IMG/VR virus record: IMGVR_UViG_3300045988_083295
Coordinates: 1-64,000 of that record
DNA length: 64,000 bases
From: a virus
Reading direction: 5' to 3' (one strand)
The translations under genes and the position numbers were made by a program. A model generated the notes under the pieces. That model worked only from the letters and a program-made list of their open reading frames with translations, had not been told where the DNA came from and did not search any database. Of this stretch, positions 1 through 64,000 are shown piece by piece (within the stretch, counting starts at the first letter, position 1; the number at the start of each line of letters is the position of its first letter).

Positions 1-90
1 CAGGTGGCACAGCCAGCGCAACAGCCTACTCAGGTGGCACAGCCAGCGCAACAGCAGACCCCTACGGCACAGCCAGCGCAACAACCGCAA
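1..90 (+). repeat. Imperfect tandem coding repeats of about 30 bp (GTGGCACAGCCAGCGCAACAG core).
   Basis: Core 21-mer at 4-24 and 34-54, a shorter copy at 67-83 and a related copy near 157. Encodes VAQPAQQ-type repeats. Confidence 0.7.
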
Positions 91-1074
91 CAGTGGCTCT
101 CTCCATTGGAGCCTACTCAGCCTACTCAGCAAGAGGTCGCTCCTGCTCAGTCTACACAGGTGGCACAACCAGCGGAAGCCCCCAAACGTCGCACGACCTA
201 CGAGGATATTATCCGTCAGATATATCCAGAGATGGACGAGAAAAAGCGAAAAGAAGAAGAGGAGAGGATCAAACGGAAGAAGAAGCGTGATAGCACCATT
301 GCTGCTATTGGGGATGCCCTGACAGCCATGGCCAACATTGCGGCCACGACTAGATATGCCTCTCCTGCTGACGTGACCACCAACAACATGAGCAAGAAGG
401 TTAAGGAGAGATATGACAAGATTAAGGCGGATCGCGACAAGAACTATGAGGCTTATCGTCAGATGATTGCGCGTGCCCAGCAACTGGATGCTCAGCAATA
501 CGAGAATGACGTTGAACAATATAATAAGGCTAGCGAGAAGGCTAATGACGATGCTTGGAAGAGATACATGGACGTGTCTAACTACGAACAGCGAGAACGC
601 GCGAACAATAACAACTACAATTATCACACGGCCGAGCTTGAGCAGAAGGATAGGCAGTTCAAGGAGCGTATGAAGCAAGACTTTAAGATTGCCAAAATGA
701 AAGCAGACGCAACAAGGTACGCTGCTGACCGCAGATCTAGCGGTAGCGGTGGGGATCAAGTTGTAGAAGGATATCCATTACCCGACCCCAAAACGCATAA
801 GGACGTATATTTCAAGAACAAGGACGTATGGGAAGCTAAATACGCAGAGTGGTACCCAGACGATTCGCCAGAAGGGACTAGCTATGTATCCACTCGTACT
901 GACGACAAGGGGCATGTGACCACGACAAAAGGTACAAGGACTGGCGGATATACTCCTGGTCAGATTGGCCGAAGAGTAGCTAAGGAGAAGGAGAAGTGGG
1001 CCTCGGCTGCAAAAGCGAAGCAGCAAGGCAAGAAGGGTAACTTAATGAAAGGCAAAAACTACGGAAGCAAATAA
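1..1074 (+). CDS. Hypothetical virion-associated protein, 5'-truncated by the window edge. Q/P-rich repeat N-terminus and K/E-rich helical middle.
   Basis: Open frame from nt 1 to TAA at 1072-1074. It lies directly upstream of the giant ORF on the same strand. No recognisable catalytic motif. Confidence 0.6.
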   Translation, partial: QVAQPAQQPTQVAQPAQQQTPTAQPAQQPQQWLSPLEPTQPTQQEVAPAQSTQVAQPAEAPKRRTTYEDIIRQIYPEMDEKKRKEEEERIKRKKKRDSTIAAIGDALTAMANIAATTRYASPADVTTNNMSKKVKERYDKIKADRDKNYEAYRQMIARAQQLDAQQYENDVEQYNKASEKANDDAWKRYMDVSNYEQRERANNNNYNYHTAELEQKDRQFKERMKQDFKIAKMKADATRYAADRRSSGSGGDQVVEGYPLPDPKTHKDVYFKNKDVWEAKYAEWYPDDSPEGTSYVSTRTDDKGHVTTTKGTRTGGYTPGQIGRRVAKEKEKWASAAKAKQQGKKGNLMKGKNYGSK

Positions 1075-1086
1075 CACACACAGCAT

Positions 1087-4000
1087 ATGCCAATAGACAA
1101 CAAAAAACTGAAAAATCTCTATGACGCAATGCGTCAAGAGGGATACGACCAGTCTTACGATGAGTTTCGGGGTGCATTCCTTGGCAATAACAACTACGCC
1201 AATCGTAAGGATATCTACGATACGATGTCAAGCGGTGGCTATAACCTTGGCAAGACTTATGCGGAGTTCATGACGAGCATGCGGGTTGCTCCTAAACAAG
1301 CTAATAATAGAGCTTCGGCTCAGGCGGCTGCGGCCAAGAGCGCACCAACCCAACCCACCAAAGGTGGCTGGAGACCTAACGCGGAACAGATGGCTGGATA
1401 TCAGAAATTCACCGATGGCGTGCTTCGCACAGTCAAAAATGGTGACGATGTGATGAATCGGGTTAATAGGCAAGTTGCCAGAGCTACACGCCCCAATCAG
1501 CAGAAGGTTAATCTTGGCTTCAACAACAAGCATAGTCTGTTGGGTGGTGGTAGTCAGGTTCAGCATGAAGGCAAGAAGTTCGATGCAGCCAAAGGTGACT
1601 TCGTTGACCAATATTCAACGGAGGCCGGTAACGTGTATGACAACACGTATGAAGCCGATGCCGAACAGTACAATATCAACCGCAACAAGAGGGATGCGGA
1701 TACTCTTGATATGGTGGCCGACATAGAGAGACAGATTCGCGAGCAGGAGGAATTGCTGGAGAAGACAAGGAAGGCCTCTCGCGATGTCAAAGCACCAGAC
1801 AATCTGTGGGATGCGCTCCGTTACACCATGTCTCATGCTGATGGTTCCCGTCTTGATCAAGAAGATATTGACGAGGAAGCCATTAAGGCCAATATCACAA
1901 ACCTCCAGAATAGGCGATCGCTCCTGCTACATGGTACTTCAATAGGTCAGAAGGTAGGCAAGTCCATTGGCGACCAACTTGCAGAGGTCAATAAGATGAT
2001 CAACGCGAATCTTGATGATTATTACAAGAATCATCCTGACGGTGGTCCTAAAATTCATGACCTTGAATATAACGAGATTTGGTCCATTCCTTCCAATCCT
2101 TATCTGGATGTGGCTAAGAGGTCTCTTGAGGATGCCCAAGAGATGTTCAATGAGGCTGGAAAGTCTGTAGGCGAGAGTGGATTGACGGGGTTCGGTAAAG
2201 GAGTAATAAGAGGCTTCGGCAGTAAGTTGTTCGACGCACGTACATGGGACATGGGCTACACCGACCTGAAGGGAGGGCTGTCTCTTGCAGAGGTCTTAAA
2301 AAAGGCCGATGAAGGCAAACCACTTACGGTTGAACAGCAGAAGATGCTCGATGCCAAGGCTACGGAATTGGCATGTGCGGCCTACTTCAGTGGGGCGTTA
2401 GGGCGTGGATATAAGGCAGGACAAGTGACGGCTGAATCTATTCCCTTCATGCTTGAATTTATGCTCAATCCGCTGTCGGGCACTGGCAGATCAGCGCAAG
2501 CCATGCTGACGAGATATGCCCTTAAGCGATTCGGTCGTAAGGCCACCATGGAGCTGGGTGAAGATGCGGCCAAGAAGATTCTCTATGGCGATATCAGGCA
2601 GCTCACCAAATCTGTCTTCGACAAGGGTCTTAGCAAGGGTGCAAGAAGGCTTGCAGCGAAGACTCTTGCAGGCAAGGCGAGTGCTCGCATTGCAGGTGAT
2701 ATAACTGGTGCCGCTGGCATGACGTTCACCACTGGGCAAGGCCGTGTGGCTGCCGATATGCTCAACCGCGCGACTGGCCAAGTGAAGTTTGGCGTAGACA
2801 CAGACGGCAAAGTAAAATATACAGGTCACGATGCTCCTGAAGAGAGTAGCCTTCTTACGGCTTACGGTAAGGCGTTCGGTTCGCAATTCAGTGAGAATTA
2901 CTCGGAGTTCATGGGTCCCTATATCTCCTATGTTGGAGGCATGTTCGCCAATGGCCTGAAGAAGATAGGAGGAAAGTACTTGTTCGATGGTCTTTCTTCC
3001 TTGCGCAATCGCTCTGCGGCAGCGGTTATGAAGCTTCCGTTCGCCCCTATGGTGTCTGACTTCATTCGTGAAGCAACCAAGTCTGATTGGGCGAAGGTTA
3101 TAAAGGGCATGCAGAAGCGTGCCCACTGGGACGGCACAGCAGAGGAATATCTTGAGGAGGTTGCTGGCAATATGCTTAATGCCATCCTCGTAGGGGACAA
3201 CGATTTTTCAACCGAGGAGGGACGTGGTGTGTTCAACCTGAGCGATAACATTGATACCTTCCTTGGTGTCGGCCTGATGTCGGGTGCGATGTCGGTTTCC
3301 TCTGCGGCTGGCTATCGCACACCGGCCTATCGTGCTCGCAAGATGGTTGAGAATGCTGATGCTAGGGGTGAGAAACTTATGGGCGGCAGTCTGTGGGGGA
3401 AGTTCAGATCTTCCTTCGATGCGGCTCAGAGCGAGCAGGACAAGCAGGTGATTCTTACTTCATTGCTTCAGAATAGTAGCCTTACAAACGAAGGGCGTAG
3501 GGCTGCGCTGCAATATGCAATCGGTAAACAATTCCAGCAAGCTGTGGCTGACGGCACCTTCCGCGAGATGGAGGAAGATGCTGAGAAGGGCAATGAAGTT
3601 GAGCGTGCTTGCCGTGCCGAATATGCAGAAGGGCAGAATATTGATTCTGTGGAGGAGATGCGTGATGCCAAGACGAGGTATAACGTGTTGCTCCGTGAAG
3701 CTCTTGCCGTTGAACCTAACGCTGAGATATATTCTGACCCTCAGTTTTACGAGCAGTCCAATCCGAATGCTACGCCTGAACAGAAGGCCGCTATGCGTGC
3801 TTATGCTGAAGCCAAGGCTCAATATGAGGGTGTGGCCGACCGAATGAAGACGGACATGGCCGATCAACAGCAGAAGGCCAACGAGCAGGTCGATAGGTTC
3901 AAGAATCAGACTGACGGATTGATCACTAGGGTCAGATTGAGGGGCAGCGATGCGGAGTTCTACGTGACCAGCGGCCACATATCCCTGAACAATGACGGAA

Positions 4001-7000
4001 CGATAAATGATGCAGCCACTAGCAGTAACCTTACTATCGTTGATGGTGAGGGAAATGAGCGATTCATCTCACGTGGTGATGTCGTTGATGTGCTCGCGCA
4101 GAACACCCCGGAGGAGACCCTTGAGCAGCTTAACGATATTATCATGAATGAAGCCAAGGCGAAGGCCGATCTCATTGACGGCAAATTGTCCTTCCGTGCT
4201 GGCGATACGTTTACCATCCTCAACAACGAAGGTCAGGAACAGAAGGTGACCATTGCGCAAGACCCGTCAACGATGGCCATGTCTGCCGTCATTGAGGGTG
4301 AGCAAGCCGCTGTACCTCTTACGGAGGATTCCATGGCCAAGTTGCAGCAGATGTCTGATGCTTATCAGGAGTCTCGATTCGGCAAGTATAGGCAAGAACA
4401 GCTGGATGCTGTTGCCAATGCTGAGAACGAGGCCACGCAAGAGGGTACTGCTCCTGCTTCACCTACTGCCGCACAAGAGGAGACCGGTGAGCCTACCGAA
4501 GCCCGTTCATATGGCTATGGAGAGAGCGTAAGCTACGTGGATGGCGAAGGCCATACGCAGGAGGGTGTTGTCCATGGGAAGACTCCTGAAGGAACGTATG
4601 AGGTTGAGTTCGACAATCCTCCTTCAGGCAAGAATGTCGTGGATGAATATACGCAAGAGGAACTTGATGCACTTGTCCAGCCTATTCCTGCCGGACAAAC
4701 GGAAGAGGCAATCCCCGAGCCTACCGCATTGGAGCGTGTACCCATCAACGAGGAGACCGGTGAACCTATGTTCGAGAAGGCTGACAGCGAGACTGCCCTT
4801 GATGCCCTCAATGAAGTTACCGGAGGAAACGAAGACAATACTACCGCCATCGTGAGAGCGCAAGTGGAACAGGCGACCAAGGCGCTTGAAGCGTTGAAGA
4901 AGAAGAAACCCAGCAAGAAAGCTCCTTCGCTGAAGGGTTCTCCACTGGCGATGGTAAAGGCGCAGCAGGAAGCAGAGGCCAACTACAACACTGCGATGGA
5001 AGAGTATAACGCCCAAGTAGCCGCTGCAGAAGAGAATTTGAACGCTTGGTCGCGTATCAACTCCCTTATGAATGACAGAAAGCGTGCTATCCGTGAGCAG
5101 CAGGAGGCAGAGCGCAAGGCTCGCGAGGAAGAGCTACATGCCGAAGCCGTTGCACGCCTGGAGGAAGACAAGCGCATTGCCGCTGAGAAGGCAGCCGAGC
5201 AGGAAGCAGTAGGAACCCATGCCGTGAACCCGAAGATAAAGGCCAAGTGGGACGGAGCTACCAAGGTTGAGGGCAATCCTAACGCTATCACCCTTGCAGA
5301 CGGTTCTACAATCCGTGGTCACTACGTCCTCACTGAGGCAGGAGCAGCCACCGCCAGCCATGACGTGAACAACGCTTACGAGCCTACTGAAGGTTTCCCT
5401 GTCGACGAGAATGGTGAGAGCGTGAATGACCGCGACTACAAGCGTGACAGAGATGCGCAGCGCATTGTCAGGGATATGGCAGACAGCTACGACGGCAGAG
5501 CGTTGCAGTCTCCGGTCATTGTCAGCAAGGACGGTGTTGTGCTTTCGGGCAATAACCGCACCATGTCGGGCGAGATTGCAGCAAGGCAAGGTACAGACAA
5601 GGCGTATGTGGCCCACTTGCGCGAGTTTGGGGCCATGTTCGGTTTCACTCCCGAGCAGATTGACGGTATGCAGCATCCGCGCGTAGTCTTCGTTCCTGAT
5701 GAGGAACTGCCATACGATGCCAATACGTTTGCACGCTTCAATGCCGAACAGCAGAAGAAGCAGAGCAAGCCGGAGCATGCCGTGAAACTTGGCAAGATTG
5801 TTCCTGACAATGTGTTCACAAGCATTGTGGGTGACATCAGCCGCTTTGATCGCATGTCGGACTACTATGCCGACGGCAAGGCCGCAGCTTCAGCCATTAG
5901 CCAGTTGTTGGATGCTGGTGTTATCAATGAGATGCAGTTGCCGGAGCTTCGCACTGGCAATGCTTTGTCAGCTGCCGGCAAGGAACTTATCGAGAATACG
6001 CTTATAGGCAAGGTCTTCCAGACTTCGCCAGATGCCGTGCGTCAGATAATCAGCACACCGACATTGCGTCAGTCAGTAGTAATGGGCTTGAACGAGATTG
6101 CGAATAACCGCACGCTCGCCAAGAGCGGCTACGACCTCAGCAAGGAGTTGGCAGCAGCCGTTGACCTTGTGAGCCGTGCCAAGGCAGAGGCTCCGGAAAT
6201 CTATAAGGAAGGCATGCCTGTATCGCCTTACGGCAGACAGCAGGGGCTGTTTGATGACGAATACGGAGATAGCCGTGTGACCGATGGCGTGACGTTGCTC
6301 CTTGCGGACCTGCTTAACAGCGGAAAACCGAGCGACCTGCGCAAGGTTCTCTCAACATACAATCACGAGGCAGCATCCCCTGCCGCAGGTCTGATGGACA
6401 TGTTCAGCGGAGACGTGCCCTCTAAGGAAGACGTATTGAATAACGTATTAAATCATTTCAGGAATGCAACACCAAAAGAACAACAAGCAATCGTTGATGC
6501 AGCCATTGCAGAACGAAAGCGTAGAGCCGAAGCAGCAGAGCCAGGAGGAGGAAGCCAAGGAGGTGAACAAACTGAGAATGCTGTTAGGGGCAGTGAAGAA
6601 ACATCAGCCGAGAACCTTGGAGGAAATCAGGCAGATGGTATTCAGGAAAAACTAACGGAAGAAGAGGCCGATGCAATGCTTGACAGAATGAAAAGCATCG
6701 CTGACCCTATGCCTGAGGTTGAACTAACTCCTGAGAACTGGATGAATACCTTTGGGTTGAGTAATAAGATAGACACGCCTATTGGAGAAGTAAAAATGGG
6801 AGAATCACAATATGCCAAGCTGATGGAGAAGAAACGCTCCAAGGAATTTGGTATGGTTGTTGGTACCATTACAGATCCTGATGTTGTGTTTATAGAGCCA
6901 AGTTCAGCAAAAGACGGACAGGTTACAGAGCGAGCTTATTCTTACGTATTTGTAAAGACATTCAAAAAGGAAGATGAGAACGTAAGATATTACTCTTCTG

Positions 7001-10000
7001 TAACGGTGTCTATTGACGGTATGGAAATATCTGTAAGCAGCCATTATATAAACAGCAATAAGGCCAAAAAAAAATTGCTGGAGTTGAACCGCAGATATAC
7101 AAAAACTGCATTAATCTCCAACAGCTCTGATGGGCGCTTAGCTGAACAGCAGGATGCTGTGCCGGACCTCCTTCCTACGCAAGAGAATAATGCAGTTTCT
7201 GACCTTCCTTTTCCTAAGGATGGTGTTTCTGTAGGCGAAGATACAGCAAATTCTACAGAGTTGCAAGGAAATGGTAAGGAAAGTTCGCATAAAGGTTTTG
7301 TACCCGATGAAAAGGTAATAGAAGAAAACGTGCAAAGGTCTGAAAGAGCGTTAGGATTACCAAGTTCTGTTAAACGTGAAAAGACAGAAGTAAAGGTTTC
7401 AGACAATGGTAAGGTGATGGTCATTAAGACTGACTATTCTGCAAACGGAAGCAAAGCAAGTGTGATAACCTTGTTAGCTGAAAATGATGGACAATTGGAT
7501 TGGGCAGCTCAATCATTTGTTGATGGCAAACCTACTTCGGAATTAAAGTATGATTATACGTTGTCGTATGACGATATGATGGAGATGTTTGACGATAATG
7601 ATGCTATACGTCAAGACATTAATCCATTGAAACAGATAGCCCGAAATGCAGGCATAGACATTGATGCCTTACTCAATGGAAAGGAACATGGAACAAAAGT
7701 TTCAATAGAAGCGAGCAGAGAGAAAACTTCTGAAAACGAAGGTGAAAAAACCCTTTCAGCCCAGATTGAAGATGCTTCAGCCGATGTGAACACCGAACCC
7801 ACCGAGGCACAGAAGGAAGCTGGCAACTACAAGAAGGGGCATGTGCATGTCGGTTCGTTCGACATTACCATTGAACAGCCGCAAGGAAGTGTGCGCAAAG
7901 GCACGGATGCCAATGGCAAGCAATGGGAAAGCAAGATGCACAACACCTATGGATACTTCCGAGGTACAGAAGGCGTGGATGGAGATCACATTGATGTGTT
8001 CCTCTCCAATGACATTGACGGTTGGAACAGACAAACAGTGTTTGTTGTTGACCAGTACAACCCTGATGGCAGCTTTGACGAGCACAAGGTTATGCTTGGC
8101 TTCAATAATGCAGAAGAGGCCAAGAGGGATTATCTTGCCAACTATGAGAAGGGCTGGGAAAATGGCCGTAGGATTGACGTGTCCGCTGTGAACCTTGCAG
8201 ATTTCGAGAAGTGGATAGCGAGCAGCCACCGCAAGACCAAGCCATTCAGTGAATATTCATCGGTGAAGAAGGAAGGCTCTTCCTCATCAGAAACCAAGCA
8301 GTCAAAGTCCACTGCTGAGGAGAAGCCTTTCAACGCGGTCATTGAGATGCTCCGCAAGAAATTCCCTGATGCCAGCATGGAAGCACTCACGGCTGCTGAC
8401 AGGCTTTTGCGTGAACAGGCATTGCCCGGTGAGCGACAGAAGGCCATTGAGGCTGTAGCGAAGGCTCTTGGCCTCAAGGTCGAATGGCGCGACACGATGG
8501 AAAAGGAAAATGGTACGTTCAATCCGAAGACCCGCACCATCACCATTGCACGCGACTCCGAGCATGCCCTTGCCAACACGTTCGGGCATGAGGTGACGCA
8601 TGCCGTGCGCAAACTCTCTGAAGCCGACTACAAGAACCTGAAGGATGCCGTAAGAAGACTGTATCCCTCCGAGAAGGAATACAATGAGGCTGTGCAGGCT
8701 TATGGCGAAGTGTACACCGACTTGGACTTTGATGCTCTGGAAGAGGAACTTATTGCCGACAACATTGGTTTCATGATTGGAGGCAGGAACGACATGACGC
8801 AGGAACTTGCCTCACGCATGAACCATCGCGTTCTGTGGGCTATCCATGACGCAATGAATAAGGTGAGGAATGCCCTTGCGAAGGTTCTGCACATTGACTC
8901 CAAGAAGAACGGACTCTTGGAGGCTATTGATAGTGCCAGAGCTACTATCCGCGAAACGATGGCGAACGCCCAGCGTATTGCGAAGGAGAAGGGACAAGGA
9001 CTTTCAAACGAATCGGATTCCACAAAGCAGTCTCTTCGCACGCAGGACACCACCATACGCGATGCCCTTGTCGAGCGTATGCGCTTGTCGGGCATGGATG
9101 TGATCACTGATGAGACCGGACAGAGGGTGCTGGATATGGCGAATGGAAGGGATACGCGGTTTGAAGCAGCTCGCCACAAGAGCGAAGCAGCACGTAGACG
9201 TGACGAAATGCTCCGCGCAATAGACCAAGCTAAAGCTTTTATTTCAGGCAAGACTGAGCAGCAGACTCGAGCAGAACGCCGTGAAAGAGAGCGGAAATTC
9301 AGAGAAGAGACCAAAGTTTTGTATGACAGAGTTTTGGCAGGAAATTTTGATTCCGTAACTTTGCAGCTGTTAGACGATTTCATCAACAAAGTAACTCCTA
9401 ATAATTATTATGGAAGACCTCTTTCTAAACGACTTTCAGAGAGAACACTACGAAAAGTGTATGAAAGAGAACGAACGAGTAGCGTCGATGCACTTTTCAG
9501 CAGAATATCTGAGAGCGCAGTCCCAGCGGATGAACGAACTCGTCCAGAAGCAAAAAGAAGAATTGAGGAGAAAAAGAAAGAACTCCTCAAAGGCTGGGCA
9601 ATAGCCACTGGTAATTGGCACACAGCTGTATCTGATTTTACAGATGACACCAAGCCAATTGGCAGTGGTAAGGATTCTGTTGTATATCACAGCAAGGACG
9701 GCAAAAGCGTAATCAAGGTTTCCAAGGGAAAGGAAAGTGCAAGAAAATTCCGTCCCGACATGGACAATGTTGCTCTCTTCAACACTGTATTCCCTGCAAG
9801 CAAATACGAAATCATAGGCTATGGCGAAATTGACGGCAAGTTCGTTCGCTTTCTTCGTCAGCCAATTGTGGACTTCACCGACAGCACTCCGTTGTCGGTG
9901 GAGGAACGTGTTGCCTATATGGAACGCCTTGGCTTTAGGCCGATGAACGATGAAAAGACTGCTTTCACAAATGGAGAGATAGTTGCTTCGGATATCCAAG

Positions 10001-13000
10001 GCAATAATATAGTGAAAGATAGAGATGGGAATATCCGTGTGATTGATGCGGATATGCGTTTCCACACTAAAGAGTTTGGTGGAAAATATTCCTATCCAGC
10101 AGTTGAGACGGATACTGAAACAGCGCCTAACATTCGTGAGCAGCGCGTCTACCATGGTAATGGTGCTAATGATGTCCGTTTCTTCCGCACTGCAAATGGC
10201 AAGGCTTACGGCTTTACTGTTGGCGGCAAGATTTACATTGACCCAAGGATTGCGACAAGCGAGACCCCGGTGCATGAGTATGCCCATTTGTGGGCAACAG
10301 CCTTGAAGAGTGCGAATGCCAAGGAATGGCAGAACGTGGTAGGGCTGATGAAGGGCACGAAGGTTTGGGATGAGGTGAAGGCTCTTTATCCCGAATTGAA
10401 ATCAGATGACGAAATCGCTGATGAGGTGCTTGCCACTTATTCAGGCAGACGTGGTGCTGAACGCTTGCGTGAGGAGCAGCGTAGAATTGCCAAGGGAAAT
10501 GGCAGTGTGTTCGAGAAGGCTGAAGCTATCAGTGCTTTGGAACGCGTGAAGCAGGCTCTGAAGAGATTCTGGAAGGGCGTTGCTGATTTCCTGCATATTC
10601 ACTATACGAGTGCGGAAGAGGTTGCCGACCGCGTGATGAAGGATTTGCTGGATGGGGTTGATCCGCGTAAGTTTGGTGATGGTGGTAAGTCTCTTGATGC
10701 CTACAACAAAATTCGCAAGCATTTCATCGGTGAGCAGGGTGCGGAGCGTGCCGACCATGCTGAAGAGGTGACAACTCGCATTGACAACCTGAACGTTGCT
10801 CGCGAGATGGAAGATGCCAAGAAAGATGCCAAGGCTATCAAGATGGCTACCGGTTGGGAACGTGGTGCTGACGGCAAGTGGCGGTATGAGATACCCGACT
10901 TGAAGTATTTTGGCAAGGGTGATGCTGGTTACAAAAAGGCACGTGGAAAGCAACCTTGGAGCAAGGAACTTGATGGCTTGTCAGACAAGATATTTGATGG
11001 TGAAGAACTTTCGGAATCAGAATACCGACGTTTTGATGAACTTGCACAAAAGGAAGATGATTTCAAGACAGACTATCTGAATAGAGAAAAACCGCACCTT
11101 GCTGATTGGGTGGAGAATGACGAGTTGTTCAAGGCTTATCCCGACTTGAAGCGTGTGAATGTTGTGTTTACTGACCAACTGCCTACAAATGTGGGTGGCA
11201 GTTACAATGAGCGTGAGCATACTATTGTTGTCAATACGAATTATGTGGGAGACATAGATTCCGTATTGGCTCATGAGGTTCAGCATGCTATTCAGAAGAT
11301 TGAGGGTTTTGCGAGGGGCGGTAATCCAGAATCTATACAAGAACGGTTTAAGGCTGCTAAAAAGGAATGGCGTGCGCGTGCTTGGGCTGATGAATTGCGT
11401 TACAAGGCAGATGAAATGGGCGAACATTACAATCAAGCAGCAGTGGAAAAAGCCTTGATTGATGAGTATAAGGAGATGGGCATGGATGATGATGAATGGA
11501 TGCCTGACAAAGAAACTCGCATGAAGGGCTTTAATTACTTTGCAAGGGGTTATGCAGACAGAAGCATGGATGCTGATATTAAGAATTTCAGGTTGGCTGA
11601 ATCCACTCGTGCAGACTTTAATCCTTATATGGAATACACTAAACTTGGTGGTGAAGTAGAAAGCCGTAACGTTGAGAAGCGCATGAAAATGTCCCCAGAG
11701 GAGCGAAGAGCAAGTCTTGCCGCAGAGACAGAGGATGTTTCCAGGGAAGACCAGATATTCTTGTTTGGCGAGGACGGTACTAGCATGAAGACCTCATCTG
11801 ATTTGAACGAAATGTTTGGCAATCGTTGGCTTGACGAGCAGACGAACGATGATGGCCGTCATACCACTCAGGTGAAGAGCACCATCAACTCTTACAAGAA
11901 GTTTGGGGATTGGGTGAAGCGCGACTCCAATGGCCGTGACGTGGACGTGCTTGATGCGAGCAGTGGATTGGGGCTTGGTACGGCATGGATGAGGGACAAT
12001 GGGTTCAAGGTTGATGACGTTGAGCCGTTCCCATCAGACAGTCGTGAAGCACCTACGTTCAGCAGCTATGATGAGATAGACAAGAAGTATGACTATATCA
12101 TCAGCAATGCGGTTCTCAATGTGATCCCTGACGATTGGCGTGCCAATGTGCTTCATCAGATGGCCGACAAACTCAAGGATGGCGGCAAGCTGGTGATTAA
12201 TGTGCGTGGAGCGGAGGGTATCCGTAAACAAGGCATTGAGGGCAAGACTCGCACCACACTTGATGATGCTTCCGAGATTCTTGTCCATCGTCCTGACGGC
12301 AGCATTAAATCCTATCAGAAGGGCTTCACGAAGAGCGAACTGAAGGAATGGTGCGAAAAGGAATTGGGCGAAGGTTATTCGGTTGAAATAGCGAATAACA
12401 AGAATGCTGGCGGTAGCTATGACACTGCGGTTGTGGTGACTAAAAATAACGAAAGCGACATTGAGACTATCAATACGAAATTCAATGAGGAATTGCAGCA
12501 GCAGATAGACGGCACATTGCCAGAAGGTCACATCTATAAGATGGGCAAGCCTGGGCGCATATTGCTCTCTACTGGCGTACCAAATCTTCCCATACAGATG
12601 AATGCGAAAAGACTCCAAGTCAAGGCTACATTATTTGACCATGATTTTGACCTATCGGAAGTGAAAGATTTAGTGAGAGTCTTGCAGCACCCATTGGCAG
12701 TTTTTGCCTATGGTGACAAGTCGAAGGCGCAGAACATCATTGTTCCGCTGCAAAAAGATGGTAAGAACTTTATCGTTGGACTTTCACTCAATCCCACTGT
12801 TGGCGGTCGCAAGTTGGAAATAAACAGCATAAGAAACGTCTTTCCGAAAGACAATTCAGAATGGCTCAATTGGATAAATCAAGACAAGGCCTTGTATATA
12901 GACAAAGAAAAAATCCAAACCCTCATAGACCAACAGCGAACCAATCTCGCTGACGTGGCCTACTTGGATTTGGACTCTGTTGCAAATGTAATGGAAAATT

Positions 13001-16000
13001 TTGAAAATCCAAAGGTTTCTGACGAAAATGTTGCAGATGGCGGCATTATGTTCCGCAATGGTGGGGCTGCGGATGCTGAAAAGCAGTCTCGCAGAGGAAC
13101 GCCCAATCTCTACCCAGACCATATTGCACAAGCTATCTATGAGCAGTCTGTGAGCGGTTTCAAGTTTGACTTGGATGAAGCATGGCATGACTCCTTGCTC
13201 AGTGTGAAACGTCTTCAGGAGGCCATATCCGAGACTCGCGGTGTGCCTATCAGGGACTTCGAGAACGTCTATTGGCATGCCGTTACCCTCAGCAGTGTGA
13301 ATGCGGCTGAGATGGAGCAGTTGATGAATCTTCGTATCCAGCCGTTCATTGAGGCGGTTCAGGATATATGCAAGAAGCATGACCTGACTCAGGAAGACAT
13401 TGAGGTGTATCTCAACTGCAAGCATGGCTTGGAACGTAACGAAGCGATGGCTCGCAAGTTTGCCGAGGCCAAGGCCGAAGAGGAATTTGAGGCTGAACTC
13501 AAGAAAGCCCAGAAGACTGCAACAGCCAATCCTAACGACCAAGCTGCCCAGCTGGCTCTTTTGGATGTGCAGCTGCGCATGAATGACAGAAAGCACGAAC
13601 TCTATCTCAAGAACCGCGAGAAGGATTACTCAGGTCTTACGGATATTTTCGACCCGAAGGATAAGGTCACTGGAGACAGACTGGATCTCACCGTTTCGGA
13701 ATTGGAAGATAAGGCAAAGAAGTGTGTTGATGATTTCGAGGCTAAAGTAGGTGTAGCGGAAGTGACCAAGCTGTGGGACAACATTCATGAACTCAACAAC
13801 TACTCACTTCGCAAGTCCTATCTCAGTGGTCTTATCAGCAAGAATCAGTACGACAGCGTGAAACAGATGTACCAGTGGTATGTGCCTCTGCGAGGCTTCA
13901 ACGAAGAGGTTGCTGGCGATGTGTACACGTATGTGACAAGAGGCGAGACGAGGACTCAGCAGCTTCTGAAGGAGGCCAAGGGACGTACTTCACGTGCTGG
14001 AGATATTCTTGCCACCATGATGAATATGGCCAATTCTGCCGTGAACCAGGGAAACCGAAATCTCATGAAGCAGAAGATCCTCAATCTCGCGCTTAACGCC
14101 AAGAGTCCTCTGTTGTCTGTGAGCAGTACATGGTATCAGACGGATGCCAACGGATTTGACGTACCCATTGAGCCGCCCATCAACGACCAGATGACTCCTT
14201 CAGAGCAGAAGGATGCCATCGAACAGTGGGAGGATACGATGGAGATGCTGGCCAAGCAGGGCAAGGTTCATCGCATGAGCGACAATCTCAGATTGAATCT
14301 CCGCACCCAGAAATGGCAGGCAGATGAGCATTGTATCCGCGTGCAGCGTGGCGGCAAGGAATATTGCGTATGGGTGAATGGTAATCCACGTGCAGCTCAA
14401 GCACTCAATGACAGACTTGGGAATCAGGTCACCAAACCGTACAAGGCAACTGAGACTATTCTGGACAAGGCCGAAGACCTCTTCACGGATGGCTTCATAA
14501 AGATATTCAGATATATGGCTCAGAGCGTGACAAGCCTTAACCCCGAATTCGTCATCAGCAACTTCCAGCGAGACCTCGCTTCCGCTTCGCTCATCAGCAC
14601 GGGCAAGTATGGTGCAGGTTACACGAAGGACTTCCTTGTCAACGTGAAACGACTTGGCGTGCTCACAGGAACTATGTCTCACAAGAAGGAATACCGCAAC
14701 GCAGCAGGTATCTATACGCTCTACAGCAAGTATAAGTCAGGAAACCTTGACAACAACAACGAGATGGAGCGTTACTTTGCCGAATTCATGGCGAACGGAG
14801 GCGAGACCGGCTACACGCAGTCGCTCAGTATTAAGGACTACCAGTCCCGTATCCAATCAGCACTTGGAGACAAAGGCTTTGTGAAATGGTCAAAGAATGC
14901 TGGCCATGCCGTTGCTGATTTCGTTGAGATGGCCAATAGGGGTGTGGAGAACACCTGCCGATTCGCAGCATACATGACAAGCCGTCAACACGGCAAGAGT
15001 GTGCTGCAATCCATCGTTGATGCGAAGGAAGCGAGTACGAATTTCAATCTCCATGGCGCAGGAGGATTCGGTAACGCTTGGCTGAGGAAGAGCATTATCT
15101 TCATCAATCCTGCCGTGCAGAGTATTGTGCAGTATTGCCAACTGACGGCCAAGCACCCGAAGGCCATGCTTTCCATGCTTGGCGGTACCATCGGCCTTGG
15201 TGCAGCTATGGCATTTGCTTGCGCCAGTATGGTCGCACCGGGTGGCGGTGATCCTGACAGTAATTACTGGGATCTGTCTGATTACGTCCGACACAATTAC
15301 ATTGTGATACCTAGCGGTAATGGGAATTGGACACGTATTGCACTCCCTCCCGAAATCAGAGCCGTGTATGGCCTTGGCGTCATCGCGATGGAGGCCGCGA
15401 TGGGACGGATGAATCATAGCAGCATTCCTGCGGCTATCGGTGATCAGCTTATGCAGTTCTCCCCCGTTGCCTTCCTTGATCCACGCAACTTCTTCAACAG
15501 AAGCGACAGCGATCACCCTGTCGGCAAGACCTTGTTCAGGGCATTTATACCTACGCTCCTTTCACCTCTTGCAGATGCATACGTATTTGACGAGGATTTC
15601 ATGGGGAGACAGATTACGGGCAAGAATGACTTCAATGATGACAAGCCAGAGTTTCAGCGGACAAGCTATGATACCCTTCCGCAGTTGGTATCCTTCTCAA
15701 GGTGGCTCAACAATATCAGTGGCGGCAACGACTACAAGAAGGGCTGGATCAATGTCAATCCATCGTCAGCAGGTTATGTGGCTTCCCAATATATCGGTGG
15801 TCCCTTGCAGTTCTTCACGAAGATAGGCAAGACGGTTGCCATGATTACCTATGAGGACTTGCGCGATATGCGCAATGTGCCGTTCCTGAGCCGATTCATG
15901 ACATCCACAGACAATGACTATGGCCGCAATCAGGTAAGCAATGCAGAATTCAAGTATTGGTCTGCCATTGCAGATGATGTCAGAACTCAAATCAGAGGAT

Positions 16001-16374
16001 TCGAGAAGGAGATTGAATCTGGCGATACAAAGAATCTTGATGACTACAAGAAACTCGTCAGCAGTAAGGAATACGAGATGTATCAGATGATTGACTATAT
16101 GGATTGGCTGAAGGATATCAGGGAACTCAACCAGAAACGCAAGGAAGAGACTACGCAGGATGCCCAGAAGCAGGTTACGCTTGAGATTTATGAGGTTCGT
16201 CGCAAGATGGCCGAATGTCTCAACAAGGCTGAAGAGATGGGTGTTTATCTGGAGATGGGTCAACTCAACCTTGAATTGGCCAATGCCAAGACCACGGAAG
16301 AGAGGGCTGCCATACAAGCCAAGATCAACGAGAAACGCAAAGAGAATCTAAAGAAAATCGGAGCGATTGAATGA
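1087..16374 (+). CDS. Giant multidomain polyvalent protein (5,095 aa), probably virion-packaged and ejected.
   Basis: Uninterrupted 15,288-nt ORF (ATG 1087, TGA 16372-16374) followed by a hairpin plus T-run. The translation contains ParB-like, pyrophosphatase-like, three HExxH, kinase-like and SAM-methyltransferase motifs, plus a hydrophobic C-terminal region. Confidence 0.9.
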   Translation: MPIDNKKLKNLYDAMRQEGYDQSYDEFRGAFLGNNNYANRKDIYDTMSSGGYNLGKTYAEFMTSMRVAPKQANNRASAQAAAAKSAPTQPTKGGWRPNAEQMAGYQKFTDGVLRTVKNGDDVMNRVNRQVARATRPNQQKVNLGFNNKHSLLGGGSQVQHEGKKFDAAKGDFVDQYSTEAGNVYDNTYEADAEQYNINRNKRDADTLDMVADIERQIREQEELLEKTRKASRDVKAPDNLWDALRYTMSHADGSRLDQEDIDEEAIKANITNLQNRRSLLLHGTSIGQKVGKSIGDQLAEVNKMINANLDDYYKNHPDGGPKIHDLEYNEIWSIPSNPYLDVAKRSLEDAQEMFNEAGKSVGESGLTGFGKGVIRGFGSKLFDARTWDMGYTDLKGGLSLAEVLKKADEGKPLTVEQQKMLDAKATELACAAYFSGALGRGYKAGQVTAESIPFMLEFMLNPLSGTGRSAQAMLTRYALKRFGRKATMELGEDAAKKILYGDIRQLTKSVFDKGLSKGARRLAAKTLAGKASARIAGDITGAAGMTFTTGQGRVAADMLNRATGQVKFGVDTDGKVKYTGHDAPEESSLLTAYGKAFGSQFSENYSEFMGPYISYVGGMFANGLKKIGGKYLFDGLSSLRNRSAAAVMKLPFAPMVSDFIREATKSDWAKVIKGMQKRAHWDGTAEEYLEEVAGNMLNAILVGDNDFSTEEGRGVFNLSDNIDTFLGVGLMSGAMSVSSAAGYRTPAYRARKMVENADARGEKLMGGSLWGKFRSSFDAAQSEQDKQVILTSLLQNSSLTNEGRRAALQYAIGKQFQQAVADGTFREMEEDAEKGNEVERACRAEYAEGQNIDSVEEMRDAKTRYNVLLREALAVEPNAEIYSDPQFYEQSNPNATPEQKAAMRAYAEAKAQYEGVADRMKTDMADQQQKANEQVDRFKNQTDGLITRVRLRGSDAEFYVTSGHISLNNDGTINDAATSSNLTIVDGEGNERFISRGDVVDVLAQNTPEETLEQLNDIIMNEAKAKADLIDGKLSFRAGDTFTILNNEGQEQKVTIAQDPSTMAMSAVIEGEQAAVPLTEDSMAKLQQMSDAYQESRFGKYRQEQLDAVANAENEATQEGTAPASPTAAQEETGEPTEARSYGYGESVSYVDGEGHTQEGVVHGKTPEGTYEVEFDNPPSGKNVVDEYTQEELDALVQPIPAGQTEEAIPEPTALERVPINEETGEPMFEKADSETALDALNEVTGGNEDNTTAIVRAQVEQATKALEALKKKKPSKKAPSLKGSPLAMVKAQQEAEANYNTAMEEYNAQVAAAEENLNAWSRINSLMNDRKRAIREQQEAERKAREEELHAEAVARLEEDKRIAAEKAAEQEAVGTHAVNPKIKAKWDGATKVEGNPNAITLADGSTIRGHYVLTEAGAATASHDVNNAYEPTEGFPVDENGESVNDRDYKRDRDAQRIVRDMADSYDGRALQSPVIVSKDGVVLSGNNRTMSGEIAARQGTDKAYVAHLREFGAMFGFTPEQIDGMQHPRVVFVPDEELPYDANTFARFNAEQQKKQSKPEHAVKLGKIVPDNVFTSIVGDISRFDRMSDYYADGKAAASAISQLLDAGVINEMQLPELRTGNALSAAGKELIENTLIGKVFQTSPDAVRQIISTPTLRQSVVMGLNEIANNRTLAKSGYDLSKELAAAVDLVSRAKAEAPEIYKEGMPVSPYGRQQGLFDDEYGDSRVTDGVTLLLADLLNSGKPSDLRKVLSTYNHEAASPAAGLMDMFSGDVPSKEDVLNNVLNHFRNATPKEQQAIVDAAIAERKRRAEAAEPGGGSQGGEQTENAVRGSEETSAENLGGNQADGIQEKLTEEEADAMLDRMKSIADPMPEVELTPENWMNTFGLSNKIDTPIGEVKMGESQYAKLMEKKRSKEFGMVVGTITDPDVVFIEPSSAKDGQVTERAYSYVFVKTFKKEDENVRYYSSVTVSIDGMEISVSSHYINSNKAKKKLLELNRRYTKTALISNSSDGRLAEQQDAVPDLLPTQENNAVSDLPFPKDGVSVGEDTANSTELQGNGKESSHKGFVPDEKVIEENVQRSERALGLPSSVKREKTEVKVSDNGKVMVIKTDYSANGSKASVITLLAENDGQLDWAAQSFVDGKPTSELKYDYTLSYDDMMEMFDDNDAIRQDINPLKQIARNAGIDIDALLNGKEHGTKVSIEASREKTSENEGEKTLSAQIEDASADVNTEPTEAQKEAGNYKKGHVHVGSFDITIEQPQGSVRKGTDANGKQWESKMHNTYGYFRGTEGVDGDHIDVFLSNDIDGWNRQTVFVVDQYNPDGSFDEHKVMLGFNNAEEAKRDYLANYEKGWENGRRIDVSAVNLADFEKWIASSHRKTKPFSEYSSVKKEGSSSSETKQSKSTAEEKPFNAVIEMLRKKFPDASMEALTAADRLLREQALPGERQKAIEAVAKALGLKVEWRDTMEKENGTFNPKTRTITIARDSEHALANTFGHEVTHAVRKLSEADYKNLKDAVRRLYPSEKEYNEAVQAYGEVYTDLDFDALEEELIADNIGFMIGGRNDMTQELASRMNHRVLWAIHDAMNKVRNALAKVLHIDSKKNGLLEAIDSARATIRETMANAQRIAKEKGQGLSNESDSTKQSLRTQDTTIRDALVERMRLSGMDVITDETGQRVLDMANGRDTRFEAARHKSEAARRRDEMLRAIDQAKAFISGKTEQQTRAERRERERKFREETKVLYDRVLAGNFDSVTLQLLDDFINKVTPNNYYGRPLSKRLSERTLRKVYERERTSSVDALFSRISESAVPADERTRPEAKRRIEEKKKELLKGWAIATGNWHTAVSDFTDDTKPIGSGKDSVVYHSKDGKSVIKVSKGKESARKFRPDMDNVALFNTVFPASKYEIIGYGEIDGKFVRFLRQPIVDFTDSTPLSVEERVAYMERLGFRPMNDEKTAFTNGEIVASDIQGNNIVKDRDGNIRVIDADMRFHTKEFGGKYSYPAVETDTETAPNIREQRVYHGNGANDVRFFRTANGKAYGFTVGGKIYIDPRIATSETPVHEYAHLWATALKSANAKEWQNVVGLMKGTKVWDEVKALYPELKSDDEIADEVLATYSGRRGAERLREEQRRIAKGNGSVFEKAEAISALERVKQALKRFWKGVADFLHIHYTSAEEVADRVMKDLLDGVDPRKFGDGGKSLDAYNKIRKHFIGEQGAERADHAEEVTTRIDNLNVAREMEDAKKDAKAIKMATGWERGADGKWRYEIPDLKYFGKGDAGYKKARGKQPWSKELDGLSDKIFDGEELSESEYRRFDELAQKEDDFKTDYLNREKPHLADWVENDELFKAYPDLKRVNVVFTDQLPTNVGGSYNEREHTIVVNTNYVGDIDSVLAHEVQHAIQKIEGFARGGNPESIQERFKAAKKEWRARAWADELRYKADEMGEHYNQAAVEKALIDEYKEMGMDDDEWMPDKETRMKGFNYFARGYADRSMDADIKNFRLAESTRADFNPYMEYTKLGGEVESRNVEKRMKMSPEERRASLAAETEDVSREDQIFLFGEDGTSMKTSSDLNEMFGNRWLDEQTNDDGRHTTQVKSTINSYKKFGDWVKRDSNGRDVDVLDASSGLGLGTAWMRDNGFKVDDVEPFPSDSREAPTFSSYDEIDKKYDYIISNAVLNVIPDDWRANVLHQMADKLKDGGKLVINVRGAEGIRKQGIEGKTRTTLDDASEILVHRPDGSIKSYQKGFTKSELKEWCEKELGEGYSVEIANNKNAGGSYDTAVVVTKNNESDIETINTKFNEELQQQIDGTLPEGHIYKMGKPGRILLSTGVPNLPIQMNAKRLQVKATLFDHDFDLSEVKDLVRVLQHPLAVFAYGDKSKAQNIIVPLQKDGKNFIVGLSLNPTVGGRKLEINSIRNVFPKDNSEWLNWINQDKALYIDKEKIQTLIDQQRTNLADVAYLDLDSVANVMENFENPKVSDENVADGGIMFRNGGAADAEKQSRRGTPNLYPDHIAQAIYEQSVSGFKFDLDEAWHDSLLSVKRLQEAISETRGVPIRDFENVYWHAVTLSSVNAAEMEQLMNLRIQPFIEAVQDICKKHDLTQEDIEVYLNCKHGLERNEAMARKFAEAKAEEEFEAELKKAQKTATANPNDQAAQLALLDVQLRMNDRKHELYLKNREKDYSGLTDIFDPKDKVTGDRLDLTVSELEDKAKKCVDDFEAKVGVAEVTKLWDNIHELNNYSLRKSYLSGLISKNQYDSVKQMYQWYVPLRGFNEEVAGDVYTYVTRGETRTQQLLKEAKGRTSRAGDILATMMNMANSAVNQGNRNLMKQKILNLALNAKSPLLSVSSTWYQTDANGFDVPIEPPINDQMTPSEQKDAIEQWEDTMEMLAKQGKVHRMSDNLRLNLRTQKWQADEHCIRVQRGGKEYCVWVNGNPRAAQALNDRLGNQVTKPYKATETILDKAEDLFTDGFIKIFRYMAQSVTSLNPEFVISNFQRDLASASLISTGKYGAGYTKDFLVNVKRLGVLTGTMSHKKEYRNAAGIYTLYSKYKSGNLDNNNEMERYFAEFMANGGETGYTQSLSIKDYQSRIQSALGDKGFVKWSKNAGHAVADFVEMANRGVENTCRFAAYMTSRQHGKSVLQSIVDAKEASTNFNLHGAGGFGNAWLRKSIIFINPAVQSIVQYCQLTAKHPKAMLSMLGGTIGLGAAMAFACASMVAPGGGDPDSNYWDLSDYVRHNYIVIPSGNGNWTRIALPPEIRAVYGLGVIAMEAAMGRMNHSSIPAAIGDQLMQFSPVAFLDPRNFFNRSDSDHPVGKTLFRAFIPTLLSPLADAYVFDEDFMGRQITGKNDFNDDKPEFQRTSYDTLPQLVSFSRWLNNISGGNDYKKGWINVNPSSAGYVASQYIGGPLQFFTKIGKTVAMITYEDLRDMRNVPFLSRFMTSTDNDYGRNQVSNAEFKYWSAIADDVRTQIRGFEKEIESGDTKNLDDYKKLVSSKEYEMYQMIDYMDWLKDIRELNQKRKEETTQDAQKQVTLEIYEVRRKMAECLNKAEEMGVYLEMGQLNLELANAKTTEERAAIQAKINEKRKENLKKIGAIE
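5210..5780 (+). other. ParB/Srx-like domain within the giant ORF (ddrB-type ParB as seen in polyvalent proteins).
   Basis: Motif ALQSPVIVSKDGVVLSGNNRTMSGEIAARQG (about 5500-5590) fits the ParB N-terminal pattern P-[IV]-x-V...G-x-x-R. A long helical extension follows, to about 6460. Confidence 0.55.
7822..8225 (+). other. Inorganic-pyrophosphatase-like domain within the giant ORF.
   Basis: HNTYGYFRGTEGVDGDHIDVFL resembles the family I PPase signature NYG[FY]IP.T...DGDP.DV.V. Confidence 0.45.
8325..8890 (+). other. Zincin-like metallopeptidase module 1 within the giant ORF.
   Basis: HEVTH at 8587-8601, preceded by TRTITIARDSEHALANTFG (SprT/ArdC-like context). Confidence 0.5.
9617..10085 (+). 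other. Protein-kinase-like module within the giant ORF.
   Basis: Gly-rich loop plus Lys (IGSGKDSVVYHSKDGKSVIKVSKG). Catalytic-loop-like DIQGNNIVKDRDGNIRVIDADM (D...N...D). Confidence 0.5.
10138..10660 (+). other. Zincin-like metallopeptidase module 2 within the giant ORF.
   Basis: HEYAH at 10273-10287, preceded by GGKIYIDPRIATSETPV. Confidence 0.5.
10846..11775 (+). other. Zincin-like module 3 with flanking polyvalent-protein-associated region.
   Basis: GWERGADGKWRYEIPD, then AYPDLKRVNVVF, then HEVQH at 11272-11286, then GGEVESRN. I recall this arrangement from large phage and plasmid polyvalent proteins. Confidence 0.5.
11850..12450 (+). other. Class I SAM-dependent methyltransferase module within the giant ORF.
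   Basis: Motif I VLDASSGLGLGTAW, then DDVEP, then YDYIISNAVLNVI, then LKDGGKLVINV. Confidence 0.6.
15163..15234 (+). other. Predicted transmembrane helix in the C-terminal part of the giant ORF.
   Basis: AMLSMLGGTIGLGAAMAFACASMV is an uninterrupted hydrophobic stretch. Confidence 0.5.
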
Positions 16375-16381
16375 CAAAGAA

Positions 16382-16414
16382 GAATCCCCTGCCTCATGGT
16401 GGGGGATTTTTTTG
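16382..16414 (+). terminator. Rho-independent terminator after the giant ORF.
   Basis: GAATCCCC/GGGGATT stem with an 11-nt loop, followed by a T-run. Confidence 0.75.
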
Positions 16415-16420
16415 TTGCGT

Positions 16421-16435
16421 GAGGACGGAAATACG
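16421..16435 (+). promoter_or_regulatory. 15-mer GAGGACGGAAATACG, copy 1.
   Basis: Exact second copy at 21364-21378. Both lie upstream of plus-strand gene starts. Confidence 0.4.
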
Positions 16436-16470
16436 GCAACGCTATGGTTATCTACGCCTAACTTCGCGAC

Positions 16471-17055
16471 ATGGACAATAAAAACGAAGATACGAGCATA
16501 TTGCGTAATATCGCTTATGTGATGCAGATTATACTCTTCATAATCTGCATTGCTTACACATATCGCAACTATCGCCTTCATTCGGGTACGGATGATGTAT
16601 CCTTACGTGTGGATACCCTATATGTTACGCGAACGGAACGAGTGGGTTCGCCAACAGTACGCGATAGTGTTGTGCTCAGATTCAAAACAATCCCTGTCGT
16701 GAACGAAGCGATGCGTCCAGACACAGCCATGACCGATACAGCCTCCGATGTTGTTGGAATAGAGGCTTCACGTGATAGCGTGAATATTCCCATCGTTCAG
16801 CACGTCTATGCAGATACGCTGCACAATGGAATATCGTATCAGGCTTGGGTGAGCGGATACGATGCGAGTCTTGACTCCATCTGTATCAATTCGCGCACAC
16901 AGACCCTTACCAGGGAAATGCGCATACGCTCTCCCACTGATGAAGCTCATTCGAAGACAAGGAGATTCGGATTGGGCATTGTTGGCGGATGGGGAATAAC
17001 ACAGCATGGTTTCTCGCCATTCTTGGGGGTTGGCGTGACATATAGACTATATTGA
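16471..17055 (+). CDS. Hypothetical membrane-anchored protein.
   Basis: ATG start. N-terminal hydrophobic helix (IAYVMQIILFIICIAYTY). Confidence 0.6.
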   Translation: MDNKNEDTSILRNIAYVMQIILFIICIAYTYRNYRLHSGTDDVSLRVDTLYVTRTERVGSPTVRDSVVLRFKTIPVVNEAMRPDTAMTDTASDVVGIEASRDSVNIPIVQHVYADTLHNGISYQAWVSGYDASLDSICINSRTQTLTREMRIRSPTDEAHSKTRRFGLGIVGGWGITQHGFSPFLGVGVTYRLY

Positions 17056-17057
17056 CA

Positions 17058-17555
17058 ATGGAATACAATTACAACTGTGATGTGACGGCTTTGATTGCCG
17101 ATATCCGTAAGGAGGTTGAGGTTCGTGCTTCAGCCCTCACAGATGCTGATGGTGGAGCCTATCTGCGAATGAGTATCACGGAACGCACGTTGCCTCTCAT
17201 TGTACAATATATCTCAGATGCGTTTGGCAAGGCTGTGGCCATGTGCAGCAAACGATACAATGTGAGTCTTGATGCAGATAACCCCGATGTCTCAATCGGT
17301 GTTACGCTGGATATCGCGAAGAATCACGATGATGAGACCTTGAAAGTCGCATTCAGGAATCTTCGGGATTACGCCATGTACACGGCTGTCGCAAGATGGT
17401 ACGCCCAGACTTCAACCGCTTCGGCAGATGTCGAGTTGTTCAACAGTAGAGCTGCCGAGAGTTATGCAGCATTCGCACGACTGCTCGCAAGGCGTACACC
17501 ACCGACAAGGACGGTGCCTGAAACACTGGAAAGAGAGGCAACTAACTTTGAGTAA
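17058..17555 (+). CDS. Hypothetical protein, paralogue 1 of a three-gene tandem family.
   Basis: First ATG in the ORF (the track starts at TTG 17052). The C-terminal pattern is shared with the next two ORFs. Confidence 0.6.
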   Translation: MEYNYNCDVTALIADIRKEVEVRASALTDADGGAYLRMSITERTLPLIVQYISDAFGKAVAMCSKRYNVSLDADNPDVSIGVTLDIAKNHDDETLKVAFRNLRDYAMYTAVARWYAQTSTASADVELFNSRAAESYAAFARLLARRTPPTRTVPETLEREATNFE

Positions 17556-17564
17556 GGATACAAG

Positions 17565-18173
17565 ATGAAGCACACAATAGAGATTAGGTTGTACATGAGC
17601 GAGATGGCGTATGACGTGCAACGCATTCTTTACACCATCGGTGAGGGCATATCCGTCAGCAGTGATGTGCCCGAATCATCCACGCTCCTGCAGGATGACA
17701 GTGAAGAACGCAAGCTAGGCATGCTTCGCTCGTTCACTTCCACATATGGAACGCTCAAGGCTGCACTGAGCGAATATCTCATTGAGGATGAACACCTCGC
17801 TGACAATGTGCTTATGGAACTGACCAAGCATCCCCAGTCTCTTACGCTGTATTTCTCTTACAAGGGTAAGCCCGTGGAAGACAAGAGTAAGATTGTTGAC
17901 AATACATTGATTACGTTGCTCCGCGTGCCGTCCAACTTCAGGACTTCTGTGAAGGAACAGATCACCAAGTGCATGCACGACTGCATGGTGTCCAATGCCG
18001 TTGCGGATGCATTGTCATTGACTCCATATGCAGAGTATGCCGCAAGCTATCTTCAGAGGGTGCAGGATGACATGCTGGGCATTGAGACGGCATTGCAGTT
18101 GCGCCAGCGTCCCACACGCGTACATGCCCCATCGGCAGACGAACCACACACCAACGATATGAGATATGAGTAA
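17565..18173 (+). CDS. Hypothetical protein, paralogue 2.
   Basis: ATG start. C-terminus ends in a ...RQRPTR-type motif, like its neighbours. Confidence 0.6.
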   Translation: MKHTIEIRLYMSEMAYDVQRILYTIGEGISVSSDVPESSTLLQDDSEERKLGMLRSFTSTYGTLKAALSEYLIEDEHLADNVLMELTKHPQSLTLYFSYKGKPVEDKSKIVDNTLITLLRVPSNFRTSVKEQITKCMHDCMVSNAVADALSLTPYAEYAASYLQRVQDDMLGIETALQLRQRPTRVHAPSADEPHTNDMRYE

Positions 18174-18795
18174 CGACAAAAACAAGACGGAAGCTATATA
18201 CGGCAGATACGGATGGCTCATCGGACCATCAGACTTGGTTGAATGGATGGAGGCCAATGCTCTGAGGAAGATGAATCAGGACACACGGCATGTCACACTG
18301 CTTTTCAAGCGTGATGCGCTTGTCTACGATATCAGCAATGTGGCTTATGTCGAGGGTGATGTGATGAATCCTGCTGAGAAACGTGGCATGGGGGAACATG
18401 CAGGTCATCAGACGCAGGATATTGCCGAGGATGGCAACATAGACCGCGTAACGCGCATGCTTGACCTTGCCCATGCATTGTGTGTGGAAATGCTCTATCC
18501 GTATACACAGAGCCAGTGCAATGACGGAATGGAACTGACTGATGACTTCGGGGAGACCGCTTGCTACCGCATAGAGATGGATGTTCCATCCAAGTTCAGC
18601 CATACGACCGCCATTCTTCTTGAGAAACTTATCCATGAATTCATGGTTGCACGCGTACTTTGCGACTGGCTGATGATCACCAAACCCGATGCAGCCCAAT
18701 TATGGGCGGCTAGGGCAAGCGAAGTATTGGACAAGGCCAAGAGCGTGATGCGCGCTAGGTCAGGGATCCTGACACGCCCATTGCGCCCATTCTGA
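18166..18795 (+). CDS. Hypothetical protein, paralogue 3.
   Basis: 8-nt overlap with the previous gene. C-terminus ...LTRPLRPF. Confidence 0.6.
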   Translation: MSNDKNKTEAIYGRYGWLIGPSDLVEWMEANALRKMNQDTRHVTLLFKRDALVYDISNVAYVEGDVMNPAEKRGMGEHAGHQTQDIAEDGNIDRVTRMLDLAHALCVEMLYPYTQSQCNDGMELTDDFGETACYRIEMDVPSKFSHTTAILLEKLIHEFMVARVLCDWLMITKPDAAQLWAARASEVLDKAKSVMRARSGILTRPLRPF

Positions 18796-18802
18796 TTAGA
18801 CT

Positions 18803-20923
18803 ATGAGCGAAGATGATATCATAAGAATCAACGAAGAACGTAACGCTCGCCTATTCGCCCCATTCAACCCGGTAACGGGAGAGGGCAGTATAGGCGAGCG
18901 TGTTCGTATAGAGATAACTGACTTCCCGATTCGAGTGCAGTATATCCCCAAGCAGATGATGAGCAACAGCTATGTGCGTAGGCTTGTCAAGGCAGGAAGT
19001 GTCGTTGAATTCTGCAAGAGATATCTGCATGACGAGGACGGAGGCAAGATAACACGACCCGACCCTTGTCAGATTGAATGCGTCATCAAGCAGATGACAC
19101 GCATACGATGCCGATTTGACTTTCCGTTCTGGGCGGTTGTTTACGTGATGATCAAGGTGAAGGGCGGTGGTGCAGACATACACTTTTCGCTGAATTACCC
19201 ACAGCGCAAACTCATATCCACATTCGAGGCGATGCGCGTTGCAGGAATGCCCATCCGACTTATCCTGCTCAAGGCTCGTCAGTGGGGTGGCTCTACCGCT
19301 ACACAGATATATATGTCTTGGTTGCAGCTTGTTCACCAAGTCGGCCTTAACTCTCTCATTGTCGGACATGTGAAGGATGCCTCCTATGAGGTAAAGGATA
19401 TGTTCGACCGCATGATCAACAGTTATCCAGCAGAGATGCTGCATGAACTCAACGAACAATATGATCCCGCAGAACGCAAGATTGAAGGTGTTGGCAACAG
19501 TGGCAATATCACCAGAATCATCGCACGCAATTGTAAGATCAAGATTGGCTCATATGAGAAACCTGAATCAGCACGTGGCGGTGATTACAACTTGGTTCAT
19601 TGCACGGAGGTCGGTCTGTGGGAGTCAACTGACAAGAAGACTGCCGCCAAGGTCGTTCGTTCGGCATGCGGCGGTATGGCCTACAAGCCATACACGATGA
19701 TTGTGTATGAGAGTACGGCTAACGGAACTGGCAACTTCTTCGAGAAGGAATACCATGATGCCAAGAAGAATGACTCCCAATACAAAGCTTTGTTTATTGC
19801 GTGGTTCGAGATTGAACTATATAGGCTTGAGGTTAAAAACAAACGTGCCTTTGCCGCAAGCCTTCTGAAGAACAAGAATAACGCCTACTCTCCCAGTGAC
19901 CGAAGCGAGCCGGGAAGGTATCTGTGGTATCTGTGGGAATGCGGTGCTACACTTGAGGCCATCGCATGGTATATAGAGGAGCGCAAAAAATACTACGACC
20001 ATGGGGATATGGCTTCGGAGTATCCTACTGATGACGATGAAGCATTCACCTATTCAGGCTGCAAGGTCTTCGACAAGATTCTTGTGGAGCAGCTTAGGGG
20101 AGGATGCCGTCCTCCGCGTTATGTCGGGGATGTGTATGGCAATTCGGATGGAGGCAAGAAAGCCTTGCTTGGTCTTCGATTCAAGGAAGATTCAACGGGC
20201 TTGCTATGCGTATGGGAGAAGCCAGAGATATTCACGGACATTCGTATTACCGACAGATATCTGGTTGTGGTTGATATCGGTGGCCGACATGCCAAGGCCG
20301 ACTGGTCTGTCATTGTCGTCATTGACCGACTGCCCTTGATGGATGGTGGCCATCCCGAAGTCGTTGCACAATGGTATGGCCACATTGACATGGACTTGCT
20401 TGCATGGAAGGCGATGCAGATATCGTCATGGTATGATGATGCATTGCTTGTCATCGAATCGAATACGCTTGAAACGAAAGACAAGGAACGAATCGTGGAA
20501 GGGGACCAAAGTGAATTCATCCTGAATCAAGTCAAGTCCGTCTACCCGAATCTGTATGCACGCCAACAGAGCGAAGCGGACATACGTGAAGGTGCTCCAG
20601 TCAAGTATGGCTTCCATACCAATGTGTCAACAAAGCCGATGATCATCAGTCATCTTATCAAGATGGTGCGCGAGAAGGGATGGGTTGAACGCGACGAGCA
20701 ATGTCTTGACGAGTTGCTTACCTACGAGTTGAAACCGAATGGGGCATATGGTGCCATAGCTGGCAAGCACGATGACTTGCTGATGACTCGCGCTATCGGG
20801 CTATGGATAGCGTACAACATTAATGTGATGCCATTACCTCGTCAGGTTACTCTTCATCCCAATAACGATGGACTTAAAGGTGTCGCAAGCCATGTGAAGA
20901 ATGTGACGGAGGCCGTCATGTAG
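18803..20923 (+). CDS. terL: Terminase large subunit.
   Basis: ATPase motifs ARQWGGST (deviant Walker A) and VYESTANG. Nuclease motifs VVVDIGG and GKHDDLLMTRAI. 706 aa. Confidence 0.85.
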   Translation: MSEDDIIRINEERNARLFAPFNPVTGEGSIGERVRIEITDFPIRVQYIPKQMMSNSYVRRLVKAGSVVEFCKRYLHDEDGGKITRPDPCQIECVIKQMTRIRCRFDFPFWAVVYVMIKVKGGGADIHFSLNYPQRKLISTFEAMRVAGMPIRLILLKARQWGGSTATQIYMSWLQLVHQVGLNSLIVGHVKDASYEVKDMFDRMINSYPAEMLHELNEQYDPAERKIEGVGNSGNITRIIARNCKIKIGSYEKPESARGGDYNLVHCTEVGLWESTDKKTAAKVVRSACGGMAYKPYTMIVYESTANGTGNFFEKEYHDAKKNDSQYKALFIAWFEIELYRLEVKNKRAFAASLLKNKNNAYSPSDRSEPGRYLWYLWECGATLEAIAWYIEERKKYYDHGDMASEYPTDDDEAFTYSGCKVFDKILVEQLRGGCRPPRYVGDVYGNSDGGKKALLGLRFKEDSTGLLCVWEKPEIFTDIRITDRYLVVVDIGGRHAKADWSVIVVIDRLPLMDGGHPEVVAQWYGHIDMDLLAWKAMQISSWYDDALLVIESNTLETKDKERIVEGDQSEFILNQVKSVYPNLYARQQSEADIREGAPVKYGFHTNVSTKPMIISHLIKMVREKGWVERDEQCLDELLTYELKPNGAYGAIAGKHDDLLMTRAIGLWIAYNINVMPLPRQVTLHPNNDGLKGVASHVKNVTEAVM

Positions 20924-21311
20924 TGCGTCTTACACGGTTGATGATGGACTTGGCTTGCGATGCAGACAGATAGAATCGTGGTGCAGGAGAATTGACCACG
21001 ATGGATACAAGCAGTTGTAGCGGTGCTTCGGGGTGGGAGATTCGCAATTCCTTGACACGAGCGAAGATCTCATCGTACATATCACGTTTCTCCCCGGTCG
21101 TGCAGATGTAACGCCCAGCCATCATTGTACGTATGACTGTTATGGCACGCTCCTCAGACACCCAGAACCGTGAGCACGGCATGGATACGACTTCAGAAAA
21201 TACCTGATTCATGATGATATGTTTAGTTGTGGCCATCACAACGCGAAACGCATGCAGCAACTCTCTCTCTCGCTCAGCTGCATAGGGAAAAATAGAACCT
21301 ATGTGTTTCAT
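20916..21311 (-). CDS. Hypothetical 131-aa protein, oppositely oriented within the late region.
   Basis: Clean ORF with its own minus-strand TACCTTTG box at 21337-21344. Convergent 8-nt overlap with the terL stop. Confidence 0.6.
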   Translation of the reverse strand: MKHIGSIFPYAAERERELLHAFRVVMATTKHIIMNQVFSEVVSMPCSRFWVSEERAITVIRTMMAGRYICTTGEKRDMYDEIFARVKELRISHPEAPLQLLVSIVVNSPAPRFYLSASQAKSIINRVRRTT

Positions 21312-21336
21312 GTGTAAGGGGAATATGATGTGGTTG

Positions 21337-21344
21337 CAAAGGTA
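21337..21344 (-). promoter_or_regulatory. Bacteroidota -7 promoter box (TACCTTTG on the minus strand).
   Basis: Matches TAnnTTTG, about 26 nt upstream of the 21311 start codon. Confidence 0.5.
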
Positions 21345-21363
21345 ATCAATATATACTACTCAA

Positions 21364-21378
21364 GAGGACGGAAATACG
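21364..21378 (+). promoter_or_regulatory. 15-mer GAGGACGGAAATACG, copy 2.
   Basis: Exact repeat of 16421-16435. Lies 23 nt upstream of the TATCTTTG box at 21402. Confidence 0.4.
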
Positions 21379-21401
21379 ATTTTTATTCGGAAGCATGCCT
21401 T

Positions 21402-21409
21402 TATCTTTG
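21402..21409 (+). promoter_or_regulatory. Bacteroidota -7 promoter box TATCTTTG.
   Basis: TAnnTTTG match 23 nt upstream of ATG 21432. Confidence 0.5.
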
Positions 21410-21431
21410 CGTAAAATAATGTGACATATAT

Positions 21432-22265
21432 ATGGACGAAAAGGACAAGAAAACGGAAGAGGCCGAGCATAAAGCCGAACAGCTTACGCCTGAGTTGCCT
21501 CCTGCCAAGGATACGGAAGGAGGGGAAGCACCTGCCGGTGCGCCTATGCCCTCCAAGCGTGATGCCTTGCGTGATAGGTTGAGGAAGAAATATCCCGACA
21601 AGAACTTTGACGATGACGAAGTGCTCGCAGGACAGATTAGCGATGACTACGATGCCACCGAGAAGGAACTTGGCGAATACCGCGAACATGAACGTCAGCT
21701 TGGAGATATGCTCGATGCAGACCCTCGCAGTGCTGTCGTTCTTCAGGATCTGAAGAACGGCAAGAATATAGTCACCTCACTTGTGAATAAGTTCGGTATG
21801 GACTTCCTCGAATACATGGATGATCCTGAACACCAAGAGGAACTTGCCCAAGCACAGAAGGAATATCTCGAACGTGTGGCCAACGAGAAGAAACTCGAAG
21901 ATGAATACCAGAAGAATCTTGAATCTTCGCTGAATGCCATTGACAAGGCTCAGGAAGAGAACGGTTGGGATGACGATTTCGTCAACAACGGTTTCAAGAA
22001 GGTGTTCGACATTGTCAACGATGCCATCAATGGCAAGATCTCACCCGAAACCATCCGACTCCTCAACGATGGTGACAGTCATGACGATGACGTGGCCAAG
22101 GCTGGCGAAGAGGGAGAGGTTCGTGGCCGCAACGCCAAAATCACCAATGCGCTCCGCAAGGGCAAAAAGGGCGATGGTACGCCCCACCTTGGCGGTGGCG
22201 CAGGTTCCAAGCCTCGCAAGGAAGGTGGCAGTTCCATCTTCGATATTGCGGCTGGAGCACGATAA
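21432..22265 (+). CDS. Scaffold-like acidic head-assembly protein.
   Basis: Highly charged, helical, 277 aa, immediately upstream of the capsid candidate. Confidence 0.45.
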   Translation: MDEKDKKTEEAEHKAEQLTPELPPAKDTEGGEAPAGAPMPSKRDALRDRLRKKYPDKNFDDDEVLAGQISDDYDATEKELGEYREHERQLGDMLDADPRSAVVLQDLKNGKNIVTSLVNKFGMDFLEYMDDPEHQEELAQAQKEYLERVANEKKLEDEYQKNLESSLNAIDKAQEENGWDDDFVNNGFKKVFDIVNDAINGKISPETIRLLNDGDSHDDDVAKAGEEGEVRGRNAKITNALRKGKKGDGTPHLGGGAGSKPRKEGGSSIFDIAAGAR

Positions 22266-22304
22266 GAATATTATTAATCCAAATAAACAAGACATAAAAG
22301 AATT

Positions 22305-23828
22305 ATGGGAGAAGAAGTTAAAACTGTGGCAGACCCCACTATTGTCCCTTCCGAGGGTTCGGCTGGCGTGAAGAGCCAGATTAACGGTCAGGCCGTAACC
22401 GTCAGTGCAGGTGCAGAGGCCACTGGCGGCATTAACGCTGGTAACCTTTTTGATTCCGCTCTTGACAAAGACCTGTTCATGTTCAAGAGCGATGATACGC
22501 CTCTTATGCAGCTCATGCTCACGGCCAAGGCCGTTCAGGTGGACTCACCCGTAGTCCAGCACTACATGATTGACGAGCCGAAACATACCATCACTCAGCT
22601 TACCGAGATTGAAGCCAACACGGGTGCAGACACCTTCGAACTCAATCTCAGTGCTGCTGACAAACGTATCCCGGCTGCATATGGCACTATCCTCGTCAAG
22701 GGTGTTGATGGCTATGCCGCAGACGGCAAGACCAAGATGCCCGGTCAGGCTCTCATGCTGTTCGTGGTGAGCAACAACGACAACAAGCCCACGGTGATGG
22801 CTGTCAACGGTCCCAAGACGGATGCTTCCGATGAATTCTGTACCGTTCCCCAGATACCTGCCGGTACGGAGATGGTTGTGCTCTCAAACGCATGTTACGA
22901 GACCCAGAAGCATGTTGACCCCGACATGGTTGTTCCGCAGCCTCAGACGCTCTATCTTCAGAAGCGCGTGATGAATCAGATCATCTCTGATTACTTCGAC
23001 CATCAGAAGAAGCGTATCCCGTTCAACAACGCCATCATCGCAGAACAGATGCTCACGAACTTCAAGACTCGCAACAACCGCACACTGTGGGCTGGCCAGC
23101 AGGGCAAGTTCACCGTGATGGGCAAGAACGGTACTGGTCAGCAGACCGTCTACTGCACCAAGGGTGTACGCTGGCAGTTCAAGCGCGAGTTGCAGCATGA
23201 GGGTAAGTGGACTGTCGAGAAGCTCATTGCCCTTGCCAAGATGTTCTACACGGGCGAAGACGTACCTGCAACTGGTATCATCCTCGCTGGTAAGAACTTC
23301 CTGGAGAATATCCAGTGTATCGACTACAGCAAGCACCCCGAGATCCAGATTACCACCAAGGTCAACCCCATAGGCTGGGAGGTGACGAACTTCCACACCG
23401 TATTCGGTGACTTGCAGATCAAGCGTGAACCGACTCTTGACAGACTCGGCTGGAGCAATTCCGCTGCCGTTCTTGGTATGGGTCGCTTGGTACACTACAA
23501 GTATACCAATGAGCATGAATTCAACGAGAACGTTGAAGGTGAAGAAGCCAAGCGCAAGGGCTTGATCCTTTGGGACGGCCTTGCCCTGAAGGGTGCATGC
23601 CATATCTGGATTGACGGTGAGGGTGACAGCACAACCGGTGATGGTGTCAGCGCAATGACCATGAAGATGTGGGATAGCGAGGAAGCCCCTGCCAAGGACA
23701 AGATGGTGTACTACCTGATGAAGGACTGCCCCGGTATCGGAGCCAACGCCAAGAGCGGAACGATGTGGCAGTGGAACGGCACAAGCTGGGCACCCTACAA
23801 CGGTGAGGTGATGAGCAAAAGTGCATAA
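22305..23828 (+). CDS. Major capsid protein candidate.
   Basis: 507 aa, positioned between the scaffold-like gene and the portal, and followed by a strong hairpin. The call rests on synteny and size. Confidence 0.55.
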   Translation: MGEEVKTVADPTIVPSEGSAGVKSQINGQAVTVSAGAEATGGINAGNLFDSALDKDLFMFKSDDTPLMQLMLTAKAVQVDSPVVQHYMIDEPKHTITQLTEIEANTGADTFELNLSAADKRIPAAYGTILVKGVDGYAADGKTKMPGQALMLFVVSNNDNKPTVMAVNGPKTDASDEFCTVPQIPAGTEMVVLSNACYETQKHVDPDMVVPQPQTLYLQKRVMNQIISDYFDHQKKRIPFNNAIIAEQMLTNFKTRNNRTLWAGQQGKFTVMGKNGTGQQTVYCTKGVRWQFKRELQHEGKWTVEKLIALAKMFYTGEDVPATGIILAGKNFLENIQCIDYSKHPEIQITTKVNPIGWEVTNFHTVFGDLQIKREPTLDRLGWSNSAAVLGMGRLVHYKYTNEHEFNENVEGEEAKRKGLILWDGLALKGACHIWIDGEGDSTTGDGVSAMTMKMWDSEEAPAKDKMVYYLMKDCPGIGANAKSGTMWQWNGTSWAPYNGEVMSKSA

Positions 23829-23839
23829 TGAATAACTCT

Positions 23840-23871
23840 AGCGGAGGCGATGTTCGGATTTCGCCTCCGCT
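23840..23871 (+). terminator. Strong 11-bp hairpin after the capsid gene (no T-run).
   Basis: AGCGGAGGCGA ... TCGCCTCCGCT. Confidence 0.45.
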
Positions 23872-23897
23872 AATATAACTCCATAAACATACGCATA

Positions 23898-24386
23898 ATG
23901 GCTAAAATTAAAGTGTATGGCGTGATGGGTCTCATCGAATGGAAGCCAGTCATCCACATTGGCCAAGCCACGTTCTGTCCTCTTTTTACGGGAGGCTCAG
24001 TCAGTGGATTCGGTATTACCCCAGCAACATACAAGACATCAAACCCCGCAGAGCAGCATATCATCGAACACAGTTCGCACTTCAAGAGCGGACGAATCAC
24101 TCTTCGTTACACGCTTGACGCACCGACCCAGCAGGAGGAGGATGCGGAAGAGGTCGAAAATGACAGTGCAGCTCACCAAGACAAGGAATCAGTGGAACTG
24201 CCCCCTAACCGCACCAAGAAGACAGAAGACCCTTCCATCAGCGAAGAGATGGAATTCGGCTCATTGAGTGACGCGCGTGCATGGCTGTTTGACACTTATG
24301 GCATCGACAAGAGCAGCGTGATCACCAAGGCCGCAGTTGCGAAGGCTGCTCGCGCGAAGGGCGTTAAGGTTACGTTTACTGATTAA
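23898..24386 (+). CDS. Hypothetical head-associated protein with an acidic linker.
   Basis: 162-aa ORF between the capsid candidate and the portal. Confidence 0.55.
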   Translation: MAKIKVYGVMGLIEWKPVIHIGQATFCPLFTGGSVSGFGITPATYKTSNPAEQHIIEHSSHFKSGRITLRYTLDAPTQQEEDAEEVENDSAAHQDKESVELPPNRTKKTEDPSISEEMEFGSLSDARAWLFDTYGIDKSSVITKAAVAKAARAKGVKVTFTD

Positions 24387-24397
24387 GCGATACAAAC

Positions 24398-26410
24398 ATG
24401 GCGAACGCAAAGAAACTTCATTCCCTTAAGAACGTTCGAGTTGAAGACTCAATGGAAGAGAACGACATTGACAGCGTGGCCTACGCCAAGGCCCGAAGAC
24501 CTGCCCGTGCCTATGACATCCTTCTCGAAGCGAAGACTTACTGGGACAACATGGACTTCTACCGAAAGGAGCGTGAACGTTGTAAGAACTACAACTTCGG
24601 CAAGCAATGGGATGATATGATTGAGGTTGATGGCGTGCGCATGTCTGAAGAGAAGTACATTCACAGTATGGGCAATGTAGCCCTCAAGAACAACCTCATC
24701 AGACGCTTGGTTCGTAACGTGATCGGTGTCTATCGCTCGCAGGACAAGGAACCTACATGCATGGCACGTGACCGTGCCGAACAGAAGGAGGCCGAAACGC
24801 TCAGCACCATCCTGCAATACAACATGCAGACCAACCGCATGAGTGAGATGTATGCTCGCACCATGGAGGAATTCCTCATCGGTGCTTTCATTGTCCACAA
24901 GAAGTGGTGGGGATGGAAGGATAGCCGTCAGGACTGTTGGACGGACAATGTCAATCCGAGAAGGTTCTTCATTGACACCAATGCCCGCGACATGAGAGGA
25001 TGGGACGTGACGTGTGTTGGTGAGATTCACGATGTGACGTTTGGTGAACTTGCGTCCAATTTCGCCACTAATCCGCAGGATTATGAGCGACTGTCGCAGA
25101 TATACCATGCGGCTCATCAGATGAAGCCCAATGGCGTGATGTTCCGTAATACGTTCGGTATGCCTGACACGAAGAGTTTCGATTTCCTCTTCAGTGAGGA
25201 TGAATCGCTGTGCAGGGTCATCGAAGTGTGGCGCAAGGAAACCAAGCCCCGTTACCGCTGTCACGACTGGAACACCGGCCAGATGTTCCGAATTGACGTG
25301 GAGGATTACGCGGAAGTCGTGGAGGCGGAGAACAAGCGTAGGCTTGAGATGGGGCAGAGCGTCGGCATGGATGCTGATGACATTCCTCTCATTGAGGCGG
25401 AGTGGTACGTTGACAACTACTGGTACTTCTACTATCTCAGCCCATTCGGCGATGTGCTTGGTGAAGGAGAGACACCTTACGCCCATGGCAGTCACCCTTA
25501 CGTGTTCAAGGCTTATCCATTCATTGATGGCGAGATACATTCCTTCGTCTCTGATGTGATAGACCAACAGCGTTACACCAACCGACTCATCACCCTTTAC
25601 GACTGGGTGATACGTGCAAGTGCCAAGGGTGTGCTTCTTGTGCCTGATGACTGTATCCCCGATGACGTTAGCCCAGAACAGTTTGCGGATTCGTGGACAC
25701 GTGTGAATGGTGTCGTGTTGTATAAGGCCAAGCCGGGCGTTCCTGCTCCTACTCAGGTTGCCCAGAATTCAACCAATGTCGGTATTGGTGACCTGCTCAA
25801 TGTGCAGCTGAAGTTCTTCGAGGATATCAGTGGCGTGCATGGCGCGCTCCAAGGACGCAAGGGCGTAAGCGGTGAGAGTGGTGCTCTCTACGCCCAACAG
25901 ACGCAGAACGCAACGACCTCATTGCTAGACATTCTTGATTCGTTCTCTCAGTTCGAGATTGATGCTGCTTATAAGGATATCAAGAATATCCAGCAGTTCT
26001 ACGATGCCAAGCGTGTTACCAATATCGCTGGAGACGATTCCAGGACGTTCAGTGCGGACCCTGAGAAGGTTCTACAGATTGAATGCGACATCAGCATTAC
26101 GGAAAGTTCTACTTCACCAGCTTATAGGGACAATGCCAATCAGATGCTTCTCCAGTTCTGGCAGGCCAATCAGATTACGCTCAAGCAATTGCTTGAGGTA
26201 GGCAAATTCCCCTTCGCAGACGAGTTGCTTCAGAATATTGAAAGTCAGGAGCAACAGATGGCCAATGGTGAGCAGGTGCAAGGTATTGACCCGTCTGTGA
26301 TGCAGCAAGCAGCCCAAGAGGGCAATCCGAGCACAGCAGACAGAATCTACGACCTTATCAGAAGCGGTGATAGCGGCAATGTTCAACAACCTAATCAGAT
26401 GGCACAATGA
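24398..26410 (+). CDS. Portal protein.
   Basis: 670 aa. The N-terminal motif YNFGKQWDD and overall layout are typical of podovirus-type portals. Sits among head genes. Confidence 0.7.
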   Translation: MANAKKLHSLKNVRVEDSMEENDIDSVAYAKARRPARAYDILLEAKTYWDNMDFYRKERERCKNYNFGKQWDDMIEVDGVRMSEEKYIHSMGNVALKNNLIRRLVRNVIGVYRSQDKEPTCMARDRAEQKEAETLSTILQYNMQTNRMSEMYARTMEEFLIGAFIVHKKWWGWKDSRQDCWTDNVNPRRFFIDTNARDMRGWDVTCVGEIHDVTFGELASNFATNPQDYERLSQIYHAAHQMKPNGVMFRNTFGMPDTKSFDFLFSEDESLCRVIEVWRKETKPRYRCHDWNTGQMFRIDVEDYAEVVEAENKRRLEMGQSVGMDADDIPLIEAEWYVDNYWYFYYLSPFGDVLGEGETPYAHGSHPYVFKAYPFIDGEIHSFVSDVIDQQRYTNRLITLYDWVIRASAKGVLLVPDDCIPDDVSPEQFADSWTRVNGVVLYKAKPGVPAPTQVAQNSTNVGIGDLLNVQLKFFEDISGVHGALQGRKGVSGESGALYAQQTQNATTSLLDILDSFSQFEIDAAYKDIKNIQQFYDAKRVTNIAGDDSRTFSADPEKVLQIECDISITESSTSPAYRDNANQMLLQFWQANQITLKQLLEVGKFPFADELLQNIESQEQQMANGEQVQGIDPSVMQQAAQEGNPSTADRIYDLIRSGDSGNVQQPNQMAQ

Positions 26411-27102
26411 AGGCTTACAATATAATGGATATCAAGCGGAGGGTTCGCTCCATCATTGACCAGAATATGGAAGATGGTCAGCTGAGTGCCAATATGGATG
26501 TTGACACACTTGAACTTGACGATGTGATTCAGGAGAACATTGTTCCCGGTATACGCATGGTTGAGATTGGAGCTGCATTCATGCTGCTTGGCAATGGCAA
26601 GGATTTCAGTGAGGGGTTGGTTGGCAAGCCTGATCCTAAAGTTGATGACTGCATGGTGTTCAAAATGCCGAAGGATTATCTGAGGCTGGTCTACTTCTGT
26701 ATGTCTTCATGGATGGTTGGCGTGAGCCGAACCATCAGTGTGCAAGACCCACGTTACGCCATGCAGAGAGGAACGGTCGGAATGGCCAGAGGTTGTGCAG
26801 AACGACCTGTCGTTGCTGAGGCATACAGCAAGGAAGGACTTACTCTTGAGGCGTATGGCTGCAACAGTGATGACACTGTGCTCGTTGCGCAGTATATTCC
26901 TGAGCCAGCTATCAATGAGTCTGACCAAGTTGAATTTCCCCACCGACTGGAAGAGGCTTCGCTCTATGCCATTGCAGCTCTTACTTGCACCTCATTCGGC
27001 GATGTTGGCCGTGCGCAGATATTCATGACTACAGCTCGCCAATTAGGCAGTATTCATATTGACAGTTCAGAAGTGGAACAGAATAATACGAGCGATCAAT
27101 GA
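26407..27102 (+). CDS. Hypothetical virion protein (possible head-tail adaptor by position).
   Basis: ATGA overlap with the portal stop. 231 aa. Confidence 0.5.
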   Translation: MKAYNIMDIKRRVRSIIDQNMEDGQLSANMDVDTLELDDVIQENIVPGIRMVEIGAAFMLLGNGKDFSEGLVGKPDPKVDDCMVFKMPKDYLRLVYFCMSSWMVGVSRTISVQDPRYAMQRGTVGMARGCAERPVVAEAYSKEGLTLEAYGCNSDDTVLVAQYIPEPAINESDQVEFPHRLEEASLYAIAALTCTSFGDVGRAQIFMTTARQLGSIHIDSSEVEQNNTSDQ

Positions 27103-27839
27103 AGAAAGAATGGAAAGACATAGAAGGCTACAGGGTACGCATTGACGTAGGCAGTAGTCTTTCAGAAGCCATGTCGAGTAGCATGGAGGCGGCTGTCATC
27201 TGTTTCACCACGGATGGACATATCGTGCTCAATGGTATCTCTTACATTGTCAGTACGACTGAGTTTGAATCTCTGAAGACTGACGTTGAATCATGGGGAC
27301 AGATTATCAGCGACAATCAGCAGTCCATCCGCACACTTAGGGATGATGTTGATACGCTGAAGACCCAGATGGAGGATGCTATCAACTGCATTGGCGAATT
27401 GCAGGAAAACGACAAGAAGCACGACAAGCGACTTGATGAGTTGGATGGCATTGCGGATGACCTCAGTCAGCGTGTGGTTGATCTTGAGACGTTCAGGGAA
27501 ACTGCAACTAACGATATTGACTTCCTCAAGAGACAAGACACAGCTCACTCGACCATTGAGAATGCGCATGCCGCGAGGATTGAATCCCTTGAGACTTCCT
27601 ATCAATCTATCCCATCAATCTACGCCACTAAGGAAAATCTATCCACAGTGGGCAAGATGGCGAACGAGGCACAGAAGAGTAGCCAGACCAACTCGAAATT
27701 TATCTTCGATCACGAGGAGAGAATTTCAGCTTTGGAGAAGGGTGGTGGTGGAGGCTCTTCTGATTCTGCCCTTAAAGCTCGCGTAGCGGAACTTGAGGCT
27801 CAGATGGATGCAATCAAGAAACTTCTCACGATGGTATAA
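27099..27839 (+). CDS. Coiled-coil fibre-like protein.
   Basis: Long heptad-like helical region. The N-terminus RIDVGSS...TDGHIVLNG is shared with ORF 31864. Confidence 0.55.
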   Translation: MKKEWKDIEGYRVRIDVGSSLSEAMSSSMEAAVICFTTDGHIVLNGISYIVSTTEFESLKTDVESWGQIISDNQQSIRTLRDDVDTLKTQMEDAINCIGELQENDKKHDKRLDELDGIADDLSQRVVDLETFRETATNDIDFLKRQDTAHSTIENAHAARIESLETSYQSIPSIYATKENLSTVGKMANEAQKSSQTNSKFIFDHEERISALEKGGGGGSSDSALKARVAELEAQMDAIKKLLTMV

Positions 27840-27856
27840 TGACTATCTAAAATAAG

Positions 27857-27870
27857 AATGTAGCTACATT
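27857..27870 (+). other. Perfect 14-bp palindrome AATGTAGCTACATT.
   Basis: Lies in the 62-nt gap before ORF 27902 and is followed by TTTTAC. Could be a weak terminator or a binding site. Confidence 0.3.
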
Positions 27871-27901
27871 TTACAAATAACAAACAAAAACAATTAATCA
27901 A

Positions 27902-28708
27902 ATGGCAAATCTTAAAGACATTGCTGCGGGAACTATGATTGGCTTCAGTGCCAATAAGACCGAAGCTCAGGCCAAAGCAGATACTTCTACTAATCGTGTG
28001 GATATCTGTAAGACTAAGCAGCTCTACCTCAACGGTGAGAGAGTCGGCCTTAGTGACGCGGAAGCTGGATACCTCACCAAGAAGGTTCAGGAAGAGTATA
28101 ACGCACGCATGAGTGTGAGCGTATCTCTCAGTAATAATGTGCTTGAGAAGGGTGCGCAGAACACCGTTCTGATTAATGTCCACGTGAAGTGGGACGGTGC
28201 CTTTGTTGACCCCGGCAAGAGCAATATCACCTGCAAGATTGGCGGAACGGTCATTGAACTCACTAAGAGTGGCAGCGCCTACACTGGCTCAACCACGCAA
28301 ACCACTTCTTTCTCAGTCAGCGTTACTGCCACCTATAATGGTATCACCAAGACGGCATCTGCATCTGCTTCTGCATACTACAAGTTCTACGTTGGTCAGT
28401 CCACGGCAAGCAGCATCACATCTCTTCCTTCAAGCGGATTCACGGCTAAGGGTCCTCAGGCAAGTGCGGCTGGTACTTATCCGTTCACGTTCACAGCCGG
28501 TCAGTATGCATACTTTCTTCTTCCTGAAGGTGTGGCAAGAGGTAAGTTTACTTCAGCTGGTGCTGACGGCCTCTATCACGCTGTGGAAGGTGTATCGGAC
28601 GTTCCGTTCATCAAACAGTCAACTGCGGCCTCAATCGGTGGTGTGTCCTATGATGTGTTCCGTCTCGCCAACGCGCAGGCTGCATCGTCTCATTCAATCA
28701 CCATCTAA
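27902..28708 (+). CDS. Beta-rich virion protein (fibre or receptor-binding candidate).
   Basis: S/T/G/A-rich beta-type composition. Located in the fibre cluster. Confidence 0.5.
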   Translation: MANLKDIAAGTMIGFSANKTEAQAKADTSTNRVDICKTKQLYLNGERVGLSDAEAGYLTKKVQEEYNARMSVSVSLSNNVLEKGAQNTVLINVHVKWDGAFVDPGKSNITCKIGGTVIELTKSGSAYTGSTTQTTSFSVSVTATYNGITKTASASASAYYKFYVGQSTASSITSLPSSGFTAKGPQASAAGTYPFTFTAGQYAYFLLPEGVARGKFTSAGADGLYHAVEGVSDVPFIKQSTAASIGGVSYDVFRLANAQAASSHSITI

Positions 28709-28723
28709 AAAGCGTAGTAGACA

Positions 28724-30856
28724 ATGGCAACGATTTATTGTAGATTCGTTGGTGTCGTAACCGCAGATGGTTTTGCTTCTATAGGGAAGGCTGAGAAGGG
28801 TGATGTTTACCAAGTCTCAGAACCCTTCTCTATTGGTGGCAAGAGATATGATTCGGGTTTCCACGTTGTCTGCGAACAATCCTTTTCATCGAAGATTACT
28901 CCAGATGAATCACATTGGAAGGCATTCGATAGGGTAGAGGTTGAGCTTTACAGAGTCGGTGGTAAGTCTTACAACACGGCATGTTTCCCATTCCCGACCT
29001 ATAAGGTTAGCGGAGCGAAGGGGTACATATTCACTGGAGGTACTTATCATGAAGTCCAACAGGTATCAAAAGACGCATTTGCGGCAAACGAGGGTATCTT
29101 TCTTGAGAGCGAAGAAGGGAATAGCAGTGCGACCTTTCTTGTCGGAGGCGATGGTGTGAATACCTCTCCGTCTTGGTGGAAGGGTAACACAGAGAGCATC
29201 AGTGTTTTGCCACAAGGCTCTATTCTTATTCTTGGCCCATCAACTACTTCCAATGACGTCGGATTCTTTATTCCAGCGGATGGTGTAACGACATTATACC
29301 CAAATCATGCATATATTGTAACAAACAAAAATATGGCAGATAAAACTTATATTCAATTTACTGGCCGTCTGAAGGCCACAAGCCAAGAGGGTATCTTGGC
29401 CGAGGCTCAGCAGATTGCCATCTCAGGAAGTGATAACACTAATGTCAAGCAGTACATTGACAACAAGATCTCTTCCGTTAACAATAACATCAATTCTGTA
29501 GCAGGAAGCGTGTATCGCCCGAAGGGTAGCATAACCTTCGCAGGACTTAAGGCGTTGGCTTCGGCTACGGCAGGTGACGTGTACAATGTGACTGACGCAT
29601 TCACGCTTGGTTCCAAGAGTTATCCTGCTGGTTCCAACGTTGCGTGCCTCAAGTCATTCTCTTCCGCTGTCACTCCCAGTGAGACCTACTGGGACGTGCT
29701 CGCTGGATTCGTAGACCTCTCTCCGTATGCCAAGACTTCTGAGGTGAGCACCATCAAGGGTAACCTTGAGAAGTCCATCTCAGACAATGTGTCAACGCTC
29801 ACTACGAAGGTCGGCACGGCTCAGACTACGGCCAATGCCGCGAAGTCGGCAGCTTCCACCAATGCAGGTGAAATCACCAAGATCAAGACTCGTGTATCTT
29901 CTTTGGAGGGTGTTGGCGCTCAGGCCAATGTCATCGAATCCGTGAAGGTCAATGGCTCGGCTCTTCCTATCTCTAACAAGAGTGTGAATGTTGACCTCAG
30001 TGCTTATACCAAGACAACGGAACTCGACAACAGAATCAACTTGAAGAGTGAAAGCGGTGGCTATAAAAGCGTGTCAATCTTTGGTGGCGCGGTTAGGTTG
30101 TCTGTAGGAACAGATGTCAACCATCAACAGATTAACATTGGTGACGGAGTCGTTATCGGTACTAACGTAGAAATCCGTACTGGCGTAAAAATTAGTCTAG
30201 GCGGAAACGGTAGACTTCAGCTCATTGGTAATACTGTTAAAGATATTGCCAATGTTGAAGACTTAGCCGGATACGTACAGAAGGTGTCAGGCAAGGGCTT
30301 GTCATCAAACGACTATACGAGTGCTGAGAAGACCAAGCTTGCAGGTATCGCCTCTTCGGCTCAGGTGAACGTCATCGAATCTGTCAAAGTCAATGGTTCG
30401 GCATTGGCCGTTGCTAACAAGGCCGTGAACATTGACCTCTCTTCTTACGCCAAGGGTTCGGATGTCGACAGACTGAAGAAAATGACCAAGAAGTTTGTTG
30501 CTCTTCCGTTTACGTTCGGCATCGAAGTCGGAACTCCTACGTTTGAAAGTAGTTCGATTACTATCAATGGCGAGACCACGGTCTACTACAGCAAGGCTGG
30601 CAAGACTTTCTACGTGCAGTCTAACATGAAGAATTACAAAAGTTGGGCTAATTCTGCTGGTTTCCCGGGTAAAGTGGAGTATAACGATGAGAATATTCTC
30701 TTCCTTGAGACCACCACGAAAGGGTTGTACATGAAGACCGCAGATGGTCTTGTGCTCTGCAATCAGAGTATTGTCAGTGGTTATGCGACCACTTCTGCTC
30801 TGAAGGCCGCTGAGAATCGTATCACCGCACTTGAGAACCTTCTCAAGCTTGCATAA
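28724..30856 (+). CDS. Tail fibre protein with internal duplications.
   Basis: NVIESVKVNGSAL..NK.VN.DLS.Y occurs twice. GDVY.V...F..G.K.Y..G..V.C..SFSS..TP also occurs twice. Confidence 0.7.
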   Translation: MATIYCRFVGVVTADGFASIGKAEKGDVYQVSEPFSIGGKRYDSGFHVVCEQSFSSKITPDESHWKAFDRVEVELYRVGGKSYNTACFPFPTYKVSGAKGYIFTGGTYHEVQQVSKDAFAANEGIFLESEEGNSSATFLVGGDGVNTSPSWWKGNTESISVLPQGSILILGPSTTSNDVGFFIPADGVTTLYPNHAYIVTNKNMADKTYIQFTGRLKATSQEGILAEAQQIAISGSDNTNVKQYIDNKISSVNNNINSVAGSVYRPKGSITFAGLKALASATAGDVYNVTDAFTLGSKSYPAGSNVACLKSFSSAVTPSETYWDVLAGFVDLSPYAKTSEVSTIKGNLEKSISDNVSTLTTKVGTAQTTANAAKSAASTNAGEITKIKTRVSSLEGVGAQANVIESVKVNGSALPISNKSVNVDLSAYTKTTELDNRINLKSESGGYKSVSIFGGAVRLSVGTDVNHQQINIGDGVVIGTNVEIRTGVKISLGGNGRLQLIGNTVKDIANVEDLAGYVQKVSGKGLSSNDYTSAEKTKLAGIASSAQVNVIESVKVNGSALAVANKAVNIDLSSYAKGSDVDRLKKMTKKFVALPFTFGIEVGTPTFESSSITINGETTVYYSKAGKTFYVQSNMKNYKSWANSAGFPGKVEYNDENILFLETTTKGLYMKTADGLVLCNQSIVSGYATTSALKAAENRITALENLLKLA

Positions 30857-30862
30857 CCAATT

Positions 30863-30901
30863 GCAGCACCCTGCATCCCCTTGTGGGGTGCTGCCCTTTT
30901 C
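30863..30901 (+). terminator. Terminator after the fibre gene.
   Basis: GCAGCACCC/GGGTGCTGC 9-bp stem followed by CCCTTTTC. Confidence 0.6.
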
Positions 30902-30921
30902 AAACAAACAATAAACTACAC

Positions 30922-31818
30922 ATGAGAAAGACAAGGTGCTCCATCGTCATTACAGCATACAATGTTGACCGCTACATCAAGCAGTGCGTAGACAGCGCGC
31001 TGAATCAGACAGAACCTTGCGAGGTTATCGTTGTGGCCGACTGTCCTACTGACAATACAAAGGATATTCTTGCTTCGTATGGCAAGAAAATCAAATTGGT
31101 GAATCACTTATGCAACCAAGGCGCCGGCCAATCACGTAGGGATGGCATCAGCCATGCTACGTCAGAGTTTGTTCTTCTTCTGGACGGAGATGATTACATT
31201 GACAGAGACTTTGTAAAGCAATTGGTAGCCAAGGCTGACAAGACGGGTGCCGACATTGTCAGTGGCGGTATCCGCATATTGAACGAAGATGGTTCATGGA
31301 ATGCGACCTCTTACGGAGAGTGCATCACGGAAGGCCGCGACAAGGTGACCAAATTCTGGGGCGAGAGAATTGTCTTCATGAATAACAAAATAATCAAAAG
31401 ATCCCTTTACGAAACCGTTCCCTACTGCAATAGGCGATACATTGAGGATACGCCCACGATAATTCCTATCATGTTCTATGCGAACAAGGTTGCTTACGTG
31501 GACAATATCGGATACACGTATCGCATGAATCCCCAATCGCTCACCCACACTTCGAACCTCATGAAAGACTTGATCTACAAGGGGCTGTGTTGGCTTGATA
31601 TGGTGGATTTCTTTAACGAGCATGACAAGGGTATGTTCGAGGCCATTGATATCATTGGCTATCTCCGTAACATTATCGGTACGCTCAACAAGGTGCATAT
31701 CACGGATACAATGATTGTTCCCTACAAGAAACAATGGGATGAATTCATTCTTCGATTGATGAATTGCATTGAGATTACCAATGTGAATATTATTGATGGG
31801 GTAAAGGGGTGTAACTGA
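30922..31818 (+). CDS. Family 2 glycosyltransferase.
   Basis: SIVITAYNVDRYIKQCVDSALNQT, then VIVVADCPTDNT, then LLLDGDDYID (DxD). First ATG after the terminator. Confidence 0.8.
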   Translation: MRKTRCSIVITAYNVDRYIKQCVDSALNQTEPCEVIVVADCPTDNTKDILASYGKKIKLVNHLCNQGAGQSRRDGISHATSEFVLLLDGDDYIDRDFVKQLVAKADKTGADIVSGGIRILNEDGSWNATSYGECITEGRDKVTKFWGERIVFMNNKIIKRSLYETVPYCNRRYIEDTPTIIPIMFYANKVAYVDNIGYTYRMNPQSLTHTSNLMKDLIYKGLCWLDMVDFFNEHDKGMFEAIDIIGYLRNIIGTLNKVHITDTMIVPYKKQWDEFILRLMNCIEITNVNIIDGVKGCN

Positions 31819-31863
31819 AATGTTGACCACTATGCCAATTAATGAATTAAAGTCAACAAACAT

Positions 31864-32787
31864 ATGGCAAACGTATCATGGAGCAGCCTTGAAGGGAACT
31901 TTTTTCGCATAGATGTTGGCACAAGCAAGGCCAGCGCGCTTACCGTAACGGACAATACCATTCTGCATATCTGCACGGATGGCGCAATCGTGATGAATGG
32001 AGAGACCATTGCCGAACGCAATGCAGACCTTTCTGGTTATATGCAGAAGTCGGGCGGTACGTTTACGGGTAACGTGAATGTTGGTTCTACTTCCACCAAC
32101 CGAAATATGTATGTTTATGGCCTAACGAGTTTGCAGGGGAATGTGACAATCGGTAACGCGACCACGAACAAGACTCTCAAGGTCTACGGCAAGGCCAGCA
32201 CCACGAGTGATTTGACAGTTGGCGGTTCGTTGGCTGTCACCTCAGATAGGATCACCCTGAAGAACAATGGTTACTCAGTCTATCTGTATAAGCCCACAGA
32301 CGAATACTTCTACCTCTTGATGTCCAACAAGAACGGATCGACATGGAACGACCTTCGACCGTTGACCATCAACATGACCAACGGATGGATGTCGCTTGCA
32401 AGTGGTGCGATGACATTGGTCAACAACGGCGATGTGAAAGTGGCCAATACCCTGACGGCAACCAAATTGGTTCAGACCAGCACCTCAGACCTTCGTGCCA
32501 AGGAAAATCTCAATGCAGACTTTGACGCGTTGGCGAAGTTGCGCGAGTTGGGCGATGTGTATGAATTCGACTACAAGGCTGACGGCAAGCATAGCTATGG
32601 CCTTATTGCCCAGAATGTGGAACAGTCGGAGTTGAAGGATATGGTTGGCTATGTTGATAAGGATGATCCTGATTCGCTTCGGTATGTCAATTATCTTGAC
32701 CCTAGAATTACGGCACTTCTTATCAAGAGTGTCAGGCAGTTGCAGGATGAGGTGACCAAACTTCGTTCTGAGCGATTAAAAGAATGA
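31864..32787 (+). CDS. Tail fibre or spike with a C-terminal intramolecular chaperone (peptidase S74-type) domain.
   Basis: C-terminus SDLRAKENL...YEFDYK...YGLIAQNVE...LIKSVRQLQDEV matches the endosialidase-type auto-cleaving chaperone. Confidence 0.75.
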   Translation: MANVSWSSLEGNFFRIDVGTSKASALTVTDNTILHICTDGAIVMNGETIAERNADLSGYMQKSGGTFTGNVNVGSTSTNRNMYVYGLTSLQGNVTIGNATTNKTLKVYGKASTTSDLTVGGSLAVTSDRITLKNNGYSVYLYKPTDEYFYLLMSNKNGSTWNDLRPLTINMTNGWMSLASGAMTLVNNGDVKVANTLTATKLVQTSTSDLRAKENLNADFDALAKLRELGDVYEFDYKADGKHSYGLIAQNVEQSELKDMVGYVDKDDPDSLRYVNYLDPRITALLIKSVRQLQDEVTKLRSERLKE

Positions 32788-32791
32788 TACG

Positions 32792-33325
32792 ATGATTAAT
32801 GTAACAACAAGCGGTGGCAACATGGCTGTCAATGCAGGTGCGGCTGTTGGTGTTGGCGTGTTCTACGAGGAGATGTTGCAGGTGTTCTTTGACCTGCGAT
32901 GGGCGGTGGCTTTCATCGGTATCCTTGTTCTCACGGATTTTTGGCTCGGTCTGACCGCCAGTGTTCGTGTACGTGGGGAGGACTTCCGCTTCAGTAGGGC
33001 ATTGCGAAGAACAACAACCAAGTTCTTGGAGTATGTCTGCTACATCGTGTTCGGTGTATTGCTAGTCAAGGCTTGCATTGAGCCATTCGGTATTGGCAGT
33101 GATCTCATGGGTGGCGCGATTGGCGCAAGCGTGGGCTTCATTGCTGAGTTTGACAGCATATATGGACACTTCTGTGACCTGCATGGAATCAAGAGGCGTA
33201 TATCCCTGAAGCGCATCTTTGTGGCATGGCTCAAGCAGAAGAACGAAGGTGTCGGTGAGGCCGTAGAGCAGGCATTAAATGAATCTGAAAAAGAAGCAGG
33301 AAATGAAACGAATAGCAACACATAA
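32792..33325 (+). CDS. Holin-like membrane protein.
   Basis: Three hydrophobic helices and a charged C-terminal tail. Lies directly upstream of the lysis enzymes. LTDFWLGLTAS...TTKFLEY resembles the holin 4_1 family. Confidence 0.6.
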   Translation: MINVTTSGGNMAVNAGAAVGVGVFYEEMLQVFFDLRWAVAFIGILVLTDFWLGLTASVRVRGEDFRFSRALRRTTTKFLEYVCYIVFGVLLVKACIEPFGIGSDLMGGAIGASVGFIAEFDSIYGHFCDLHGIKRRISLKRIFVAWLKQKNEGVGEAVEQALNESEKEAGNETNSNT

Positions 33326-33848
33326 CAGTGTGACGGGGGAGAAGGGCAAGGGATTGCTCTCCTTCCTTGTTGCTCCATTTTCCAAGTGTCAGAGCAAGAC
33401 TTTGGAAGAGCAGTATGATGCAGGATGCCGATTCTTCGACATTCGTACATGGTTGCGACCTGATGGTATATGGGTGTGCGGCCATGGAATGTGGACGGCT
33501 AAGATTACGCTATCCGATGTGCTGGATTTCTTCTTGAAGCATGAGGATGCCTATTTCAGTATTACCATTGAGAAGGGTGAACTGGATGAGTATGCCAACC
33601 AGCTGCTATACGATTTCGGATTCATCAATGGATGTCATCTTCGATATCAACTGGCGTACATTGCGGTCAAGAAGCCTCAGTGGCGTATTGTGAAGAGCTT
33701 TTACGATATGAATATCGCTGAGGGTTATAAGAATCTTGATGGAAGGTCTTGGCACACTTACCTTCCTATTCCTTGGCTATGGAAGAAGATCTACTACAAC
33801 AAGCCGGTATTCCTTAACAGCATATACGTGATGGTTGACTTCCTCTAA
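33303..33848 (+). CDS. PLC-like phosphodiesterase (PI-PLC X-domain-like).
   Basis: IATHNS (catalytic His context), then GCRFFDIR, then VCGHG, matching the PI-PLC X-box pattern GTHDS...G[IV]R[YF]xD[IL]R...HG. An alternative start is at 33279. Confidence 0.6.
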   Translation: MKRIATHNSVTGEKGKGLLSFLVAPFSKCQSKTLEEQYDAGCRFFDIRTWLRPDGIWVCGHGMWTAKITLSDVLDFFLKHEDAYFSITIEKGELDEYANQLLYDFGFINGCHLRYQLAYIAVKKPQWRIVKSFYDMNIAEGYKNLDGRSWHTYLPIPWLWKKIYYNKPVFLNSIYVMVDFL

Positions 33849-33864
33849 TAATACTATATAACTT

Positions 33865-34434
33865 ATGGCAAACTTCAATACTTACGCCCAGTTTCTGCAA
33901 TCGTGGGAAGGTGGGTATGTTAATGACAAGGATGACAGCGGTGGCGCAACGATGTGTGGTGTGACCATCGCTGCGTGGACTAGCTATTGCCGTCAGCATG
34001 GCATGCGCGCCACGACGCAGACTCTTCGCTCCATGACCAAGGAACAGTGGGGTGAGATCATGAAGAACGGATATTGGGATGCCGTGTGGGGTGACCATAT
34101 CCACAGTCTGAGCATTGCTTCGATGATGGCCGATTGGGCCATCAATTCAGGACCCAAGAGGGTTGTCAAGTATGTTCAGCGGATTCTTCCCGGTATCTCT
34201 GTTGACGGGATCATGGGTCCGAAGACCTTGAACCGAATCAACGCGATGAAGCCTTCTGTGTTGTTTGCCGAGATTCGCAAGGCAAGGCTTAACTACTACG
34301 CCGGCCTTGCCGAGAAGGATGAGCGCAAGAAGAAATATCTGGAAGGATGGAACAATCGCGTGAATGCGATGCAGTTTGGTGTGCTTGTGTGCAACGACAA
34401 GAAGCACACCAAGATTACTTGGAGCGAATCATAA
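33865..34434 (+). CDS. Endolysin: GH108 lysozyme domain plus a PG_binding_3 domain.
   Basis: WEGGYVNDKDDSGGATMCGVT (GH108 signature). The C-terminus DWAINSGPKRVVKYVQRIL..VDGIMGPKT is the peptidoglycan-binding domain. Confidence 0.9.
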   Translation: MANFNTYAQFLQSWEGGYVNDKDDSGGATMCGVTIAAWTSYCRQHGMRATTQTLRSMTKEQWGEIMKNGYWDAVWGDHIHSLSIASMMADWAINSGPKRVVKYVQRILPGISVDGIMGPKTLNRINAMKPSVLFAEIRKARLNYYAGLAEKDERKKKYLEGWNNRVNAMQFGVLVCNDKKHTKITWSES

Positions 34435-34455
34435 CATTACAATTGACGCAATAAT

Positions 34456-34779
34456 ATGGAAGGACGCAAGACCGGTGGACGCAAGAAAGGGACTCCCAAC
34501 AAGCAGAAACCTTCGCAACAGATTATACACGGCATACTCACTCAGACTGTAGGCGAATACTTCGAATCCGATGAATTTGCTGCGGATATGGCTCAGCTTG
34601 AACCAAAGGACAGACTGTTGGTGATGGAGCGTTTGGCGCAATATATTTTACCCAAGCAGCAAGCTCAGAAGGTGGAAATGAATGCCACGGCCAATGTCGC
34701 ACCTTCCTTTGCTGCACAATTGCGTGATCTCGCTTCACAATATGAATCACCATCCACGACTGAGGATCAAAAGGAATAA
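34456..34779 (+). CDS. Hypothetical protein with a basic GGRKKGTPNK N-terminus.
   Basis: 107-aa ORF. TAATG overlap with the next gene. Confidence 0.55.
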   Translation: MEGRKTGGRKKGTPNKQKPSQQIIHGILTQTVGEYFESDEFAADMAQLEPKDRLLVMERLAQYILPKQQAQKVEMNATANVAPSFAAQLRDLASQYESPSTTEDQKE

Positions 34780-37625
34780 TGGCTATGGAGCAATTGACGA
34801 TACAATATAAGGGTATGGCCTCGCAGCCGTCTGATTATTTGGTTGAGGACGGCAATCTGAATATGGCCGTCAATCTTGAGATGCGTGATGGAAGCTTGCA
34901 TGCGGCTCGGGTTCCGCGAAATAAGTGGTTCCATTGCGATAAATTCACGCCTCGCTTCATCCACAATACGAGTGATGGAAGGGAGATAGTTCTCGGCATT
35001 GTCGAGGAGTATGAGGTTGTCAGCCATGACGGCGAAGGCAGTTCACACACTCAACGGACTGGCAAGTATACGATTGGCGCATGCGATATAACGGGTGACA
35101 GGGATACGTTTGAAGAACTGGAGATGGACGGCATGCCTTCAGCGGACGAGCCTAGTGACATTGGCAATTTCTGTGCCATTGGGAATCTGGTATCTCTGAC
35201 GGTCAATGGGGTGCTGATGCATATGTCTTACAATGATTGGACTTACAATATTCTTGAGCATTCCATTCCGTTTATACCTCTTCATTTTGACACATTGAGG
35301 GTGGCCGACAATCTTTCTACGGTTGATGGAGGCCGGGATTTGGATTCCGTTCTTCCTAATCGTATGGATTGTTTGCCGAAGAGTGGGGATCTACCCTATT
35401 TATTGCCCAATAAGTATAAGACGGAGAAGGAGATTATCGAATGGTACAAGACAACCGAGTCTTACCAGAAGATGTCTGACCAGTGTCTTGGAACGCATAA
35501 TAAGGTACGTGAACGACTTCTCAAGGACAATGTACTCATGTATCCAGTCATGCTGGTGTACGCCATCAAACTGTATGACGGAAGCTATGTTCAGAAGTCG
35601 AATCCAATTCTGTTGTTCCCGGTGGCAAATAGTGTTGAATGCAAGGCCAACTTTCCGACAGATTTTCCGGGTTATGACAGCGGTGATGAGCAGATAAGCA
35701 AGCCAGACAGTGAATTCAAATATCACTTCAAGGTTCGTGGCATGTTCTACGAGGCGTATAGGATTTGCATGACGTCGCTGACAGACGAGGCGAATGAGGC
35801 AATTAAAAAGATTCGCGAATCTTATGGAAGCATTGTTGAAGGAGTTGATTTCTTTTTGAGTGAAAATATATACACCATTAATCCTGACGAGATGGAAGTG
35901 GCCACCCAGAAACTTTTGATGCAGGATGGCTCAAGCTTCACCCCAAGGATTTTTGTTTCCCCTCAGTTCGAGACGAGAGACTTGTGGCAAGAGATTCCCA
36001 AGATTGGTAACTTCTATCTTGTCAAGTCGGTGAAGCTGGAAGAACTTCCGAAGCTATGCAAGGATGGCACATATCTTCTTGACAAGAGTCGAGACAATAC
36101 TGACCTTACCAATTACACCCAGAAAGAGAGCATAACCCTGACCAATGTCCAAGGGTATACGAATATGCATTGCGAGGGGCTGATGTCGTACAACTCAAGA
36201 CTCATCGCCTACGGCATACGCAGCAGCATGCTTGACCTTAACGATATGGATGTGTATTGCCCAACAATATCCAATCCCAGCGGCGGCAAGGAATTGCCCA
36301 ATGATTATGCCAAGGCTCACTTGTATTCCCGAATATACAACAAGGTGCGCATTGTCGTGAAGCCTCCGTTTGAGAGGGAGATTGTTATTGGGTATGACAG
36401 CAATATGGAAAGGTTGTTCCCGATCCTATTCATGTATCCATCCCTATATTGCACTGATGCTTATCTCGGCATGCCTGATAACAAGTCATGCTTGCATAAG
36501 GAGATGACGGCACACAAGCTTCTTGTTATGTCGTATATAATCACCAAGCCTACTAGGCCAGGGCAGCTCACCTTGTCAGACTGGAAGTTGTCCTTGGATG
36601 CCCTTCCCGATGTGAGCAAGGATAAGACTGTGGCCAACGAGAATCTGGTCAAGGCTTCCGATGTCAACAATCCATTTGTGTTCAGCGATGGCAATTCTAC
36701 AACTTGTGGCAAGGGTAAGGTGAAGGTCGTTGCAGCTAACACGCAACCTATCAGCCAAGGTCAGTTTGGCCAATATCCTATCTTCGCTTTCTGCTCTGAT
36801 GGCGTGTATGCTATAGGCATAGGTGGCAATGGCACCATACAGAATTGCGTGCCGTACAGCACGGATGTCATTACTGATGCCGTCAGCTTGTGCAATGTTG
36901 GACGTGATATAGTATTCGTGAGCAGTTCGGGCGTTATGTCTATTGGGGATGAGGGACGCAAGATGTTGCTGTCCGCTGACAAGAATGCAACATATGTGTT
37001 CGACGACAACAATCAGAATGGTGTAATTCGTGAGGTCATCAATAATCATTATCCTGCTATCACGATACCATCGATGGCCAACCTCTATAAGTACCTGACT
37101 GATGGTGCCCGAATCGCCTTCGACTATCAAAATCGAAGGTTGATTGTGTTCAATCCGCAATACACTTACAGCTATCTGATGGATCTTGATACGCAGCAGT
37201 GGACCGTACTTACCCGGAAATTCGTTGATCATCTCAACCCGGTGGCGCAATGTCTGATGGTGGATGCCGACAATGAGACGGTCTATGACTATAGTACAGA
37301 TGACGTTCAGCAAGAGATGGCTGCATGGCTGTCAACGCGCGCCATGAAGTTAGGCGCTCCAGACTATCACAAGACTATTCGCACTATGATTCAACGAGGG
37401 CAACTCCACAGCCGTACTTCCGTAGGGCAATTGCTGTATGGCTCCAGGGATATGGTCAGCTGGTACCCAATCCGATCGAGCATAACCTCAGTGATGAGGG
37501 GCTTCGGAGGATCGGGCTACAAGTACTTTCGCGTTTTCGCATTCCTTCCGCAGATGACTCAGAAGGACAGCCTATATGGATGTAGCGTAGGTTTTGATAT
37601 TAGGATGACAAGCAGGATGCGTTAG
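34779..37625 (+). CDS. Large hypothetical virion protein (948 aa). A nozzle or baseplate role is possible but unsupported.
   Basis: Long clean ORF with no motif I recognise. Confidence 0.6.
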   Translation: MAMEQLTIQYKGMASQPSDYLVEDGNLNMAVNLEMRDGSLHAARVPRNKWFHCDKFTPRFIHNTSDGREIVLGIVEEYEVVSHDGEGSSHTQRTGKYTIGACDITGDRDTFEELEMDGMPSADEPSDIGNFCAIGNLVSLTVNGVLMHMSYNDWTYNILEHSIPFIPLHFDTLRVADNLSTVDGGRDLDSVLPNRMDCLPKSGDLPYLLPNKYKTEKEIIEWYKTTESYQKMSDQCLGTHNKVRERLLKDNVLMYPVMLVYAIKLYDGSYVQKSNPILLFPVANSVECKANFPTDFPGYDSGDEQISKPDSEFKYHFKVRGMFYEAYRICMTSLTDEANEAIKKIRESYGSIVEGVDFFLSENIYTINPDEMEVATQKLLMQDGSSFTPRIFVSPQFETRDLWQEIPKIGNFYLVKSVKLEELPKLCKDGTYLLDKSRDNTDLTNYTQKESITLTNVQGYTNMHCEGLMSYNSRLIAYGIRSSMLDLNDMDVYCPTISNPSGGKELPNDYAKAHLYSRIYNKVRIVVKPPFEREIVIGYDSNMERLFPILFMYPSLYCTDAYLGMPDNKSCLHKEMTAHKLLVMSYIITKPTRPGQLTLSDWKLSLDALPDVSKDKTVANENLVKASDVNNPFVFSDGNSTTCGKGKVKVVAANTQPISQGQFGQYPIFAFCSDGVYAIGIGGNGTIQNCVPYSTDVITDAVSLCNVGRDIVFVSSSGVMSIGDEGRKMLLSADKNATYVFDDNNQNGVIREVINNHYPAITIPSMANLYKYLTDGARIAFDYQNRRLIVFNPQYTYSYLMDLDTQQWTVLTRKFVDHLNPVAQCLMVDADNETVYDYSTDDVQQEMAAWLSTRAMKLGAPDYHKTIRTMIQRGQLHSRTSVGQLLYGSRDMVSWYPIRSSITSVMRGFGGSGYKYFRVFAFLPQMTQKDSLYGCSVGFDIRMTSRMR

Positions 37626-37709
37626 AACGCATGACGGGGGGTAATAAAAAAACGTCCCCAACACTTTAAAGAAATGAAGGCTCAACTACATTCTTAACTA
37701 CACATGTTT

Positions 37710-37772
37710 GCACAAGCACAGCGTGTCGGGGACGGGGATTGTCCTTAATTCTGCTGTGCTTGTGCGTTTTTT
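37710..37772 (+). terminator. Long-stem terminator.
   Basis: GCACAAGCACAGC/GCTGTGCTTGTGC 13-bp stem with a 30-nt structured loop, followed by GTTTTTT. Confidence 0.7.
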
Positions 37773-37833
37773 ATGTGCGTAGCGTAGTTGAGTCAAGGGC
37801 AAAGGTAAGAAAGAATCTTTAAATTTGCCAACT

Positions 37834-38139
37834 ATGAGAGTGAAAAGAACCAAGGATATGTTGTATAACATATTTTGCAAGGCTGTGGAAGCCACATTGG
37901 AGGCAAGCGGACTGACGTTTGACAAGCTTGCAACCTCTAGAGATGAGAAGAGCGTTACGGCCAGAGTCGTTCTTATTGATGTGCTTATGACTGCCGGGAT
38001 GAGTGAATCGATGATTGTGGAGTTGAGTGGCATGAGCCAACAACGCGTTAACCGTCTCAAGAACTCTGCTCGCTATAGACTCAAGGGGTTGCTTGGCAAG
38101 ATGATGCGCAAGGAAGTTGGTGATGCCTTGGCCGTATAA
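37834..38139 (+). CDS. Small HTH-containing protein.
   Basis: ESMIVELSGMSQQRVNRLKNSA is HTH-like. ATG at 37834 (the track begins at TTG 37825). Confidence 0.5.
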   Translation: MRVKRTKDMLYNIFCKAVEATLEASGLTFDKLATSRDEKSVTARVVLIDVLMTAGMSESMIVELSGMSQQRVNRLKNSARYRLKGLLGKMMRKEVGDALAV

Positions 38140-38240
38140 TACAAGCAATTAACACATATCACATATTGTATACACTTTGTTGTTCCCGATTTTTGCGGTG
38201 TCAAGCAATGGTGCCTGACACGACTTAAAACCATACAACT

Positions 38241-39065
38241 ATGGAAGGAATTGAAAAAGTTATCTGTTGCGACAGAGGTTCCAATGATGCATTGGCCTAC
38301 GCAGCAATGGCCAACAAGCAAGATCCGATGGCCATGATGGCCGCAATGAATGGCGGCATGAACTCTTGGAACAACAGTCCTTGGATGTACCTTATCTTCC
38401 TTGCACTCTTCGGTGGCAATGGATTCGGCTTCGGCAATAGGGGTGGACTTCAGAATGCAGAGATTCAGAATCAGATTGCTTCCCTCCGTTCACAGATGGC
38501 CGACAACCACAATGCCGACCTGATGATGTCTGCAATCAAGGGGAATAACGATGCTCTTACCACGTTGGGTGCCAACCTTAATTGCGACTTCAACCAGTTG
38601 CAGCAGGGTGTGTGCGCCATACGTTCAGCCATTGAGCAGGTGGGCGGTCAGGTAGGCTTCAGTGCAGAACGCGTGATCAATGCAGTAGAGAAGGGTGATG
38701 CCAATGTCATTCAGGCCATTCAGAACTGTTGCTGCCAGACCCAGCAGAACATCATCCGCATGGGATACGAGAATCAGCTTGGCCAGAAGGATATCGTGAA
38801 CGGTATGCAGCAAGGATTCTCCTATACAAACACGGGAATGGAACGTGGATTCTCCAATGTCGGATTCCAGATGTCACAGATGGCATGTGACCTGAAAACC
38901 AACGCCAATGCCAACACGCAGAGAATCGTTGACGTGTTGAACCAGCATTGGAACTCCGACCTGCAGCAGCGTTACAACGATGCCAGGCTTGAGCTTTCAC
39001 AGCAGAGGCAGAATGCTGCACTCATCGCTGCACTTGGCACGAAGACCACGACTGCTACCACTTAA
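38241..39065 (+). CDS. N/Q/G-rich single-pass membrane protein.
   Basis: One hydrophobic helix (WMYLIFLALFGG), followed by an N/Q-rich domain. Confidence 0.55.
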   Translation: MEGIEKVICCDRGSNDALAYAAMANKQDPMAMMAAMNGGMNSWNNSPWMYLIFLALFGGNGFGFGNRGGLQNAEIQNQIASLRSQMADNHNADLMMSAIKGNNDALTTLGANLNCDFNQLQQGVCAIRSAIEQVGGQVGFSAERVINAVEKGDANVIQAIQNCCCQTQQNIIRMGYENQLGQKDIVNGMQQGFSYTNTGMERGFSNVGFQMSQMACDLKTNANANTQRIVDVLNQHWNSDLQQRYNDARLELSQQRQNAALIAALGTKTTTATT

Positions 39066-39083
39066 TGTTGGTGCGAAGATTTG

Positions 39084-39117
39084 AATGTTGGACGCAATAT
39101 AGTTTGCGTCCAACATT
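39084..39117 (+). terminator. 14-bp hairpin after ORF 38241 (no T-run).
   Basis: AATGTTGGACGCAA tatagt TTGCGTCCAACATT. Confidence 0.45.
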
Positions 39118-39144
39118 ATATTAACAACGCTAAAGATATACATT

Positions 39145-39633
39145 ATGCTATTCAAGGATATGAAGCAAGGTTACACTGTTTACTTCCTTGACAAGGAGTC
39201 AGTGAGAGGCTATCAAGGTAAGGTCGTCAGTGTGGCCGTACCTCGATACGATGCGCCTATCTTCGGCCAGCAATCGCAGCCTAGTGGTATGGTCGTGGAC
39301 GTAACGATCGAGGCAGAAGGAGCGACAAGGACGTACACCATACCTGAATCTTCGTCCGTTGCCTATGCAGGCACGTTGGTTATCTCTACGGATAGAGATG
39401 GTGTGGTGCGTGAAGCAGAATCAATCAAGGCCGCAGCTCAGGATGCTCTATCCAAGGTTGAGCATTATCGTGATGCCGTGGACAAGTGTGATGCTCTTCT
39501 GGAAGAATGGAATCCTGCACTTGCCGAGAAGCGAGAACAAGAGAGGCGCATTGGCGGCATAGAGAATGAAGTGAAGAACCTCGGCACGTTGGTGCGTGAA
39601 TTTATCAGCAACTTTAACAAGAGTCAATCATGA
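39145..39633 (+). CDS. Hypothetical protein.
   Basis: 162-aa ORF with an ATG start. Confidence 0.55.
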   Translation: MLFKDMKQGYTVYFLDKESVRGYQGKVVSVAVPRYDAPIFGQQSQPSGMVVDVTIEAEGATRTYTIPESSSVAYAGTLVISTDRDGVVREAESIKAAAQDALSKVEHYRDAVDKCDALLEEWNPALAEKREQERRIGGIENEVKNLGTLVREFISNFNKSQS

Positions 39634-39992
39634 GACAATACTATATATACAAGCCGGGCGAGCATGCCAATCGTCATGTTCGGCATTATGACCATGATGT
39701 AGCCGTGCAGATAGTTGATGATATCAGCTATACTGACAGACAAGGAATGAAGCACCAAGGTGCTCATTGGACTTCTGAAGAATGCCAGCAATATGCTTCA
39801 AGCATGGGATTGTCATTCCCTGCTGGGACTACCGAATGGGACGTGTATGTGGCGTTCAATTCATTCTACGCTGACACCAACAAGGTTCTGAGCGATACGG
39901 ATATCATCCGCGCAGCTCATTCGTTTTACTTTGCTGACGAGGATGCTCCAGATATGAAGCTGCAACATTACATGCTTGCCATGCACGATTAG
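39630..39992 (+). CDS. Hypothetical protein.
   Basis: ATGA overlap with the previous ORF. 120 aa. Confidence 0.55.
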   Translation: MRQYYIYKPGEHANRHVRHYDHDVAVQIVDDISYTDRQGMKHQGAHWTSEECQQYASSMGLSFPAGTTEWDVYVAFNSFYADTNKVLSDTDIIRAAHSFYFADEDAPDMKLQHYMLAMHD

Positions 39993-40031
39993 AATTATAA
40001 ACTCAAGTTTTCTGATTTAGAATACGTGCAT

Positions 40032-40063
40032 AAAAAAACTCCCAACACTGTTGTGTCGGGAGT
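40032..40063 (-). terminator. Rho-independent terminator of the hicAB operon (minus strand).
   Basis: On the minus strand: ACTCCCGACAC aaca GTGTTGGGAGT followed by TTTTTTT. Confidence 0.7.
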
Positions 40064-40107
40064 CTAAGCCCATGATGGGGCTTGGCGTTAAATAATAGTA
40101 CTAGGTG

Positions 40108-40527
40108 CTATCTTATAATGGATAGATATTCACCAATATGGCGAATACCTTCTAATATTCGAATATGTTGTTTCTCTCTTGGCTTTTTCAATCCAGTTGC
40201 GTAGTGGTTGAGCAAAGCCGGATTGATACCAGTTACCCTAGATATAGCTATCAGGGTTGTATATTTCTCAGCCTTGCGAATCAGAGCGGCAGTGCTTAAT
40301 GTTTCAACGAAAGCATAATCACCATCCACCAACCATTTAGGCAAGTGTTCGCCATCTTCCAATAATCCTTCCACATGAGAGGATATGGCCTCACGTAGAT
40401 TAGAGATAAGCTCTTCATAAGTCCTGCCAGTAGCAATGACCATACCGCACAAACGATCATCCTCTGTGACGGCAGAGAAGTTCTTATCACACCAATCTAT
40501 AATAATCTTGATATTCTCCATTTTCAT
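40108..40527 (-). CDS. hicB: HicB-family antitoxin with a C-terminal HTH.
   Basis: N-terminal HicB-like fold pattern (FSAVTEDDRLCGMVIATGRTYEELISNLREAISSHVE) plus a C-terminal HTH. Directly downstream of hicA. Confidence 0.7.
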   Translation of the reverse strand: MKMENIKIIIDWCDKNFSAVTEDDRLCGMVIATGRTYEELISNLREAISSHVEGLLEDGEHLPKWLVDGDYAFVETLSTAALIRKAEKYTTLIAISRVTGINPALLNHYATGLKKPREKQHIRILEGIRHIGEYLSIIR

Positions 40528-40569
40528 TAAGGGTTAAAGATATGGGCGCAAACACACCCATATCTTAGT

Positions 40570-40770
40570 TTACTTGTTCCAACCAGCTTGTTTCCAAATG
40601 CTGTGGGTTAGTTCTTCTCCCAAGGTATCGCTTAATTTGCCGTTAACGGTTACGCGACCCTTCTTCGTCTCATGCTTGAACTGACGATGTGATGTCCCTG
40701 TTCTTTTGCATAGATACCAGCCATCGTCTAACAACAGCTTGATAATTTCTTTTACCTTGTATTTTCTCAC
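40570..40770 (-). CDS. hicA: HicA-family mRNA interferase toxin.
   Basis: 66 aa. GTSHRQFKH...GRVTV...LSDTLGEELTHSIWKQAG matches the HicA/YcfA pattern. Confidence 0.8.
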   Translation of the reverse strand: MRKYKVKEIIKLLLDDGWYLCKRTGTSHRQFKHETKKGRVTVNGKLSDTLGEELTHSIWKQAGWNK

Positions 40771-40795
40771 ATAGCGAAACTATTATTTAACGCTG

Positions 40796-40803
40796 CAAAG
40801 GTA
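40796..40803 (-). promoter_or_regulatory. -7 box TACCTTTG for hicAB (minus strand).
   Basis: TAnnTTTG match with a CTTG -33-like element 20 nt upstream (plus-strand coordinates 40824-40827). Confidence 0.5.
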
Positions 40804-40919
40804 AGTATTTATTTACTTCCAACCAAGAAAATATTCATAAAAGTATTGAAATATTTACCATATAAGATAATGGACGTAATAAGGGTGCTTGAATCCTTGC
40901 GGACGTTGTTTTAAATTCG

Positions 40920-40927
40920 TATCTTTG
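40920..40927 (+). promoter_or_regulatory. -7 box TATCTTTG (plus strand), divergent from the hicAB promoter.
   Basis: TAnnTTTG with CTTG at 40896-40899 (20-nt spacing). Shares CTTTGCAGCGTT with the hicAB promoter in inverted orientation. Confidence 0.5.
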
Positions 40928-40933
40928 CAGCGT

Positions 40934-41033
40934 TTGTTGGTTCGGCATTCTCATCACGTTGAACAACATATTCTTCGTTTCCTTCCGCGTAAGCAGAGGG
41001 GGAATCCCACGCCTTGTCAGCGTGGGGTTTTTT
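40934..41033 (+). ncRNA. Candidate sRNA of about 100 nt (promoter plus terminator, no ORF).
   Basis: Bounded by the 40920 promoter box and the terminator CCCACGC cttgtca GCGTGGG GTTTTTT (41006-41033). Contains no ATG. Confidence 0.4.
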
Positions 41034-41037
41034 GTTT

Positions 41038-42246
41038 CTAATAACTACCCTCGCCAAATACATATTCTATCAGAGTCTTGTTGGCTTCATTGATCGCTGA
41101 GTAATCTTTCTTGACGTAAAGATTCGTTACCCTCATGGACTCGTCTATGTGGCACAACATGTCGTTGACTATATATATAGGTATCCTCACGTCATTGACC
41201 GAGATGGTGGCCATCGAATGGCGAGCAGAGTAAAATTGCAATCTGTCCACACCGATTTCCTCCCCAACCTTCTTCAAGCCGTAACTTAGGGCATCGTTGA
41301 AGGTTTTGGATGTTGAATAACGGTCAGCGAAGTTCAATACATTCTCTCCGTCAGACTTGCTCAAGTACTCATCCAGTATAGGCTTGATGATAGCAGGAAC
41401 GTGAACGACCATCTTTGCGCCATCACTTCTTCTGTCGCGTGTTTTCGTCCGGTAATAGGTGATGGTCTTGCCGTCATAGTCGGTGAGATTGTATAGGTCT
41501 ATGGCGTTAATGCCCATCAGACAAAACGATATAAGGAAACAGTCGCGTGCCTGGTCGAACAGACCTTTGTCTCCATGTCGGGGAAGGTTCATGATTCTTC
41601 GGATCACGTCAACTTCTACTGCACGCTTTTCGGCCACATTCTGTTTAGGCAGTTTGAAGCCCGACAAGGACTCCTTGATTCGGATCACGTTGTTGTCGTA
41701 GTCGTTGTAATAGTTCCTCGCATCGTTGAATATCTTGACAATGGCGTTGGTATATAGAGATTTAGCACGTTTCTTGTCACCGAGATATTTGACGTAGTCG
41801 TTCATACGTGAGACGGTTATTTCGTTCATGAGAATCTTTCTGCCTCCGTGGAAGCGGATAAACGAACGGACAGCCGACCGATAATTGAGTATGCCCTTCT
41901 TACTCTCATTCTCAGAGAGCCATCTGGAACAATAGTCGGTGAAGTATATGCCAGTAGACTCATCCTTCATCTTCAATCGTTCTACGATTCTATCGAATGG
42001 TATGTCGTTTAACTCCAGCATAAGCGTGTTGAGTTTCCTTCTATACTCTCTGATAAGGTCGTCGCCTCTGTCTAGAATCTGCTGGTTCTTAATCTTGAAT
42101 GAGGCAGTTAGGTCTTTCTTCATCTGCGCGATCATAGTAGTCGGCAGATAAGTGACATGCTTGCCATGTGTGTAGCGAACGTACACAGTAAAAGTACCGT
42201 CCGCTCTCATTCTGTCCTTGCGGACGAGCAATTTAAAATTGTCCAT
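41038..42246 (-). CDS. int: Tyrosine site-specific integrase (Bacteroidota phage-integrase type).
   Basis: N-terminal arm-binding-like domain, a SAM-like core-binding domain, and C-terminal ARHSMAT ... LCH ... TNLY motifs (R, H, Y). Confidence 0.85.
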   Translation of the reverse strand: MDNFKLLVRKDRMRADGTFTVYVRYTHGKHVTYLPTTMIAQMKKDLTASFKIKNQQILDRGDDLIREYRRKLNTLMLELNDIPFDRIVERLKMKDESTGIYFTDYCSRWLSENESKKGILNYRSAVRSFIRFHGGRKILMNEITVSRMNDYVKYLGDKKRAKSLYTNAIVKIFNDARNYYNDYDNNVIRIKESLSGFKLPKQNVAEKRAVEVDVIRRIMNLPRHGDKGLFDQARDCFLISFCLMGINAIDLYNLTDYDGKTITYYRTKTRDRRSDGAKMVVHVPAIIKPILDEYLSKSDGENVLNFADRYSTSKTFNDALSYGLKKVGEEIGVDRLQFYSARHSMATISVNDVRIPIYIVNDMLCHIDESMRVTNLYVKKDYSAINEANKTLIEYVFGEGSY

Positions 42247-42265
42247 AATTCTTCGTTTTGAGTGT

Positions 42266-42329
42266 TTGGAAAACTATTGGAAAAATTTGTGGCAAACCTT
42301 TGTTGGTTACTTGTGGTATATTTCGTCTA
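42266..42329 (+). repeat. Direct repeat copy 1 upstream of int (candidate arm-type site or attP component).
   Basis: TTGGAAAActAtTGGAAAAATTTGtGG ... CTTGTGGtaTaTTTcGTCTA. Related copy at 42542-42595. Confidence 0.5.
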
Positions 42330-42541
42330 CAAGTTTCCCTCATTCGTTTTTTAGCGTTACAGAAATGTATAGCTAAACGCTTGATTATCAGCTTGAGTAC
42401 CAGCTTTATCTCTGAGAATCAACCTTTATTTTTTATGTAGTTCAGCAGGGGGGGAGAACCCTAGGCTATCAGATTGCGATGCTATCGTTATCTATACATA
42501 AGCCGTTGATAATCAGCCTTGTTTGTTTGGTTTACCTGTAA

Positions 42542-42595
42542 ATTGGAAAAATAGTGGAAAAATTTGGGTTGAATGCTTGTGGATTTTTAGTCTAA
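42542..42595 (+). repeat. Direct repeat copy 2.
   Basis: TTGGAAAAaTAgTGGAAAAATTTGgG ... CTTGTGGaTTTTTaGTCTA. Confidence 0.5.
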
Positions 42596-42655
42596 CATCT
42601 ATGCCTTGTTGACGATGATTCCCATAATGGTTGCGTGTGCAAGGTTCGCGTTAGT

Positions 42656-43336
42656 TTAGAAGTCGGAATCTTCTTGAATAAAATCGGCTATTGGATCGTA
42701 TGATAAAATCAAGTACAATCGCTCAACATTGTCTTTCCCTTTTGCTCGCGTGAGTGTTATGTCACCGTACATAGTTACGCCATTTTCCTCCTCGCCTATG
42801 AATTCATAGCATTTATAGCCTAAACTGTTCTTATATCCAAATATCTGATATTTATTCTCAAGTTTATTCTTTAGATACTCTCTGCTACGCTTCATCGGTT
42901 CCGCTTCACTTACAGGCTTCCATTTCTGAAATTCCGCTCTATAAAATCTCGCAACACCATCAACCCATTGAAAATACAAAGTACCACAGTCAAATGAAAA
43001 ATCGCCCATTTCAAAATTGAACAATGTGAGATTTCCGCTATCTTCAGACAATTGATAGCCGTAACGCTCTCGTAGCGCATTCTTTGCATTTGAATAACTC
43101 TCACCAACTTTTATCCCAAGCACAGATTGGGCAAATGTCGAAACTGCAAAAGCAGTCATCATTACTGTCAACAATAGAAATCTTTTCATTTTCTCCCCTG
43201 GTTTACTACGACGTACATTGCCTATATAATTTGACAACGTAGCTCTTTCAGTACCTATAGCCTTAGCAAAAGCTGCTTTATCACCATTAAAGCGTTCATT
43301 TACAAGCATTTCAATACGGTCATTAATTGTTTCCAT
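42656..43336 (-). CDS. Chimeric ORF: truncated XRE/CI-type HTH (about 45 aa) fused in frame to a signal-peptide or TM segment and a beta-rich domain of about 175 aa.
   Basis: GDKAAFAKAIGTERATLSNYIG is an HTH. It is followed by MKRFLLLTVMMTAFAVSTFAQ. An internal ATG could also give a separate secreted protein. Confidence 0.6.
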   Translation of the reverse strand: METINDRIEMLVNERFNGDKAAFAKAIGTERATLSNYIGNVRRSKPGEKMKRFLLLTVMMTAFAVSTFAQSVLGIKVGESYSNAKNALRERYGYQLSEDSGNLTLFNFEMGDFSFDCGTLYFQWVDGVARFYRAEFQKWKPVSEAEPMKRSREYLKNKLENKYQIFGYKNSLGYKCYEFIGEEENGVTMYGDITLTRAKGKDNVERLYLILSYDPIADFIQEDSDF

Positions 43337-43416
43337 ATCTTATTTTTTAATTCGTTAATTCTATCTTTTAAATCATCTTTAGTCACCCACCTTGCGATGG
43401 GTGACTAATTGTATCA

Positions 43417-44202
43417 CTATATGCACGTTCGGATCAATCCCATTACCCGATACAGTCTGATGACATCGTACTTGGGTACGTGGAAGGAGACGTAACGTGA
43501 TTGGTTGTTCGTACTTTGACATTCGTATTCGTTGCCCCTGTCTATCAGAATTCTAATGAACAATCCGTGGTTCTTTGTATCCATCGCGTATATGTTACCG
43601 TTGAGGATATAAGTGTCTTTGGACAGCGCGCTGATGGCAACCTTGTCCCCTACCTTGAAGTCTGGGAGCATCGACTCATCTTGCACTTCCATGTACATCT
43701 GATATTCAGAGAATCCCGAAAAATAGGGTATCAATTCAACTCCTACTTGCTTCTTGTTTACTATTGACTCATACACATCTGTGTTTGTTTTTTTATAGAG
43801 GTTCATGGGGATGAGAGGCCGCACCTTGCTTCCTGCATCCTCAATCTCCATAGGTTCAATTCGCCTCTCTGCATAATTATTATGATTGACATTCGTGGCG
43901 AACATGGTTGCGCCGGGCGAATATAAGTTGCGTTGTTCCACGCTCGCCCCAACCGCAGGTATCTTCACCTGCCTCTCTTGTTGTGGACAAAGCATTTCTC
44001 CTTCGCCAGTTATTACCCAATTCATGTTTAGCTGCGGGTTAGCTGCTTCTATTTTGGATAATGTTTTCTTCGTTATATTCTGTTTTCCTTTTAGCATTCG
44101 TGCAAAATTAGCCGGATCTACACCTGCATTTTTGGCGAATGCGTTTACACTACTTTCTATCGTATAGATGTACTTAATGAGGTTATCTGCTATACTAGAC
44201 AT
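43417..44202 (-). CDS. CI-like repressor (N-terminal HTH plus C-terminal S24 LexA-like peptidase domain).
   Basis: HTH AFAKNAGVDPANFARMLKG and WVITGEGEM. S24 motif VQDESMLPDFKVGDKVAI. C-terminus aligns to lambda CI by eye. Confidence 0.8.
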   Translation of the reverse strand: MSSIADNLIKYIYTIESSVNAFAKNAGVDPANFARMLKGKQNITKKTLSKIEAANPQLNMNWVITGEGEMLCPQQERQVKIPAVGASVEQRNLYSPGATMFATNVNHNNYAERRIEPMEIEDAGSKVRPLIPMNLYKKTNTDVYESIVNKKQVGVELIPYFSGFSEYQMYMEVQDESMLPDFKVGDKVAISALSKDTYILNGNIYAMDTKNHGLFIRILIDRGNEYECQSTNNQSRYVSFHVPKYDVIRLYRVMGLIRTCI

Positions 44203-44236
44203 AACAAATCAGTTTAATATAGGTTAATAGTCAAAT

Positions 44237-44269
44237 TACACGTGTAGAAAGTTTGGTTTTACACGTGTA
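44237..44269. promoter_or_regulatory. Two perfect 10-bp palindromes TACACGTGTA (44237-44246 and 44260-44269), candidate operators.
   Basis: 23 bp centre to centre. They flank the -33 TTTG of the rightward promoter and sit just upstream of the CI start. Confidence 0.6.
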
Positions 44270-44283
44270 TTGCCATACTTTTG
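44252..44283 (+). promoter_or_regulatory. Rightward Bacteroidota promoter: TTTG (44252-44255), N20, TACTTTTG (44276-44283).
   Basis: Exact consensus elements and spacing. Same architecture as the promoter at 45957-45988. Confidence 0.6.
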
Positions 44284-44296
44284 CATCAGAAATCAA

Positions 44297-44311
44297 TCGG
44301 ACATTGTCCGA
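44297..44311. promoter_or_regulatory. 7-1-7 palindrome TCGGACAtTGTCCGA, copy 1 (operator candidate).
   Basis: Part of a 25-nt exact repeat (44289-44313 equals 45994-46018), immediately downstream of the -7 box. Confidence 0.6.
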
Positions 44312-44405
44312 AACTAACTCACCCGTTAGGTTCAGAAGTTTTCTTCAGTTCTTCGGCAACGGCCTTTACGAGTGATTCAACCGAGAGTTGTCCGCTCAAG
44401 GTTGT

Positions 44406-44431
44406 AAAAAACAAAGGTACGAAAACCTTTG
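44406..44431 (-). terminator. Minus-strand terminator after ORF 44519-44989.
   Basis: On the minus strand: CAAAGGT tttcgt ACCTTTG followed by TTTTTT. Confidence 0.6.
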
Positions 44432-44518
44432 GGAAGTTACACGTTTCACACGCTAAAAATATGGTGAAGAATCGTTTCCGAAGATACGTGACGAGTTTCT
44501 CTGTTGAGGCTAGTCACT

Positions 44519-44989
44519 TCAGTGGGAGTTATCAGAGGTCTTATTCTTCTTATCGACTCTGCTTGCCATCACCAAAAGGCATACCAGAAAGAAAAGTAGA
44601 GCAATACCTGCAATGCAACGCGCGAGAACTGGTGCGTTGTCAGCAAGAATTGCAGAACCTAGGAAGCCAGATAAAGTCGAATACACAATCAGTAGATATC
44701 GCATTTTCGCCTCTTCTGTTTGTCGTTTATCTTCTTTCTGGTGTCTTGATTGGTGCTCTGCTCGCCTTGTATATCCTCCTTCCTTGAGAAAGGATTCTGC
44801 TAGTGGTGTGGCTTCTGCGTGAAGCACATCTCTAGAAGGAAAGTCTATACTGTCGATTTTGACATAGCCGTCATTGGCAAGTATGCGAATCAGGTCGGAA
44901 TTGGCAGCAAAGGTGTCTTCCATAATCCATCTGCGGAGATATATTTCCCTTAGGGCATTGTCTTTTTGTTCAGGTGTAAATTGGTTCAT
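44519..44989 (-). CDS. Membrane-tethered winged-helix-like protein (paralogue A).
   Basis: Soluble N-terminal domain (ILANDGYVKID...FLKEGGY), a basic linker, and C-terminal hydrophobic helices. A terminator lies downstream. Confidence 0.6.
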   Translation of the reverse strand: MNQFTPEQKDNALREIYLRRWIMEDTFAANSDLIRILANDGYVKIDSIDFPSRDVLHAEATPLAESFLKEGGYTRRAEHQSRHQKEDKRQTEEAKMRYLLIVYSTLSGFLGSAILADNAPVLARCIAGIALLFFLVCLLVMASRVDKKNKTSDNSH

Positions 44990-45011
44990 TGATTAAAAAT
45001 TAGGAAGTAAC

Positions 45012-45380
45012 ATGAAGAAGAGATTATTCGTATCGGTGTTAAAGCCTTACTTCGCCAAGATCGTTCTTGAAGATGGAAGTATGCGAACGCCTACTCCATG
45101 GGAGATGGCTAAGGGGGTATGTATCATCTATTCCCAGTATCTCCTCGACTTCTGGGCTTGCGTTAAAATGTGGTGGACATGTTCCATCAAGGCTCGCTTC
45201 AGGAAAGATGGCTCCTGCGAGATGCCTTCCTCTGCTCGCGATGTCCAACTGCTTAAAAGACGTGAGAGTATGCGAATTATGCTATTGATGCAACAAGTGA
45301 CATTAGTGACACAAGCAGTGTCAGCACTGCTGCTATCGCTGTCATCGTTTGTCTTATGCATTCTATGCGTTTCCGTTTAA
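45012..45380 (+). CDS. Doubtful ORF filling the 288-nt gap in the lysogeny block.
   Basis: ATG start. The N-terminal 90 aa lie in otherwise unannotated DNA, and the 3' end is antisense to ORF 45277-45618. It would be transcribed from the 44276 promoter. Confidence 0.25.
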   Translation: MKKRLFVSVLKPYFAKIVLEDGSMRTPTPWEMAKGVCIIYSQYLLDFWACVKMWWTCSIKARFRKDGSCEMPSSARDVQLLKRRESMRIMLLMQQVTLVTQAVSALLLSLSSFVLCILCVSV

Positions 45381-45618
45381 GTTCGGTGAAGCCTCCACAA
45401 CAGAAGTGTCGGTATCCAGTGTGAGTGATTCGGATTGAGGGTTGTTGTTCAGTTCCTCCATTGGAGTAGAAGACAAATCCTTCTTCAATGAGGTAGTTCA
45501 ACTCTGGGGCTATTTCTTGAATTTGCTCACTATCGCTGATTGAGTTGTTGATGATTCGGCCAAGAATGTCATCAAGATGCTCAGCATTAAATTCGGGTTT
45601 CTTTCTCATACACTTCAT
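45277..45618 (-). CDS. Membrane-tethered winged-helix-like protein (paralogue B).
   Basis: LNYLIEEGFVFY...ITHTGYRHFCCGGF, then a basic linker and a C-terminal TM (AIAAVLTLLVSLMSLV). Confidence 0.6.
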   Translation of the reverse strand: MKCMRKKPEFNAEHLDDILGRIINNSISDSEQIQEIAPELNYLIEEGFVFYSNGGTEQQPSIRITHTGYRHFCCGGFTELKRKRIECIRQTMTAIAAVLTLLVSLMSLVASIA

Positions 45619-45908
45619 ACCTTCCGCTTCTTGTGGACTTCATCGAACAATTTGAAGACGAGTTCTTCAATGTGGCTTGGCTGGCAGGTCGTTGGCATAT
45701 CCTTCTTGAGCATTGGTCCTTCTCCCGAGAGGAGCCAATCTCCTGAGATTCCTTCGCACTTCGTGTAGATTAACTCTGCATCGAATGTCTCGCGAGATGC
45801 CCATGTACTCACAGTTTGAGGCGACACTTCAAGCAACTTCGCAAATTGCGCTTTATTACCATCGGTAAAATGCTGAATAAGAGATAGTAACATTTCCTTC
45901 TTGTTCAT
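45615..45908 (-). CDS. CI/BetR-type HTH regulator (97 aa).
   Basis: GNKAQFAKLLEVSPQTVSTW ... GDWLLSGEGPM. Confidence 0.7.
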   Translation of the reverse strand: MNKKEMLLSLIQHFTDGNKAQFAKLLEVSPQTVSTWASRETFDAELIYTKCEGISGDWLLSGEGPMLKKDMPTTCQPSHIEELVFKLFDEVHKKRKV

Positions 45909-45930
45909 AATGCGTATAATTGATTAAAGA

Positions 45931-45953
45931 TTTGAGGATAAATAATCCTCAAA
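45931..45953. promoter_or_regulatory. 9-5-9 inverted repeat TTTGAGGAT aaata ATCCTCAAA.
   Basis: Lies between the divergent HTH gene (start 45908) and the rightward early promoter, abutting the -33 TTTG. Confidence 0.45.
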
Positions 45954-45956
45954 AAG

Positions 45957-45988
45957 TTTGGGTGATACACACATTTTGCGTACATTTG
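45957..45988 (+). promoter_or_regulatory. Rightward early promoter: TTTG (45957-45960), N20, TACATTTG (45981-45988).
   Basis: Consensus Bacteroidota elements upstream of the Cro-like gene. Confidence 0.65.
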
Positions 45989-46001
45989 CACCCGAAATCA
46001 A

Positions 46002-46016
46002 TCGGACATTGTCCGA
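46002..46016. promoter_or_regulatory. 7-1-7 palindrome TCGGACAtTGTCCGA, copy 2.
   Basis: Sits in the same position relative to the -7 box as copy 1. Confidence 0.6.
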
Positions 46017-46051
46017 AATCATTTGAGACAACAAATATACGAAAAAAAATA

Positions 46052-46258
46052 ATGGCATACAAAAAACAGAGACTCGAAATTGTAGTTCCGTATGGAAATA
46101 TTACGAAGCTCGCAAAGTCCTTCGGTATTAGACGTGAGACGGTATCCTTCGCGCTCCGCTTCTGCTCTTCATCCCAGTTGGCTGAGAACATCCGCGAGAG
46201 AGCCATCAAGGAGTATGGCGGCAAAATGCAGACAATCACACTGAGTCCTGCCGAATAG
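46052..46258 (+). CDS. Cro-like small HTH regulator.
   Basis: 68 aa with ITKLAKSFGIRRETVSFALR. It is the first gene after the early promoter (the track ORF starts upstream at 45920). Confidence 0.6.
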   Translation: MAYKKQRLEIVVPYGNITKLAKSFGIRRETVSFALRFCSSSQLAENIRERAIKEYGGKMQTITLSPAE

Positions 46259-46288
46259 ACAGAGACTCCAACAAACACAAAGAAGAAT

Positions 46289-46588
46289 ATGACAATATCA
46301 GCAATACAGCAGCTCATGCAGGAGTCCTTCCAAGTGGGCTACATGCAGGCCATGAAGACTTTCGAGCCTTCGTCCTGCGACATTCGAGAGACAGAGGTCA
46401 ATTCCTGGTTATTGGCTATCGGTGTCAGCCGGGACGCATGGAATCGATTGAAGAAGACGGGATTGGTTCAGGCGTTCCGCAAGGGGAACGGCACAAACTC
46501 TCCTCTCTACTACAGCAAACTTGACATCAAGAAAGCCCTCATCACGAAAGACCTCTGCAAGTGGTACACGGATGGGTTAATAGGATAA
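46289..46588 (+). CDS. Excisionase-like or HTH_17-like DNA-binding protein.
   Basis: IRETEVNSWLLAIGVSRDAWNRLKKTGLV...YYSKLDIKKAL. Confidence 0.45.
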   Translation: MTISAIQQLMQESFQVGYMQAMKTFEPSSCDIRETEVNSWLLAIGVSRDAWNRLKKTGLVQAFRKGNGTNSPLYYSKLDIKKALITKDLCKWYTDGLIG

Positions 46589-46620
46589 CACGTTTCAACA
46601 ACTTAAAAAAACTCGGAAGT

Positions 46621-46731
46621 ATGAGAAAGTCAAATGCTAATTCTGAATTGCTGGAAGGAATTAAGGTCGTTGTGATGGGGGTGCTCATTATGGTGGTTGG
46701 TATCACGATGATCTGGCTCGCCAGCGTGTAG
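46621..46731 (+). CDS. Possible 36-aa hydrophobic peptide.
   Basis: ATG to TAG encoding MRKSNANSELLEGIKVVVMGVLIMVVGITMIWLASV. Not in the ORF track because it is too short. Confidence 0.25.
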   Translation: MRKSNANSELLEGIKVVVMGVLIMVVGITMIWLASV

Positions 46732-46749
46732 GCCTCCTCCATGGATACC

Positions 46750-46861
46750 GGATGTGGATATGCAGCCTAACGGTTACGGCTGTGAAGTTAGATGATTGCT
46801 TCGTTTCGATTGTTTGAATTTCGTGTGAATTACATGAGGGTTCGACTCCCTCCCACATCCC
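46750..46861 (+). ncRNA. Aberrant tRNA-like element A (about 111 nt).
   Basis: 8-bp terminal stem GGATGTGG/CCACATCC. T-arm GAGGG-TTCGACT-CCCTC. D-like hairpin GCAGCC-TAACGGTTAC-GGCTGT. About 50 nt in between cannot be folded by eye into anticodon and variable arms. Confidence 0.4.
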
Positions 46862-46942
46862 TTGACACTAGCACAGTGATTTTTTTCTTAAATTAACTTT
46901 AATCGCAAGTAGACTTGCGGTTCGTGAGAATAGCAAGTCTTA

Positions 46943-47023
46943 TCGGGACAGTTGGTCAGGGTTGTTTGGGTAGCTCTTTAAGCCTTGTGGCAACTGGTGC
47001 GGTTCGACTCCGCGAGTCCCGAC
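46943..47023 (+). ncRNA. Aberrant tRNA-like element B (about 81 nt).
   Basis: Terminal stem TCGGGAC/GTCCCGA. T-arm (T)GCGG-TTCGACT-CCGC(G). D-loop-like AGTTGGTCA. I could not find a canonical D-stem or anticodon arm. Confidence 0.35.
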
Positions 47024-47114
47024 ACCGTAATGGTTAAATGGATTGGCAACGTGGGTGTGTTAGCCCCTACGCATGATTGATTTTAAGTTGATGTTGCCCC
47101 CAAGCGAGGGGGAC

Positions 47115-47188
47115 GGGACTTTAGCTCAGACGGTCAGAGCAGCTGACTCATAATCAGAAGGTCGCGAGTTCAAGCCTCGCAGGTCCCA
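47115..47188 (+). tRNA. tRNA with CAT anticodon (Met, or Ile2 if lysidine-modified).
   Basis: Hand-folded cloverleaf: GGGACTT/AGGTCCC, D arm GCTC-AGACGGTCA-GAGC, anticodon loop CTCATAA, T arm GCGAG-TTCAAGC-CTCGC. 74 nt, no encoded CCA. Confidence 0.85.
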
Positions 47189-47244
47189 CCGCTTTTGGAG
47201 TTCTTGTTAAGGTGTTTTTGTGGCAGCCCGGAAAGACGGGCACG

Positions 47245-47316
47245 GACTGAATAGCTCAACGGACAGAGCATCCCCCTCCTAAGGGGAAGATGAGGGTTCG
47301 ATTCCCCCTTCAGTCA
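47245..47316 (+). tRNA. tRNA-Arg (CCT).
   Basis: GACTGAA/TTCAGTC, D arm GCTC-AACGGACA-GAGC, anticodon arm TCCCC-CTCCTAA-GGGGA, T arm GAGGG-TTCGATT-CCCCC (one A-C mismatch). 72 nt. Confidence 0.8.
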
Positions 47317-47359
47317 CTATGAGATTTTCAACATTACTAATCGAATAAGACGAAGAATC

Positions 47360-48391
47360 ATGAACAATTCTGAAAGTAACCTTATGGAAGTCGTTCCTGC
47401 TGAGGTACAGATCATCAAAGCCAAGCAGGACGCGGAATTTGCCATGACCACCGCAGGTCAGATGTTGCGGTCGTTCGAGGCCACGCAACGCATCGCGAAG
47501 ATGTATGCCACCAGTTCACTTATACCGGCTTCTCTCAAGGGTGACCCGAACAAGGAGTTCGGCACCCCCGAACAGAAGGTTCAGGCCGCTATGCAGAAGA
47601 CTTACGCCAACTGCACGATTGCATTGAACATGGCACAGCGCATGAACGCTGACCCCCTCATGGTCATGCAGAATCTTTACATTGTTCACGGCCAGCCTTC
47701 CTTTTCCTCCAAGTTTCTTATTGCTTGCATCAACAAGTGTGGCCGCTATGCTCCGCTGCGCTACGAGTTCAAGGGCGAGCAAGGCACGGACGATTACGGG
47801 TGTCGCGCTTACACTTATGAGACCTCGGACGTGAAGCACAAGGAACCCATCTACGGCACTTGGGTCACAATGGGAATGGCCAAGAAGGAAGGTTGGACAA
47901 CGAAGAACGGCAGCAAGTGGCTGACCATGCCCGACCAAATGCTCATCTATCGCGCAGCCGCCTTCTTCCAGCGCAGTAACTGCCCTGAAATCAGTATGGG
48001 CTTGAGTACTTCCGAAGAACTTCAGGACATGGGCGAACAACCCGTATATGTTGAGGAAGTGAAGGACAACGACTTGAGTTCCCTCGCTATGAAGCGCATG
48101 AAGAGACCTGCTGCCATCGCTCAAGCCGAGGCTGGAACCGCCGGCATTCGGCTTCACAAAGATCAAGCTGCCATCGCTCAAGCCGAGGCCACAACTGTAG
48201 ATGGAAGAAAAGATCCAGCTGAAGCTGAAGAGGCTGAAGGTGCTCCTGCACCGCAAGGCAATCCCTTCGAGCAAGCCGAAGAAGTCAATGAACAGGCCGC
48301 AGAAGTCAATGAACAGGCCGCAGCTAAAGAACAGTCCGAAGCAACGCAGCAGAATGCGGCCAATCAGAATAACCGCCCTTCTCTTCTCTAG
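47360..48391 (+). CDS. RecT/Red-beta-superfamily single-strand annealing protein with a repetitive acidic C-terminal tail.
   Basis: SSLIP..., NLYIVHGQPSFSSKF, and WLTMPDQMLIYRAAAFFQRSNCPE. Paired with a YqaJ exonuclease. Confidence 0.7.
   Translation: MNNSESNLMEVVPAEVQIIKAKQDAEFAMTTAGQMLRSFEATQRIAKMYATSSLIPASLKGDPNKEFGTPEQKVQAAMQKTYANCTIALNMAQRMNADPLMVMQNLYIVHGQPSFSSKFLIACINKCGRYAPLRYEFKGEQGTDDYGCRAYTYETSDVKHKEPIYGTWVTMGMAKKEGWTTKNGSKWLTMPDQMLIYRAAAFFQRSNCPEISMGLSTSEELQDMGEQPVYVEEVKDNDLSSLAMKRMKRPAAIAQAEAGTAGIRLHKDQAAIAQAEATTVDGRKDPAEAEEAEGAPAPQGNPFEQAEEVNEQAAEVNEQAAAKEQSEATQQNAANQNNRPSLL
48281..48322 (+). repeat. Perfect 21-bp tandem duplication (EVNEQAA x2) in the SSAP tail.
   Basis: GAAGTCAATGAACAGGCCGCA at 48281-48301 and 48302-48322. 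A separate 23-nt repeat GCTGCCATCGCTCAAGCCGAGGC lies near 48103 and 48160. Confidence 0.8.
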
Positions 48392-48394
48392 CCT

Positions 48395-49144
48395 ATGAAC
48401 GCAGAATACGGTCAGGAACAGAATACGTTAGGTTGGTACCGCGCAAGAATCGGACAGATAACGGGTAGCGCGGTCGGCAACCTGATGGGTGAAGGTCGAG
48501 GTGGAAACTGGTCTGCTACGGCAGTCAGCTATATGCAGCAACTCGCCTTCGAGCGGACGATGGATGAGGAGATTCTCAACAATGATGAACTGTTCGCCCA
48601 GTATGTCGGCATCACTGAGGTAAAGTCCAAGATTCTTGAATGGGGACACAAGATGGAGGGTCCTGCGGCAGACCTGTTTGCCGCGATGTTCCTTCAGATC
48701 TATGAACCCAATGCCAAGTGCAACGAGGAGATTGTCCTTGAAGAGCCGCCATCGGTCAAGCATCCCACACTTGAACACTTCGCGAGTTCGCCAGACAGAA
48801 TGTTTGCCAACCCGGTCACGGGGGAGAGTTGCTGCATCGAGATCAAGAGTCCGCAAGGCAAGGCGTTCGCCAAGTATGCCAGCATCATTCTTCTTCCCAC
48901 GGAGGCCATGAGGCTTGAAGCCTTGAAGAAGGCTGAACCCAACTATTATTGGCAGCTCTTCTCACACATGATGGTTACGGGTACAACTACTTGCTATTGG
49001 GTTGTCTACAATCCATTCAACAAGGTGCCTCTGTTCAGCATGGAAGTCCATTGGGACGATGAGATTGTTCAGAAGATCGAGACGCGCGTGAAGGAGGCCA
49101 ACAAATACATTGACGCATTGGCGCGCAATATGATTGGCCTATGA
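48395..49144 (+). CDS. YqaJ-type (lambda Exo-like) recombination exonuclease.
   Basis: GWYRARIGQITGSAVGNLMG, IEIKSP and NYYWQLFSHMMVTG. Confidence 0.8.
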   Translation: MNAEYGQEQNTLGWYRARIGQITGSAVGNLMGEGRGGNWSATAVSYMQQLAFERTMDEEILNNDELFAQYVGITEVKSKILEWGHKMEGPAADLFAAMFLQIYEPNAKCNEEIVLEEPPSVKHPTLEHFASSPDRMFANPVTGESCCIEIKSPQGKAFAKYASIILLPTEAMRLEALKKAEPNYYWQLFSHMMVTGTTTCYWVVYNPFNKVPLFSMEVHWDDEIVQKIETRVKEANKYIDALARNMIGL

Positions 49145-49656
49145 CACGCAAGGAGATTCTGGAACAATTCTGGGTGACGGCATTCAAGGGTCTGTCAAAG
49201 GTGATTCCCTTCGAAAAGGTGTGTGCCAAGGCATTGCTGGACGAGAGGATTACAACAGAGACAGCCATTCATTACCTGAGCGGTTCGGGCGAGCAGCACG
49301 TGAGCAATCTCAAGGAATTGCAGACGGAAGAAGGACGCAAGACCTACCGCGATACACTTGATTTTCGCTGTGCGGCCTATGTGGACTCCAAAGTCCTGTT
49401 TGCCAAGAATCTACCCAACAACAAACAACAAGAAGAAACAATGAGCGAGAACAACAACAACGGCACGCAGGAAGAGAAGATGGAACGCACGTTCCTGGTG
49501 CAGTGCTCGAAGGAGCAGCTGATTGCCTTGGGCAACTGGATGTACGACAACGGCATCTTCTTCTGCAAGTGCAGTGACAAGATCAATGCGGAGGCTCACC
49601 GCTTCACCTTTCCCGAAGAGGAAGCCAAAGAAGCTGATGGAACTGTACGCCCTTAG
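49141..49656 (+). CDS. Hypothetical protein.
   Basis: ATGA overlap with the exonuclease gene. 171 aa. Confidence 0.55.
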   Translation: MTRKEILEQFWVTAFKGLSKVIPFEKVCAKALLDERITTETAIHYLSGSGEQHVSNLKELQTEEGRKTYRDTLDFRCAAYVDSKVLFAKNLPNNKQQEETMSENNNNGTQEEKMERTFLVQCSKEQLIALGNWMYDNGIFFCKCSDKINAEAHRFTFPEEEAKEADGTVRP

Positions 49657-50074
49657 AGACGGATGTTCACTGCTCCCATGCTACGACGATGACGCAGACA
49701 AGCTGCGAAGCCTCTCAGCCGATCGGCCGGTCTTCATCACCATTCACGAAGCAAGGAGCATCCGAATGCACAGACGATACTTCGCACTTGTCAACACCGC
49801 ATGGGGGTGCATGGCAGAAGAAGAGCGAAGGCTGTTCAGAGACAACCTCGACTGCTTCAGGCGAAGCCTTACATTGCTCGCAGGATTCACCGACCCCGTC
49901 TACAACGCAAGGACAGGAGAATGGAATGAAGTGCCCCGAAGCATCTCCTTCGAAAACATGGGAGAGCATGAGTTCCGACAACTCTACGAGGCAACCATCA
50001 GAGTCATCTTCGACAGACTCATCCCCGATGCCGAGCGAAGGGATACGTTCCTACTCGCATTGCACGATTTCTGA
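49637..50074 (+). CDS. Hypothetical protein.
   Basis: First plausible ATG (MELYALRDG...) in the track ORF 49523-50074. Confidence 0.55.
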   Translation: MELYALRDGCSLLPCYDDDADKLRSLSADRPVFITIHEARSIRMHRRYFALVNTAWGCMAEEERRLFRDNLDCFRRSLTLLAGFTDPVYNARTGEWNEVPRSISFENMGEHEFRQLYEATIRVIFDRLIPDAERRDTFLLALHDF

Positions 50075-50126
50075 GGTCTTGCCGAAGAGTCTTGTGGCAG
50101 AATGTGCTAGGTTGTTCGCAAGCGCG

Positions 50127-50321
50127 ATGAGCATCGTATTCCGCGATGACTTCGGCAAGAATCCGATTCACAAGGTTGTCGGTATGCTGGCCAGAGCCGA
50201 GCGCATTCTTGACGAGCATCAGCATGAGACCACGACCTACGCCAACCAGCTTCGGCTTATCCGCCAAATCAAGACCAAGGTGGAGGCCAAGATGAAGAAG
50301 GCCAACATTGAACAATTCTAA
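50127..50321 (+). CDS. Possible small protein (64 aa).
   Basis: Only the C-terminal part of the track ORF 49689-50321 lies in unoccupied DNA, starting at ATG 50127. Confidence 0.35.
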   Translation: MSIVFRDDFGKNPIHKVVGMLARAERILDEHQHETTTYANQLRLIRQIKTKVEAKMKKANIEQF

Positions 50322-50345
50322 AAACGCTATATAGTTTAACTCCCT

Positions 50346-50418
50346 GGTGGCGCGCCTTCGGGTGGCATAGCGATGTCGCACTTTTTGTAGGCGTTTTTGG
50401 GTGCGCCACCTCTTTTTT
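50346..50418 (+). terminator. Structured terminator region.
   Basis: GGTGGCGC (50346-50353) pairs with GCGCCACC (50403-50410), followed by TCTTTTTT. Internal alternative hairpins are present. Confidence 0.5.
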
Positions 50419-50443
50419 AAAAACAAAATAAAAAACGAAGATT

Positions 50444-50857
50444 ATGATTTACGAAGCAAGTGTTGCTTACAAGAAGCAGAATGAGAATGGCCTTGAAGTT
50501 TCCGTTAAGGAAGTATTCCTCGTACAGGCCATCAGCTTTGCCGAAGCCGAACAGAAGGCCATGGCATTAGGGGGACATCTGACCACGTCTGACTTCGATA
50601 TTACGGCTATCAAGGAGAGTGCCGTTGCTGACGTGATCCATAACGGAGAAGACGGCAAGTTCTTCAAGGTGACGTTCAACTTCATCACCACTGACCAGAA
50701 TGGTCACGACAAGAAGACCAAGAGGTTCATCTACGCTGAATCACTGGACCTTGATGACGCGAAGCAGCTCTTTACGGATTCACAGAAGAATTCCATGTTG
50801 GACTACGAGGTTGTCGGAGTCCAAGAAACCAAAATCACGGAGTACATTATCGATTAA
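50444..50857 (+). CDS. Hypothetical protein.
   Basis: 137-aa ORF following the terminator. Confidence 0.6.
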   Translation: MIYEASVAYKKQNENGLEVSVKEVFLVQAISFAEAEQKAMALGGHLTTSDFDITAIKESAVADVIHNGEDGKFFKVTFNFITTDQNGHDKKTKRFIYAESLDLDDAKQLFTDSQKNSMLDYEVVGVQETKITEYIID

Positions 50858-50870
50858 CATCAAACAGATT

Positions 50871-51140
50871 ATGAAATCGAAGAAAAGCATTGTTCTGGAA
50901 GCCGCAAGGGCGAACGGAACGAAAATCAATGAGGCAACCAACCTGACGAACACCTTCATAGGATTGATTGCAGCCGCGCTCAAGGATGGCGAGTCCGTAA
51001 GAATCAACGGCCTTGGCACATTCAGTATCCTTGAACGCAAGGAACATACGGCACGCAACCCCAAGACGGGTGAAGCCATTGTGGTTCCTACGCGTAAGGT
51101 CATCAAGTTCGTTGCATGTCAAGACTTGAAGAACTTATAG
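50871..51140 (+). CDS. HU/IHF-family DNA-binding protein.
   Basis: INGLGTFSILERKEHTARNPKTGEAIVVPTRKVIKF matches the HU signature. ATG at 50871. Confidence 0.85.
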   Translation: MKSKKSIVLEAARANGTKINEATNLTNTFIGLIAAALKDGESVRINGLGTFSILERKEHTARNPKTGEAIVVPTRKVIKFVACQDLKNL

Positions 51141-51532
51141 CAGCTGAACGGCAGAAGCACCACACCAGGGTGAGACATGGCGATGAGGAGCACAGAATCC
51201 AAGTCGCATGTGTCAACTGGTTCCGCATTCAGTACCCGAGCCTCAGGCTACGGTTGTTCGCAGTGCCCAACGGAGGCAAGCGAGATGTTGTTACCGCCGG
51301 GAAGTTGAAAGCGGAAGGTGCTCTGCCGGGAGTTGCCGACCTGATTCTCCTGAAGCCTAACTCGCAATATGGTGCCCTACTCATCGAGATGAAGACGGAG
51401 AAGGGCAGACAGAGCGAGAGCCAGAGGGTATGGGAGACCGACCTCTGCAGGTCGGATGAATACAAGTATGTGGTATGCCACGGAACGGAAGACTTCATCA
51501 AGGAGGTCACGGATTATCTGAGGGATACCTAA
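51116..51532 (+). CDS. VRR-NUC domain nuclease.
   Basis: GVADLILLKPNSQYGALLIEMKTEKGRQSESQ (PD-(D/E)xK with the trailing Q typical of VRR-NUC). Confidence 0.75.
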   Translation: MSRLEELIAAERQKHHTRVRHGDEEHRIQVACVNWFRIQYPSLRLRLFAVPNGGKRDVVTAGKLKAEGALPGVADLILLKPNSQYGALLIEMKTEKGRQSESQRVWETDLCRSDEYKYVVCHGTEDFIKEVTDYLRDT

Positions 51533-51542
51533 CAAGGACAAT

Positions 51543-52370
51543 ATGGCAAAGAAACTGAAACAATATTACTTCCAGCACGATGCCTTTGCCCGAGAAGACC
51601 CAAAAATCGTCAGCCTACGCATTAGGCACGGATCAGCGGGGTATGGAGTATACTTCATGCTATTGGAATATCTATTCTCGCAAGAGGATTACGTGAGCGA
51701 AACTACCTATAACACCATAGGCTACAACCTTCATGAATCCGCGAGTCTAGTTAAGTCAGTCGTTGAGGACTTCGGCTTGTTCACCTTATCAGAGGATGGT
51801 AAGTGGTTTCATTCGGAGTCTTTCAGCCGTAGGATGGCTTCAATAGGTTCCACCGCAAGCAGTCGCTCAGAAGCAGCGCGGAAGGCCGCGCTTGCAAGAT
51901 GGGGGACAGCCCCCGATGCGTCCGCACTGAAAAATGATGCGTCACGCATGCGTCACGCATGCAAAAACGATGCGGAACGCATGCGTCACGCATACGAAAA
52001 CGATGCCAATAATATAAGAGAAGAAGATATTAAGAGAGAGACGCGTGCGTGTGCGTGTACGTGCGAGGATTTCCAAGCTGAACTTTTGAGGCAAGGCGAA
52101 TTCTGGGAAACGGCAAGTATGCGTTTCCATTTCGACATTGATAAGCTCAAATCTTATGTTATTCCATTCGGGCAAGAATTGGTGTGCAAGGGCATAAGGC
52201 ATGACAGCTTCAGTCGGTACAGACAGCACTTCTTCGACTGGCTGAGGATTCAACTGGAAAAAATCAACAATGACAACAAATCAAAACAACAACGGAAGGT
52301 TGAATCTTCCAAGCGTGGACGGGCTGAAAGCGATGCTGTTACAGCGGAAGATTTCGCGCGAGGGTTTTAA
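51543..52370 (+). CDS. Replisome organiser or replication initiator (DUF4373/Lin1244-like N-terminal domain).
   Basis: YYFQHDAFAREDPKIVSLRIRHGSAGYGVYFMLLEYL. Carries internal DNA iterons. Confidence 0.65.
   Translation: MAKKLKQYYFQHDAFAREDPKIVSLRIRHGSAGYGVYFMLLEYLFSQEDYVSETTYNTIGYNLHESASLVKSVVEDFGLFTLSEDGKWFHSESFSRRMASIGSTASSRSEAARKAALARWGTAPDASALKNDASRMRHACKNDAERMRHAYENDANNIREEDIKRETRACACTCEDFQAELLRQGEFWETASMRFHFDIDKLKSYVIPFGQELVCKGIRHDSFSRYRQHFFDWLRIQLEKINNDNKSKQQRKVESSKRGRAESDAVTAEDFARGF
51931..52006. repeat. Iteron array (candidate origin of replication).
   Basis: 33-bp unit AAAAAyGATGCGkmACGCATGCGTCACGCATrC at 51931-51963 and 51964-51996, plus a partial third copy. The 11-bp palindrome TGCGTCACGCA lies at 51938, 51949 and 51982, a variant at 51971, and a degenerate copy at 51917. 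Confidence 0.65.
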
Positions 52371-52959
52371 CGTTCCGATTCACCCGGAAGATTTTTATAA
52401 AATTTTCGTTGCAGCCTATAATGCAGAAGTCGAATATCGCGGAAGTCGGGCTGTGCTGGATGACGAGAACGGCGCGAAATACATCCTATGGGATATCAGC
52501 AAGATGATGACAACGACCGCGAGAAAGAAGAACGGCCTGATGCTCAACGGCCTCTACGGCAACGGCAAGACAACAACGGTGTATGCCCTCAAGGCTACGC
52601 TGAACTTCCTTCGTGACAAGGGTTACGTTGACGGAGACAGGCTGGGCGTGAGGATCATTGATGCCAAGCAGCTCGCCATTCTGGCACCCAACCCGAATGC
52701 CATGACGGATCTAGCGAAGACCGAATGTGCCTTATGCATTGAGGATATGGGGCGTGAGGCCAGCGAGGTGATGAGCTACGGAAACATCCTGAATCCCGTG
52801 GCAGACATCGTTGAACAGCGTTATGCCGACCAGCTGTTCACCATCATCACGACCAATCTGACTCCCGAACAGATCAAGGAGCGTTACGGTGGCCGTGTTG
52901 CAGACCGATTCCGCGAGATGCTGGAAGTGATAACCTTCAGGCATGCGTCGTATCGGTGA
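52333..52959 (+). CDS. DnaC/IstB-like AAA+ helicase loader.
   Basis: Walker A GLYGNGKTT, Walker B CLCIEDMG, and TTNL. An alternative start is at 52270. Confidence 0.75.
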   Translation: MLLQRKISREGFNVPIHPEDFYKIFVAAYNAEVEYRGSRAVLDDENGAKYILWDISKMMTTTARKKNGLMLNGLYGNGKTTTVYALKATLNFLRDKGYVDGDRLGVRIIDAKQLAILAPNPNAMTDLAKTECALCIEDMGREASEVMSYGNILNPVADIVEQRYADQLFTIITTNLTPEQIKERYGGRVADRFREMLEVITFRHASYR

Positions 52960-52995
52960 CAAGAAGAGAACCAACAACAACAAACGAAAAAGGAT

Positions 52996-53193
52996 ATGAT
53001 GACGATATACGTTGACGTGATGACATATGACATGGATAGATTCATCTGCACGGAGAAGGTTGAGATTGACCCTGCGTTCTACAAGCTGGATGAGGTATGC
53101 AGGGAGGTTGTGAGACGGCACCCGACCCTCAAGGGCAGAGATGACATCGTCTTCATCCCCGAATTCAACAAACCAAAACCTATCAGACGATGA
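52996..53193 (+). CDS. Hypothetical protein.
   Basis: 65-aa ORF in the early-gene run. Confidence 0.45.
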   Translation: MMTIYVDVMTYDMDRFICTEKVEIDPAFYKLDEVCREVVRRHPTLKGRDDIVFIPEFNKPKPIRR

Positions 53194-53750
53194 AGAATAT
53201 CAGCAAGGAAGATCTTGAGGGAAGGCTTGCGGCACGGTGTGAATTTTTCTCTCTCGTCCAGCGGATGCGATTCCTGCAACGCAAGTTCTACGAAGAGAAG
53301 CGATGTACAGGGAATGAGAGTCGAGAACTCTACGCGATACTCGACAGAGTGGATGCCATTATCGAACGTGGCGTGACTGCGCTCAAGAAGGCTGGATTGG
53401 TTGAGGATGACCCAGACAAGAGGTGGAACGGTGGGTATGGGAATCTATCCTACTGTCAAAAACCCCCGAGGATTTCATATAATGCCCGTAGAGGCGTTAA
53501 AATCCCGAAGAGGATGGATTTCTTTCTGAGGGTGATGGAGCTTCGTAAATGGCAAATCAGAATCTCAACAACGGGGCAGACTTCCGTATGCCTTACTCCT
53601 CTGTTCGGGCTGTGCGAACTTGTTGACAGGCACATCGCCCAGGGCGAACTACACGACCAACTTGAAACGCTGTCCGAAGAGACGGTGATCTACCCCGACT
53701 ACTCCTACAAGGAAGAACAAGAAACAACAACAGAAGAATATGAAGAATGA
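53190..53750 (+). CDS. Hypothetical protein with an internal duplication.
   Basis: FF.lV..MR..Q...(about 30 aa)...VD..I..G occurs twice. Confidence 0.55.
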   Translation: MKNISKEDLEGRLAARCEFFSLVQRMRFLQRKFYEEKRCTGNESRELYAILDRVDAIIERGVTALKKAGLVEDDPDKRWNGGYGNLSYCQKPPRISYNARRGVKIPKRMDFFLRVMELRKWQIRISTTGQTSVCLTPLFGLCELVDRHIAQGELHDQLETLSEETVIYPDYSYKEEQETTTEEYEE

Positions 53751-54474
53751 ACTTGAACTGAAGATCGACAAACTTGCCGAATGCAGTAAGGAGCTGGGAA
53801 TAGCACCGGTTGAACTGCTCATGACTATCTACATGGAGCTTTGCCTTGGATACGCCTTTGAGGCTACGGGTCAACTGATGCGTGTACCCTACTTCCAGAA
53901 GCACCGAGGCAAGAAGCTATACAACATGGCTCACCGCCTGATGATTGAGAGTGATGACCGAATCTGCCGATTCATCGGTGACAAGGATCGGCTGGACTTC
54001 ATCAACAAGGTGTGTGACGATTACACGGAGCATATCCGCGAGAGCATTACGCGATACCGCGAGACCATCAACAAGATCCTGCTTCGCGGAGATTACCCCT
54101 ACGTGAATGCGTATGTGGCGATGGTGACGGCCTCTTCGGTGATTCACCTTGCCAACGACATGGAGCAGGATTCACTCATCGGAGTGATCAAATCCATCTC
54201 GTTCGTCAATGACGGTGGTGTTATGAAGGTGTTCAAGGGCTACAGCGACTACGTGCAGCACTGCCAGTCCATGAGCGTCAGGAAGTTGCGCGATGCGTTC
54301 CTCCAGATTGAGAAGGAATTCGATACGGTCAGGGAATTGCAGGACAGCCGGGTGACGTTCACACCGACCGACCGCAAGGTTATCGAGAACATATCAAGAG
54401 AGGTGGTCGGGAGATTCTATCAGATCGGAATGCTCGTTGACTCCATCGAGAAGCACTCCCGTAAGGTGGTATAA
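53740..54474 (+). CDS. Hypothetical protein.
   Basis: 244-aa ORF. Confidence 0.55.
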   Translation: MKNELELKIDKLAECSKELGIAPVELLMTIYMELCLGYAFEATGQLMRVPYFQKHRGKKLYNMAHRLMIESDDRICRFIGDKDRLDFINKVCDDYTEHIRESITRYRETINKILLRGDYPYVNAYVAMVTASSVIHLANDMEQDSLIGVIKSISFVNDGGVMKVFKGYSDYVQHCQSMSVRKLRDAFLQIEKEFDTVRELQDSRVTFTPTDRKVIENISREVVGRFYQIGMLVDSIEKHSRKVV

Positions 54475-54504
54475 CTAACAACAATATTAACCAATCAACC
54501 TACA

Positions 54505-54714
54505 ATGACTATGGACATCATCAAGAAACCCATCGTTAAGCACGACATCGACTTGTGCTGCGAGTGTGCAGCATTCTGCCACGAAGACAAGGGTAACCGC
54601 CCCTTCTGCAAGATGAAGCAGAAGTTCCTGCTGAGCGCGTTCACCCAAGCATGCGACAATCCGCAATATCCTGCGGATCTGAGGAAGAAAAAATACCGCA
54701 ACCAAAAGAAGTAG
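54505..54714 (+). CDS. Small Cys-rich protein.
   Basis: CCEC..FC...C pattern. 69 aa. Confidence 0.45.
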   Translation: MTMDIIKKPIVKHDIDLCCECAAFCHEDKGNRPFCKMKQKFLLSAFTQACDNPQYPADLRKKKYRNQKK

Positions 54715-54717
54715 ACT

Positions 54718-55266
54718 ATGGGAGACTATGTAACCAAGGTGATTCCGTTCACCATGGAGCTGGCCGAGATGATTCTCCGAGGCGAGGCCAAGAATTGCGA
54801 AGTGCAGACGCGCGAAGGACTCAAGGCCAGACTCCTTGCAACCGACATCAAGGACGTTAGGACGGTTGCAGCTGCCGTGACTAATGTTGCAGGAATGGAG
54901 GCTGTTGACACGTTCTACCGGGACGGCACTTTCTATGAAGATTCCAAATATTCCGACTAAGACCTTGTGATTCGAGTCAGAACATTCTATCGGGATTACA
55001 AGAACTTCAGACCGACCATGTATCAGGCTTGCCTTGTGCGAGACGTATGTGGATGGTGCGAGTCGGTATGTGTTGGATGGCAAGGTAACGATCCCGACCT
55101 AACCCCGGTATGGTTAAGCTGTAAAGCGAGGATTGCAAGCAAGTTCGAGGCTATCCCCATGACGGCCAACACCATCGGGATTCTAGGTAAGGATATCTCC
55201 TACGAAGAATATGTTAATGAACAGATGAGGGATATACCTCTTAATAAACTGATTGAGAATGACTAA
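54718..55266 (+). pseudogene. Paralogue of ORF 61808-62305, interrupted by one in-frame TAA (54958-54960).
   Basis: Track ORFs 54718-54960 and 54967-55266 are in the same frame. Together they align end to end with the intact 165-aa paralogue. Confidence 0.6.
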
Positions 55267-55807
55267 GAATGATAGATGGAAGACCTTACGTAAGATGGTC
55301 GCACTAGATTGGAAGCTCATTAAATATGGCTGCGGTAGGTTCATCCCTGAAACAGGCATCGCAACCCTATCGTTGATTCTGTTGATATGCGCTGTTGTCG
55401 GTGCGTTCAATGGGTTCGGAGAATTGGCAGCTGGATGCTCTTTCGTGGCGGTTGCATTGCTTTTCGCGCTGGCATTCTCGATCTATAGCGCAAGCAAGGT
55501 TTTTGCTGATAGAGAATTGTTAAACATTCATGCAAGGAAAATGTTGTCGGAGAAATGGAGCACCGATTTGGACGACATTAAGATGGGTAGTGAGGATGGT
55601 GCAATATACATTGTGGTCATCACCCACGTCGGCTATGTATTCCAAGTGAATACGTATGACACCAGATTCGACAACCAAGCCGAAGAAATGCGCTCATCGC
55701 TCGACTTTTTTCGGAAATATCGCAACGCAAAGATTCATTACATCAAGGCTATTGACCTTTTAAAACTATCACTCGATGCTGAAGAGATTCGTCACGAACT
55801 TGAATAA
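55253..55807 (+). CDS. Hypothetical membrane protein.
   Basis: Two hydrophobic helices near the N-terminus. Confidence 0.55.
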   Translation: MRMTKNDRWKTLRKMVALDWKLIKYGCGRFIPETGIATLSLILLICAVVGAFNGFGELAAGCSFVAVALLFALAFSIYSASKVFADRELLNIHARKMLSEKWSTDLDDIKMGSEDGAIYIVVITHVGYVFQVNTYDTRFDNQAEEMRSSLDFFRKYRNAKIHYIKAIDLLKLSLDAEEIRHELE

Positions 55808-56018
55808 GGACTTCCGCGTTAAGCGCAGAAGACATCTGGCCTACGATATGTGGGACAAGGCTAGCCTGCCCGACATAGAATACTTCTACGACTACGCGTT
55901 GCAATATCAGATTCTGCCGTTCATCTGGATAACTATTCAGATATTCTACGATGACGAAGAATGGGTTGCCAAGGCGCAAGCGGAAGAGGCTCTTTATTAC
56001 CTGACAATTAATGATTGA
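55776..56018 (+). CDS. Hypothetical protein.
   Basis: 80-aa ORF. The start is uncertain (alternative ATG at 55848). Confidence 0.4.
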   Translation: MLKRFVTNLNKDFRVKRRRHLAYDMWDKASLPDIEYFYDYALQYQILPFIWITIQIFYDDEEWVAKAQAEEALYYLTIND

Positions 56019-56280
56019 AACGACAATGAAAAAAGTTGAAACAATGGCATGGATGGCCACAAGCAAGATCGGTGTGGTCAACATATTCCTGAAGGAGCCT
56101 AAAATGACTCCCTATGGTGATTACTTCGGTGAAGGCATGGTGGCCACAATTGGAACAGTCGGAGCTGGTAAGTTCCCTAACCACCACGCCTTCATACTCA
56201 CCGATGGAATTGATTTCCCGAAGGAAGGCAATAAGGTTAGAGTGAAGATAACATTCGAAGTCGTAGATGAGCAAGAATGA
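56011..56280 (+). CDS. Hypothetical protein.
   Basis: 89-aa ORF. Confidence 0.45.
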   Translation: MIETTMKKVETMAWMATSKIGVVNIFLKEPKMTPYGDYFGEGMVATIGTVGAGKFPNHHAFILTDGIDFPKEGNKVRVKITFEVVDEQE

Positions 56281-56584
56281 GAAACCTTACCCGTTGACCA
56301 GACCTTTCCTTGATACGGCTGTAGGGGATGATGGGAGGCTGATACTGCACGTCAGGCAAGCCACCAATAAGGGGTATGCCGTGTGCGTATCGGGTGGGGT
56401 ATTCGACCCCTCTTATCCCTCATCCGTCTACAGACGATCAAGAACTAAGGATGACGGCAACATCGCTTCGGCCATTATGGCCAACGAGAGCCTATGCACG
56501 TTCATTGAATATGAAGAGAAGGTATATTTTATTAACTTTGCTTTCTATTACAATCGAAAAATCAACAGCAAACACAAACAATGA
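56267..56584 (+). CDS. Hypothetical protein.
   Basis: 105-aa ORF. Confidence 0.45.
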   Translation: MSKNEKPYPLTRPFLDTAVGDDGRLILHVRQATNKGYAVCVSGGVFDPSYPSSVYRRSRTKDDGNIASAIMANESLCTFIEYEEKVYFINFAFYYNRKINSKHKQ

Positions 56585-56596
56585 TAAACATTATTT

Positions 56597-57547
56597 ATGG
56601 CGAAAGCGAAACCTTTCATCAAGTGGGTTGGAGGTAAGGGTCAACTCCTGGAACAACTAGATGCACAACTCCCAGCTGACTTTGACAGTTGGGACAATAT
56701 AACGTACATTGAGTCGTTTGTGGGTGGTGGTGCAATGCTCTTTTATTTGCTCCAACGCTACCCTAACATCCAACATGCAATAATCAATGATATCAATCCA
56801 GACCTCACTACGTGCTATAAGACAGTAAGAGATAACCCGAAGCAACTGATTGAATCATTGAGAGATATAGAGAATACTTATCTAGCTCTTCAAACCGAGG
56901 AGGCAAGAAAGGATTTCTTTTTGGCTACTCGCGAACGATACAACGAAAAGAATCTAGACTCCATCGAGAATACTACCAAGTTTTTTTTCTTAAACAAAAC
57001 TTGCTTCAACGGATTATACCGTGTCAACAAGAAGGGATTGTTTAATGTCCCCTTTGGCAAATATGCCAATCCTACTATCTGCGATTCTGAGACGATTCTC
57101 AAAGACAGCGAACTTCTCCAACGAGTAGAAATACTTAACGGTGATTTTGAGAAAACTTTTGACTACGCTAATGGTGATACGCTTTTCTACTTTGACCCTC
57201 CTTATCGTCCGCTGAGCGATACGTCCAGCTTTAATGATTACGCAAAAGAAGCATTCAACGATGACGCTCAGATTCGATTGAAAGCGTACTGCGACAGAAT
57301 TCATCAAGCTGGTTTCAAGTTCATGCTAAGCAACTCGGACTGCAAGGGCAAGAATGAAGAAGACAACTTCTTTGATGTTCTTTATTCTTCTTATCAAATT
57401 GAAAGAGTCTGGGCTTCACGTAGCATCAACTCAAACCCCAACAAACGTGGCAAATTAACAGAGATTCTTGTGCATAATTACCAAAACACAAAAGCAACCT
57501 CTTACCACAATGATTTTGGACCATTATTCTCACCGAGCAATATGTGA
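56597..57547 (+). CDS. dam: Dam/DpnM-type N6-adenine DNA methyltransferase (GATC class).
   Basis: PFIKWVGGKGQLL, FVGGGAM, NGLYRVN...FNVPFG and FYFDPPY. Confidence 0.9.
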   Translation: MAKAKPFIKWVGGKGQLLEQLDAQLPADFDSWDNITYIESFVGGGAMLFYLLQRYPNIQHAIINDINPDLTTCYKTVRDNPKQLIESLRDIENTYLALQTEEARKDFFLATRERYNEKNLDSIENTTKFFFLNKTCFNGLYRVNKKGLFNVPFGKYANPTICDSETILKDSELLQRVEILNGDFEKTFDYANGDTLFYFDPPYRPLSDTSSFNDYAKEAFNDDAQIRLKAYCDRIHQAGFKFMLSNSDCKGKNEEDNFFDVLYSSYQIERVWASRSINSNPNKRGKLTEILVHNYQNTKATSYHNDFGPLFSPSNM

Positions 57548-57578
57548 GATCTCACACAAACTGCAAATAAATAATCTT

Positions 57579-57737
57579 ATGCAACAATTCGACACATTCA
57601 TGTCTCAACTTCAAGAGACCAATCAAACTCTTGATTTCTTCTGTGATTTCGACAAAATCTCACAGAATGTAGATGACATCAAGTTAAGCCTTTGCATGCT
57701 TAATATACTCATTGAATATACAGAAGAAACAACATGA
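57579..57737 (+). pseudogene. N-terminal stub (about 52 aa) of a DpnII/MboI-type restriction endonuclease.
   Basis: FDTFMSQLQETNQTLDFFCDFDKISQNVDDIKLSLCMLNILIE resembles my recollection of the DpnII N-terminus (FDEWL...DWTYYTDFPKVYKNVSSIKVALNIMNSLIG). The ORF stops after about 52 codons. Confidence 0.45.
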
Positions 57738-58333
57738 AGAAATATGTAATAAAGTATGCTGATGGAAGCGACCAGCATGAGATGCTGGCCATCCACGAGA
57801 CAAAAGAGTCTGCTGTCAGAGGGTTGATTGAATACATCAAGCTATTTGACAACCCACGTTCTCCTTTTGACTTCAAAATTGAAGAAGTCGAATGTGATAT
57901 AAGTGAGTGTATTGACTCATTTGATAATGCAATGAAATATCTTGGCCTCGAAAGAAATGATGACTTTATCATAGCTCGTGATATTTTATCACAAAACTCT
58001 CTTGAGTTAGGAAAGGTCAAAAAACTTGTTTCGTGTGTCAACCCCAAGCACATTGAAGCGTTGATTGCCTTGAACAAGTTGTTCACCATCGCTGAAGCAT
58101 GGAACAAGGAAGATGGATTTGTACCCGATTTCTCTGATCTGAAACAAGACAAGTGGTATCCCTGGTTCAAGTACGACAATGATGCTACGGGGTTCGTGTA
58201 CGCGGGTACGGCTTACACGCCTACGACTGCGTATGCGCCTTTCGGTTCTCGACTTTGTTTTAAATCGTCCGAGCGCGCCGTGCAATTCGGAAAGCAATTC
58301 GCTGACCTTTACAATTCAGTCTTTCTTTCATAG
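57734..58333 (+). CDS. Hypothetical protein (paralogous C-terminal half with ORF 59156).
   Basis: 199-aa ORF with ATGA overlap. Confidence 0.55.
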   Translation: MKKYVIKYADGSDQHEMLAIHETKESAVRGLIEYIKLFDNPRSPFDFKIEEVECDISECIDSFDNAMKYLGLERNDDFIIARDILSQNSLELGKVKKLVSCVNPKHIEALIALNKLFTIAEAWNKEDGFVPDFSDLKQDKWYPWFKYDNDATGFVYAGTAYTPTTAYAPFGSRLCFKSSERAVQFGKQFADLYNSVFLS

Positions 58334-58360
58334 AAGATTCGATTGATTATATAAAAGAGA

Positions 58361-58648
58361 ATGACAACAAGAAAAATGGAAATAGAAGAATCAAACATCA
58401 GAAGATGGGCCGAGGAATTCGACTATATAAGGAAGTTCGTCAATGCGTCTCCATCATGCTGGAGATGGTGCGAGCCAACCCAGCAAATCCTGAAAATCCT
58501 GCCGCCTGTGGTGGATGACTATTATCTCTGTACATTCATAGTCAAGGGATACAACCGCGACAAGCCGATAATGATCACCGGGTACTACAAAAGACCCCGA
58601 TGGAGCGATTTTTTCTGCCTCTCGGTAAGTCGTGCTGTTGCGACCTGA
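58361..58648 (+). CDS. Hypothetical protein, possibly the 5' part of a frameshifted gene.
   Basis: The ORF ends 12 codons after a T6 run (58609-58614). Confidence 0.45.
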   Translation: MTTRKMEIEESNIRRWAEEFDYIRKFVNASPSCWRWCEPTQQILKILPPVVDDYYLCTFIVKGYNRDKPIMITGYYKRPRWSDFFCLSVSRAVAT

Positions 58649-58812
58649 TTGACAGCAAACGCATAGAAGCGCGTTTCCTTCAGATGGCAAAAGACATCAA
58701 AGGTACATCCCATCTGAGAGCCAGTAAAAAACTTGCCCAAGCATTCCTCGACAACGTGTATACGTCAGGATCAGACAACCAGTCAAGCCCTTCGGGCACA
58801 AAGAAAGATTAA
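58600..58812 (+). CDS. Hypothetical ORF in the -1 frame, possibly the 3' part of a frameshifted gene.
   Basis: Opens just upstream of the same T6 run. Confidence 0.35.
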   Translation: MERFFLPLGKSCCCDLIDSKRIEARFLQMAKDIKGTSHLRASKKLAQAFLDNVYTSGSDNQSSPSGTKKD

Positions 58813-58815
58813 AAC

Positions 58816-59169
58816 ATGAAAGTGCAAGAACAACACTGGAAGGACTTCGATAGATACCTTCTTATCAACGACCACGTCGATGCAAGTGTACGTGTCAGTA
58901 TAAGGAGAAGCGAGCCGGACACTGCCATCATTGACTCTTTATGGGTCTCAGAGAGAGATCGCGGAAATGGGGACGGGGGATTCCTCCTTGAGACGGCAGA
59001 AATGCTTGCCAAATCCAAAGGGTGTAAGTATGTGGCATTAGCGTATGATGAAACGTTCTCCCCGACATGGGTCTTGGATTGGTACAAGCGTATCGGCTAC
59101 AAGCCATACAAGGTTAATTCAATTGGGTGGATTTTACTCAAGAAAGAAATACAAAATGGAAGCAAATAA
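58816..59169 (+). CDS. GNAT-family acetyltransferase.
   Basis: LWVSERDRGNGDGGFLLETAEMLAKSKGCKYVAL...WYKRIGY (acetyl-CoA-binding motif A pattern). Confidence 0.6.
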   Translation: MKVQEQHWKDFDRYLLINDHVDASVRVSIRRSEPDTAIIDSLWVSERDRGNGDGGFLLETAEMLAKSKGCKYVALAYDETFSPTWVLDWYKRIGYKPYKVNSIGWILLKKEIQNGSK

Positions 59170-59641
59170 AAAAACATTCGATTTCCACGAAATCAAGACA
59201 TTTGAAGATGCTTGCCAACGTTTGGGGATTGCTCCTTTCCCTTGTGTCTATCCCGAAAAAGGAAATAAAGAATCAATCTTGCAAGCAGATGCACTTTGCA
59301 AACTGATTGTCATCCAAAAGGCTATCAACAATGGCAAGTGGTGCGACAAATACGGATGGTGTTATTACCCATACTGGATTCTCCGTCCTAACGGGGAAAA
59401 GGAGAGCATGAGTGAGTATGAGAAGCAGAGAATGGGAATTAAACCACTCCTCTCCTGTGCTTTTGAGGCCATTCCGGAGAATTCGGGTGTTCGCAGTTCG
59501 TGTGTGGGTAGTCATGGTGCGATGACGAGTACTGATTATGGTTTCCCATTCCGCTTTAACAGCGAGGAAGCAGCACTATATGCAGCCCAGCAGTTTGAGG
59601 ATTTGTTCTTTAAATTCTACGGAATCAAAGTTAAAGAGTGA
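59156..59641 (+). CDS. Hypothetical protein (paralogue of the 57734 C-terminal half).
   Basis: ATG at 59156 within the track ORF 59045-59641. Confidence 0.55.
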   Translation: MEANKKTFDFHEIKTFEDACQRLGIAPFPCVYPEKGNKESILQADALCKLIVIQKAINNGKWCDKYGWCYYPYWILRPNGEKESMSEYEKQRMGIKPLLSCAFEAIPENSGVRSSCVGSHGAMTSTDYGFPFRFNSEEAALYAAQQFEDLFFKFYGIKVKE

Positions 59642-59701
59642 AACTTGGACGATGTTTTTTCTGGCCTTTGGAAGAATTTAGTAACCAAACAAAAAACAAA
59701 A

Positions 59702-59905
59702 ATGAAAATATCCAAATGGAAAATCACAGCCTTTATCGGGTGGATTGTAGCAACGCTCATCGTTGTCAGCACCACCATGAGAGGCATAAGTAAGGCCGAC
59801 ACGGCAACCAACCTCATCAGTGCAGCTGCACTGTTGGCATGGGTGCTGCTATCTCTTGCAACCAATTGTTTCACTTTTATAAATAACAAAAATGAGAAAA
59901 ATTAA
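59702..59905 (+). CDS. Small two-helix membrane protein.
   Basis: MKISKWKITAFIGWIVATLIVV ... AAALLAWVLLSLATN. 14-nt overlap with the SPFH gene. Confidence 0.5.
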   Translation: MKISKWKITAFIGWIVATLIVVSTTMRGISKADTATNLISAAALLAWVLLSLATNCFTFINNKNEKN

Positions 59906-60674
59906 AATCTTGAGTTTGTCGTTCCTGCTTCTTGCAGGATTGAGCCTGACATCTTGCAGCGAGCGTATTGACGCTGGTTCGGAAGGCATTCTTGTAAACC
60001 TTTATGGCTCTGACAAGGGCGTTGATGATGTGAGCCTCGTCACTGGTCGTGTATGGTACAATCCCTTCACAGAAGAGGTCTATGAGTATCCGACCTTCGT
60101 CCAGACCATCGACTACCCGGCATTCACCATCAATGCCAAGGATGGCTCGGAGTTCACCGTTGACCCTACGGTTTCCCTGAAGATGATTGACGGCAACGCA
60201 CCGCAGGTCTTCAAGAAGTATCGCAAGGACTTGGGCGACATCATCAACGGAACGCTCTTCAACTACGTCAAGGACGCTTTCCGAATCCAGCTCAACAAGT
60301 ACACCACTGACCAGATTGTCAGCAACCGTGATATTGTTGAGCGTGCGATTGAGGCGCAGCTGAGCGAGGCGCTTGCCAAGGAGCATTTTCACCTTGAGCA
60401 GCTGACATCCGGATTGAAATATCCCAAGTCGATTGCGGATGCTGTGAACCAGAAGAACAAAGCCATTCAGGAAGCACAGCGTGCGCTGAACGAGGTCGAA
60501 GTCAAGAAGGCTGAAGCGGAGAAAATGCTCGTACAGGCTCGCGCAGAGCGAGAGGCAAATGAGCTGAAATCCGCATCACTTACTCCAGCGATCCTCAAGA
60601 AGATGTGGATTGAGAGATGGGACGGCAAGCTCCCCGTCTACGGGAACGTTCCGCAGATCATGTTGGCGAAGTAA
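59892..60674 (+). CDS. SPFH/Band-7 (prohibitin-like) lipoprotein.
   Basis: Signal peptide plus lipobox-like LSLTSC. SPFH core, then a coiled AEAEKMLVQARAEREANEL segment. Confidence 0.7.
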   Translation: MRKIKILSLSFLLLAGLSLTSCSERIDAGSEGILVNLYGSDKGVDDVSLVTGRVWYNPFTEEVYEYPTFVQTIDYPAFTINAKDGSEFTVDPTVSLKMIDGNAPQVFKKYRKDLGDIINGTLFNYVKDAFRIQLNKYTTDQIVSNRDIVERAIEAQLSEALAKEHFHLEQLTSGLKYPKSIADAVNQKNKAIQEAQRALNEVEVKKAEAEKMLVQARAEREANELKSASLTPAILKKMWIERWDGKLPVYGNVPQIMLAK

Positions 60675-60778
60675 CATTCCATGTATGCCTATCCTTAACC
60701 ATTAGTAGTTAAGGATAGGTATCATTCCAGACTCTGCACGAAAAGCGGAAACAGCTTAAAAAAACAAATCGAACAATT

Positions 60779-61477
60779 ATGAATGAGAACATTAACCTCG
60801 TGGAGATTCTCCGCGATTACCCTAGGAATATGATTTTTTACAGCCCCGTTTATGGGGATGTAATGTTCGTCGGAATCAAGAAGAGAGGCACCGTAAATAC
60901 TATAATCGTGAGGCAGTTCGGTAAAAACCATGTCAACACGTTTACAGAGGATGGCCGTATTTTGTCTATTCCAGACACAGAATGTGCGTTATTCCCCTCA
61001 AAAGAATTGCGCGACTGGAGTAAATTCTGGAAGAATGGGGATATCCTGATCAAGGATGATACGCCTGACAAGATCTACAGATTCGACGGTTATCTGGACA
61101 AGACCTACATGAACTTCAGAGCTTTATCACTTAAGACCGATGGCGAATGTTCAACCTTAACCGTAAAGGGTGTTGCACCATTCAAGCTGGCCTCAGAGGA
61201 CTATATCATGGGGTTCTTTGCCAAACTGCACGAGGTGCCTGGTGAAGTGATAGATGTTGAGTGCGTGCCTAACGACCGAGAAGATGAACCGAGACAGCAT
61301 TTCAAACCGTATGCCAAGGTGGTTGTTCGCTATGACGACTGGCAATATTGGGTGTGCGGATTGTTCAGTCACATATCTCCAGAAGGTGAATATGTCTGCG
61401 TTAACGGGATCTACTACAAGCAATGTCTCCCCTATGAAGGTAATGAGCACTTGGTTGGAACGACTAATAACCCCTAG
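60779..61477 (+). CDS. Hypothetical protein.
   Basis: 232-aa ORF. Confidence 0.55.
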   Translation: MNENINLVEILRDYPRNMIFYSPVYGDVMFVGIKKRGTVNTIIVRQFGKNHVNTFTEDGRILSIPDTECALFPSKELRDWSKFWKNGDILIKDDTPDKIYRFDGYLDKTYMNFRALSLKTDGECSTLTVKGVAPFKLASEDYIMGFFAKLHEVPGEVIDVECVPNDREDEPRQHFKPYAKVVVRYDDWQYWVCGLFSHISPEGEYVCVNGIYYKQCLPYEGNEHLVGTTNNP

Positions 61478-61478
61478 C

Positions 61479-61823
61479 ATGAGCAGAAGAGTTATTTACT
61501 TCGGCACAGAGGGGTGTGGCCGCGCAGGACACTACCCCCTTGGAATCAACTGTGAATTGTCTCGTGAGGAATATGAGCAGGTATTCAATGTTGACAAACT
61601 CTCTCCAGATGGCTTCTTCCGATTCGATGAGTTCCTTGGGTATGGTGTTCCCTTCTCCCCCGATGACATGCGAGGAGGGTGTAAGACGATTGTCCTTGTT
61701 GAGAATGGCACTGAAGACGAGATCATCTACTGCATCAACAATAATGAATTTCTCAATAGGCAGTTCAACAGAGTAAAAGAAATGTACAATTTAAAAATTC
61801 CATTCCTATGCGTAAAAACTTAA
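61479..61823 (+). CDS. Hypothetical protein.
   Basis: First sensible ATG (MSRRVIYFGTEG...) in the track ORF 61254-61823. Confidence 0.5.
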   Translation: MSRRVIYFGTEGCGRAGHYPLGINCELSREEYEQVFNVDKLSPDGFFRFDEFLGYGVPFSPDDMRGGCKTIVLVENGTEDEIIYCINNNEFLNRQFNRVKEMYNLKIPFLCVKT

Positions 61824-62305
61824 TAAAGATTATTCCATTTGACCTTAAAAAGGCAAAGAGGATTATGAATGGGGAGATGAAGGGGGTGATAACGGATGGG
61901 CTTGGACGTAAAGCTCGCATTGTCGCTACAGACGTTGCAGGAGAGCAGCCAATTCTAGCGTTAGTTGATTATTTCGATAGGGAAGAGACACCGCAGCTAT
62001 ACAATATAGACGGAACCCTCCCCAGTGACAGAGGAAAAGATCTTCATATTGTTGTCAATTCAAGATTCAAGGATTACTCAAACTTCACCCCTTCTCTCTT
62101 CCAATCCTGCTTGGCTCGGGAAGGTAAAGGTTATGTATGGAAGGTGTGCGTCTTCTTGGGGAAGACCACATATGGGAGTATGACTTTCCTCATGAGCGAC
62201 AACGAGGAACACGAATTCCCCGAATACCTTCCGCTATCCAAGGACACCTACGGCCTTATTGATTCAACAAGCTCCTACAATGATTATATTAGCGAATTGA
62301 TTTAA
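61808..62305 (+). CDS. Hypothetical protein (intact paralogue of 54718-55266).
   Basis: 165 aa with KIIPF...KARIVATDV...DLHIVV...FKDYSNFTPSLFQSCLAR. Confidence 0.6.
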   Translation: MRKNLIKIIPFDLKKAKRIMNGEMKGVITDGLGRKARIVATDVAGEQPILALVDYFDREETPQLYNIDGTLPSDRGKDLHIVVNSRFKDYSNFTPSLFQSCLAREGKGYVWKVCVFLGKTTYGSMTFLMSDNEEHEFPEYLPLSKDTYGLIDSTSSYNDYISELI

Positions 62306-62316
62306 AAACGAAGAAA

Positions 62317-62676
62317 ATGACTAAAGAAGAAACAAAAAAACTTATTGCCGTCATGCAAGCCTATGTTGATGGCAAGGAGATTGAGTTCTACGATGTGAAT
62401 GACGAAAAATGGGTGACCACAGAAACCCCTTTATGGAGCCCTAATATTAGATACAGAGTTCGACCTATGCATAAGTATAGACCCTTCGAATCATCAGAGG
62501 AATGCTGGAACGAGATGCTCAAACATGAACCTTTCGGTTGGATTAAGGATCATGACGGTATCTATTTCCAAATCCAAAGTACAGATGGTAGCGAAGGTCG
62601 GTTTGAACGTAGCTTCAAACGATACACCTTCGTTGACGGCAAGCCCCTCGGAGTAATCGAAGAAGAATCAAAATAA
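62317..62676 (+). CDS. Hypothetical protein.
   Basis: 119-aa ORF. Confidence 0.55.
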   Translation: MTKEETKKLIAVMQAYVDGKEIEFYDVNDEKWVTTETPLWSPNIRYRVRPMHKYRPFESSEECWNEMLKHEPFGWIKDHDGIYFQIQSTDGSEGRFERSFKRYTFVDGKPLGVIEEESK

Positions 62677-62683
62677 CAGACAC

Positions 62684-62830
62684 ATGTTAGATATTAGCAG
62701 AGACCCCTACAGCTACACCGAGAAGGACTTTCCCCTTCCCGTGCCCGACAAGCAGCTCACTCCGAAGCAATTCGGGCAATTGCGTGACAACATGTCACGC
62801 TTTAAGCGAAACAAAGGGAAAAGGAAATAA
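62684..62830 (+). CDS. Possible 48-aa protein.
   Basis: ATG to TAA read by hand. Fills a gap. Too short for the ORF track. Confidence 0.3.
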   Translation: MLDISRDPYSYTEKDFPLPVPDKQLTPKQFGQLRDNMSRFKRNKGKRK

Positions 62831-62835
62831 AGTAT

Positions 62836-63069
62836 ATGTGGTTAAAAGAAAGCAATAGACCTAAACACTTTGTTTACGCCATCCCGGCAGCATTTGTAGG
62901 AACTATCCTATTTGCTGCCGGGCTGGCAGTGGGCATGGAGTTCAAGGATAAGCAGTATGGTGGTGACTTCGACTGGCTCGACATCGCTGCAACGATTATT
63001 GGTGGACTTGTCGGACAGATATTGCAAGTGATGGCGATTTGGTCCATCCATTTTCTATTCTTAGAGTAA
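62836..63069 (+). CDS. Small membrane protein.
   Basis: Two hydrophobic helices. 77 aa. Confidence 0.5.
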   Translation: MWLKESNRPKHFVYAIPAAFVGTILFAAGLAVGMEFKDKQYGGDFDWLDIAATIIGGLVGQILQVMAIWSIHFLFLE

Positions 63070-63107
63070 TGGCGTATGATACCCGAAGACAGTTGTACTG
63101 ATAGAAT

Positions 63108-63278
63108 ATGTTGAACGGTAAACTACAACCCGAACCTTGCACCAAGTGTGCGAAGTTCATGACACCACAATGTGACTACGGTTACAGCAATGGTGCGTCT
63201 CACCCTTGTCAAGGGTGGGGACAGAAAGCTAAAAAGTATTACGAACCAATTAAACGCAAGAAGAATGAGCGAGAATAA
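63108..63278 (+). CDS. Possible 56-aa Cys-rich (zinc-ribbon-like) protein.
   Basis: Read by hand: MLNGKLQPEPCTKCAKFMTPQCDY...HPCQGW. The stop overlaps the dUTPase start. Confidence 0.3.
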   Translation: MLNGKLQPEPCTKCAKFMTPQCDYGYSNGASHPCQGWGQKAKKYYEPIKRKKNERE

Positions 63279-63789
63279 CATTCAAACCAACGAAACAAAA
63301 TCAAAGATTAAGATTATCGGAGTATATCCGCAGACCAAAAAACATCTGTATGAGGTATATGCTACGCCTATCAAGTTCAAGAAGCTGCACCCCGATGCCG
63401 TTACGCCTACACACGCCTACTTCGGTGATGCAGGGTTCGACCTGACAGCTGTAGGAAAGAAGATTGACAGAACCAACCGATGCATTATCTACAACATCGG
63501 CATTGCCGTTGAGATTCCACTCGGCTATGCCATGTTTATCTTCCCACGCTCGTCAGCATACAAGCATGATGCTCTTATGGCGAACTGTGTGGGCGTAATC
63601 GATTCGGGGTATCGTGGGGATATTCACGTTATGTTCAAGGGGCTTGACGCTAACTATAACGTTGGAGATCGTATCGCTCAGGCCGTCATCTTGAAGGTTG
63701 ACCCATTCTATTTTAAGGAAGCGGATGAGTTGTATGTCGGCTCTCGCGGTGAGAATGGTCTTGGTAGCAGCGGAGTAAAAAACAACTAA
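63265..63789 (+). CDS. dut: dUTP diphosphatase (trimeric dUTPase).
   Basis: Motifs AGFDL, PRSS, GVIDSGYRGD, GDRIAQ and RGENGLGSSG. Confidence 0.85.
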   Translation: MSENNIQTNETKSKIKIIGVYPQTKKHLYEVYATPIKFKKLHPDAVTPTHAYFGDAGFDLTAVGKKIDRTNRCIIYNIGIAVEIPLGYAMFIFPRSSAYKHDALMANCVGVIDSGYRGDIHVMFKGLDANYNVGDRIAQAVILKVDPFYFKEADELYVGSRGENGLGSSGVKNN

Positions 63790-63802
63790 CATTTAAAAGA
63801 AT

Positions 63803-64000
63803 ATGGATAAATACATTCTGAAGATGACTGTCCTCGCTGAGGGCATGTCGATGGAAGAAGCACAAGAGAAGGGCTATCTCAACAGAATAGATGCCGAGAA
63901 GATGCTCAGCAAGGGAGGTATCATGACGGGTGCACTCGTTCGGTACGAGAATGGATATCAGTCGTGGATGCCAGAAGATGTGTTCAATTCGTGTAGAAAG
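63803..64000 (+). CDS. Hypothetical protein, 3'-truncated by the window edge.
   Basis: ATG 63803, open to the end of the window. Confidence 0.45.
   Translation, partial: MDKYILKMTVLAEGMSMEEAQEKGYLNRIDAEKMLSKGGIMTGALVRYENGYQSWMPEDVFNSCRK

Follow-up and report, generated by a model that had tools for sequence, protein, structure and literature searches.

The question raised by this locus is what kind of protein a phage encodes in one reading frame of 15,288 nt, and at what stage of infection such a protein would act. The following features were located in the window (the whole stretch of viral DNA analyzed, 64,000 nt).

4-1074, + strand: conserved partner ORF, 356 aa, directly 5' of the giant ORF
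1087-16374, + strand: giant polyvalent ORF, 5,095 aa, 569 kDa, pI 5.3, ATG start
~16384-16414, + strand: terminator-like hairpin and T-run (scan: stem 16392-16404, then GATTTTTTTG)
18803-20923, + strand: TerL, 3' of the giant ORF on the same strand
24398-26410, + strand: P22-like portal, 3' of the giant ORF on the same strand
33865-34434: endolysin-like gene, separate from the giant ORF
41-44 kb: integrase-like gene and S24 repressor
47-64 kb: replication/Dam region

The giant frame was stop-free throughout with a single terminal stop in translation. The ORF list, the translation, and the hairpin scan agree with the sequence-only reading, which had described an uninterrupted frame followed by a terminator. 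The terminator-like site stands between the giant ORF and the packaging genes, so that co-expression with the head genes is no more than possible. A tail-fibre chaperone gene also lies within the window, and tube or tape-measure genes were not found in it. The P22-like portal, the integrase-like gene, and the S24 repressor bear out the earlier description of the phage as temperate and lacking a long tail. Its host is most likely a member of the gut Prevotella group (Prevotellaceae). A megablast search with window positions 1-25000 against 50,697 phage records gave no match, and tblastn detected neither internal repeats in the giant protein nor polyvalent cassettes elsewhere in the window.

Profile searches resolved the giant protein into the modules listed below, whose amino acid positions were converted to nucleotide coordinates.

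2095-5688, + strand: conserved N-terminal frame, aa 337-1534, common to Bacteroides TP phages; contains LPD14 and ddrB-ParB
3067-3309, + strand: LPD14, E 2e-15
5299-5679, + strand: ddrB-ParB, E 5.8e-7, marginal (30.1 bits, cut-off 27.6)
6766-7068, + strand: PBECR2-like predicted RNase module, PF18810, E 1.2e-4, sub-threshold (22.7 bits, cut-off 27.1)
7804-8217, + strand: InPase (type I pyrophosphatase-like), PF18823, E 1.2e-54
8368-8607, + strand: zincin 1 (SprT-like/DUF6782), HEVTH at 8587, PF10263, E 2.4e-8, 34.2 bits; phrog_87 metallo-protease
9568-10065, + strand: Kinase-PolyVal, PF18762, E 4.9e-33
10144-10716, + strand: zincin 2 block, HEYAH at 10273, by motif and topology
10768-10902, + strand: LPD23, PF18838, E 5e-12
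11119-11295, + strand: zincin 3 (SprT-like), HEVQH at 11272, PF10263, E 3.4e-5, 24.1 bits; phrog_13543, phrog_87
11929-12216, + strand: class I SAM methyltransferase, Methyltransf_23 type, PF13489, E 2.5e-9
12637-12918, + strand: MuF_C, PBECR-type predicted RNase, PF18819, E 1.3e-18
13054-16371, + strand: conserved C-terminal module, ~1,100 aa, phrog_14770, E 6.5e-133
13078-13962, + strand: helical "handle" domain, aa 3998-4292, opening the C-terminal module
15163-15246, + strand: hydrophobic helix, aa 4693-4720, within the C-terminal module
15256-15882, + strand: LPD38, E 4.6e-29

The Pfam search returned ten modules at E ≤ 3.4e-5, one sub-threshold match, and one zincin recognized by its motif only. 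Seven families built from polyvalent proteins matched above their cut-offs (LPD14, ddrB-ParB, InPase, Kinase-PolyVal, LPD23, MuF_C, and LPD38), and further matches were to SprT-like zincins and a class I methyltransferase. Nearly all modules previously named from the sequence were recovered in this way, including the ParB-like domain at ~5.2-5.8 kb (marginally), the pyrophosphatase-like domain at ~7.8-8.2 kb, the protein-kinase-like module at ~9.6-10.1 kb, and the methyltransferase at ~11.9-12.4 kb, in which motif I reads VLDASSGLGLGT. LPD14, LPD23, and LPD38 were additional to that list. Of two segments likened to nuclease or MuF_C-type domains, the one at 12.5-12.9 kb was identified as MuF_C, but the one at 6.7-7.1 kb gave only the sub-threshold PBECR2 match. 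PDB sequence searches with the kinase, methyltransferase, and ParB segments returned nothing significant, and PADLOC gave a weak mad2 match on the methyltransferase only.

Judged by these profiles, the giant protein belongs to the polyvalent proteins as defined by Iyer et al. 2017 (PMC5512222), in keeping with the beads-on-a-string layout proposed earlier. It shares with this class many unrelated effector-type domains in one chain and a gene beside portal/terminase genes, in addition to the seven families (MuF_C standing for the MuF_C/PBECR group) and zincin peptidases. Its ~11 recognizable modules lie inside the range of 2-15 effector domains reported per polypeptide (PMC5512222), and no difference in kind was found. 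The kinase type is known mainly from Verrucomicrobia-Chlamydia and Bacteroidetes (pro)phages (PMC5512222).

InPase is the best-conserved piece of the giant protein, matching profile positions 1-134 of 135 with 184 bits. By profile, it is a polyvalent-subtype type I inorganic pyrophosphatase with the acidic metal-binding motif kept, and activity is predicted. It also matched the C-terminal extension of the Pa193 portal gp19 (E 3e-27), and the motifs DGDHIDVF and FDEHK were kept in this alignment. The same module occurs as a C-terminal appendage of a PB1-like portal, and it is present in "minor head proteins" in hundreds of phages. The PHROG families matched via InPase were "DarB-like antirestriction," virion structural, and minor head families.

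The three HExxH motifs reported earlier at nt 8587, 10273, and 11272 were exact in position (aa 2501, 3063, and 3396). Zincins 1 and 3 proved to be SprT-like, the former above and the latter slightly below the Pfam cut-off of 25.6 bits. Zincin 2 had no match in Pfam, in PDB sequences, or in a Foldseek search against PDB (E ≤ 0.001), and this putative zincin was recognized from its motif and topology. Residues H3063, E3064, H3067, and E3113 were invariant among homologues down to 26% identity, and the AF2 model (pLDDT 77) had three strands ahead of the HExxH helix, a topology compatible with a zincin. The dedicated MPTase-PolyVal profile did not match the giant protein.

The C-terminal ~1,100 aa belong to a family that numbers 4,269 representative clusters (E ≤ 1e-10), and in the top matches it is giant proteins that end with this module. 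Strongly hydrophobic 19-mers were confined to a single stretch in 5,095 aa, at aa 4693-4720, which substantiated the hydrophobic helix noticed before. The position of this helix is kept and its sequence is not: a single segment above threshold was present in 28 of 32 aligned sequences (27 of 31 homologues). The handle, a recurrent recombination block, was modeled by AF2 as long helices followed by a low-confidence linker (model residues 281-310). The C-terminal profile found nothing significant among PDB sequences, and the AF2 model (pLDDT 73) had no Foldseek match in PDB at E ≤ 0.001. Because no structural relative was found in PDB, the suggested role of this module is drawn from conservation and hydrophobicity only.

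The link to the virion came from the C-terminal region. Residues 4247-4937 of the giant protein aligned with residues 2053-2698 of phi24B gp47 (vb_24B_48) over ~690 aa at 24% identity (E 8e-34). gp47 is a protein of 2,807 aa with LPD5, LPD1, MuF_C, and LPD38; it is abundant in purified phi24B virions by proteomics, is invisible in cryo-EM, and has been put forward as an encapsidated ejection protein (preprint, bioRxiv 10.64898/2026.04.10.717836). The homologous part contains LPD38 and a hydrophobic stretch in both proteins, both carry MuF_C, both phages are temperate and short-tailed, and neither has a gene larger than its giant ORF. However, the protein studied here is ~2 times longer with another N-terminus and other cargo, presence in virions is known for gp47 alone, and the giant ORF precedes the packaging genes whereas the gp47 gene ends the late region. 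A head module in common with phi24B/GP4 was ruled out (portal versus portal, best E 0.036). A common head module does not define the protein family, but as the portals of the two phages are not detectably similar, the virion evidence from phi24B transfers less well.

Closer in architecture were two isolated temperate Bacteroides phages, BS-TP4 (gp3, 5,391 aa, PQ571277) and BKO1-TP3 (gp55, 5,553 aa, PQ571269), with genomes of ~64 kb, an integrase, and the giant ORF ahead of the head genes. Common to all three are the partner ORF, the N-terminal region (24% identity to BS-TP4 gp3 across ~1,250 aa, E 4e-52), ddrB-ParB, InPase (65%), and the LPD38 C-terminal module (30%). The partner ORF was homologous to BS-TP4 gp2 and BKO1-TP3 gp56 (E ~1e-12), which occupy the same place ahead of their own giant ORFs; Pfam and PHROG searches with it gave no match. 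Where the giant protein has its kinase, zincins, methyltransferase, and MuF_C, the Bacteroides phage proteins carry an SNF2-type helicase in their middle, so that BS-TP4 gp3 consists of ParB, InPase, this helicase, and LPD38. In both Bacteroides phages the portal gene directly follows the giant ORF, unlike here. Their giant proteins are annotated as "hypothetical" or "DarB-like" and are undiscussed in the describing paper (PMC12694917).

The "DarB-like" label traces to a PHROG whose match is confined to the InPase region. P1 DarB is a capsid-packaged antirestriction protein of 2,255 aa with N6A-methylase and helicase, encoded beside the portal gene. The sequence-only reading had named it as the classic relative, and this kinship turned out to be conceptual, i.e. 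a large multi-enzyme protein packaged and injected to protect incoming DNA. Sequence similarity was absent (BLASTP best E 0.099; phmmer nothing), P1 was not among the tblastn matches listed for aa 1400-4000, and the helicase and N6A DNA-methylase modules of DarB had no Pfam match in the giant protein.

Nor did the view hold that the size is unusual. Among the best 131 representative relatives, 34 were at least 5,095 aa long, with a maximum of 6,743 aa; the ORFs of both Bacteroides phages are longer as well, and the frame was still open 10 kb upstream in 55 of 62 IMG/VR loci. Neither in size nor in kind is the protein unusual, and records of similar phage proteins run into the thousands. Its exact module order has not been described before.

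Close relatives at 94-98% identity (L027, L026, P0225, P0001, and L115) differ from the giant protein by whole-module swaps. MuF_C was replaced by another module in P0225 and L027, and the ParB-like module, although it lies in the N-terminal frame, was replaced in L027. A junction motif that marks module joints in relatives, TKPSAGPREAE(R/P), was looked for and is absent from the window.

We consider that the giant protein is a phage-type polyvalent protein which is probably packed in the capsid of this short-tailed temperate phage and ejected into the cell along with the DNA. A constant frame, consisting of the N-terminal ~1,500 aa, InPase, and the C-terminal ~1,100 aa (handle, membrane-type hydrophobic helix, and LPD38), would help the protein to enter the head, to leave it through portal and tail, and to touch the cell envelope. 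Exchangeable PBECR-like RNase, kinase, methyltransferase, and MuF_C RNase modules occupy the variable middle (aa ~1,800-4,000). In the opening minutes of an infection, these enzymes and the ParB-like module may have nucleic acids, nucleotides, or proteins of the host as their substrates, and the three zincins interspersed among the cargo modules might cut the chain into working units. New module combinations could arise by homologous recombination within the conserved blocks that flank the modules. At 569 kDa per copy, the protein is a heavy load for the capsid of a phage of ~64 kb, which counts against packaging.

To our knowledge, polyvalent proteins, which by prediction act in the infected cell before any other phage protein, have almost never been tested, and none of those tested is from Bacteroidota. 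The present gene offers well-delimited candidate injected enzymes (pyrophosphatase-like, kinase, methyltransferase, two RNase-like, and ParB-like) in a temperate phage of a common human gut lineage. The natural single-module-swap variants at 94-98% identity form a ready-made genetic series for module function. The C-terminal module, with one membrane-type helix and no known fold, is a candidate for how short-tailed phages pack and expel proteins of >500 kDa.

That the frame is an assembly chimera or a decaying pseudogene rather than one real gene is hardly credible. Blocks of 95-98% identity that recur in other phages and in a chromosomal array (see below) could mislead an assembler, and the arrangement of aa 3450-4100 was found in no IMG/VR contig. 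The stop-free 15,288 nt argue against a chimera, as do two independent relatives that corroborate the layout: P0225 (5,052 aa) was collinear at 94% identity over aa 1-3786 and 95% over aa 3986-5095, and the ENA contig L115 was collinear with window positions 8314-27058 at 97.3% nucleotide identity, i.e. over aa 2410-5095 with the MuF_C joint included. Misassembly, a concern raised with the earlier reading, is therefore unlikely. In addition, the C-terminal module had a dN/dS of 0.13 against the relative L006, and cultured phages carry ORFs of the same build of 5.4-5.6 kaa.

The protein could also be mainly structural, forming or extending a trans-envelope conduit during ejection, with enzyme-like modules that act on the envelope, e.g. 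zincins cutting peptidoglycan or lipoproteins. Conduits of this type are built by P22 gp7/16/20 and T7 gp14-16. The P22-like portal in a window where tube and tape-measure genes were not found, the one conserved hydrophobic helix, and best-conserved parts that are non-catalytic or without assigned function are consistent with it, and the phi24B authors propose such a role for gp47 (preprint, bioRxiv 10.64898/2026.04.10.717836). Nevertheless, we regard it as unlikely, as the middle modules swap freely among near-identical phages, which a conduit would tolerate poorly, and the phage has a separate endolysin-like gene. We know of no SprT-like zincin that is a cell-wall hydrolase, which likewise speaks against it. 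Moreover, the kinase, methyltransferase, ParB-like, PBECR/MuF_C, and pyrophosphatase families have cytoplasmic-type substrates (PMC5512222). A multi-enzyme that stays unpackaged in the cytoplasm, produced either after infection or by the lysogen for, e.g., replication/partition, DNA modification, or superinfection exclusion, would suit a gene located between the replication/Dam region and the packaging genes and followed by a terminator-like site, the presence of ParB-like and methyltransferase modules, and the truncated LPD38-less relatives in a bacterial chromosome. We judge this improbable in view of the gp47 homologue of the LPD38 module in virions and of the place beside packaging/portal genes, which is kept in BS-TP4, BKO1-TP3, and L006/L115.

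Those chromosomal relatives, which lie outside the window and were a less expected result, form a hypervariable tandem array of long, intact but truncated polyvalent ORFs in a Prevotellamassilia chromosome, at a fixed site with a GH84 NAGidase gene on one side and MFS-RNase Y-ZapA on the other. The array ORFs contain the same modules as the phage gene, lack the LPD38 end, and, for all internal units, end at one point just past the handle. The zincin blocks and the handle (aa 3998-4292) shared 95-98% DNA identity between array and phage gene. The array copies had dN/dS values of 0.18-0.47 against the phage gene, a measure that fits a functional array and a young remnant alike because both lineages contribute to it. 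Tandem units, conserved ends, variable interiors, and blocks near-identical to a full-length gene recall Rhs/CDI orphan cassettes and pilS-type silent cassettes. Unlike in those systems, the full-length gene is on a phage with the array at a separate chromosomal site, and each unit is a long, intact ORF with a start of its own. Cassette-like small ORFs in Verrucomicrobium have been briefly remarked upon (PMC5512222), and the blocks in common with the chromosomal array go beyond that remark. Tentatively, the middle of the phage gene may take part in a cassette system with two sites, in which the array is either an effector reservoir drawn on by homologous recombination or the source of handle-bearing products loaded into particles in trans. 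In either form, this would be a new route for phage counter-defence repertoires to diversify, and a functional array would bear on the evolution of polyvalent effector repertoires.

As a minor observation, the tripeptide KQS stands at three block boundaries (4 occurrences versus 0.9 expected, P ~0.01); this count was made post hoc and was not used as evidence for any of the readings above.

The sequence-only reading had described a single uninterrupted ORF of 5,095 codons. This was confirmed: the frame occupies 1087..16374 on the plus strand, starts with ATG, contains zero internal stops, and encodes a giant polyvalent protein with a computed mass of 569 kDa and pI of 5.3. Its N terminus was backed by two similarities: aa 1-195 resemble the beginning of gp55 from the cultured temperate Bacteroides phage BKO1-TP3, and aa 1-71 and 1-144 resemble loci of Prevotella and Prevotellamassilia. 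GC content along the ORF was uneven (0.46-0.54), without a sharp break. In a check for misassembly, the database protein P0225 (5,052 aa) matched the giant protein with 94% identity across aa 1-3786 and 95% across aa 3986-5095, the MuF_C module being the sole difference in layout, and the ENA contig L115 (63,228 bp, giant ORF of 4,881 aa) was collinear with window positions 8314-27058 at 97.3%. The layout is genuine, and an assembly chimera is thus very unlikely.

The window represents a temperate phage genome of the short-tail type, about 64 kb, as deduced from the packaging and portal gene set together with integrase-like, S24, and early genes.

Features surrounding the giant ORF
4..1074: ORF directly upstream, homologous to the genes preceding the giant ORFs in BKO1-TP3 and a second cultured Bacteroides phage, BS-TP4
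about 16384-16414: terminator-like hairpin followed by a T-run, downstream of the giant ORF
downstream of the giant ORF, plus strand: DUF6808 protein
17052-18795, plus strand: three tandem small paralogous ORFs (167, 202, and 209 aa), all matching phrog_19255
18803-20923, plus strand: TerL
24398-26410, plus strand: P22-like portal
30883-31818, plus strand: GT2 glycosyltransferase, GtrB-like, O-antigen conversion type
downstream of the giant ORF, plus strand: tail-fibre protein with S74 chaperone domain
downstream of the giant ORF, plus strand: endolysin-like gene
41038-42246, minus strand: integrase-like ORF, 402 aa, with N-terminal SAM-like integrase domains in Pfam
within the low-GC 40-46 kb stretch: S24 repressor

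No recognisable small terminase was found in the window, and the catalytic domain of the integrase-like ORF was not matched in Pfam. Positions 40000-46000, which hold the lysogeny genes, are low in GC (0.40-0.43 vs about 0.48 elsewhere), and recombination, replication, and Dam genes extend from this stretch to the window end. The small phrog_19255 ORFs directly separate TerL from the giant ORF and DUF6808 gene, and the glycosyltransferase gene is embedded amid structural and tail genes. Also encoded in the early region (56597-57547 and 59892-60674) are a free-standing N6A DNA methyltransferase of the Dam type, distinct from the one built into the giant protein, and an SPFH/Band-7 protein. The InPase-zincin region has relatives in genomes of Prevotellaceae, Prevotellamassilia, Muribaculaceae, and Alistipes.

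Overlapping 1,000-aa segments of the giant protein were scanned against Pfam, and the unassigned stretches were scanned separately.

Pfam matches of the giant protein
aa 661-741: LPD14, E 2e-15
aa 1405-1531: ddrB-ParB, E 5.8e-7 (30.1 bits, cut-off 27.6)
aa 1894-1994: PBECR2, E 1.2e-4 (below cut-off)
aa 2240-2377 (window 7804-8217): InPase, E 1e-54
aa 2428-2507: zincin 1, SprT-like/DUF6782, E 2.4e-8
aa 2828-2993: Kinase-PolyVal, E 5e-33
aa 3228-3272: LPD23, E 5e-12
aa 3345-3403: zincin 3, SprT-like, E 3.4e-5 (just under cut-off)
aa 3615-3710: Methyltransf_23, E 2.5e-9
aa 3851-3944: MuF_C, E 1e-18
aa 4724-4932: LPD38, E 5e-29

Seven of the matched Pfam families were defined from polyvalent proteins. 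The three HExxH motifs lie exactly where they had been placed (aa 2501, 3063, and 3396; nt 8587, 10273, and 11272). Architecture, hallmark families, and phage context were each tested and agreed with the polyvalent class that had been proposed; by its architecture, the giant protein is almost certainly a polyvalent protein. The kinship with P1 DarB suggested at the same time was rejected. BLASTP gave a best E value of 0.099, phmmer gave nothing, and the giant protein, unlike P1 DarB, is without a helicase or N6A methylase. The MuF_C and PBECR families are predicted Barnase/EndoU/RelE-like RNase domains (Iyer et al., PMC5512222).

The zincin 2 block matched no Pfam profile. Its residues H3063, E3064, H3067, and E3113 were invariant among homologues down to 26% identity, and an AlphaFold model (pLDDT 77) placed three short strands ahead of the HExxH helix. 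Because neither PDB sequence profiles nor Foldseek found a relative, the block is designated a zincin by motif and predicted topology only. The methyltransferase module carries class I motif I, VLDASSGLGLGT (translation). Pfam scans revealed no DNA N6A or C5 signature in it, and in these terms DNA is therefore not an obvious substrate.

The C-terminal module (last ~1,100 aa) was used as family probe. It matched phrog_14770 (E 6.5e-133), 190 database clusters, and more than 568 IMG/VR contigs, and an exhaustive HMMER search of 1.84 billion representatives yielded 5,607 proteins at E<=1e-3, of which 4,269 reached E<=1e-10 and 1,245 reached E<=1e-30. Among the matches listed, the module formed the C terminus of the protein. 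Ralstonia GP4-like and Vibrio phages also carry it. The size of the giant protein, previously considered unusual, turned out to be ordinary: of the best 131 new representatives, 81 were 4,000 aa or longer, 37 were 5,000 or longer, 34 reached 5,095, and 9 reached 6,000, with a maximum of 6,743. The reading frame was still open at the locus edge in 55 of the 62 IMG/VR loci having the full 10-kb upstream flank, and the cultured phages encode proteins of the same build (BS-TP4 gp3, 5,391 aa; BKO1-TP3 gp55, 5,553 aa), annotated as "hypothetical" or "DarB-like". As many relatives are equally long or longer, 5,095 aa is mid-range for the LPD38-terminated family, and neither its size nor its kind sets the protein apart. 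The paper describing both phages (PMC12694917) does not discuss the giant proteins.

An AlphaFold model of the C-terminal module, based on 32 sequences, was mostly helical (pLDDT 73); a domain of long helices (model residues ~22-272) is joined by a disordered linker (model residues 281-310) to a larger domain of mixed structure, and no PDB relative was found by sequence or fold. Exactly one strongly hydrophobic 19-mer exists in the whole protein, at aa 4693-4720 just before LPD38, and one such segment occupies the aligned position in 28 of the 32 sequences (27 of 31 homologues, 28-46% identity). Its position is kept and its sequence is not conserved, a pattern typical of a membrane-inserting helix.

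Three constant parts, the frame, could be aligned with BS-TP4 and BKO1-TP3: aa 337-1534 (24%), InPase (65%), and aa 4002-5047 (30%). InPase was thus the best-conserved module, with flanks at 24-30%. The cargo between these parts was unlike, and BS-TP4 has an SNF2-type helicase there. Among near-identical phages, the giant gene is a mosaic. Contig L027 has common blocks at 95-98.6% nucleotide identity with replaced or inserted modules between them (breakpoints near aa 1211, 1803, 2655, 3565, and 3998), and in the database relative P0001 and contig L026 a C5 DNA methylase and a PBECR-like module stand directly ahead of a 98%-identical C-terminal module. In P0225, MuF_C alone has been exchanged. 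The contig of a 95%-identical phage relative, L006, begins with an IS-type transposase (DDE_Tnp_1_2); giant-gene homology resumes only at aa 4028 (L006:39-1493 and 1682-4885), which suggests an IS insertion at the C-terminal module boundary. Within the collections searched, this exact order of modules is new; it is one more variant in a family that routinely shuffles its cargo. To our knowledge, polyvalent proteins from Bacteroidota have so far gone unstudied; natural single-module variants make the function of this one testable.

In the PDB, the only sequence match of InPase was the C-terminal extension (residues 637-763, E 3e-27) of the Pseudomonas phage Pa193 portal; the structure leaves this extension unmodelled. 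A tblastn search of 50,697 phages with aa 1400-4000 returned 474 records; among the matches listed, InPase was the matching part in nearly all, and many came from PB1-like phages and carried the annotation minor head protein. These matches agree with Iyer et al. (PMC5512222), who had observed fusions to portals and suggested injection. Among PHROGs, the InPase region hits families annotated as DarB-like antirestriction, as virion structural protein, and as minor head protein. The module may function within the capsid, instead of or besides catalysis in the host.

The giant protein belongs to an LPD38-terminated phage group that includes gp47 (vb_24B_48) of the Stx phage phi24B, residues 2053-2698 of which are homologous to its C-terminal module (E 8e-34). 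For gp47, abundance in purified virions by proteomics and absence from the cryo-EM density have been reported, and it was proposed to be an encapsidated ejection protein (2026 preprint, bioRxiv 10.64898/2026.04.10.717836). The analysis demonstrated which domains are present, the pattern of frame and cargo, the swapping of modules, and that the giant protein is homologous to one carried in virions. In the mechanism that we propose, the giant protein would be incorporated into the head, possibly via its conserved N- or C-terminal parts, and would exit via the portal together with the DNA. The C-terminal module would engage the membrane via its single hydrophobic helix, the zincins would cut the giant chain, and the modules set free would, at an early stage, target nucleic acids, nucleotides, and proteins of the host. 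The RNase-like modules may act on RNA and the methyltransferase on some acceptor; the pyrophosphatase-like module was proposed to clear PPi or act on nucleotide signals, and the kinase module to modify host proteins by analogy with the T7 kinase (Iyer et al., PMC5512222).

This whole account of a packaged, ejected, self-cut, and early-acting polyvalent protein appears likely, and packaging by itself fairly probable. That the giant protein is mainly a structural conduit is unlikely. A non-packaged cytoplasmic enzyme, considered beside the homology to phi24B gp47, is more doubtful still, and an artefactual ORF is scarcely conceivable with the layout recurring in P0225 and L115.

Metagenome contigs from several samples (Hadza, Nepal, and others) carry a hypervariable tandem chromosomal array, and its block sharing with the phage gene deserves a proper look.

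Array and junction sequence on metagenome contigs
L004:2900-18800, and the same in L005: array
L003:9900-17377: array
L007:580-14200: array
L118: array
L119:3100-15844: array
L004:12182, L007:3304, L026:8360, L027:9446: junction sequence at module joints
L004:2967, L007:634, L003:9965: junction sequence at array left edge

Where recovered, the left flank is a GH84 NAGidase gene (L003, L004, L005, and L119) and the right flank consists of MFS, RNase Y, and ZapA genes (L004, L005, and L007); L118, without any bacterial flank, was assigned by content. The RNase Y falls into a 90%-identity cluster with Prevotellamassilia timonensis, pointing to the host. The array comprises 2 to 7 same-strand ORFs of about 120 to >3,396 aa that consist solely of polyvalent modules, with no N-terminal frame, LPD38 end, or phage structural genes, and its content was different in every version seen. 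The zincin 1 (aa 2402-2689) and zincin 2 (aa 3029-3199) blocks recur in it at up to 95-98% nucleotide identity, and copies of the methyltransferase and of the helical domain opening the C-terminal module (aa 3998-4292) are mostly 89-95% identical to the phage gene. Aligned segments were without stops, and dN/dS vs the phage gene was 0.18-0.47. Internal array ORFs carrying the helical domain all end right after aa 4292 with the common tail H[HP]KRKHPPLAKTRVNPLPNRRRIMP, at the site of the disordered linker in the C-terminal model. The last array ORF extends to aa 4453-4477, where the contig edge (L118) or the array right edge (L007) is reached.

A conserved junction sequence of ~41 nt, ACCAAGCCCTCAGCAGGTCCCCGAGAGGCCGAGCGCATGGA, read in frame as TKPSAGPREAE(R/P)ME, was found at module joints of array ORFs and of the phage relatives L026 and L027. 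The ATG inside it is the start of the first array gene, and the junction looks like a captured gene start. TKPSAGPREAE(R/P) is absent from the window. The array may be a store of cassettes, may supply proteins for loading in trans, or may be a young prophage remnant. No published description of the Prevotellamassilia array was found in the literature; cassette-type recombination was raised for a Verrucomicrobium locus (Iyer et al., PMC5512222).

A KQS tripeptide, in (T/E)KQS(K/L/R) contexts, was seen at three recurrent recombination-block boundaries of the giant gene (window 8296-8304, 9025-9033, and 13081-13089; aa 2404, 2647, and 3999). It occurred four times vs 0.9 expected (P about 0.01, post hoc), and it could be a linker motif, a cleavage motif, or chance.

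Follow-up and report, generated by a model that had tools for sequence, protein, structure and literature searches.

Within a window of 64,000 nucleotides of viral DNA (positions 1 to 64,000 of IMG/VR record IMGVR_UViG_3300045988_083295), the gene lying between those of the holin and the endolysin apparently encodes a catalytically competent, cytoplasmic and minimal phosphodiesterase of the PI-PLC type (hereafter PLC), as judged from its sequence and from a structural model. We tentatively consider PLC to be an accessory lipid head-group enzyme, co-expressed with lysis genes as an optional helper, and place this reading somewhat short of an even chance. On this reading PLC is not a universal spanin substitute. 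It belongs to a large, uncharacterised family (1,947 cluster representatives at E <= 1e-3, 131 at E <= 1e-30) that occurs in abundant human-gut crAss-like phages. Literature on phage PI-PLC or PLC-like enzymes in lysis cassettes or in crAss-like phages was searched and nothing relevant was found.

The lysis cassette and its PI-PLC-like protein

The cassette is encoded on the plus strand and consists of holin (32792-33325, 177 aa), PLC (33303-33848, 181 aa) and endolysin (33865-34434, 189 aa), followed by a conserved gene for 107 aa (ORF107, 34456-34779). A preliminary description of this DNA proposed the order holin, PLC-like protein of about 181 aa and GH108 endolysin, and all three reading frames were confirmed. 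The motifs IATHNS, QYDAGCRFFDIR and VCGHG, from which the PLC-like character had been deduced, are each found in the protein. The PLC reading frame is open from 33279 (189 aa), and residue numbers given below refer to this longer ORF. Since homologues begin at the second methionine (MK[KR]IATHNS), the real gene is 33303-33848. It overlaps the end of the holin gene by 23 nt and terminates 16 nt before the endolysin start. A scan of the cassette for sigma-70 promoters and terminators, by a model ill-suited to Bacteroidota, was uninformative. When the cassette was compared with the phage collection by megablast, 0 matches were returned.

The holin has three hydrophobic segments (about three TM segments) and a charged C-terminal tail. 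It matches no family in Pfam or PHROG and was identified through context and remote homology. Homologues of this protein directly adjoin GH108 (loci L071, L156), Amidase_2 (L073/74, L155, L157) or a phrog_181 endolysin (L054), and adjacency to endolysins of four types is clear. By hhalign, it is weakly linked to a Phage_holin_4_1-like group (probability 79%, E 1.6e-5), one member of which exceeds the Pfam cut-off. Comparison with the L022 holin was not significant, and neither was pairwise BLAST with the L033 holin; profile-profile comparison alone gave a weak link.

The endolysin contains GH108 (76 bits) and PG_binding_3 (58 bits) domains and belongs to phrog_315 (E 3e-44). It is soluble: no hydrophobic segment, signal or SAR segment was detected, and the hydrophobic-segment scan found a hydrophobic N-terminus neither here nor in PLC. 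ORF107 moves together with the PLC-GH108 block (98-100% identity in L004 and L069, 82% in L046). Its N-terminus is basic; TM segment, lipobox and family match (Pfam, PHROG) were all absent, and it is not a spanin.

Assignment of PLC to the PI-PLC type is supported by both sequence and fold. The protein matches Pfam PF00388 with 27.8 bits (E 2e-6, cut-off 23.1), the family profile matches solved bacterial PI-PLCs (E 4e-7), and hhalign against cellular PI-PLC-like proteins of Bacteroidota gives a probability of 99% (E 7e-18). When the AF2 model (pLDDT 90, pTM 0.87) was used as a Foldseek query, the best 24 PDB matches were all bacterial PI-PLCs (probability 1.0), with TM-scores of 0.40-0.63 normalised to the query and 0.27-0.46 normalised to the target. 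The low target-normalised values imply that the PLC barrel is partial. GDPD structures are the next-best matches, below every PI-PLC (TM-score 0.33-0.39), and Pfam gave no GDPD family even with E allowed up to 1. The PLC-like fold anticipated in the preliminary description is thus borne out by Pfam, AF2 and Foldseek.

The same holds for the catalytic histidines and arginine. In 40 diverse family members H15, D54, R56, E98, K131 and D187 are invariant, and H69 is conserved in at least 90% (one Tyr among the 40 sequences). H15, D54, R56 and H69 align with His32, Asp67, Arg69 and His82 of Bacillus cereus PI-PLC; D54 and R56 are part of an FDIR motif that aligns with FDIR of solved PI-PLCs. D187 is located in a C-terminal VDFL strand which resembles the cellular MDF/QDY motif and lies outside every significant alignment. 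In bacterial PI-PLC, the partner of the catalytic histidine is Asp274 in the last strand.

Confident alignment stops around residue 135, and the region of cellular proteins from the SWH motif to the last strand is missing. Inositol in bacterial PI-PLC is bound by Lys115, Arg163, Asp198 and Tyr200, and the latter three have no confident counterpart in phage PLC. The conserved K131, D154 and W158/H159 could substitute for them. Of the earlier suggestion that PLC targets inositol lipids, the enzyme type stands; specificity for PI or inositol-sphingolipid cannot be claimed, since that part of the barrel which would bind inositol is cut short. PLC is indeed much shorter than classical bacterial PI-PLC (181 versus about 300 aa), and to our knowledge it would be the smallest PI-PLC-type catalytic unit. 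Neither TM segment nor lipobox was found in it. Absence of a signal peptide, also noted previously, agrees with the lack of any hydrophobic segment and extends to the whole family. The protein carries a conserved helix, PIPWLWKKIYY, which might contact the membrane if it is situated at the rim of the active site.

The reduced inositol-binding half-barrel and the second rank of GDPD folds among structural matches leave room for a non-lipid substrate, i.e. a soluble or polymeric phosphodiester with a vicinal hydroxyl. Glycerophosphodiesters, phosphodiester-linked capsule or teichoic-like polymers and a nucleotide-type immune signal are candidates. PI-PLC chemistry is RNase-A-like and a neighbouring hydroxyl is sufficient for it; moreover, some PLC genes have neighbours of counter-defence type (an MBL-fold protein with faint Apyc1 match, NAD-salvage and toxin-antitoxin genes). 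Nevertheless, PI-PLC ranks clearly above GDPD by both sequence and fold, PLC neighbours are enriched for membrane proteins, and no enzyme of PLC fold known to us uses nucleotide signals as substrates. A non-lipid substrate is very improbable, the least likely of the readings considered here.

Conservation and neighbourhoods of PLC genes

The order holin-PLC-GH108 is retained in a series of related loci (L004, L044-46, L052, L069/70, L075-79) with PLC identity of 56-96%, and dN/dS of 0.08-0.20 indicates purifying selection on PLC in this lineage. In L069, the holin has diverged from that of the window (73% identity) whereas PLC, GH108 and ORF107 are 94-98% identical, which shows that PLC is linked to the endolysin block.

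PLC also recurs beside other types of lysis genes. L022 has the arrangement holin-PLC-Amidase_3-u-spanin-like and L035 has PLC-Amidase_3; in L033, PLC is followed by two genes and then by holin_4_1-Amidase_3-DUF6549. Amidase_2 lies near PLC in L138, a u-spanin-like gene precedes PLC in L054, a DUF6549-like gene follows it in L027, and DUF6808 accompanies it in L120 and L130. PLCs found in lysis regions fall into at least four sequence lineages, the nearest relatives of which lie outside lysis regions. PLC was placed independently beside the Amidase_3 endolysins of L022 and L035. The L035 gene contains in-frame stops at positions of family glutamines.

We examined how frequent such associations are in the family. 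Homologues of the window holin and endolysin were detected by tblastn in only 1 of 40 IMG/VR PLC loci; the absence of a lysis link, read from this search, was dropped after neighbour annotation showed other endolysin and holin types. Four loci (L021, L035, L050, L108), where the ORF caller missed PLC, were left out of neighbour statistics. A lysis-type gene lies within three genes of PLC in at least 8 of 38 informative clusters and a peptidoglycan hydrolase in at least 4, both counts being lower bounds due to a limited endolysin panel. Beyond these, Pfam scans of 281 neighbour proteins yielded no more than a single Amidase_2 and a single DUF6808. Across the 38 clusters, adjacency of PLC to lysis genes is not above chance (crude binomial P 0.16-0.65). 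Co-occurrence with endolysins, which had been proposed as a check on a lysis role, thus shows no enrichment, and about four-fifths of clusters place PLC away from lysis genes.

The two largest clusters are from crAss-like phages and have PLC beside tRNA arrays or small genes without assigned function. Further contexts include RecT/MBL-fold, dUTPase, CCA-adding enzyme, terminase, NAD salvage and glycosyltransferase genes; two distant members are on contigs binned to Clostridia. Flanks of lysis cassettes and of tail fibres are known hot spots for accessory genes, and position alone is therefore weak evidence. The earlier idea of a lipid-directed third lysis component is in this way only partly sustained: conserved synteny, purifying selection and recurrence in L022 and L035 speak for it, but family-wide enrichment with lysis genes does not.

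Membrane proteins make up 22% of genes within two positions of PLC, versus 10% (P 7e-4). The most common neighbour is a small YfiM-like protein, the gene of which directly adjoins PLC in 7 of 38 clusters (P 4e-5). The two are often translationally coupled, with overlaps of 4 nt in both gene orders. Proteins retrieved with its profile are annotated with PF13084 and named "YfiM (DUF2279 family)" in their source, and residues H11, E35, D38 and D49 are conserved. The window encodes such a YfiM/DUF3943-like (Lipocone) membrane protein (62836-63069, plus strand, 77 aa, phrog_38535), located 29 kb from PLC beside a dUTPase gene. In several phages the YfiM-like/PLC pair lies next to spanin-like, DUF6808 or DUF6549 genes. 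Proteins of the Lipocone superfamily are predicted to act on lipid head-group phosphoesters (PMC12419801). Glycosyltransferases are recurrent as well: a GtrB-like GT2 is encoded two genes upstream in the window, and GT2, Gly_transf_sug and Caps_synth occur near PLC elsewhere.

These contexts can be explained if PLC works from within the cytoplasm to remodel the membrane of the host or precursors of its envelope, apart from lysis, its position in the cassette being an incidental hot spot. Often together with the YfiM-like protein, it would remove head groups from inner-leaflet lipids or from polyprenyl-phosphate-linked sugars. Consequences could include altered display of capsule or surface glycans, exclusion of superinfecting phages, arrest of envelope synthesis or liberation of inositol phosphate. 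Consistent with this, signal peptides are missing family-wide, the majority of PLC contexts are outside lysis regions, the YfiM-like protein is the only statistically robust neighbour and glycosyltransferases repeatedly lie nearby. In Bacteroides thetaiotaomicron, capsule expression is affected by levels of inositol and inositol phosphate (PMC9246714). On the other hand, the PLC gene of the window lineage is enclosed by those of holin and endolysin, shares nucleotides with the former and recombines in one block with the latter. L022 and L035 use the same insertion point with an endolysin of another type, and in several phages the YfiM-like/PLC pair itself is found beside spanin-like, DUF6808 or DUF6549 genes. 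Remodelling apart from lysis is, in our estimate, possible but rather unlikely.

PLC could also act outside the producing cell, as a factor released by lysis, in the manner of Shiga toxin genes located beside lysis cassettes. Its targets would be PI/GPI-type anchors or lipid-anchored receptors on debris, outer-membrane vesicles, neighbour bacteria or gut epithelium, with the possible benefit that fewer progeny virions are adsorbed to debris. Bacteria secrete their PI-PLCs, which cleave GPI anchors, and the cellular proteins closest to phage PLC, from Bacteroidales, are likewise secreted and bear signal peptides as well as C-terminal extensions. Given its position and lack of an export signal, release of PLC would depend on lysis. 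Yet nothing indicates an extracellular target, many family members are encoded in regions not obviously expressed late, and the close coupling of PLC to a YfiM-like protein integral to the membrane suggests that it acts within the infected cell. We regard an extracellular role as very improbable.

Spanins, DUF6808 and host

Neither a two-component nor a unimolecular spanin-like gene was detected in the cassette or in the 64-kb window. The preliminary description, which saw no spanin-like pair, was correct to this extent. A membrane-anchored DUF6808 protein (16471-17055, plus strand; PF20647, 83.9 bits; N-terminal TM anchor) is encoded 16 kb from the cassette. Homologues of this protein directly follow GH108 in L044/45. 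In the closest cultured relatives, Bacteroides phages BKO1-TP3 and BS-TP4, they come immediately after an endolysin of amidase type, and both phages are without PLC. Based on its position, DUF6808 is a candidate envelope-spanning or outer-membrane lysis factor, and it is more likely than PLC to be the core outer-membrane factor. Homology between DUF6808, DUF6549 and u-spanin-like proteins was considered and rejected, as hhalign detected no relation (probability 1-2%).

Distribution of u-spanin-like genes is of interest for the question whether PLC replaces the spanin as third lysis component, by enzymatic destruction of the outer membrane in spanin-less phages. All five cassettes with the same holin and without PLC (L071, L073/74, L155, L156, L157) carry a u-spanin-like gene, while window-type cassettes with PLC have none; together with the lack of spanin-like genes in the window, this would be expected under replacement. 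However, PLC and a u-spanin-like gene occur together in L022 and L054, and the window retains DUF6808, which elsewhere follows the endolysin. The complementarity is also confounded by phylogeny, for PLC-less cassettes are on different contigs, most with an integrase, and PLC genes are mostly far from lysis genes. The notion of PLC standing in for a spanin is weakened accordingly, and we consider it improbable.

The window portal is 60% identical to portals of the cultured Bacteroides phages BS-TP4 and BKO1-TP3, which supports the Bacteroidota host assumed previously. PLC matches in Crassvirales and an ORF of 5,095 aa had raised the possibility that the window is crAss-like. This was rejected: portal, DarB-like giant protein and DUF6808 match BS-TP4, BKO1-TP3 and BF1-TP2. 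Gut Bacteroidetes synthesise PI and inositol sphingolipids (PMC9246714).

Proposed role and comparison with known systems

PLC is related to secreted PI-PLC-like enzymes of Prevotella and other Bacteroidales, with its substrate-binding half-barrel shortened. We propose that it was inserted as an accessory gene between holin and endolysin, in linkage with the latter. It is probably co-translated with the lysis genes, presumably late in infection. Given a PLC devoid of export signals and a soluble endolysin, both would reach the envelope through the holin lesion. There, PLC may cleave phosphodiester-linked head groups with a neighbouring hydroxyl; phosphatidylinositol, inositol- or glycerol-phosphoryl dihydroceramide, phosphatidylglycerol and polyprenyl-phosphate sugars are candidate substrates. 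Diacylglycerol, ceramide or polyprenol formed in this way would destabilise bilayers and favour membrane fusion, which could help the final breakdown of the envelope.

A bolder form of this proposal is that PLC represents a new class of enzymatic lysis effectors for diderm hosts. After holin action, PLC alone or with the YfiM-like protein would strip head groups from envelope lipids of Bacteroidota, whether these are lipids and sphingolipids with inositol- or glycerol-phosphoryl groups or precursors linked to polyprenyl. Membranes would then be ruptured or fused by the diacylglycerol or ceramide set free, and a lipoprotein-type spanin would be unnecessary in the window lineage. We think this unlikely; if true, it would add a "lipid step" of lysis comparable to that of mycobacteriophage LysB.

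How Bacteroidota phages breach the outer membrane is poorly understood. The genes described here (holin family, soluble endolysins, u-spanin-like, DUF6808, DUF6549, YfiM-like Lipocone and PLC) provide a set of testable parts. Should inositol lipids prove to be its substrate, PLC would be the first phage enzyme directed against these unusual phospholipids and sphingolipids of gut Bacteroidetes, and phage infection would be tied to lipids that affect capsule, antimicrobial-peptide resistance and gut colonisation. Its size of 181 aa bears on minimal requirements of the PI-PLC fold and makes it a possible tool or enzybiotic partner for endolysins. Even with no role in lysis, PLC would still be an accessory enzyme that is widespread in phages and acts on the envelope of the host.

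Similarity of PLC to LysB, a mycolylarabinogalactan esterase, is conceptual only: both are soluble cassette enzymes confronted with a lipid layer outside peptidoglycan. LysB is an alpha/beta-hydrolase (cutinase-like) with a Ser-Asp-His triad that attacks a carboxyl ester, in contrast to the PI-PLC-type barrel of PLC. Host envelopes differ too, and LysB function was demonstrated experimentally while PLC is known here from sequence and model. LysB is thus at most a functional analogue of PLC, not a relative. As to spanins (Rz/Rz1; T1 gp11), PLC sits where a third lysis gene is expected and where PLC-less cassettes with the same holin have a u-spanin-like gene. Spanins are membrane-bridging fusogens, whereas PLC is an enzyme that lacks the TM segment or lipobox and is not a spanin. 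Lipocone proteins of the YfiM/VanZ type are predicted to act on lipid head-group phosphoesters (PMC12419801; bioRxiv 10.64898/2026.09.16.752124), as proposed for PLC, but are four-helix membrane proteins unrelated to it.

GDPD domains belong to the same superfamily of PLC-like TIM barrels. They are weaker in fold match and without sequence match, and the motif pattern of PLC is that of PI-PLC. Where phages encode GDPD domains, these are built into large virion proteins, among them tail proteins of phages with Gram-positive hosts, in contrast to the free 21-kDa PLC. The best match in both sequence and fold is to PI-PLC of B. cereus/thuringiensis, Staphylococcus aureus Plc and Listeria PlcA. The THxS, FDxR and HG motifs of phage PLC align with His32, Asp67, Arg69 and His82, and like the metal-independent bacterial PI-PLCs it has an arginine in place of the Ca2+ site. 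It differs from them in size, phage origin and lack of a signal peptide; the C-terminal half-barrel, where the residues for inositol binding and the membrane-binding rim are located, is shortened and not confidently aligned. Among cellular proteins, the nearest to phage PLC are secreted and PI-PLC-like and come from Prevotella, Muribaculaceae and other Bacteroidales, i.e. from the host phylum. They have in common with phage PLC the GTH[DN]SATGE motif, a Q-x-Q/K region, FDLR, HG and SW(S)H. These proteins are about 330-400 aa or longer, comprise the full catalytic domain with C-terminal extensions and possess signal peptides wherever the N-terminus was captured, whereas phage PLC corresponds to a bare, shortened core.

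Phage background and architecture of the lysis region

The portal protein of the window (24398-26410) shares 60% identity with its counterparts in two cultured Bacteroides phages, BS-TP4 and BKO1-TP3. A 5,095-aa ORF (1087-16374, plus strand) matches in part the "DarB-like antirestriction" protein of BKO1-TP3, with its BS-TP4 equivalent also matched; its matches in other phages are hypothetical or annotated as methyltransferases. Since both portal and DarB-like protein point to these two phages, the host is very probably Bacteroides. A crAss-like identity, first assumed since phage homologues of the PLC-like protein are found in Crassvirales, is ruled out by the same matches. The phage is possibly temperate, because its minus strand carries integrase-like and S24 repressor-like genes between 41 and 44 kb. 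In a GC-poor block of this strand (40108-44202, GC 0.40-0.43), a HicB-like antitoxin gene (40108-40527) is joined by the genes of an integrase-like protein (41038-42246; Phage_int_SAM_5 domain) and of an S24 peptidase-like protein of LexA/CI type (43417-44202), a set suggestive of a lysogeny module. At 40036-40065 there is a strong hairpin resembling a terminator. Two tRNA genes, Met-CAT and Arg-CCT (47115-47317, plus strand), immediately precede a RecT-like gene (47360-48391).

The order holin, PLC, endolysin, proposed in the preliminary description, is confirmed: 32792-34434 consists of three co-oriented, tightly packed plus-strand genes. These encode a holin candidate (32792-33325; 177 aa, about three hydrophobic segments, charged tail), the PLC-like protein and an endolysin (33865-34434) with GH108 (76 bits) and PG_binding_3 (58 bits) domains and a phrog_315 match (E 3e-44). 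The PLC frame is open from 33279. Since all homologues begin at the second methionine (MK[KR]IATHNS), the gene is assigned to 33303-33848, which gives the 181 aa originally stated; its start overlaps the holin stop codon by 23 nt and its end lies 16 nt before the endolysin gene. Hydrophobic-segment scan detected no hydrophobic N-terminus in the endolysin or in PLC, the latter having been described as devoid of signal peptide.

The holin candidate matches no Pfam or PHROG family. Its homologues (14 clusters) are located directly beside four different endolysin types; on other phage contigs (loci with L-numbers) these are GH108 (L071, L156), Amidase_2 (L073/74, L155, L157), phrog_181 endolysin (L054) and GH108 with PLC in between (L069/70). 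In a profile-profile comparison it shows a weak link (E 1.6e-5) with a group containing a Phage_holin_4_1 member that passes the Pfam cut-off. The 177-aa protein is accepted as the putative holin.

A minimal PI-PLC-like family

PLC scores 27.8 bits with Pfam PI-PLC-X (curated cut-off 23.1), and a profile of 40 diverse homologues matches solved bacterial PI-PLCs (E 4e-7). An AF2 model built on the 40-homologue alignment (pLDDT 90, pTM 0.87) has bacterial PI-PLCs as all of its best 24 PDB matches, while GDPD enzymes rank lower. The anticipated PLC-like fold is thus recovered, PI-PLC is placed ahead of GDPD, and all motifs quoted beforehand are present. Residues H15, D54 and R56 (numbered from 33279) are invariant in the family and H69 is kept in at least 90% of members, so the expected conservation of catalytic His and Arg holds. 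In B. cereus PI-PLC these four align with His32, Asp67, Arg69 and His82. E98, K131 and D187 are also invariant, and a Trp-rich C-terminal motif, LPIPWLWKK, is conserved. Judged by sequence and model, the phage protein is a PLC-like enzyme.

The family is consistently about 175-190 aa long and forms 220 clusters at 90% identity; among 50%-identity representatives, 1,947 homologues were retrieved at E <= 1e-3, of which 131 reached E <= 1e-30. Among viral proteins, an uncharacterised one of crAss-phage is the best structural match, and our literature search found no paper on such a phage mini-PLC. Distant full-length homologues with about 30% identity and intact catalytic residues (L055 3949-4542, L056 5989-6588) are encoded on contigs that binning assigned to the Clostridia MAGs Acutalibacteraceae and Oscillibacter; either these contigs are mis-binned or the family reaches past Bacteroidota phages. 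At L035 (6001-6579), in-frame stops replace family glutamines (TQSK, EQY), which suggests stop-codon recoding. The gene called at L050 does not translate to the PLC query under the standard code, and at L021 and L108 no PLC ORF is callable.

PLC genes inside and outside lysis regions

In relatives with PLC identity of 56-96%, the holin-PLC-GH108 order is conserved, and PLC is under purifying selection (dN/dS 0.08-0.20, similar to its neighbours). At L069 the holin has been exchanged relative to the window (73% identity, dS 1.6), while PLC, GH108 and the downstream 107-aa ORF107 (34456-34779) are still 94-98% identical, indicating that PLC is linked to the endolysin block. The recombination breakpoint between holin and this block (L069 4001-6007 against window 32792-34779) implies that tail-fibre/holin and endolysin sides are exchanged as separate modules. 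Other arrangements are holin-PLC-Amidase_3-u-spanin-like (L022), PLC-Amidase_3 (L035) and PLC two genes ahead of holin_4_1-Amidase_3-DUF6549 (L033); at L054, L120, L130 and L027 PLC occurs beside u-spanin-like, DUF6808 or DUF6549-like genes. The PLCs of these unrelated phages represent at least four sequence lineages, each with its nearest relatives outside lysis regions, so the gene has entered such regions repeatedly.

Family-wide, co-occurrence with lysis genes fails to rise above chance. PLCs from 147 loci formed 57 clusters at 80% identity, 38 of them with flanks of 1.5 kb or more on each side. A lysis-type gene was found within three genes in 8/38 clusters and a recognised peptidoglycan hydrolase in four (P 0.16-0.65, taking one cassette per ~80 genes as a crude null). 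The two largest clusters belong to crAss-like phages, where PLC adjoins a tRNA array or small function-unknown genes. Other neighbours include RecT with an MBL-fold protein, dUTPase, CCA-adding enzyme, YopX/terminase, NAD-salvage genes and glycosyltransferases. The proposal of a lipid-directed third lysis component therefore keeps its conserved cassette position and intact active site, but not a general association with lysis genes.

Lysis cassettes of Bacteroidota phages also contain u-spanin-like genes of 132-191 aa with N-terminal lipobox and C-terminal TM segment, matching no PHROG or Pfam family (L022 7461-8036, L054 5552-5977, L071 5107-5580, L073 4525-4995, L155 7347-7784, L156 4827-5309, L157 1166-1630, L023 969-1418). 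All five cassettes with a window-type holin and no PLC carry a gene of this unimolecular-spanin architecture; window-type cassettes have none. This would fit PLC strictly replacing the spanin, but both genes are present at L022 and L054, so PLC does not simply exclude a spanin. The complementarity is moreover confounded by phylogeny, because PLC-less cassettes lie on other contigs, most with an integrase. We consider strict replacement improbable.

A DUF6808 protein with N-terminal TM anchor, Gly-rich C-terminus and aromatic last residue (16471-17055, plus strand) is a more plausible candidate than PLC for the outer-membrane factor conserved in this group of phages. Its gene follows the giant DarB-like gene in the window; in Bacteroides phages it follows endolysins of two types, directly after GH108 at L044/L045 (6648-7127) and directly after amidase endolysin in BKO1-TP3 and BS-TP4, neither of which was among PLC matches in the phage collection. 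Its copies include L158 2516-3082 and L159 2489-3037. The preference for DUF6808, which has no detectable homology to u-spanin-like or DUF6549 proteins, rests on this post-endolysin position in relatives, PLC-less phages included. It may be a Bacteroidota-specific outer-membrane lysis factor, and PLC looks like a later addition in this group.

Membrane partners and possible role

Within two positions of PLC, membrane proteins are enriched (22% versus 10%, P 7e-4). The commonest neighbour, often translationally coupled, is a YfiM-like membrane protein of 76-101 aa with conserved His, Glu and two Asp. It adjoins PLC in 7/38 clusters (P 4e-5; conservatively five, P 0.0025), with 4-nt start-stop overlaps in both gene orders at six loci (L027, L123, L130, L099, L151, L033); copies include L027 5687-5992, L130 5774-6004, L099 5741-6001 and L033 6537-6782. 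Because PF13084 (DUF3943) and the source name YfiM are attached to its profile matches, the family is placed in the Lipocone superfamily, whose predicted targets are phosphoesters of lipid head groups (PMC12419801). A recent report describes E. coli YfiM as a lipid-linked-oligosaccharide pyrophosphatase whose overexpression leads to osmotic lysis (bioRxiv 10.64898/2026.09.16.752124). The window copy (62836-63069, plus strand) adjoins a dUTPase gene 29 kb from PLC; it is up to 79% identical to crAss-like phage genes and matches 105 phage records, 86 from Bacteroides phages and the others including crAss-like phages with the annotation "putative lipoprotein".

The pairing supports a lipid head group as PLC substrate; a non-lipid one is very improbable. 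With this pairing, polyprenyl-phosphate-linked sugars become candidates alongside inositol lipids; the sugar 2-hydroxyl might in principle take part in the same cyclising reaction. A GT2 glycosyltransferase gene with GtrB-like PHROG matches (30883-31818, plus strand) lies two genes upstream of PLC, between tail-fibre-like genes at 28724-30856 and 31864-32787, of which the second encodes an S74 intramolecular chaperone domain; glycosyltransferases recur near PLC at L035, L044 and in the scanned neighbour set. At 59702-60674 of the window (plus strand), the gene of a 67-aa two-TM protein precedes that of an SPFH/Band-7 lipoprotein (phrog_200), and a distantly related SPFH lipoprotein is found directly upstream of PLC in one crAss-like group (L014 3908-4735).

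An intact PI-PLC-type active site resides in a soluble 21-kDa protein devoid of export signal, encoded between holin and soluble endolysin and conserved with them. The favoured, if tentative, reading is that PLC is a late, holin-dependent, head-group-cleaving accessory to lysis. PLC would be made late, stay cytoplasmic, pass with the endolysin through the holin lesion into the periplasm and strip head groups from envelope lipids. Diacylglycerol and ceramide disorder bilayers and promote fusion, and either product might help the envelope to give way at the final stage, whether or not a spanin-like partner is present. The lipids of gut Bacteroidetes include PI and inositol-phosphoryl ceramide (PMC9246714). 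As the main rival reading, PLC might act at the cytoplasmic face with a YfiM-like partner on lipids or envelope precursors for a non-lysis purpose, its position being an accessory-gene hot spot; coupling to YfiM-like genes and the many non-lysis neighbourhoods are consistent with this, linkage to the endolysin block less so, and we consider it somewhat less likely than the accessory role. That PLC is released by lysis and acts outside the cell has a slight chance, a little below that of spanin replacement. The lysis accessory role rests on genomic context, which is suggestive and not statistically strong.

The PLC superfamily itself is known; its minimal architecture, phage distribution and repeated placement in Bacteroidota lysis regions were not found described in the literature searched. 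The observation is real and the family large and untouched, which makes the question of Bacteroidota phage lysis directly testable. The nearest cellular kin are secreted PI-PLC-like proteins of at least 330 aa from Prevotella, Muribaculaceae and other Bacteroidales (hhalign probability 99%, E 7e-18). TM-scores normalised to 300-aa targets are 0.27-0.46, confident alignment ends near residue 135, and the stretch bearing inositol-binding Asp198 and Tyr200 in classical PI-PLCs has no clear counterpart. Catalysis by the PI-PLC mechanism is likely, as the catalytic residues are conserved; the inositol-lipid specificity suggested earlier is not established. Compared with cellular and classical PI-PLCs, the phage mini-PLC is a cut-down version.
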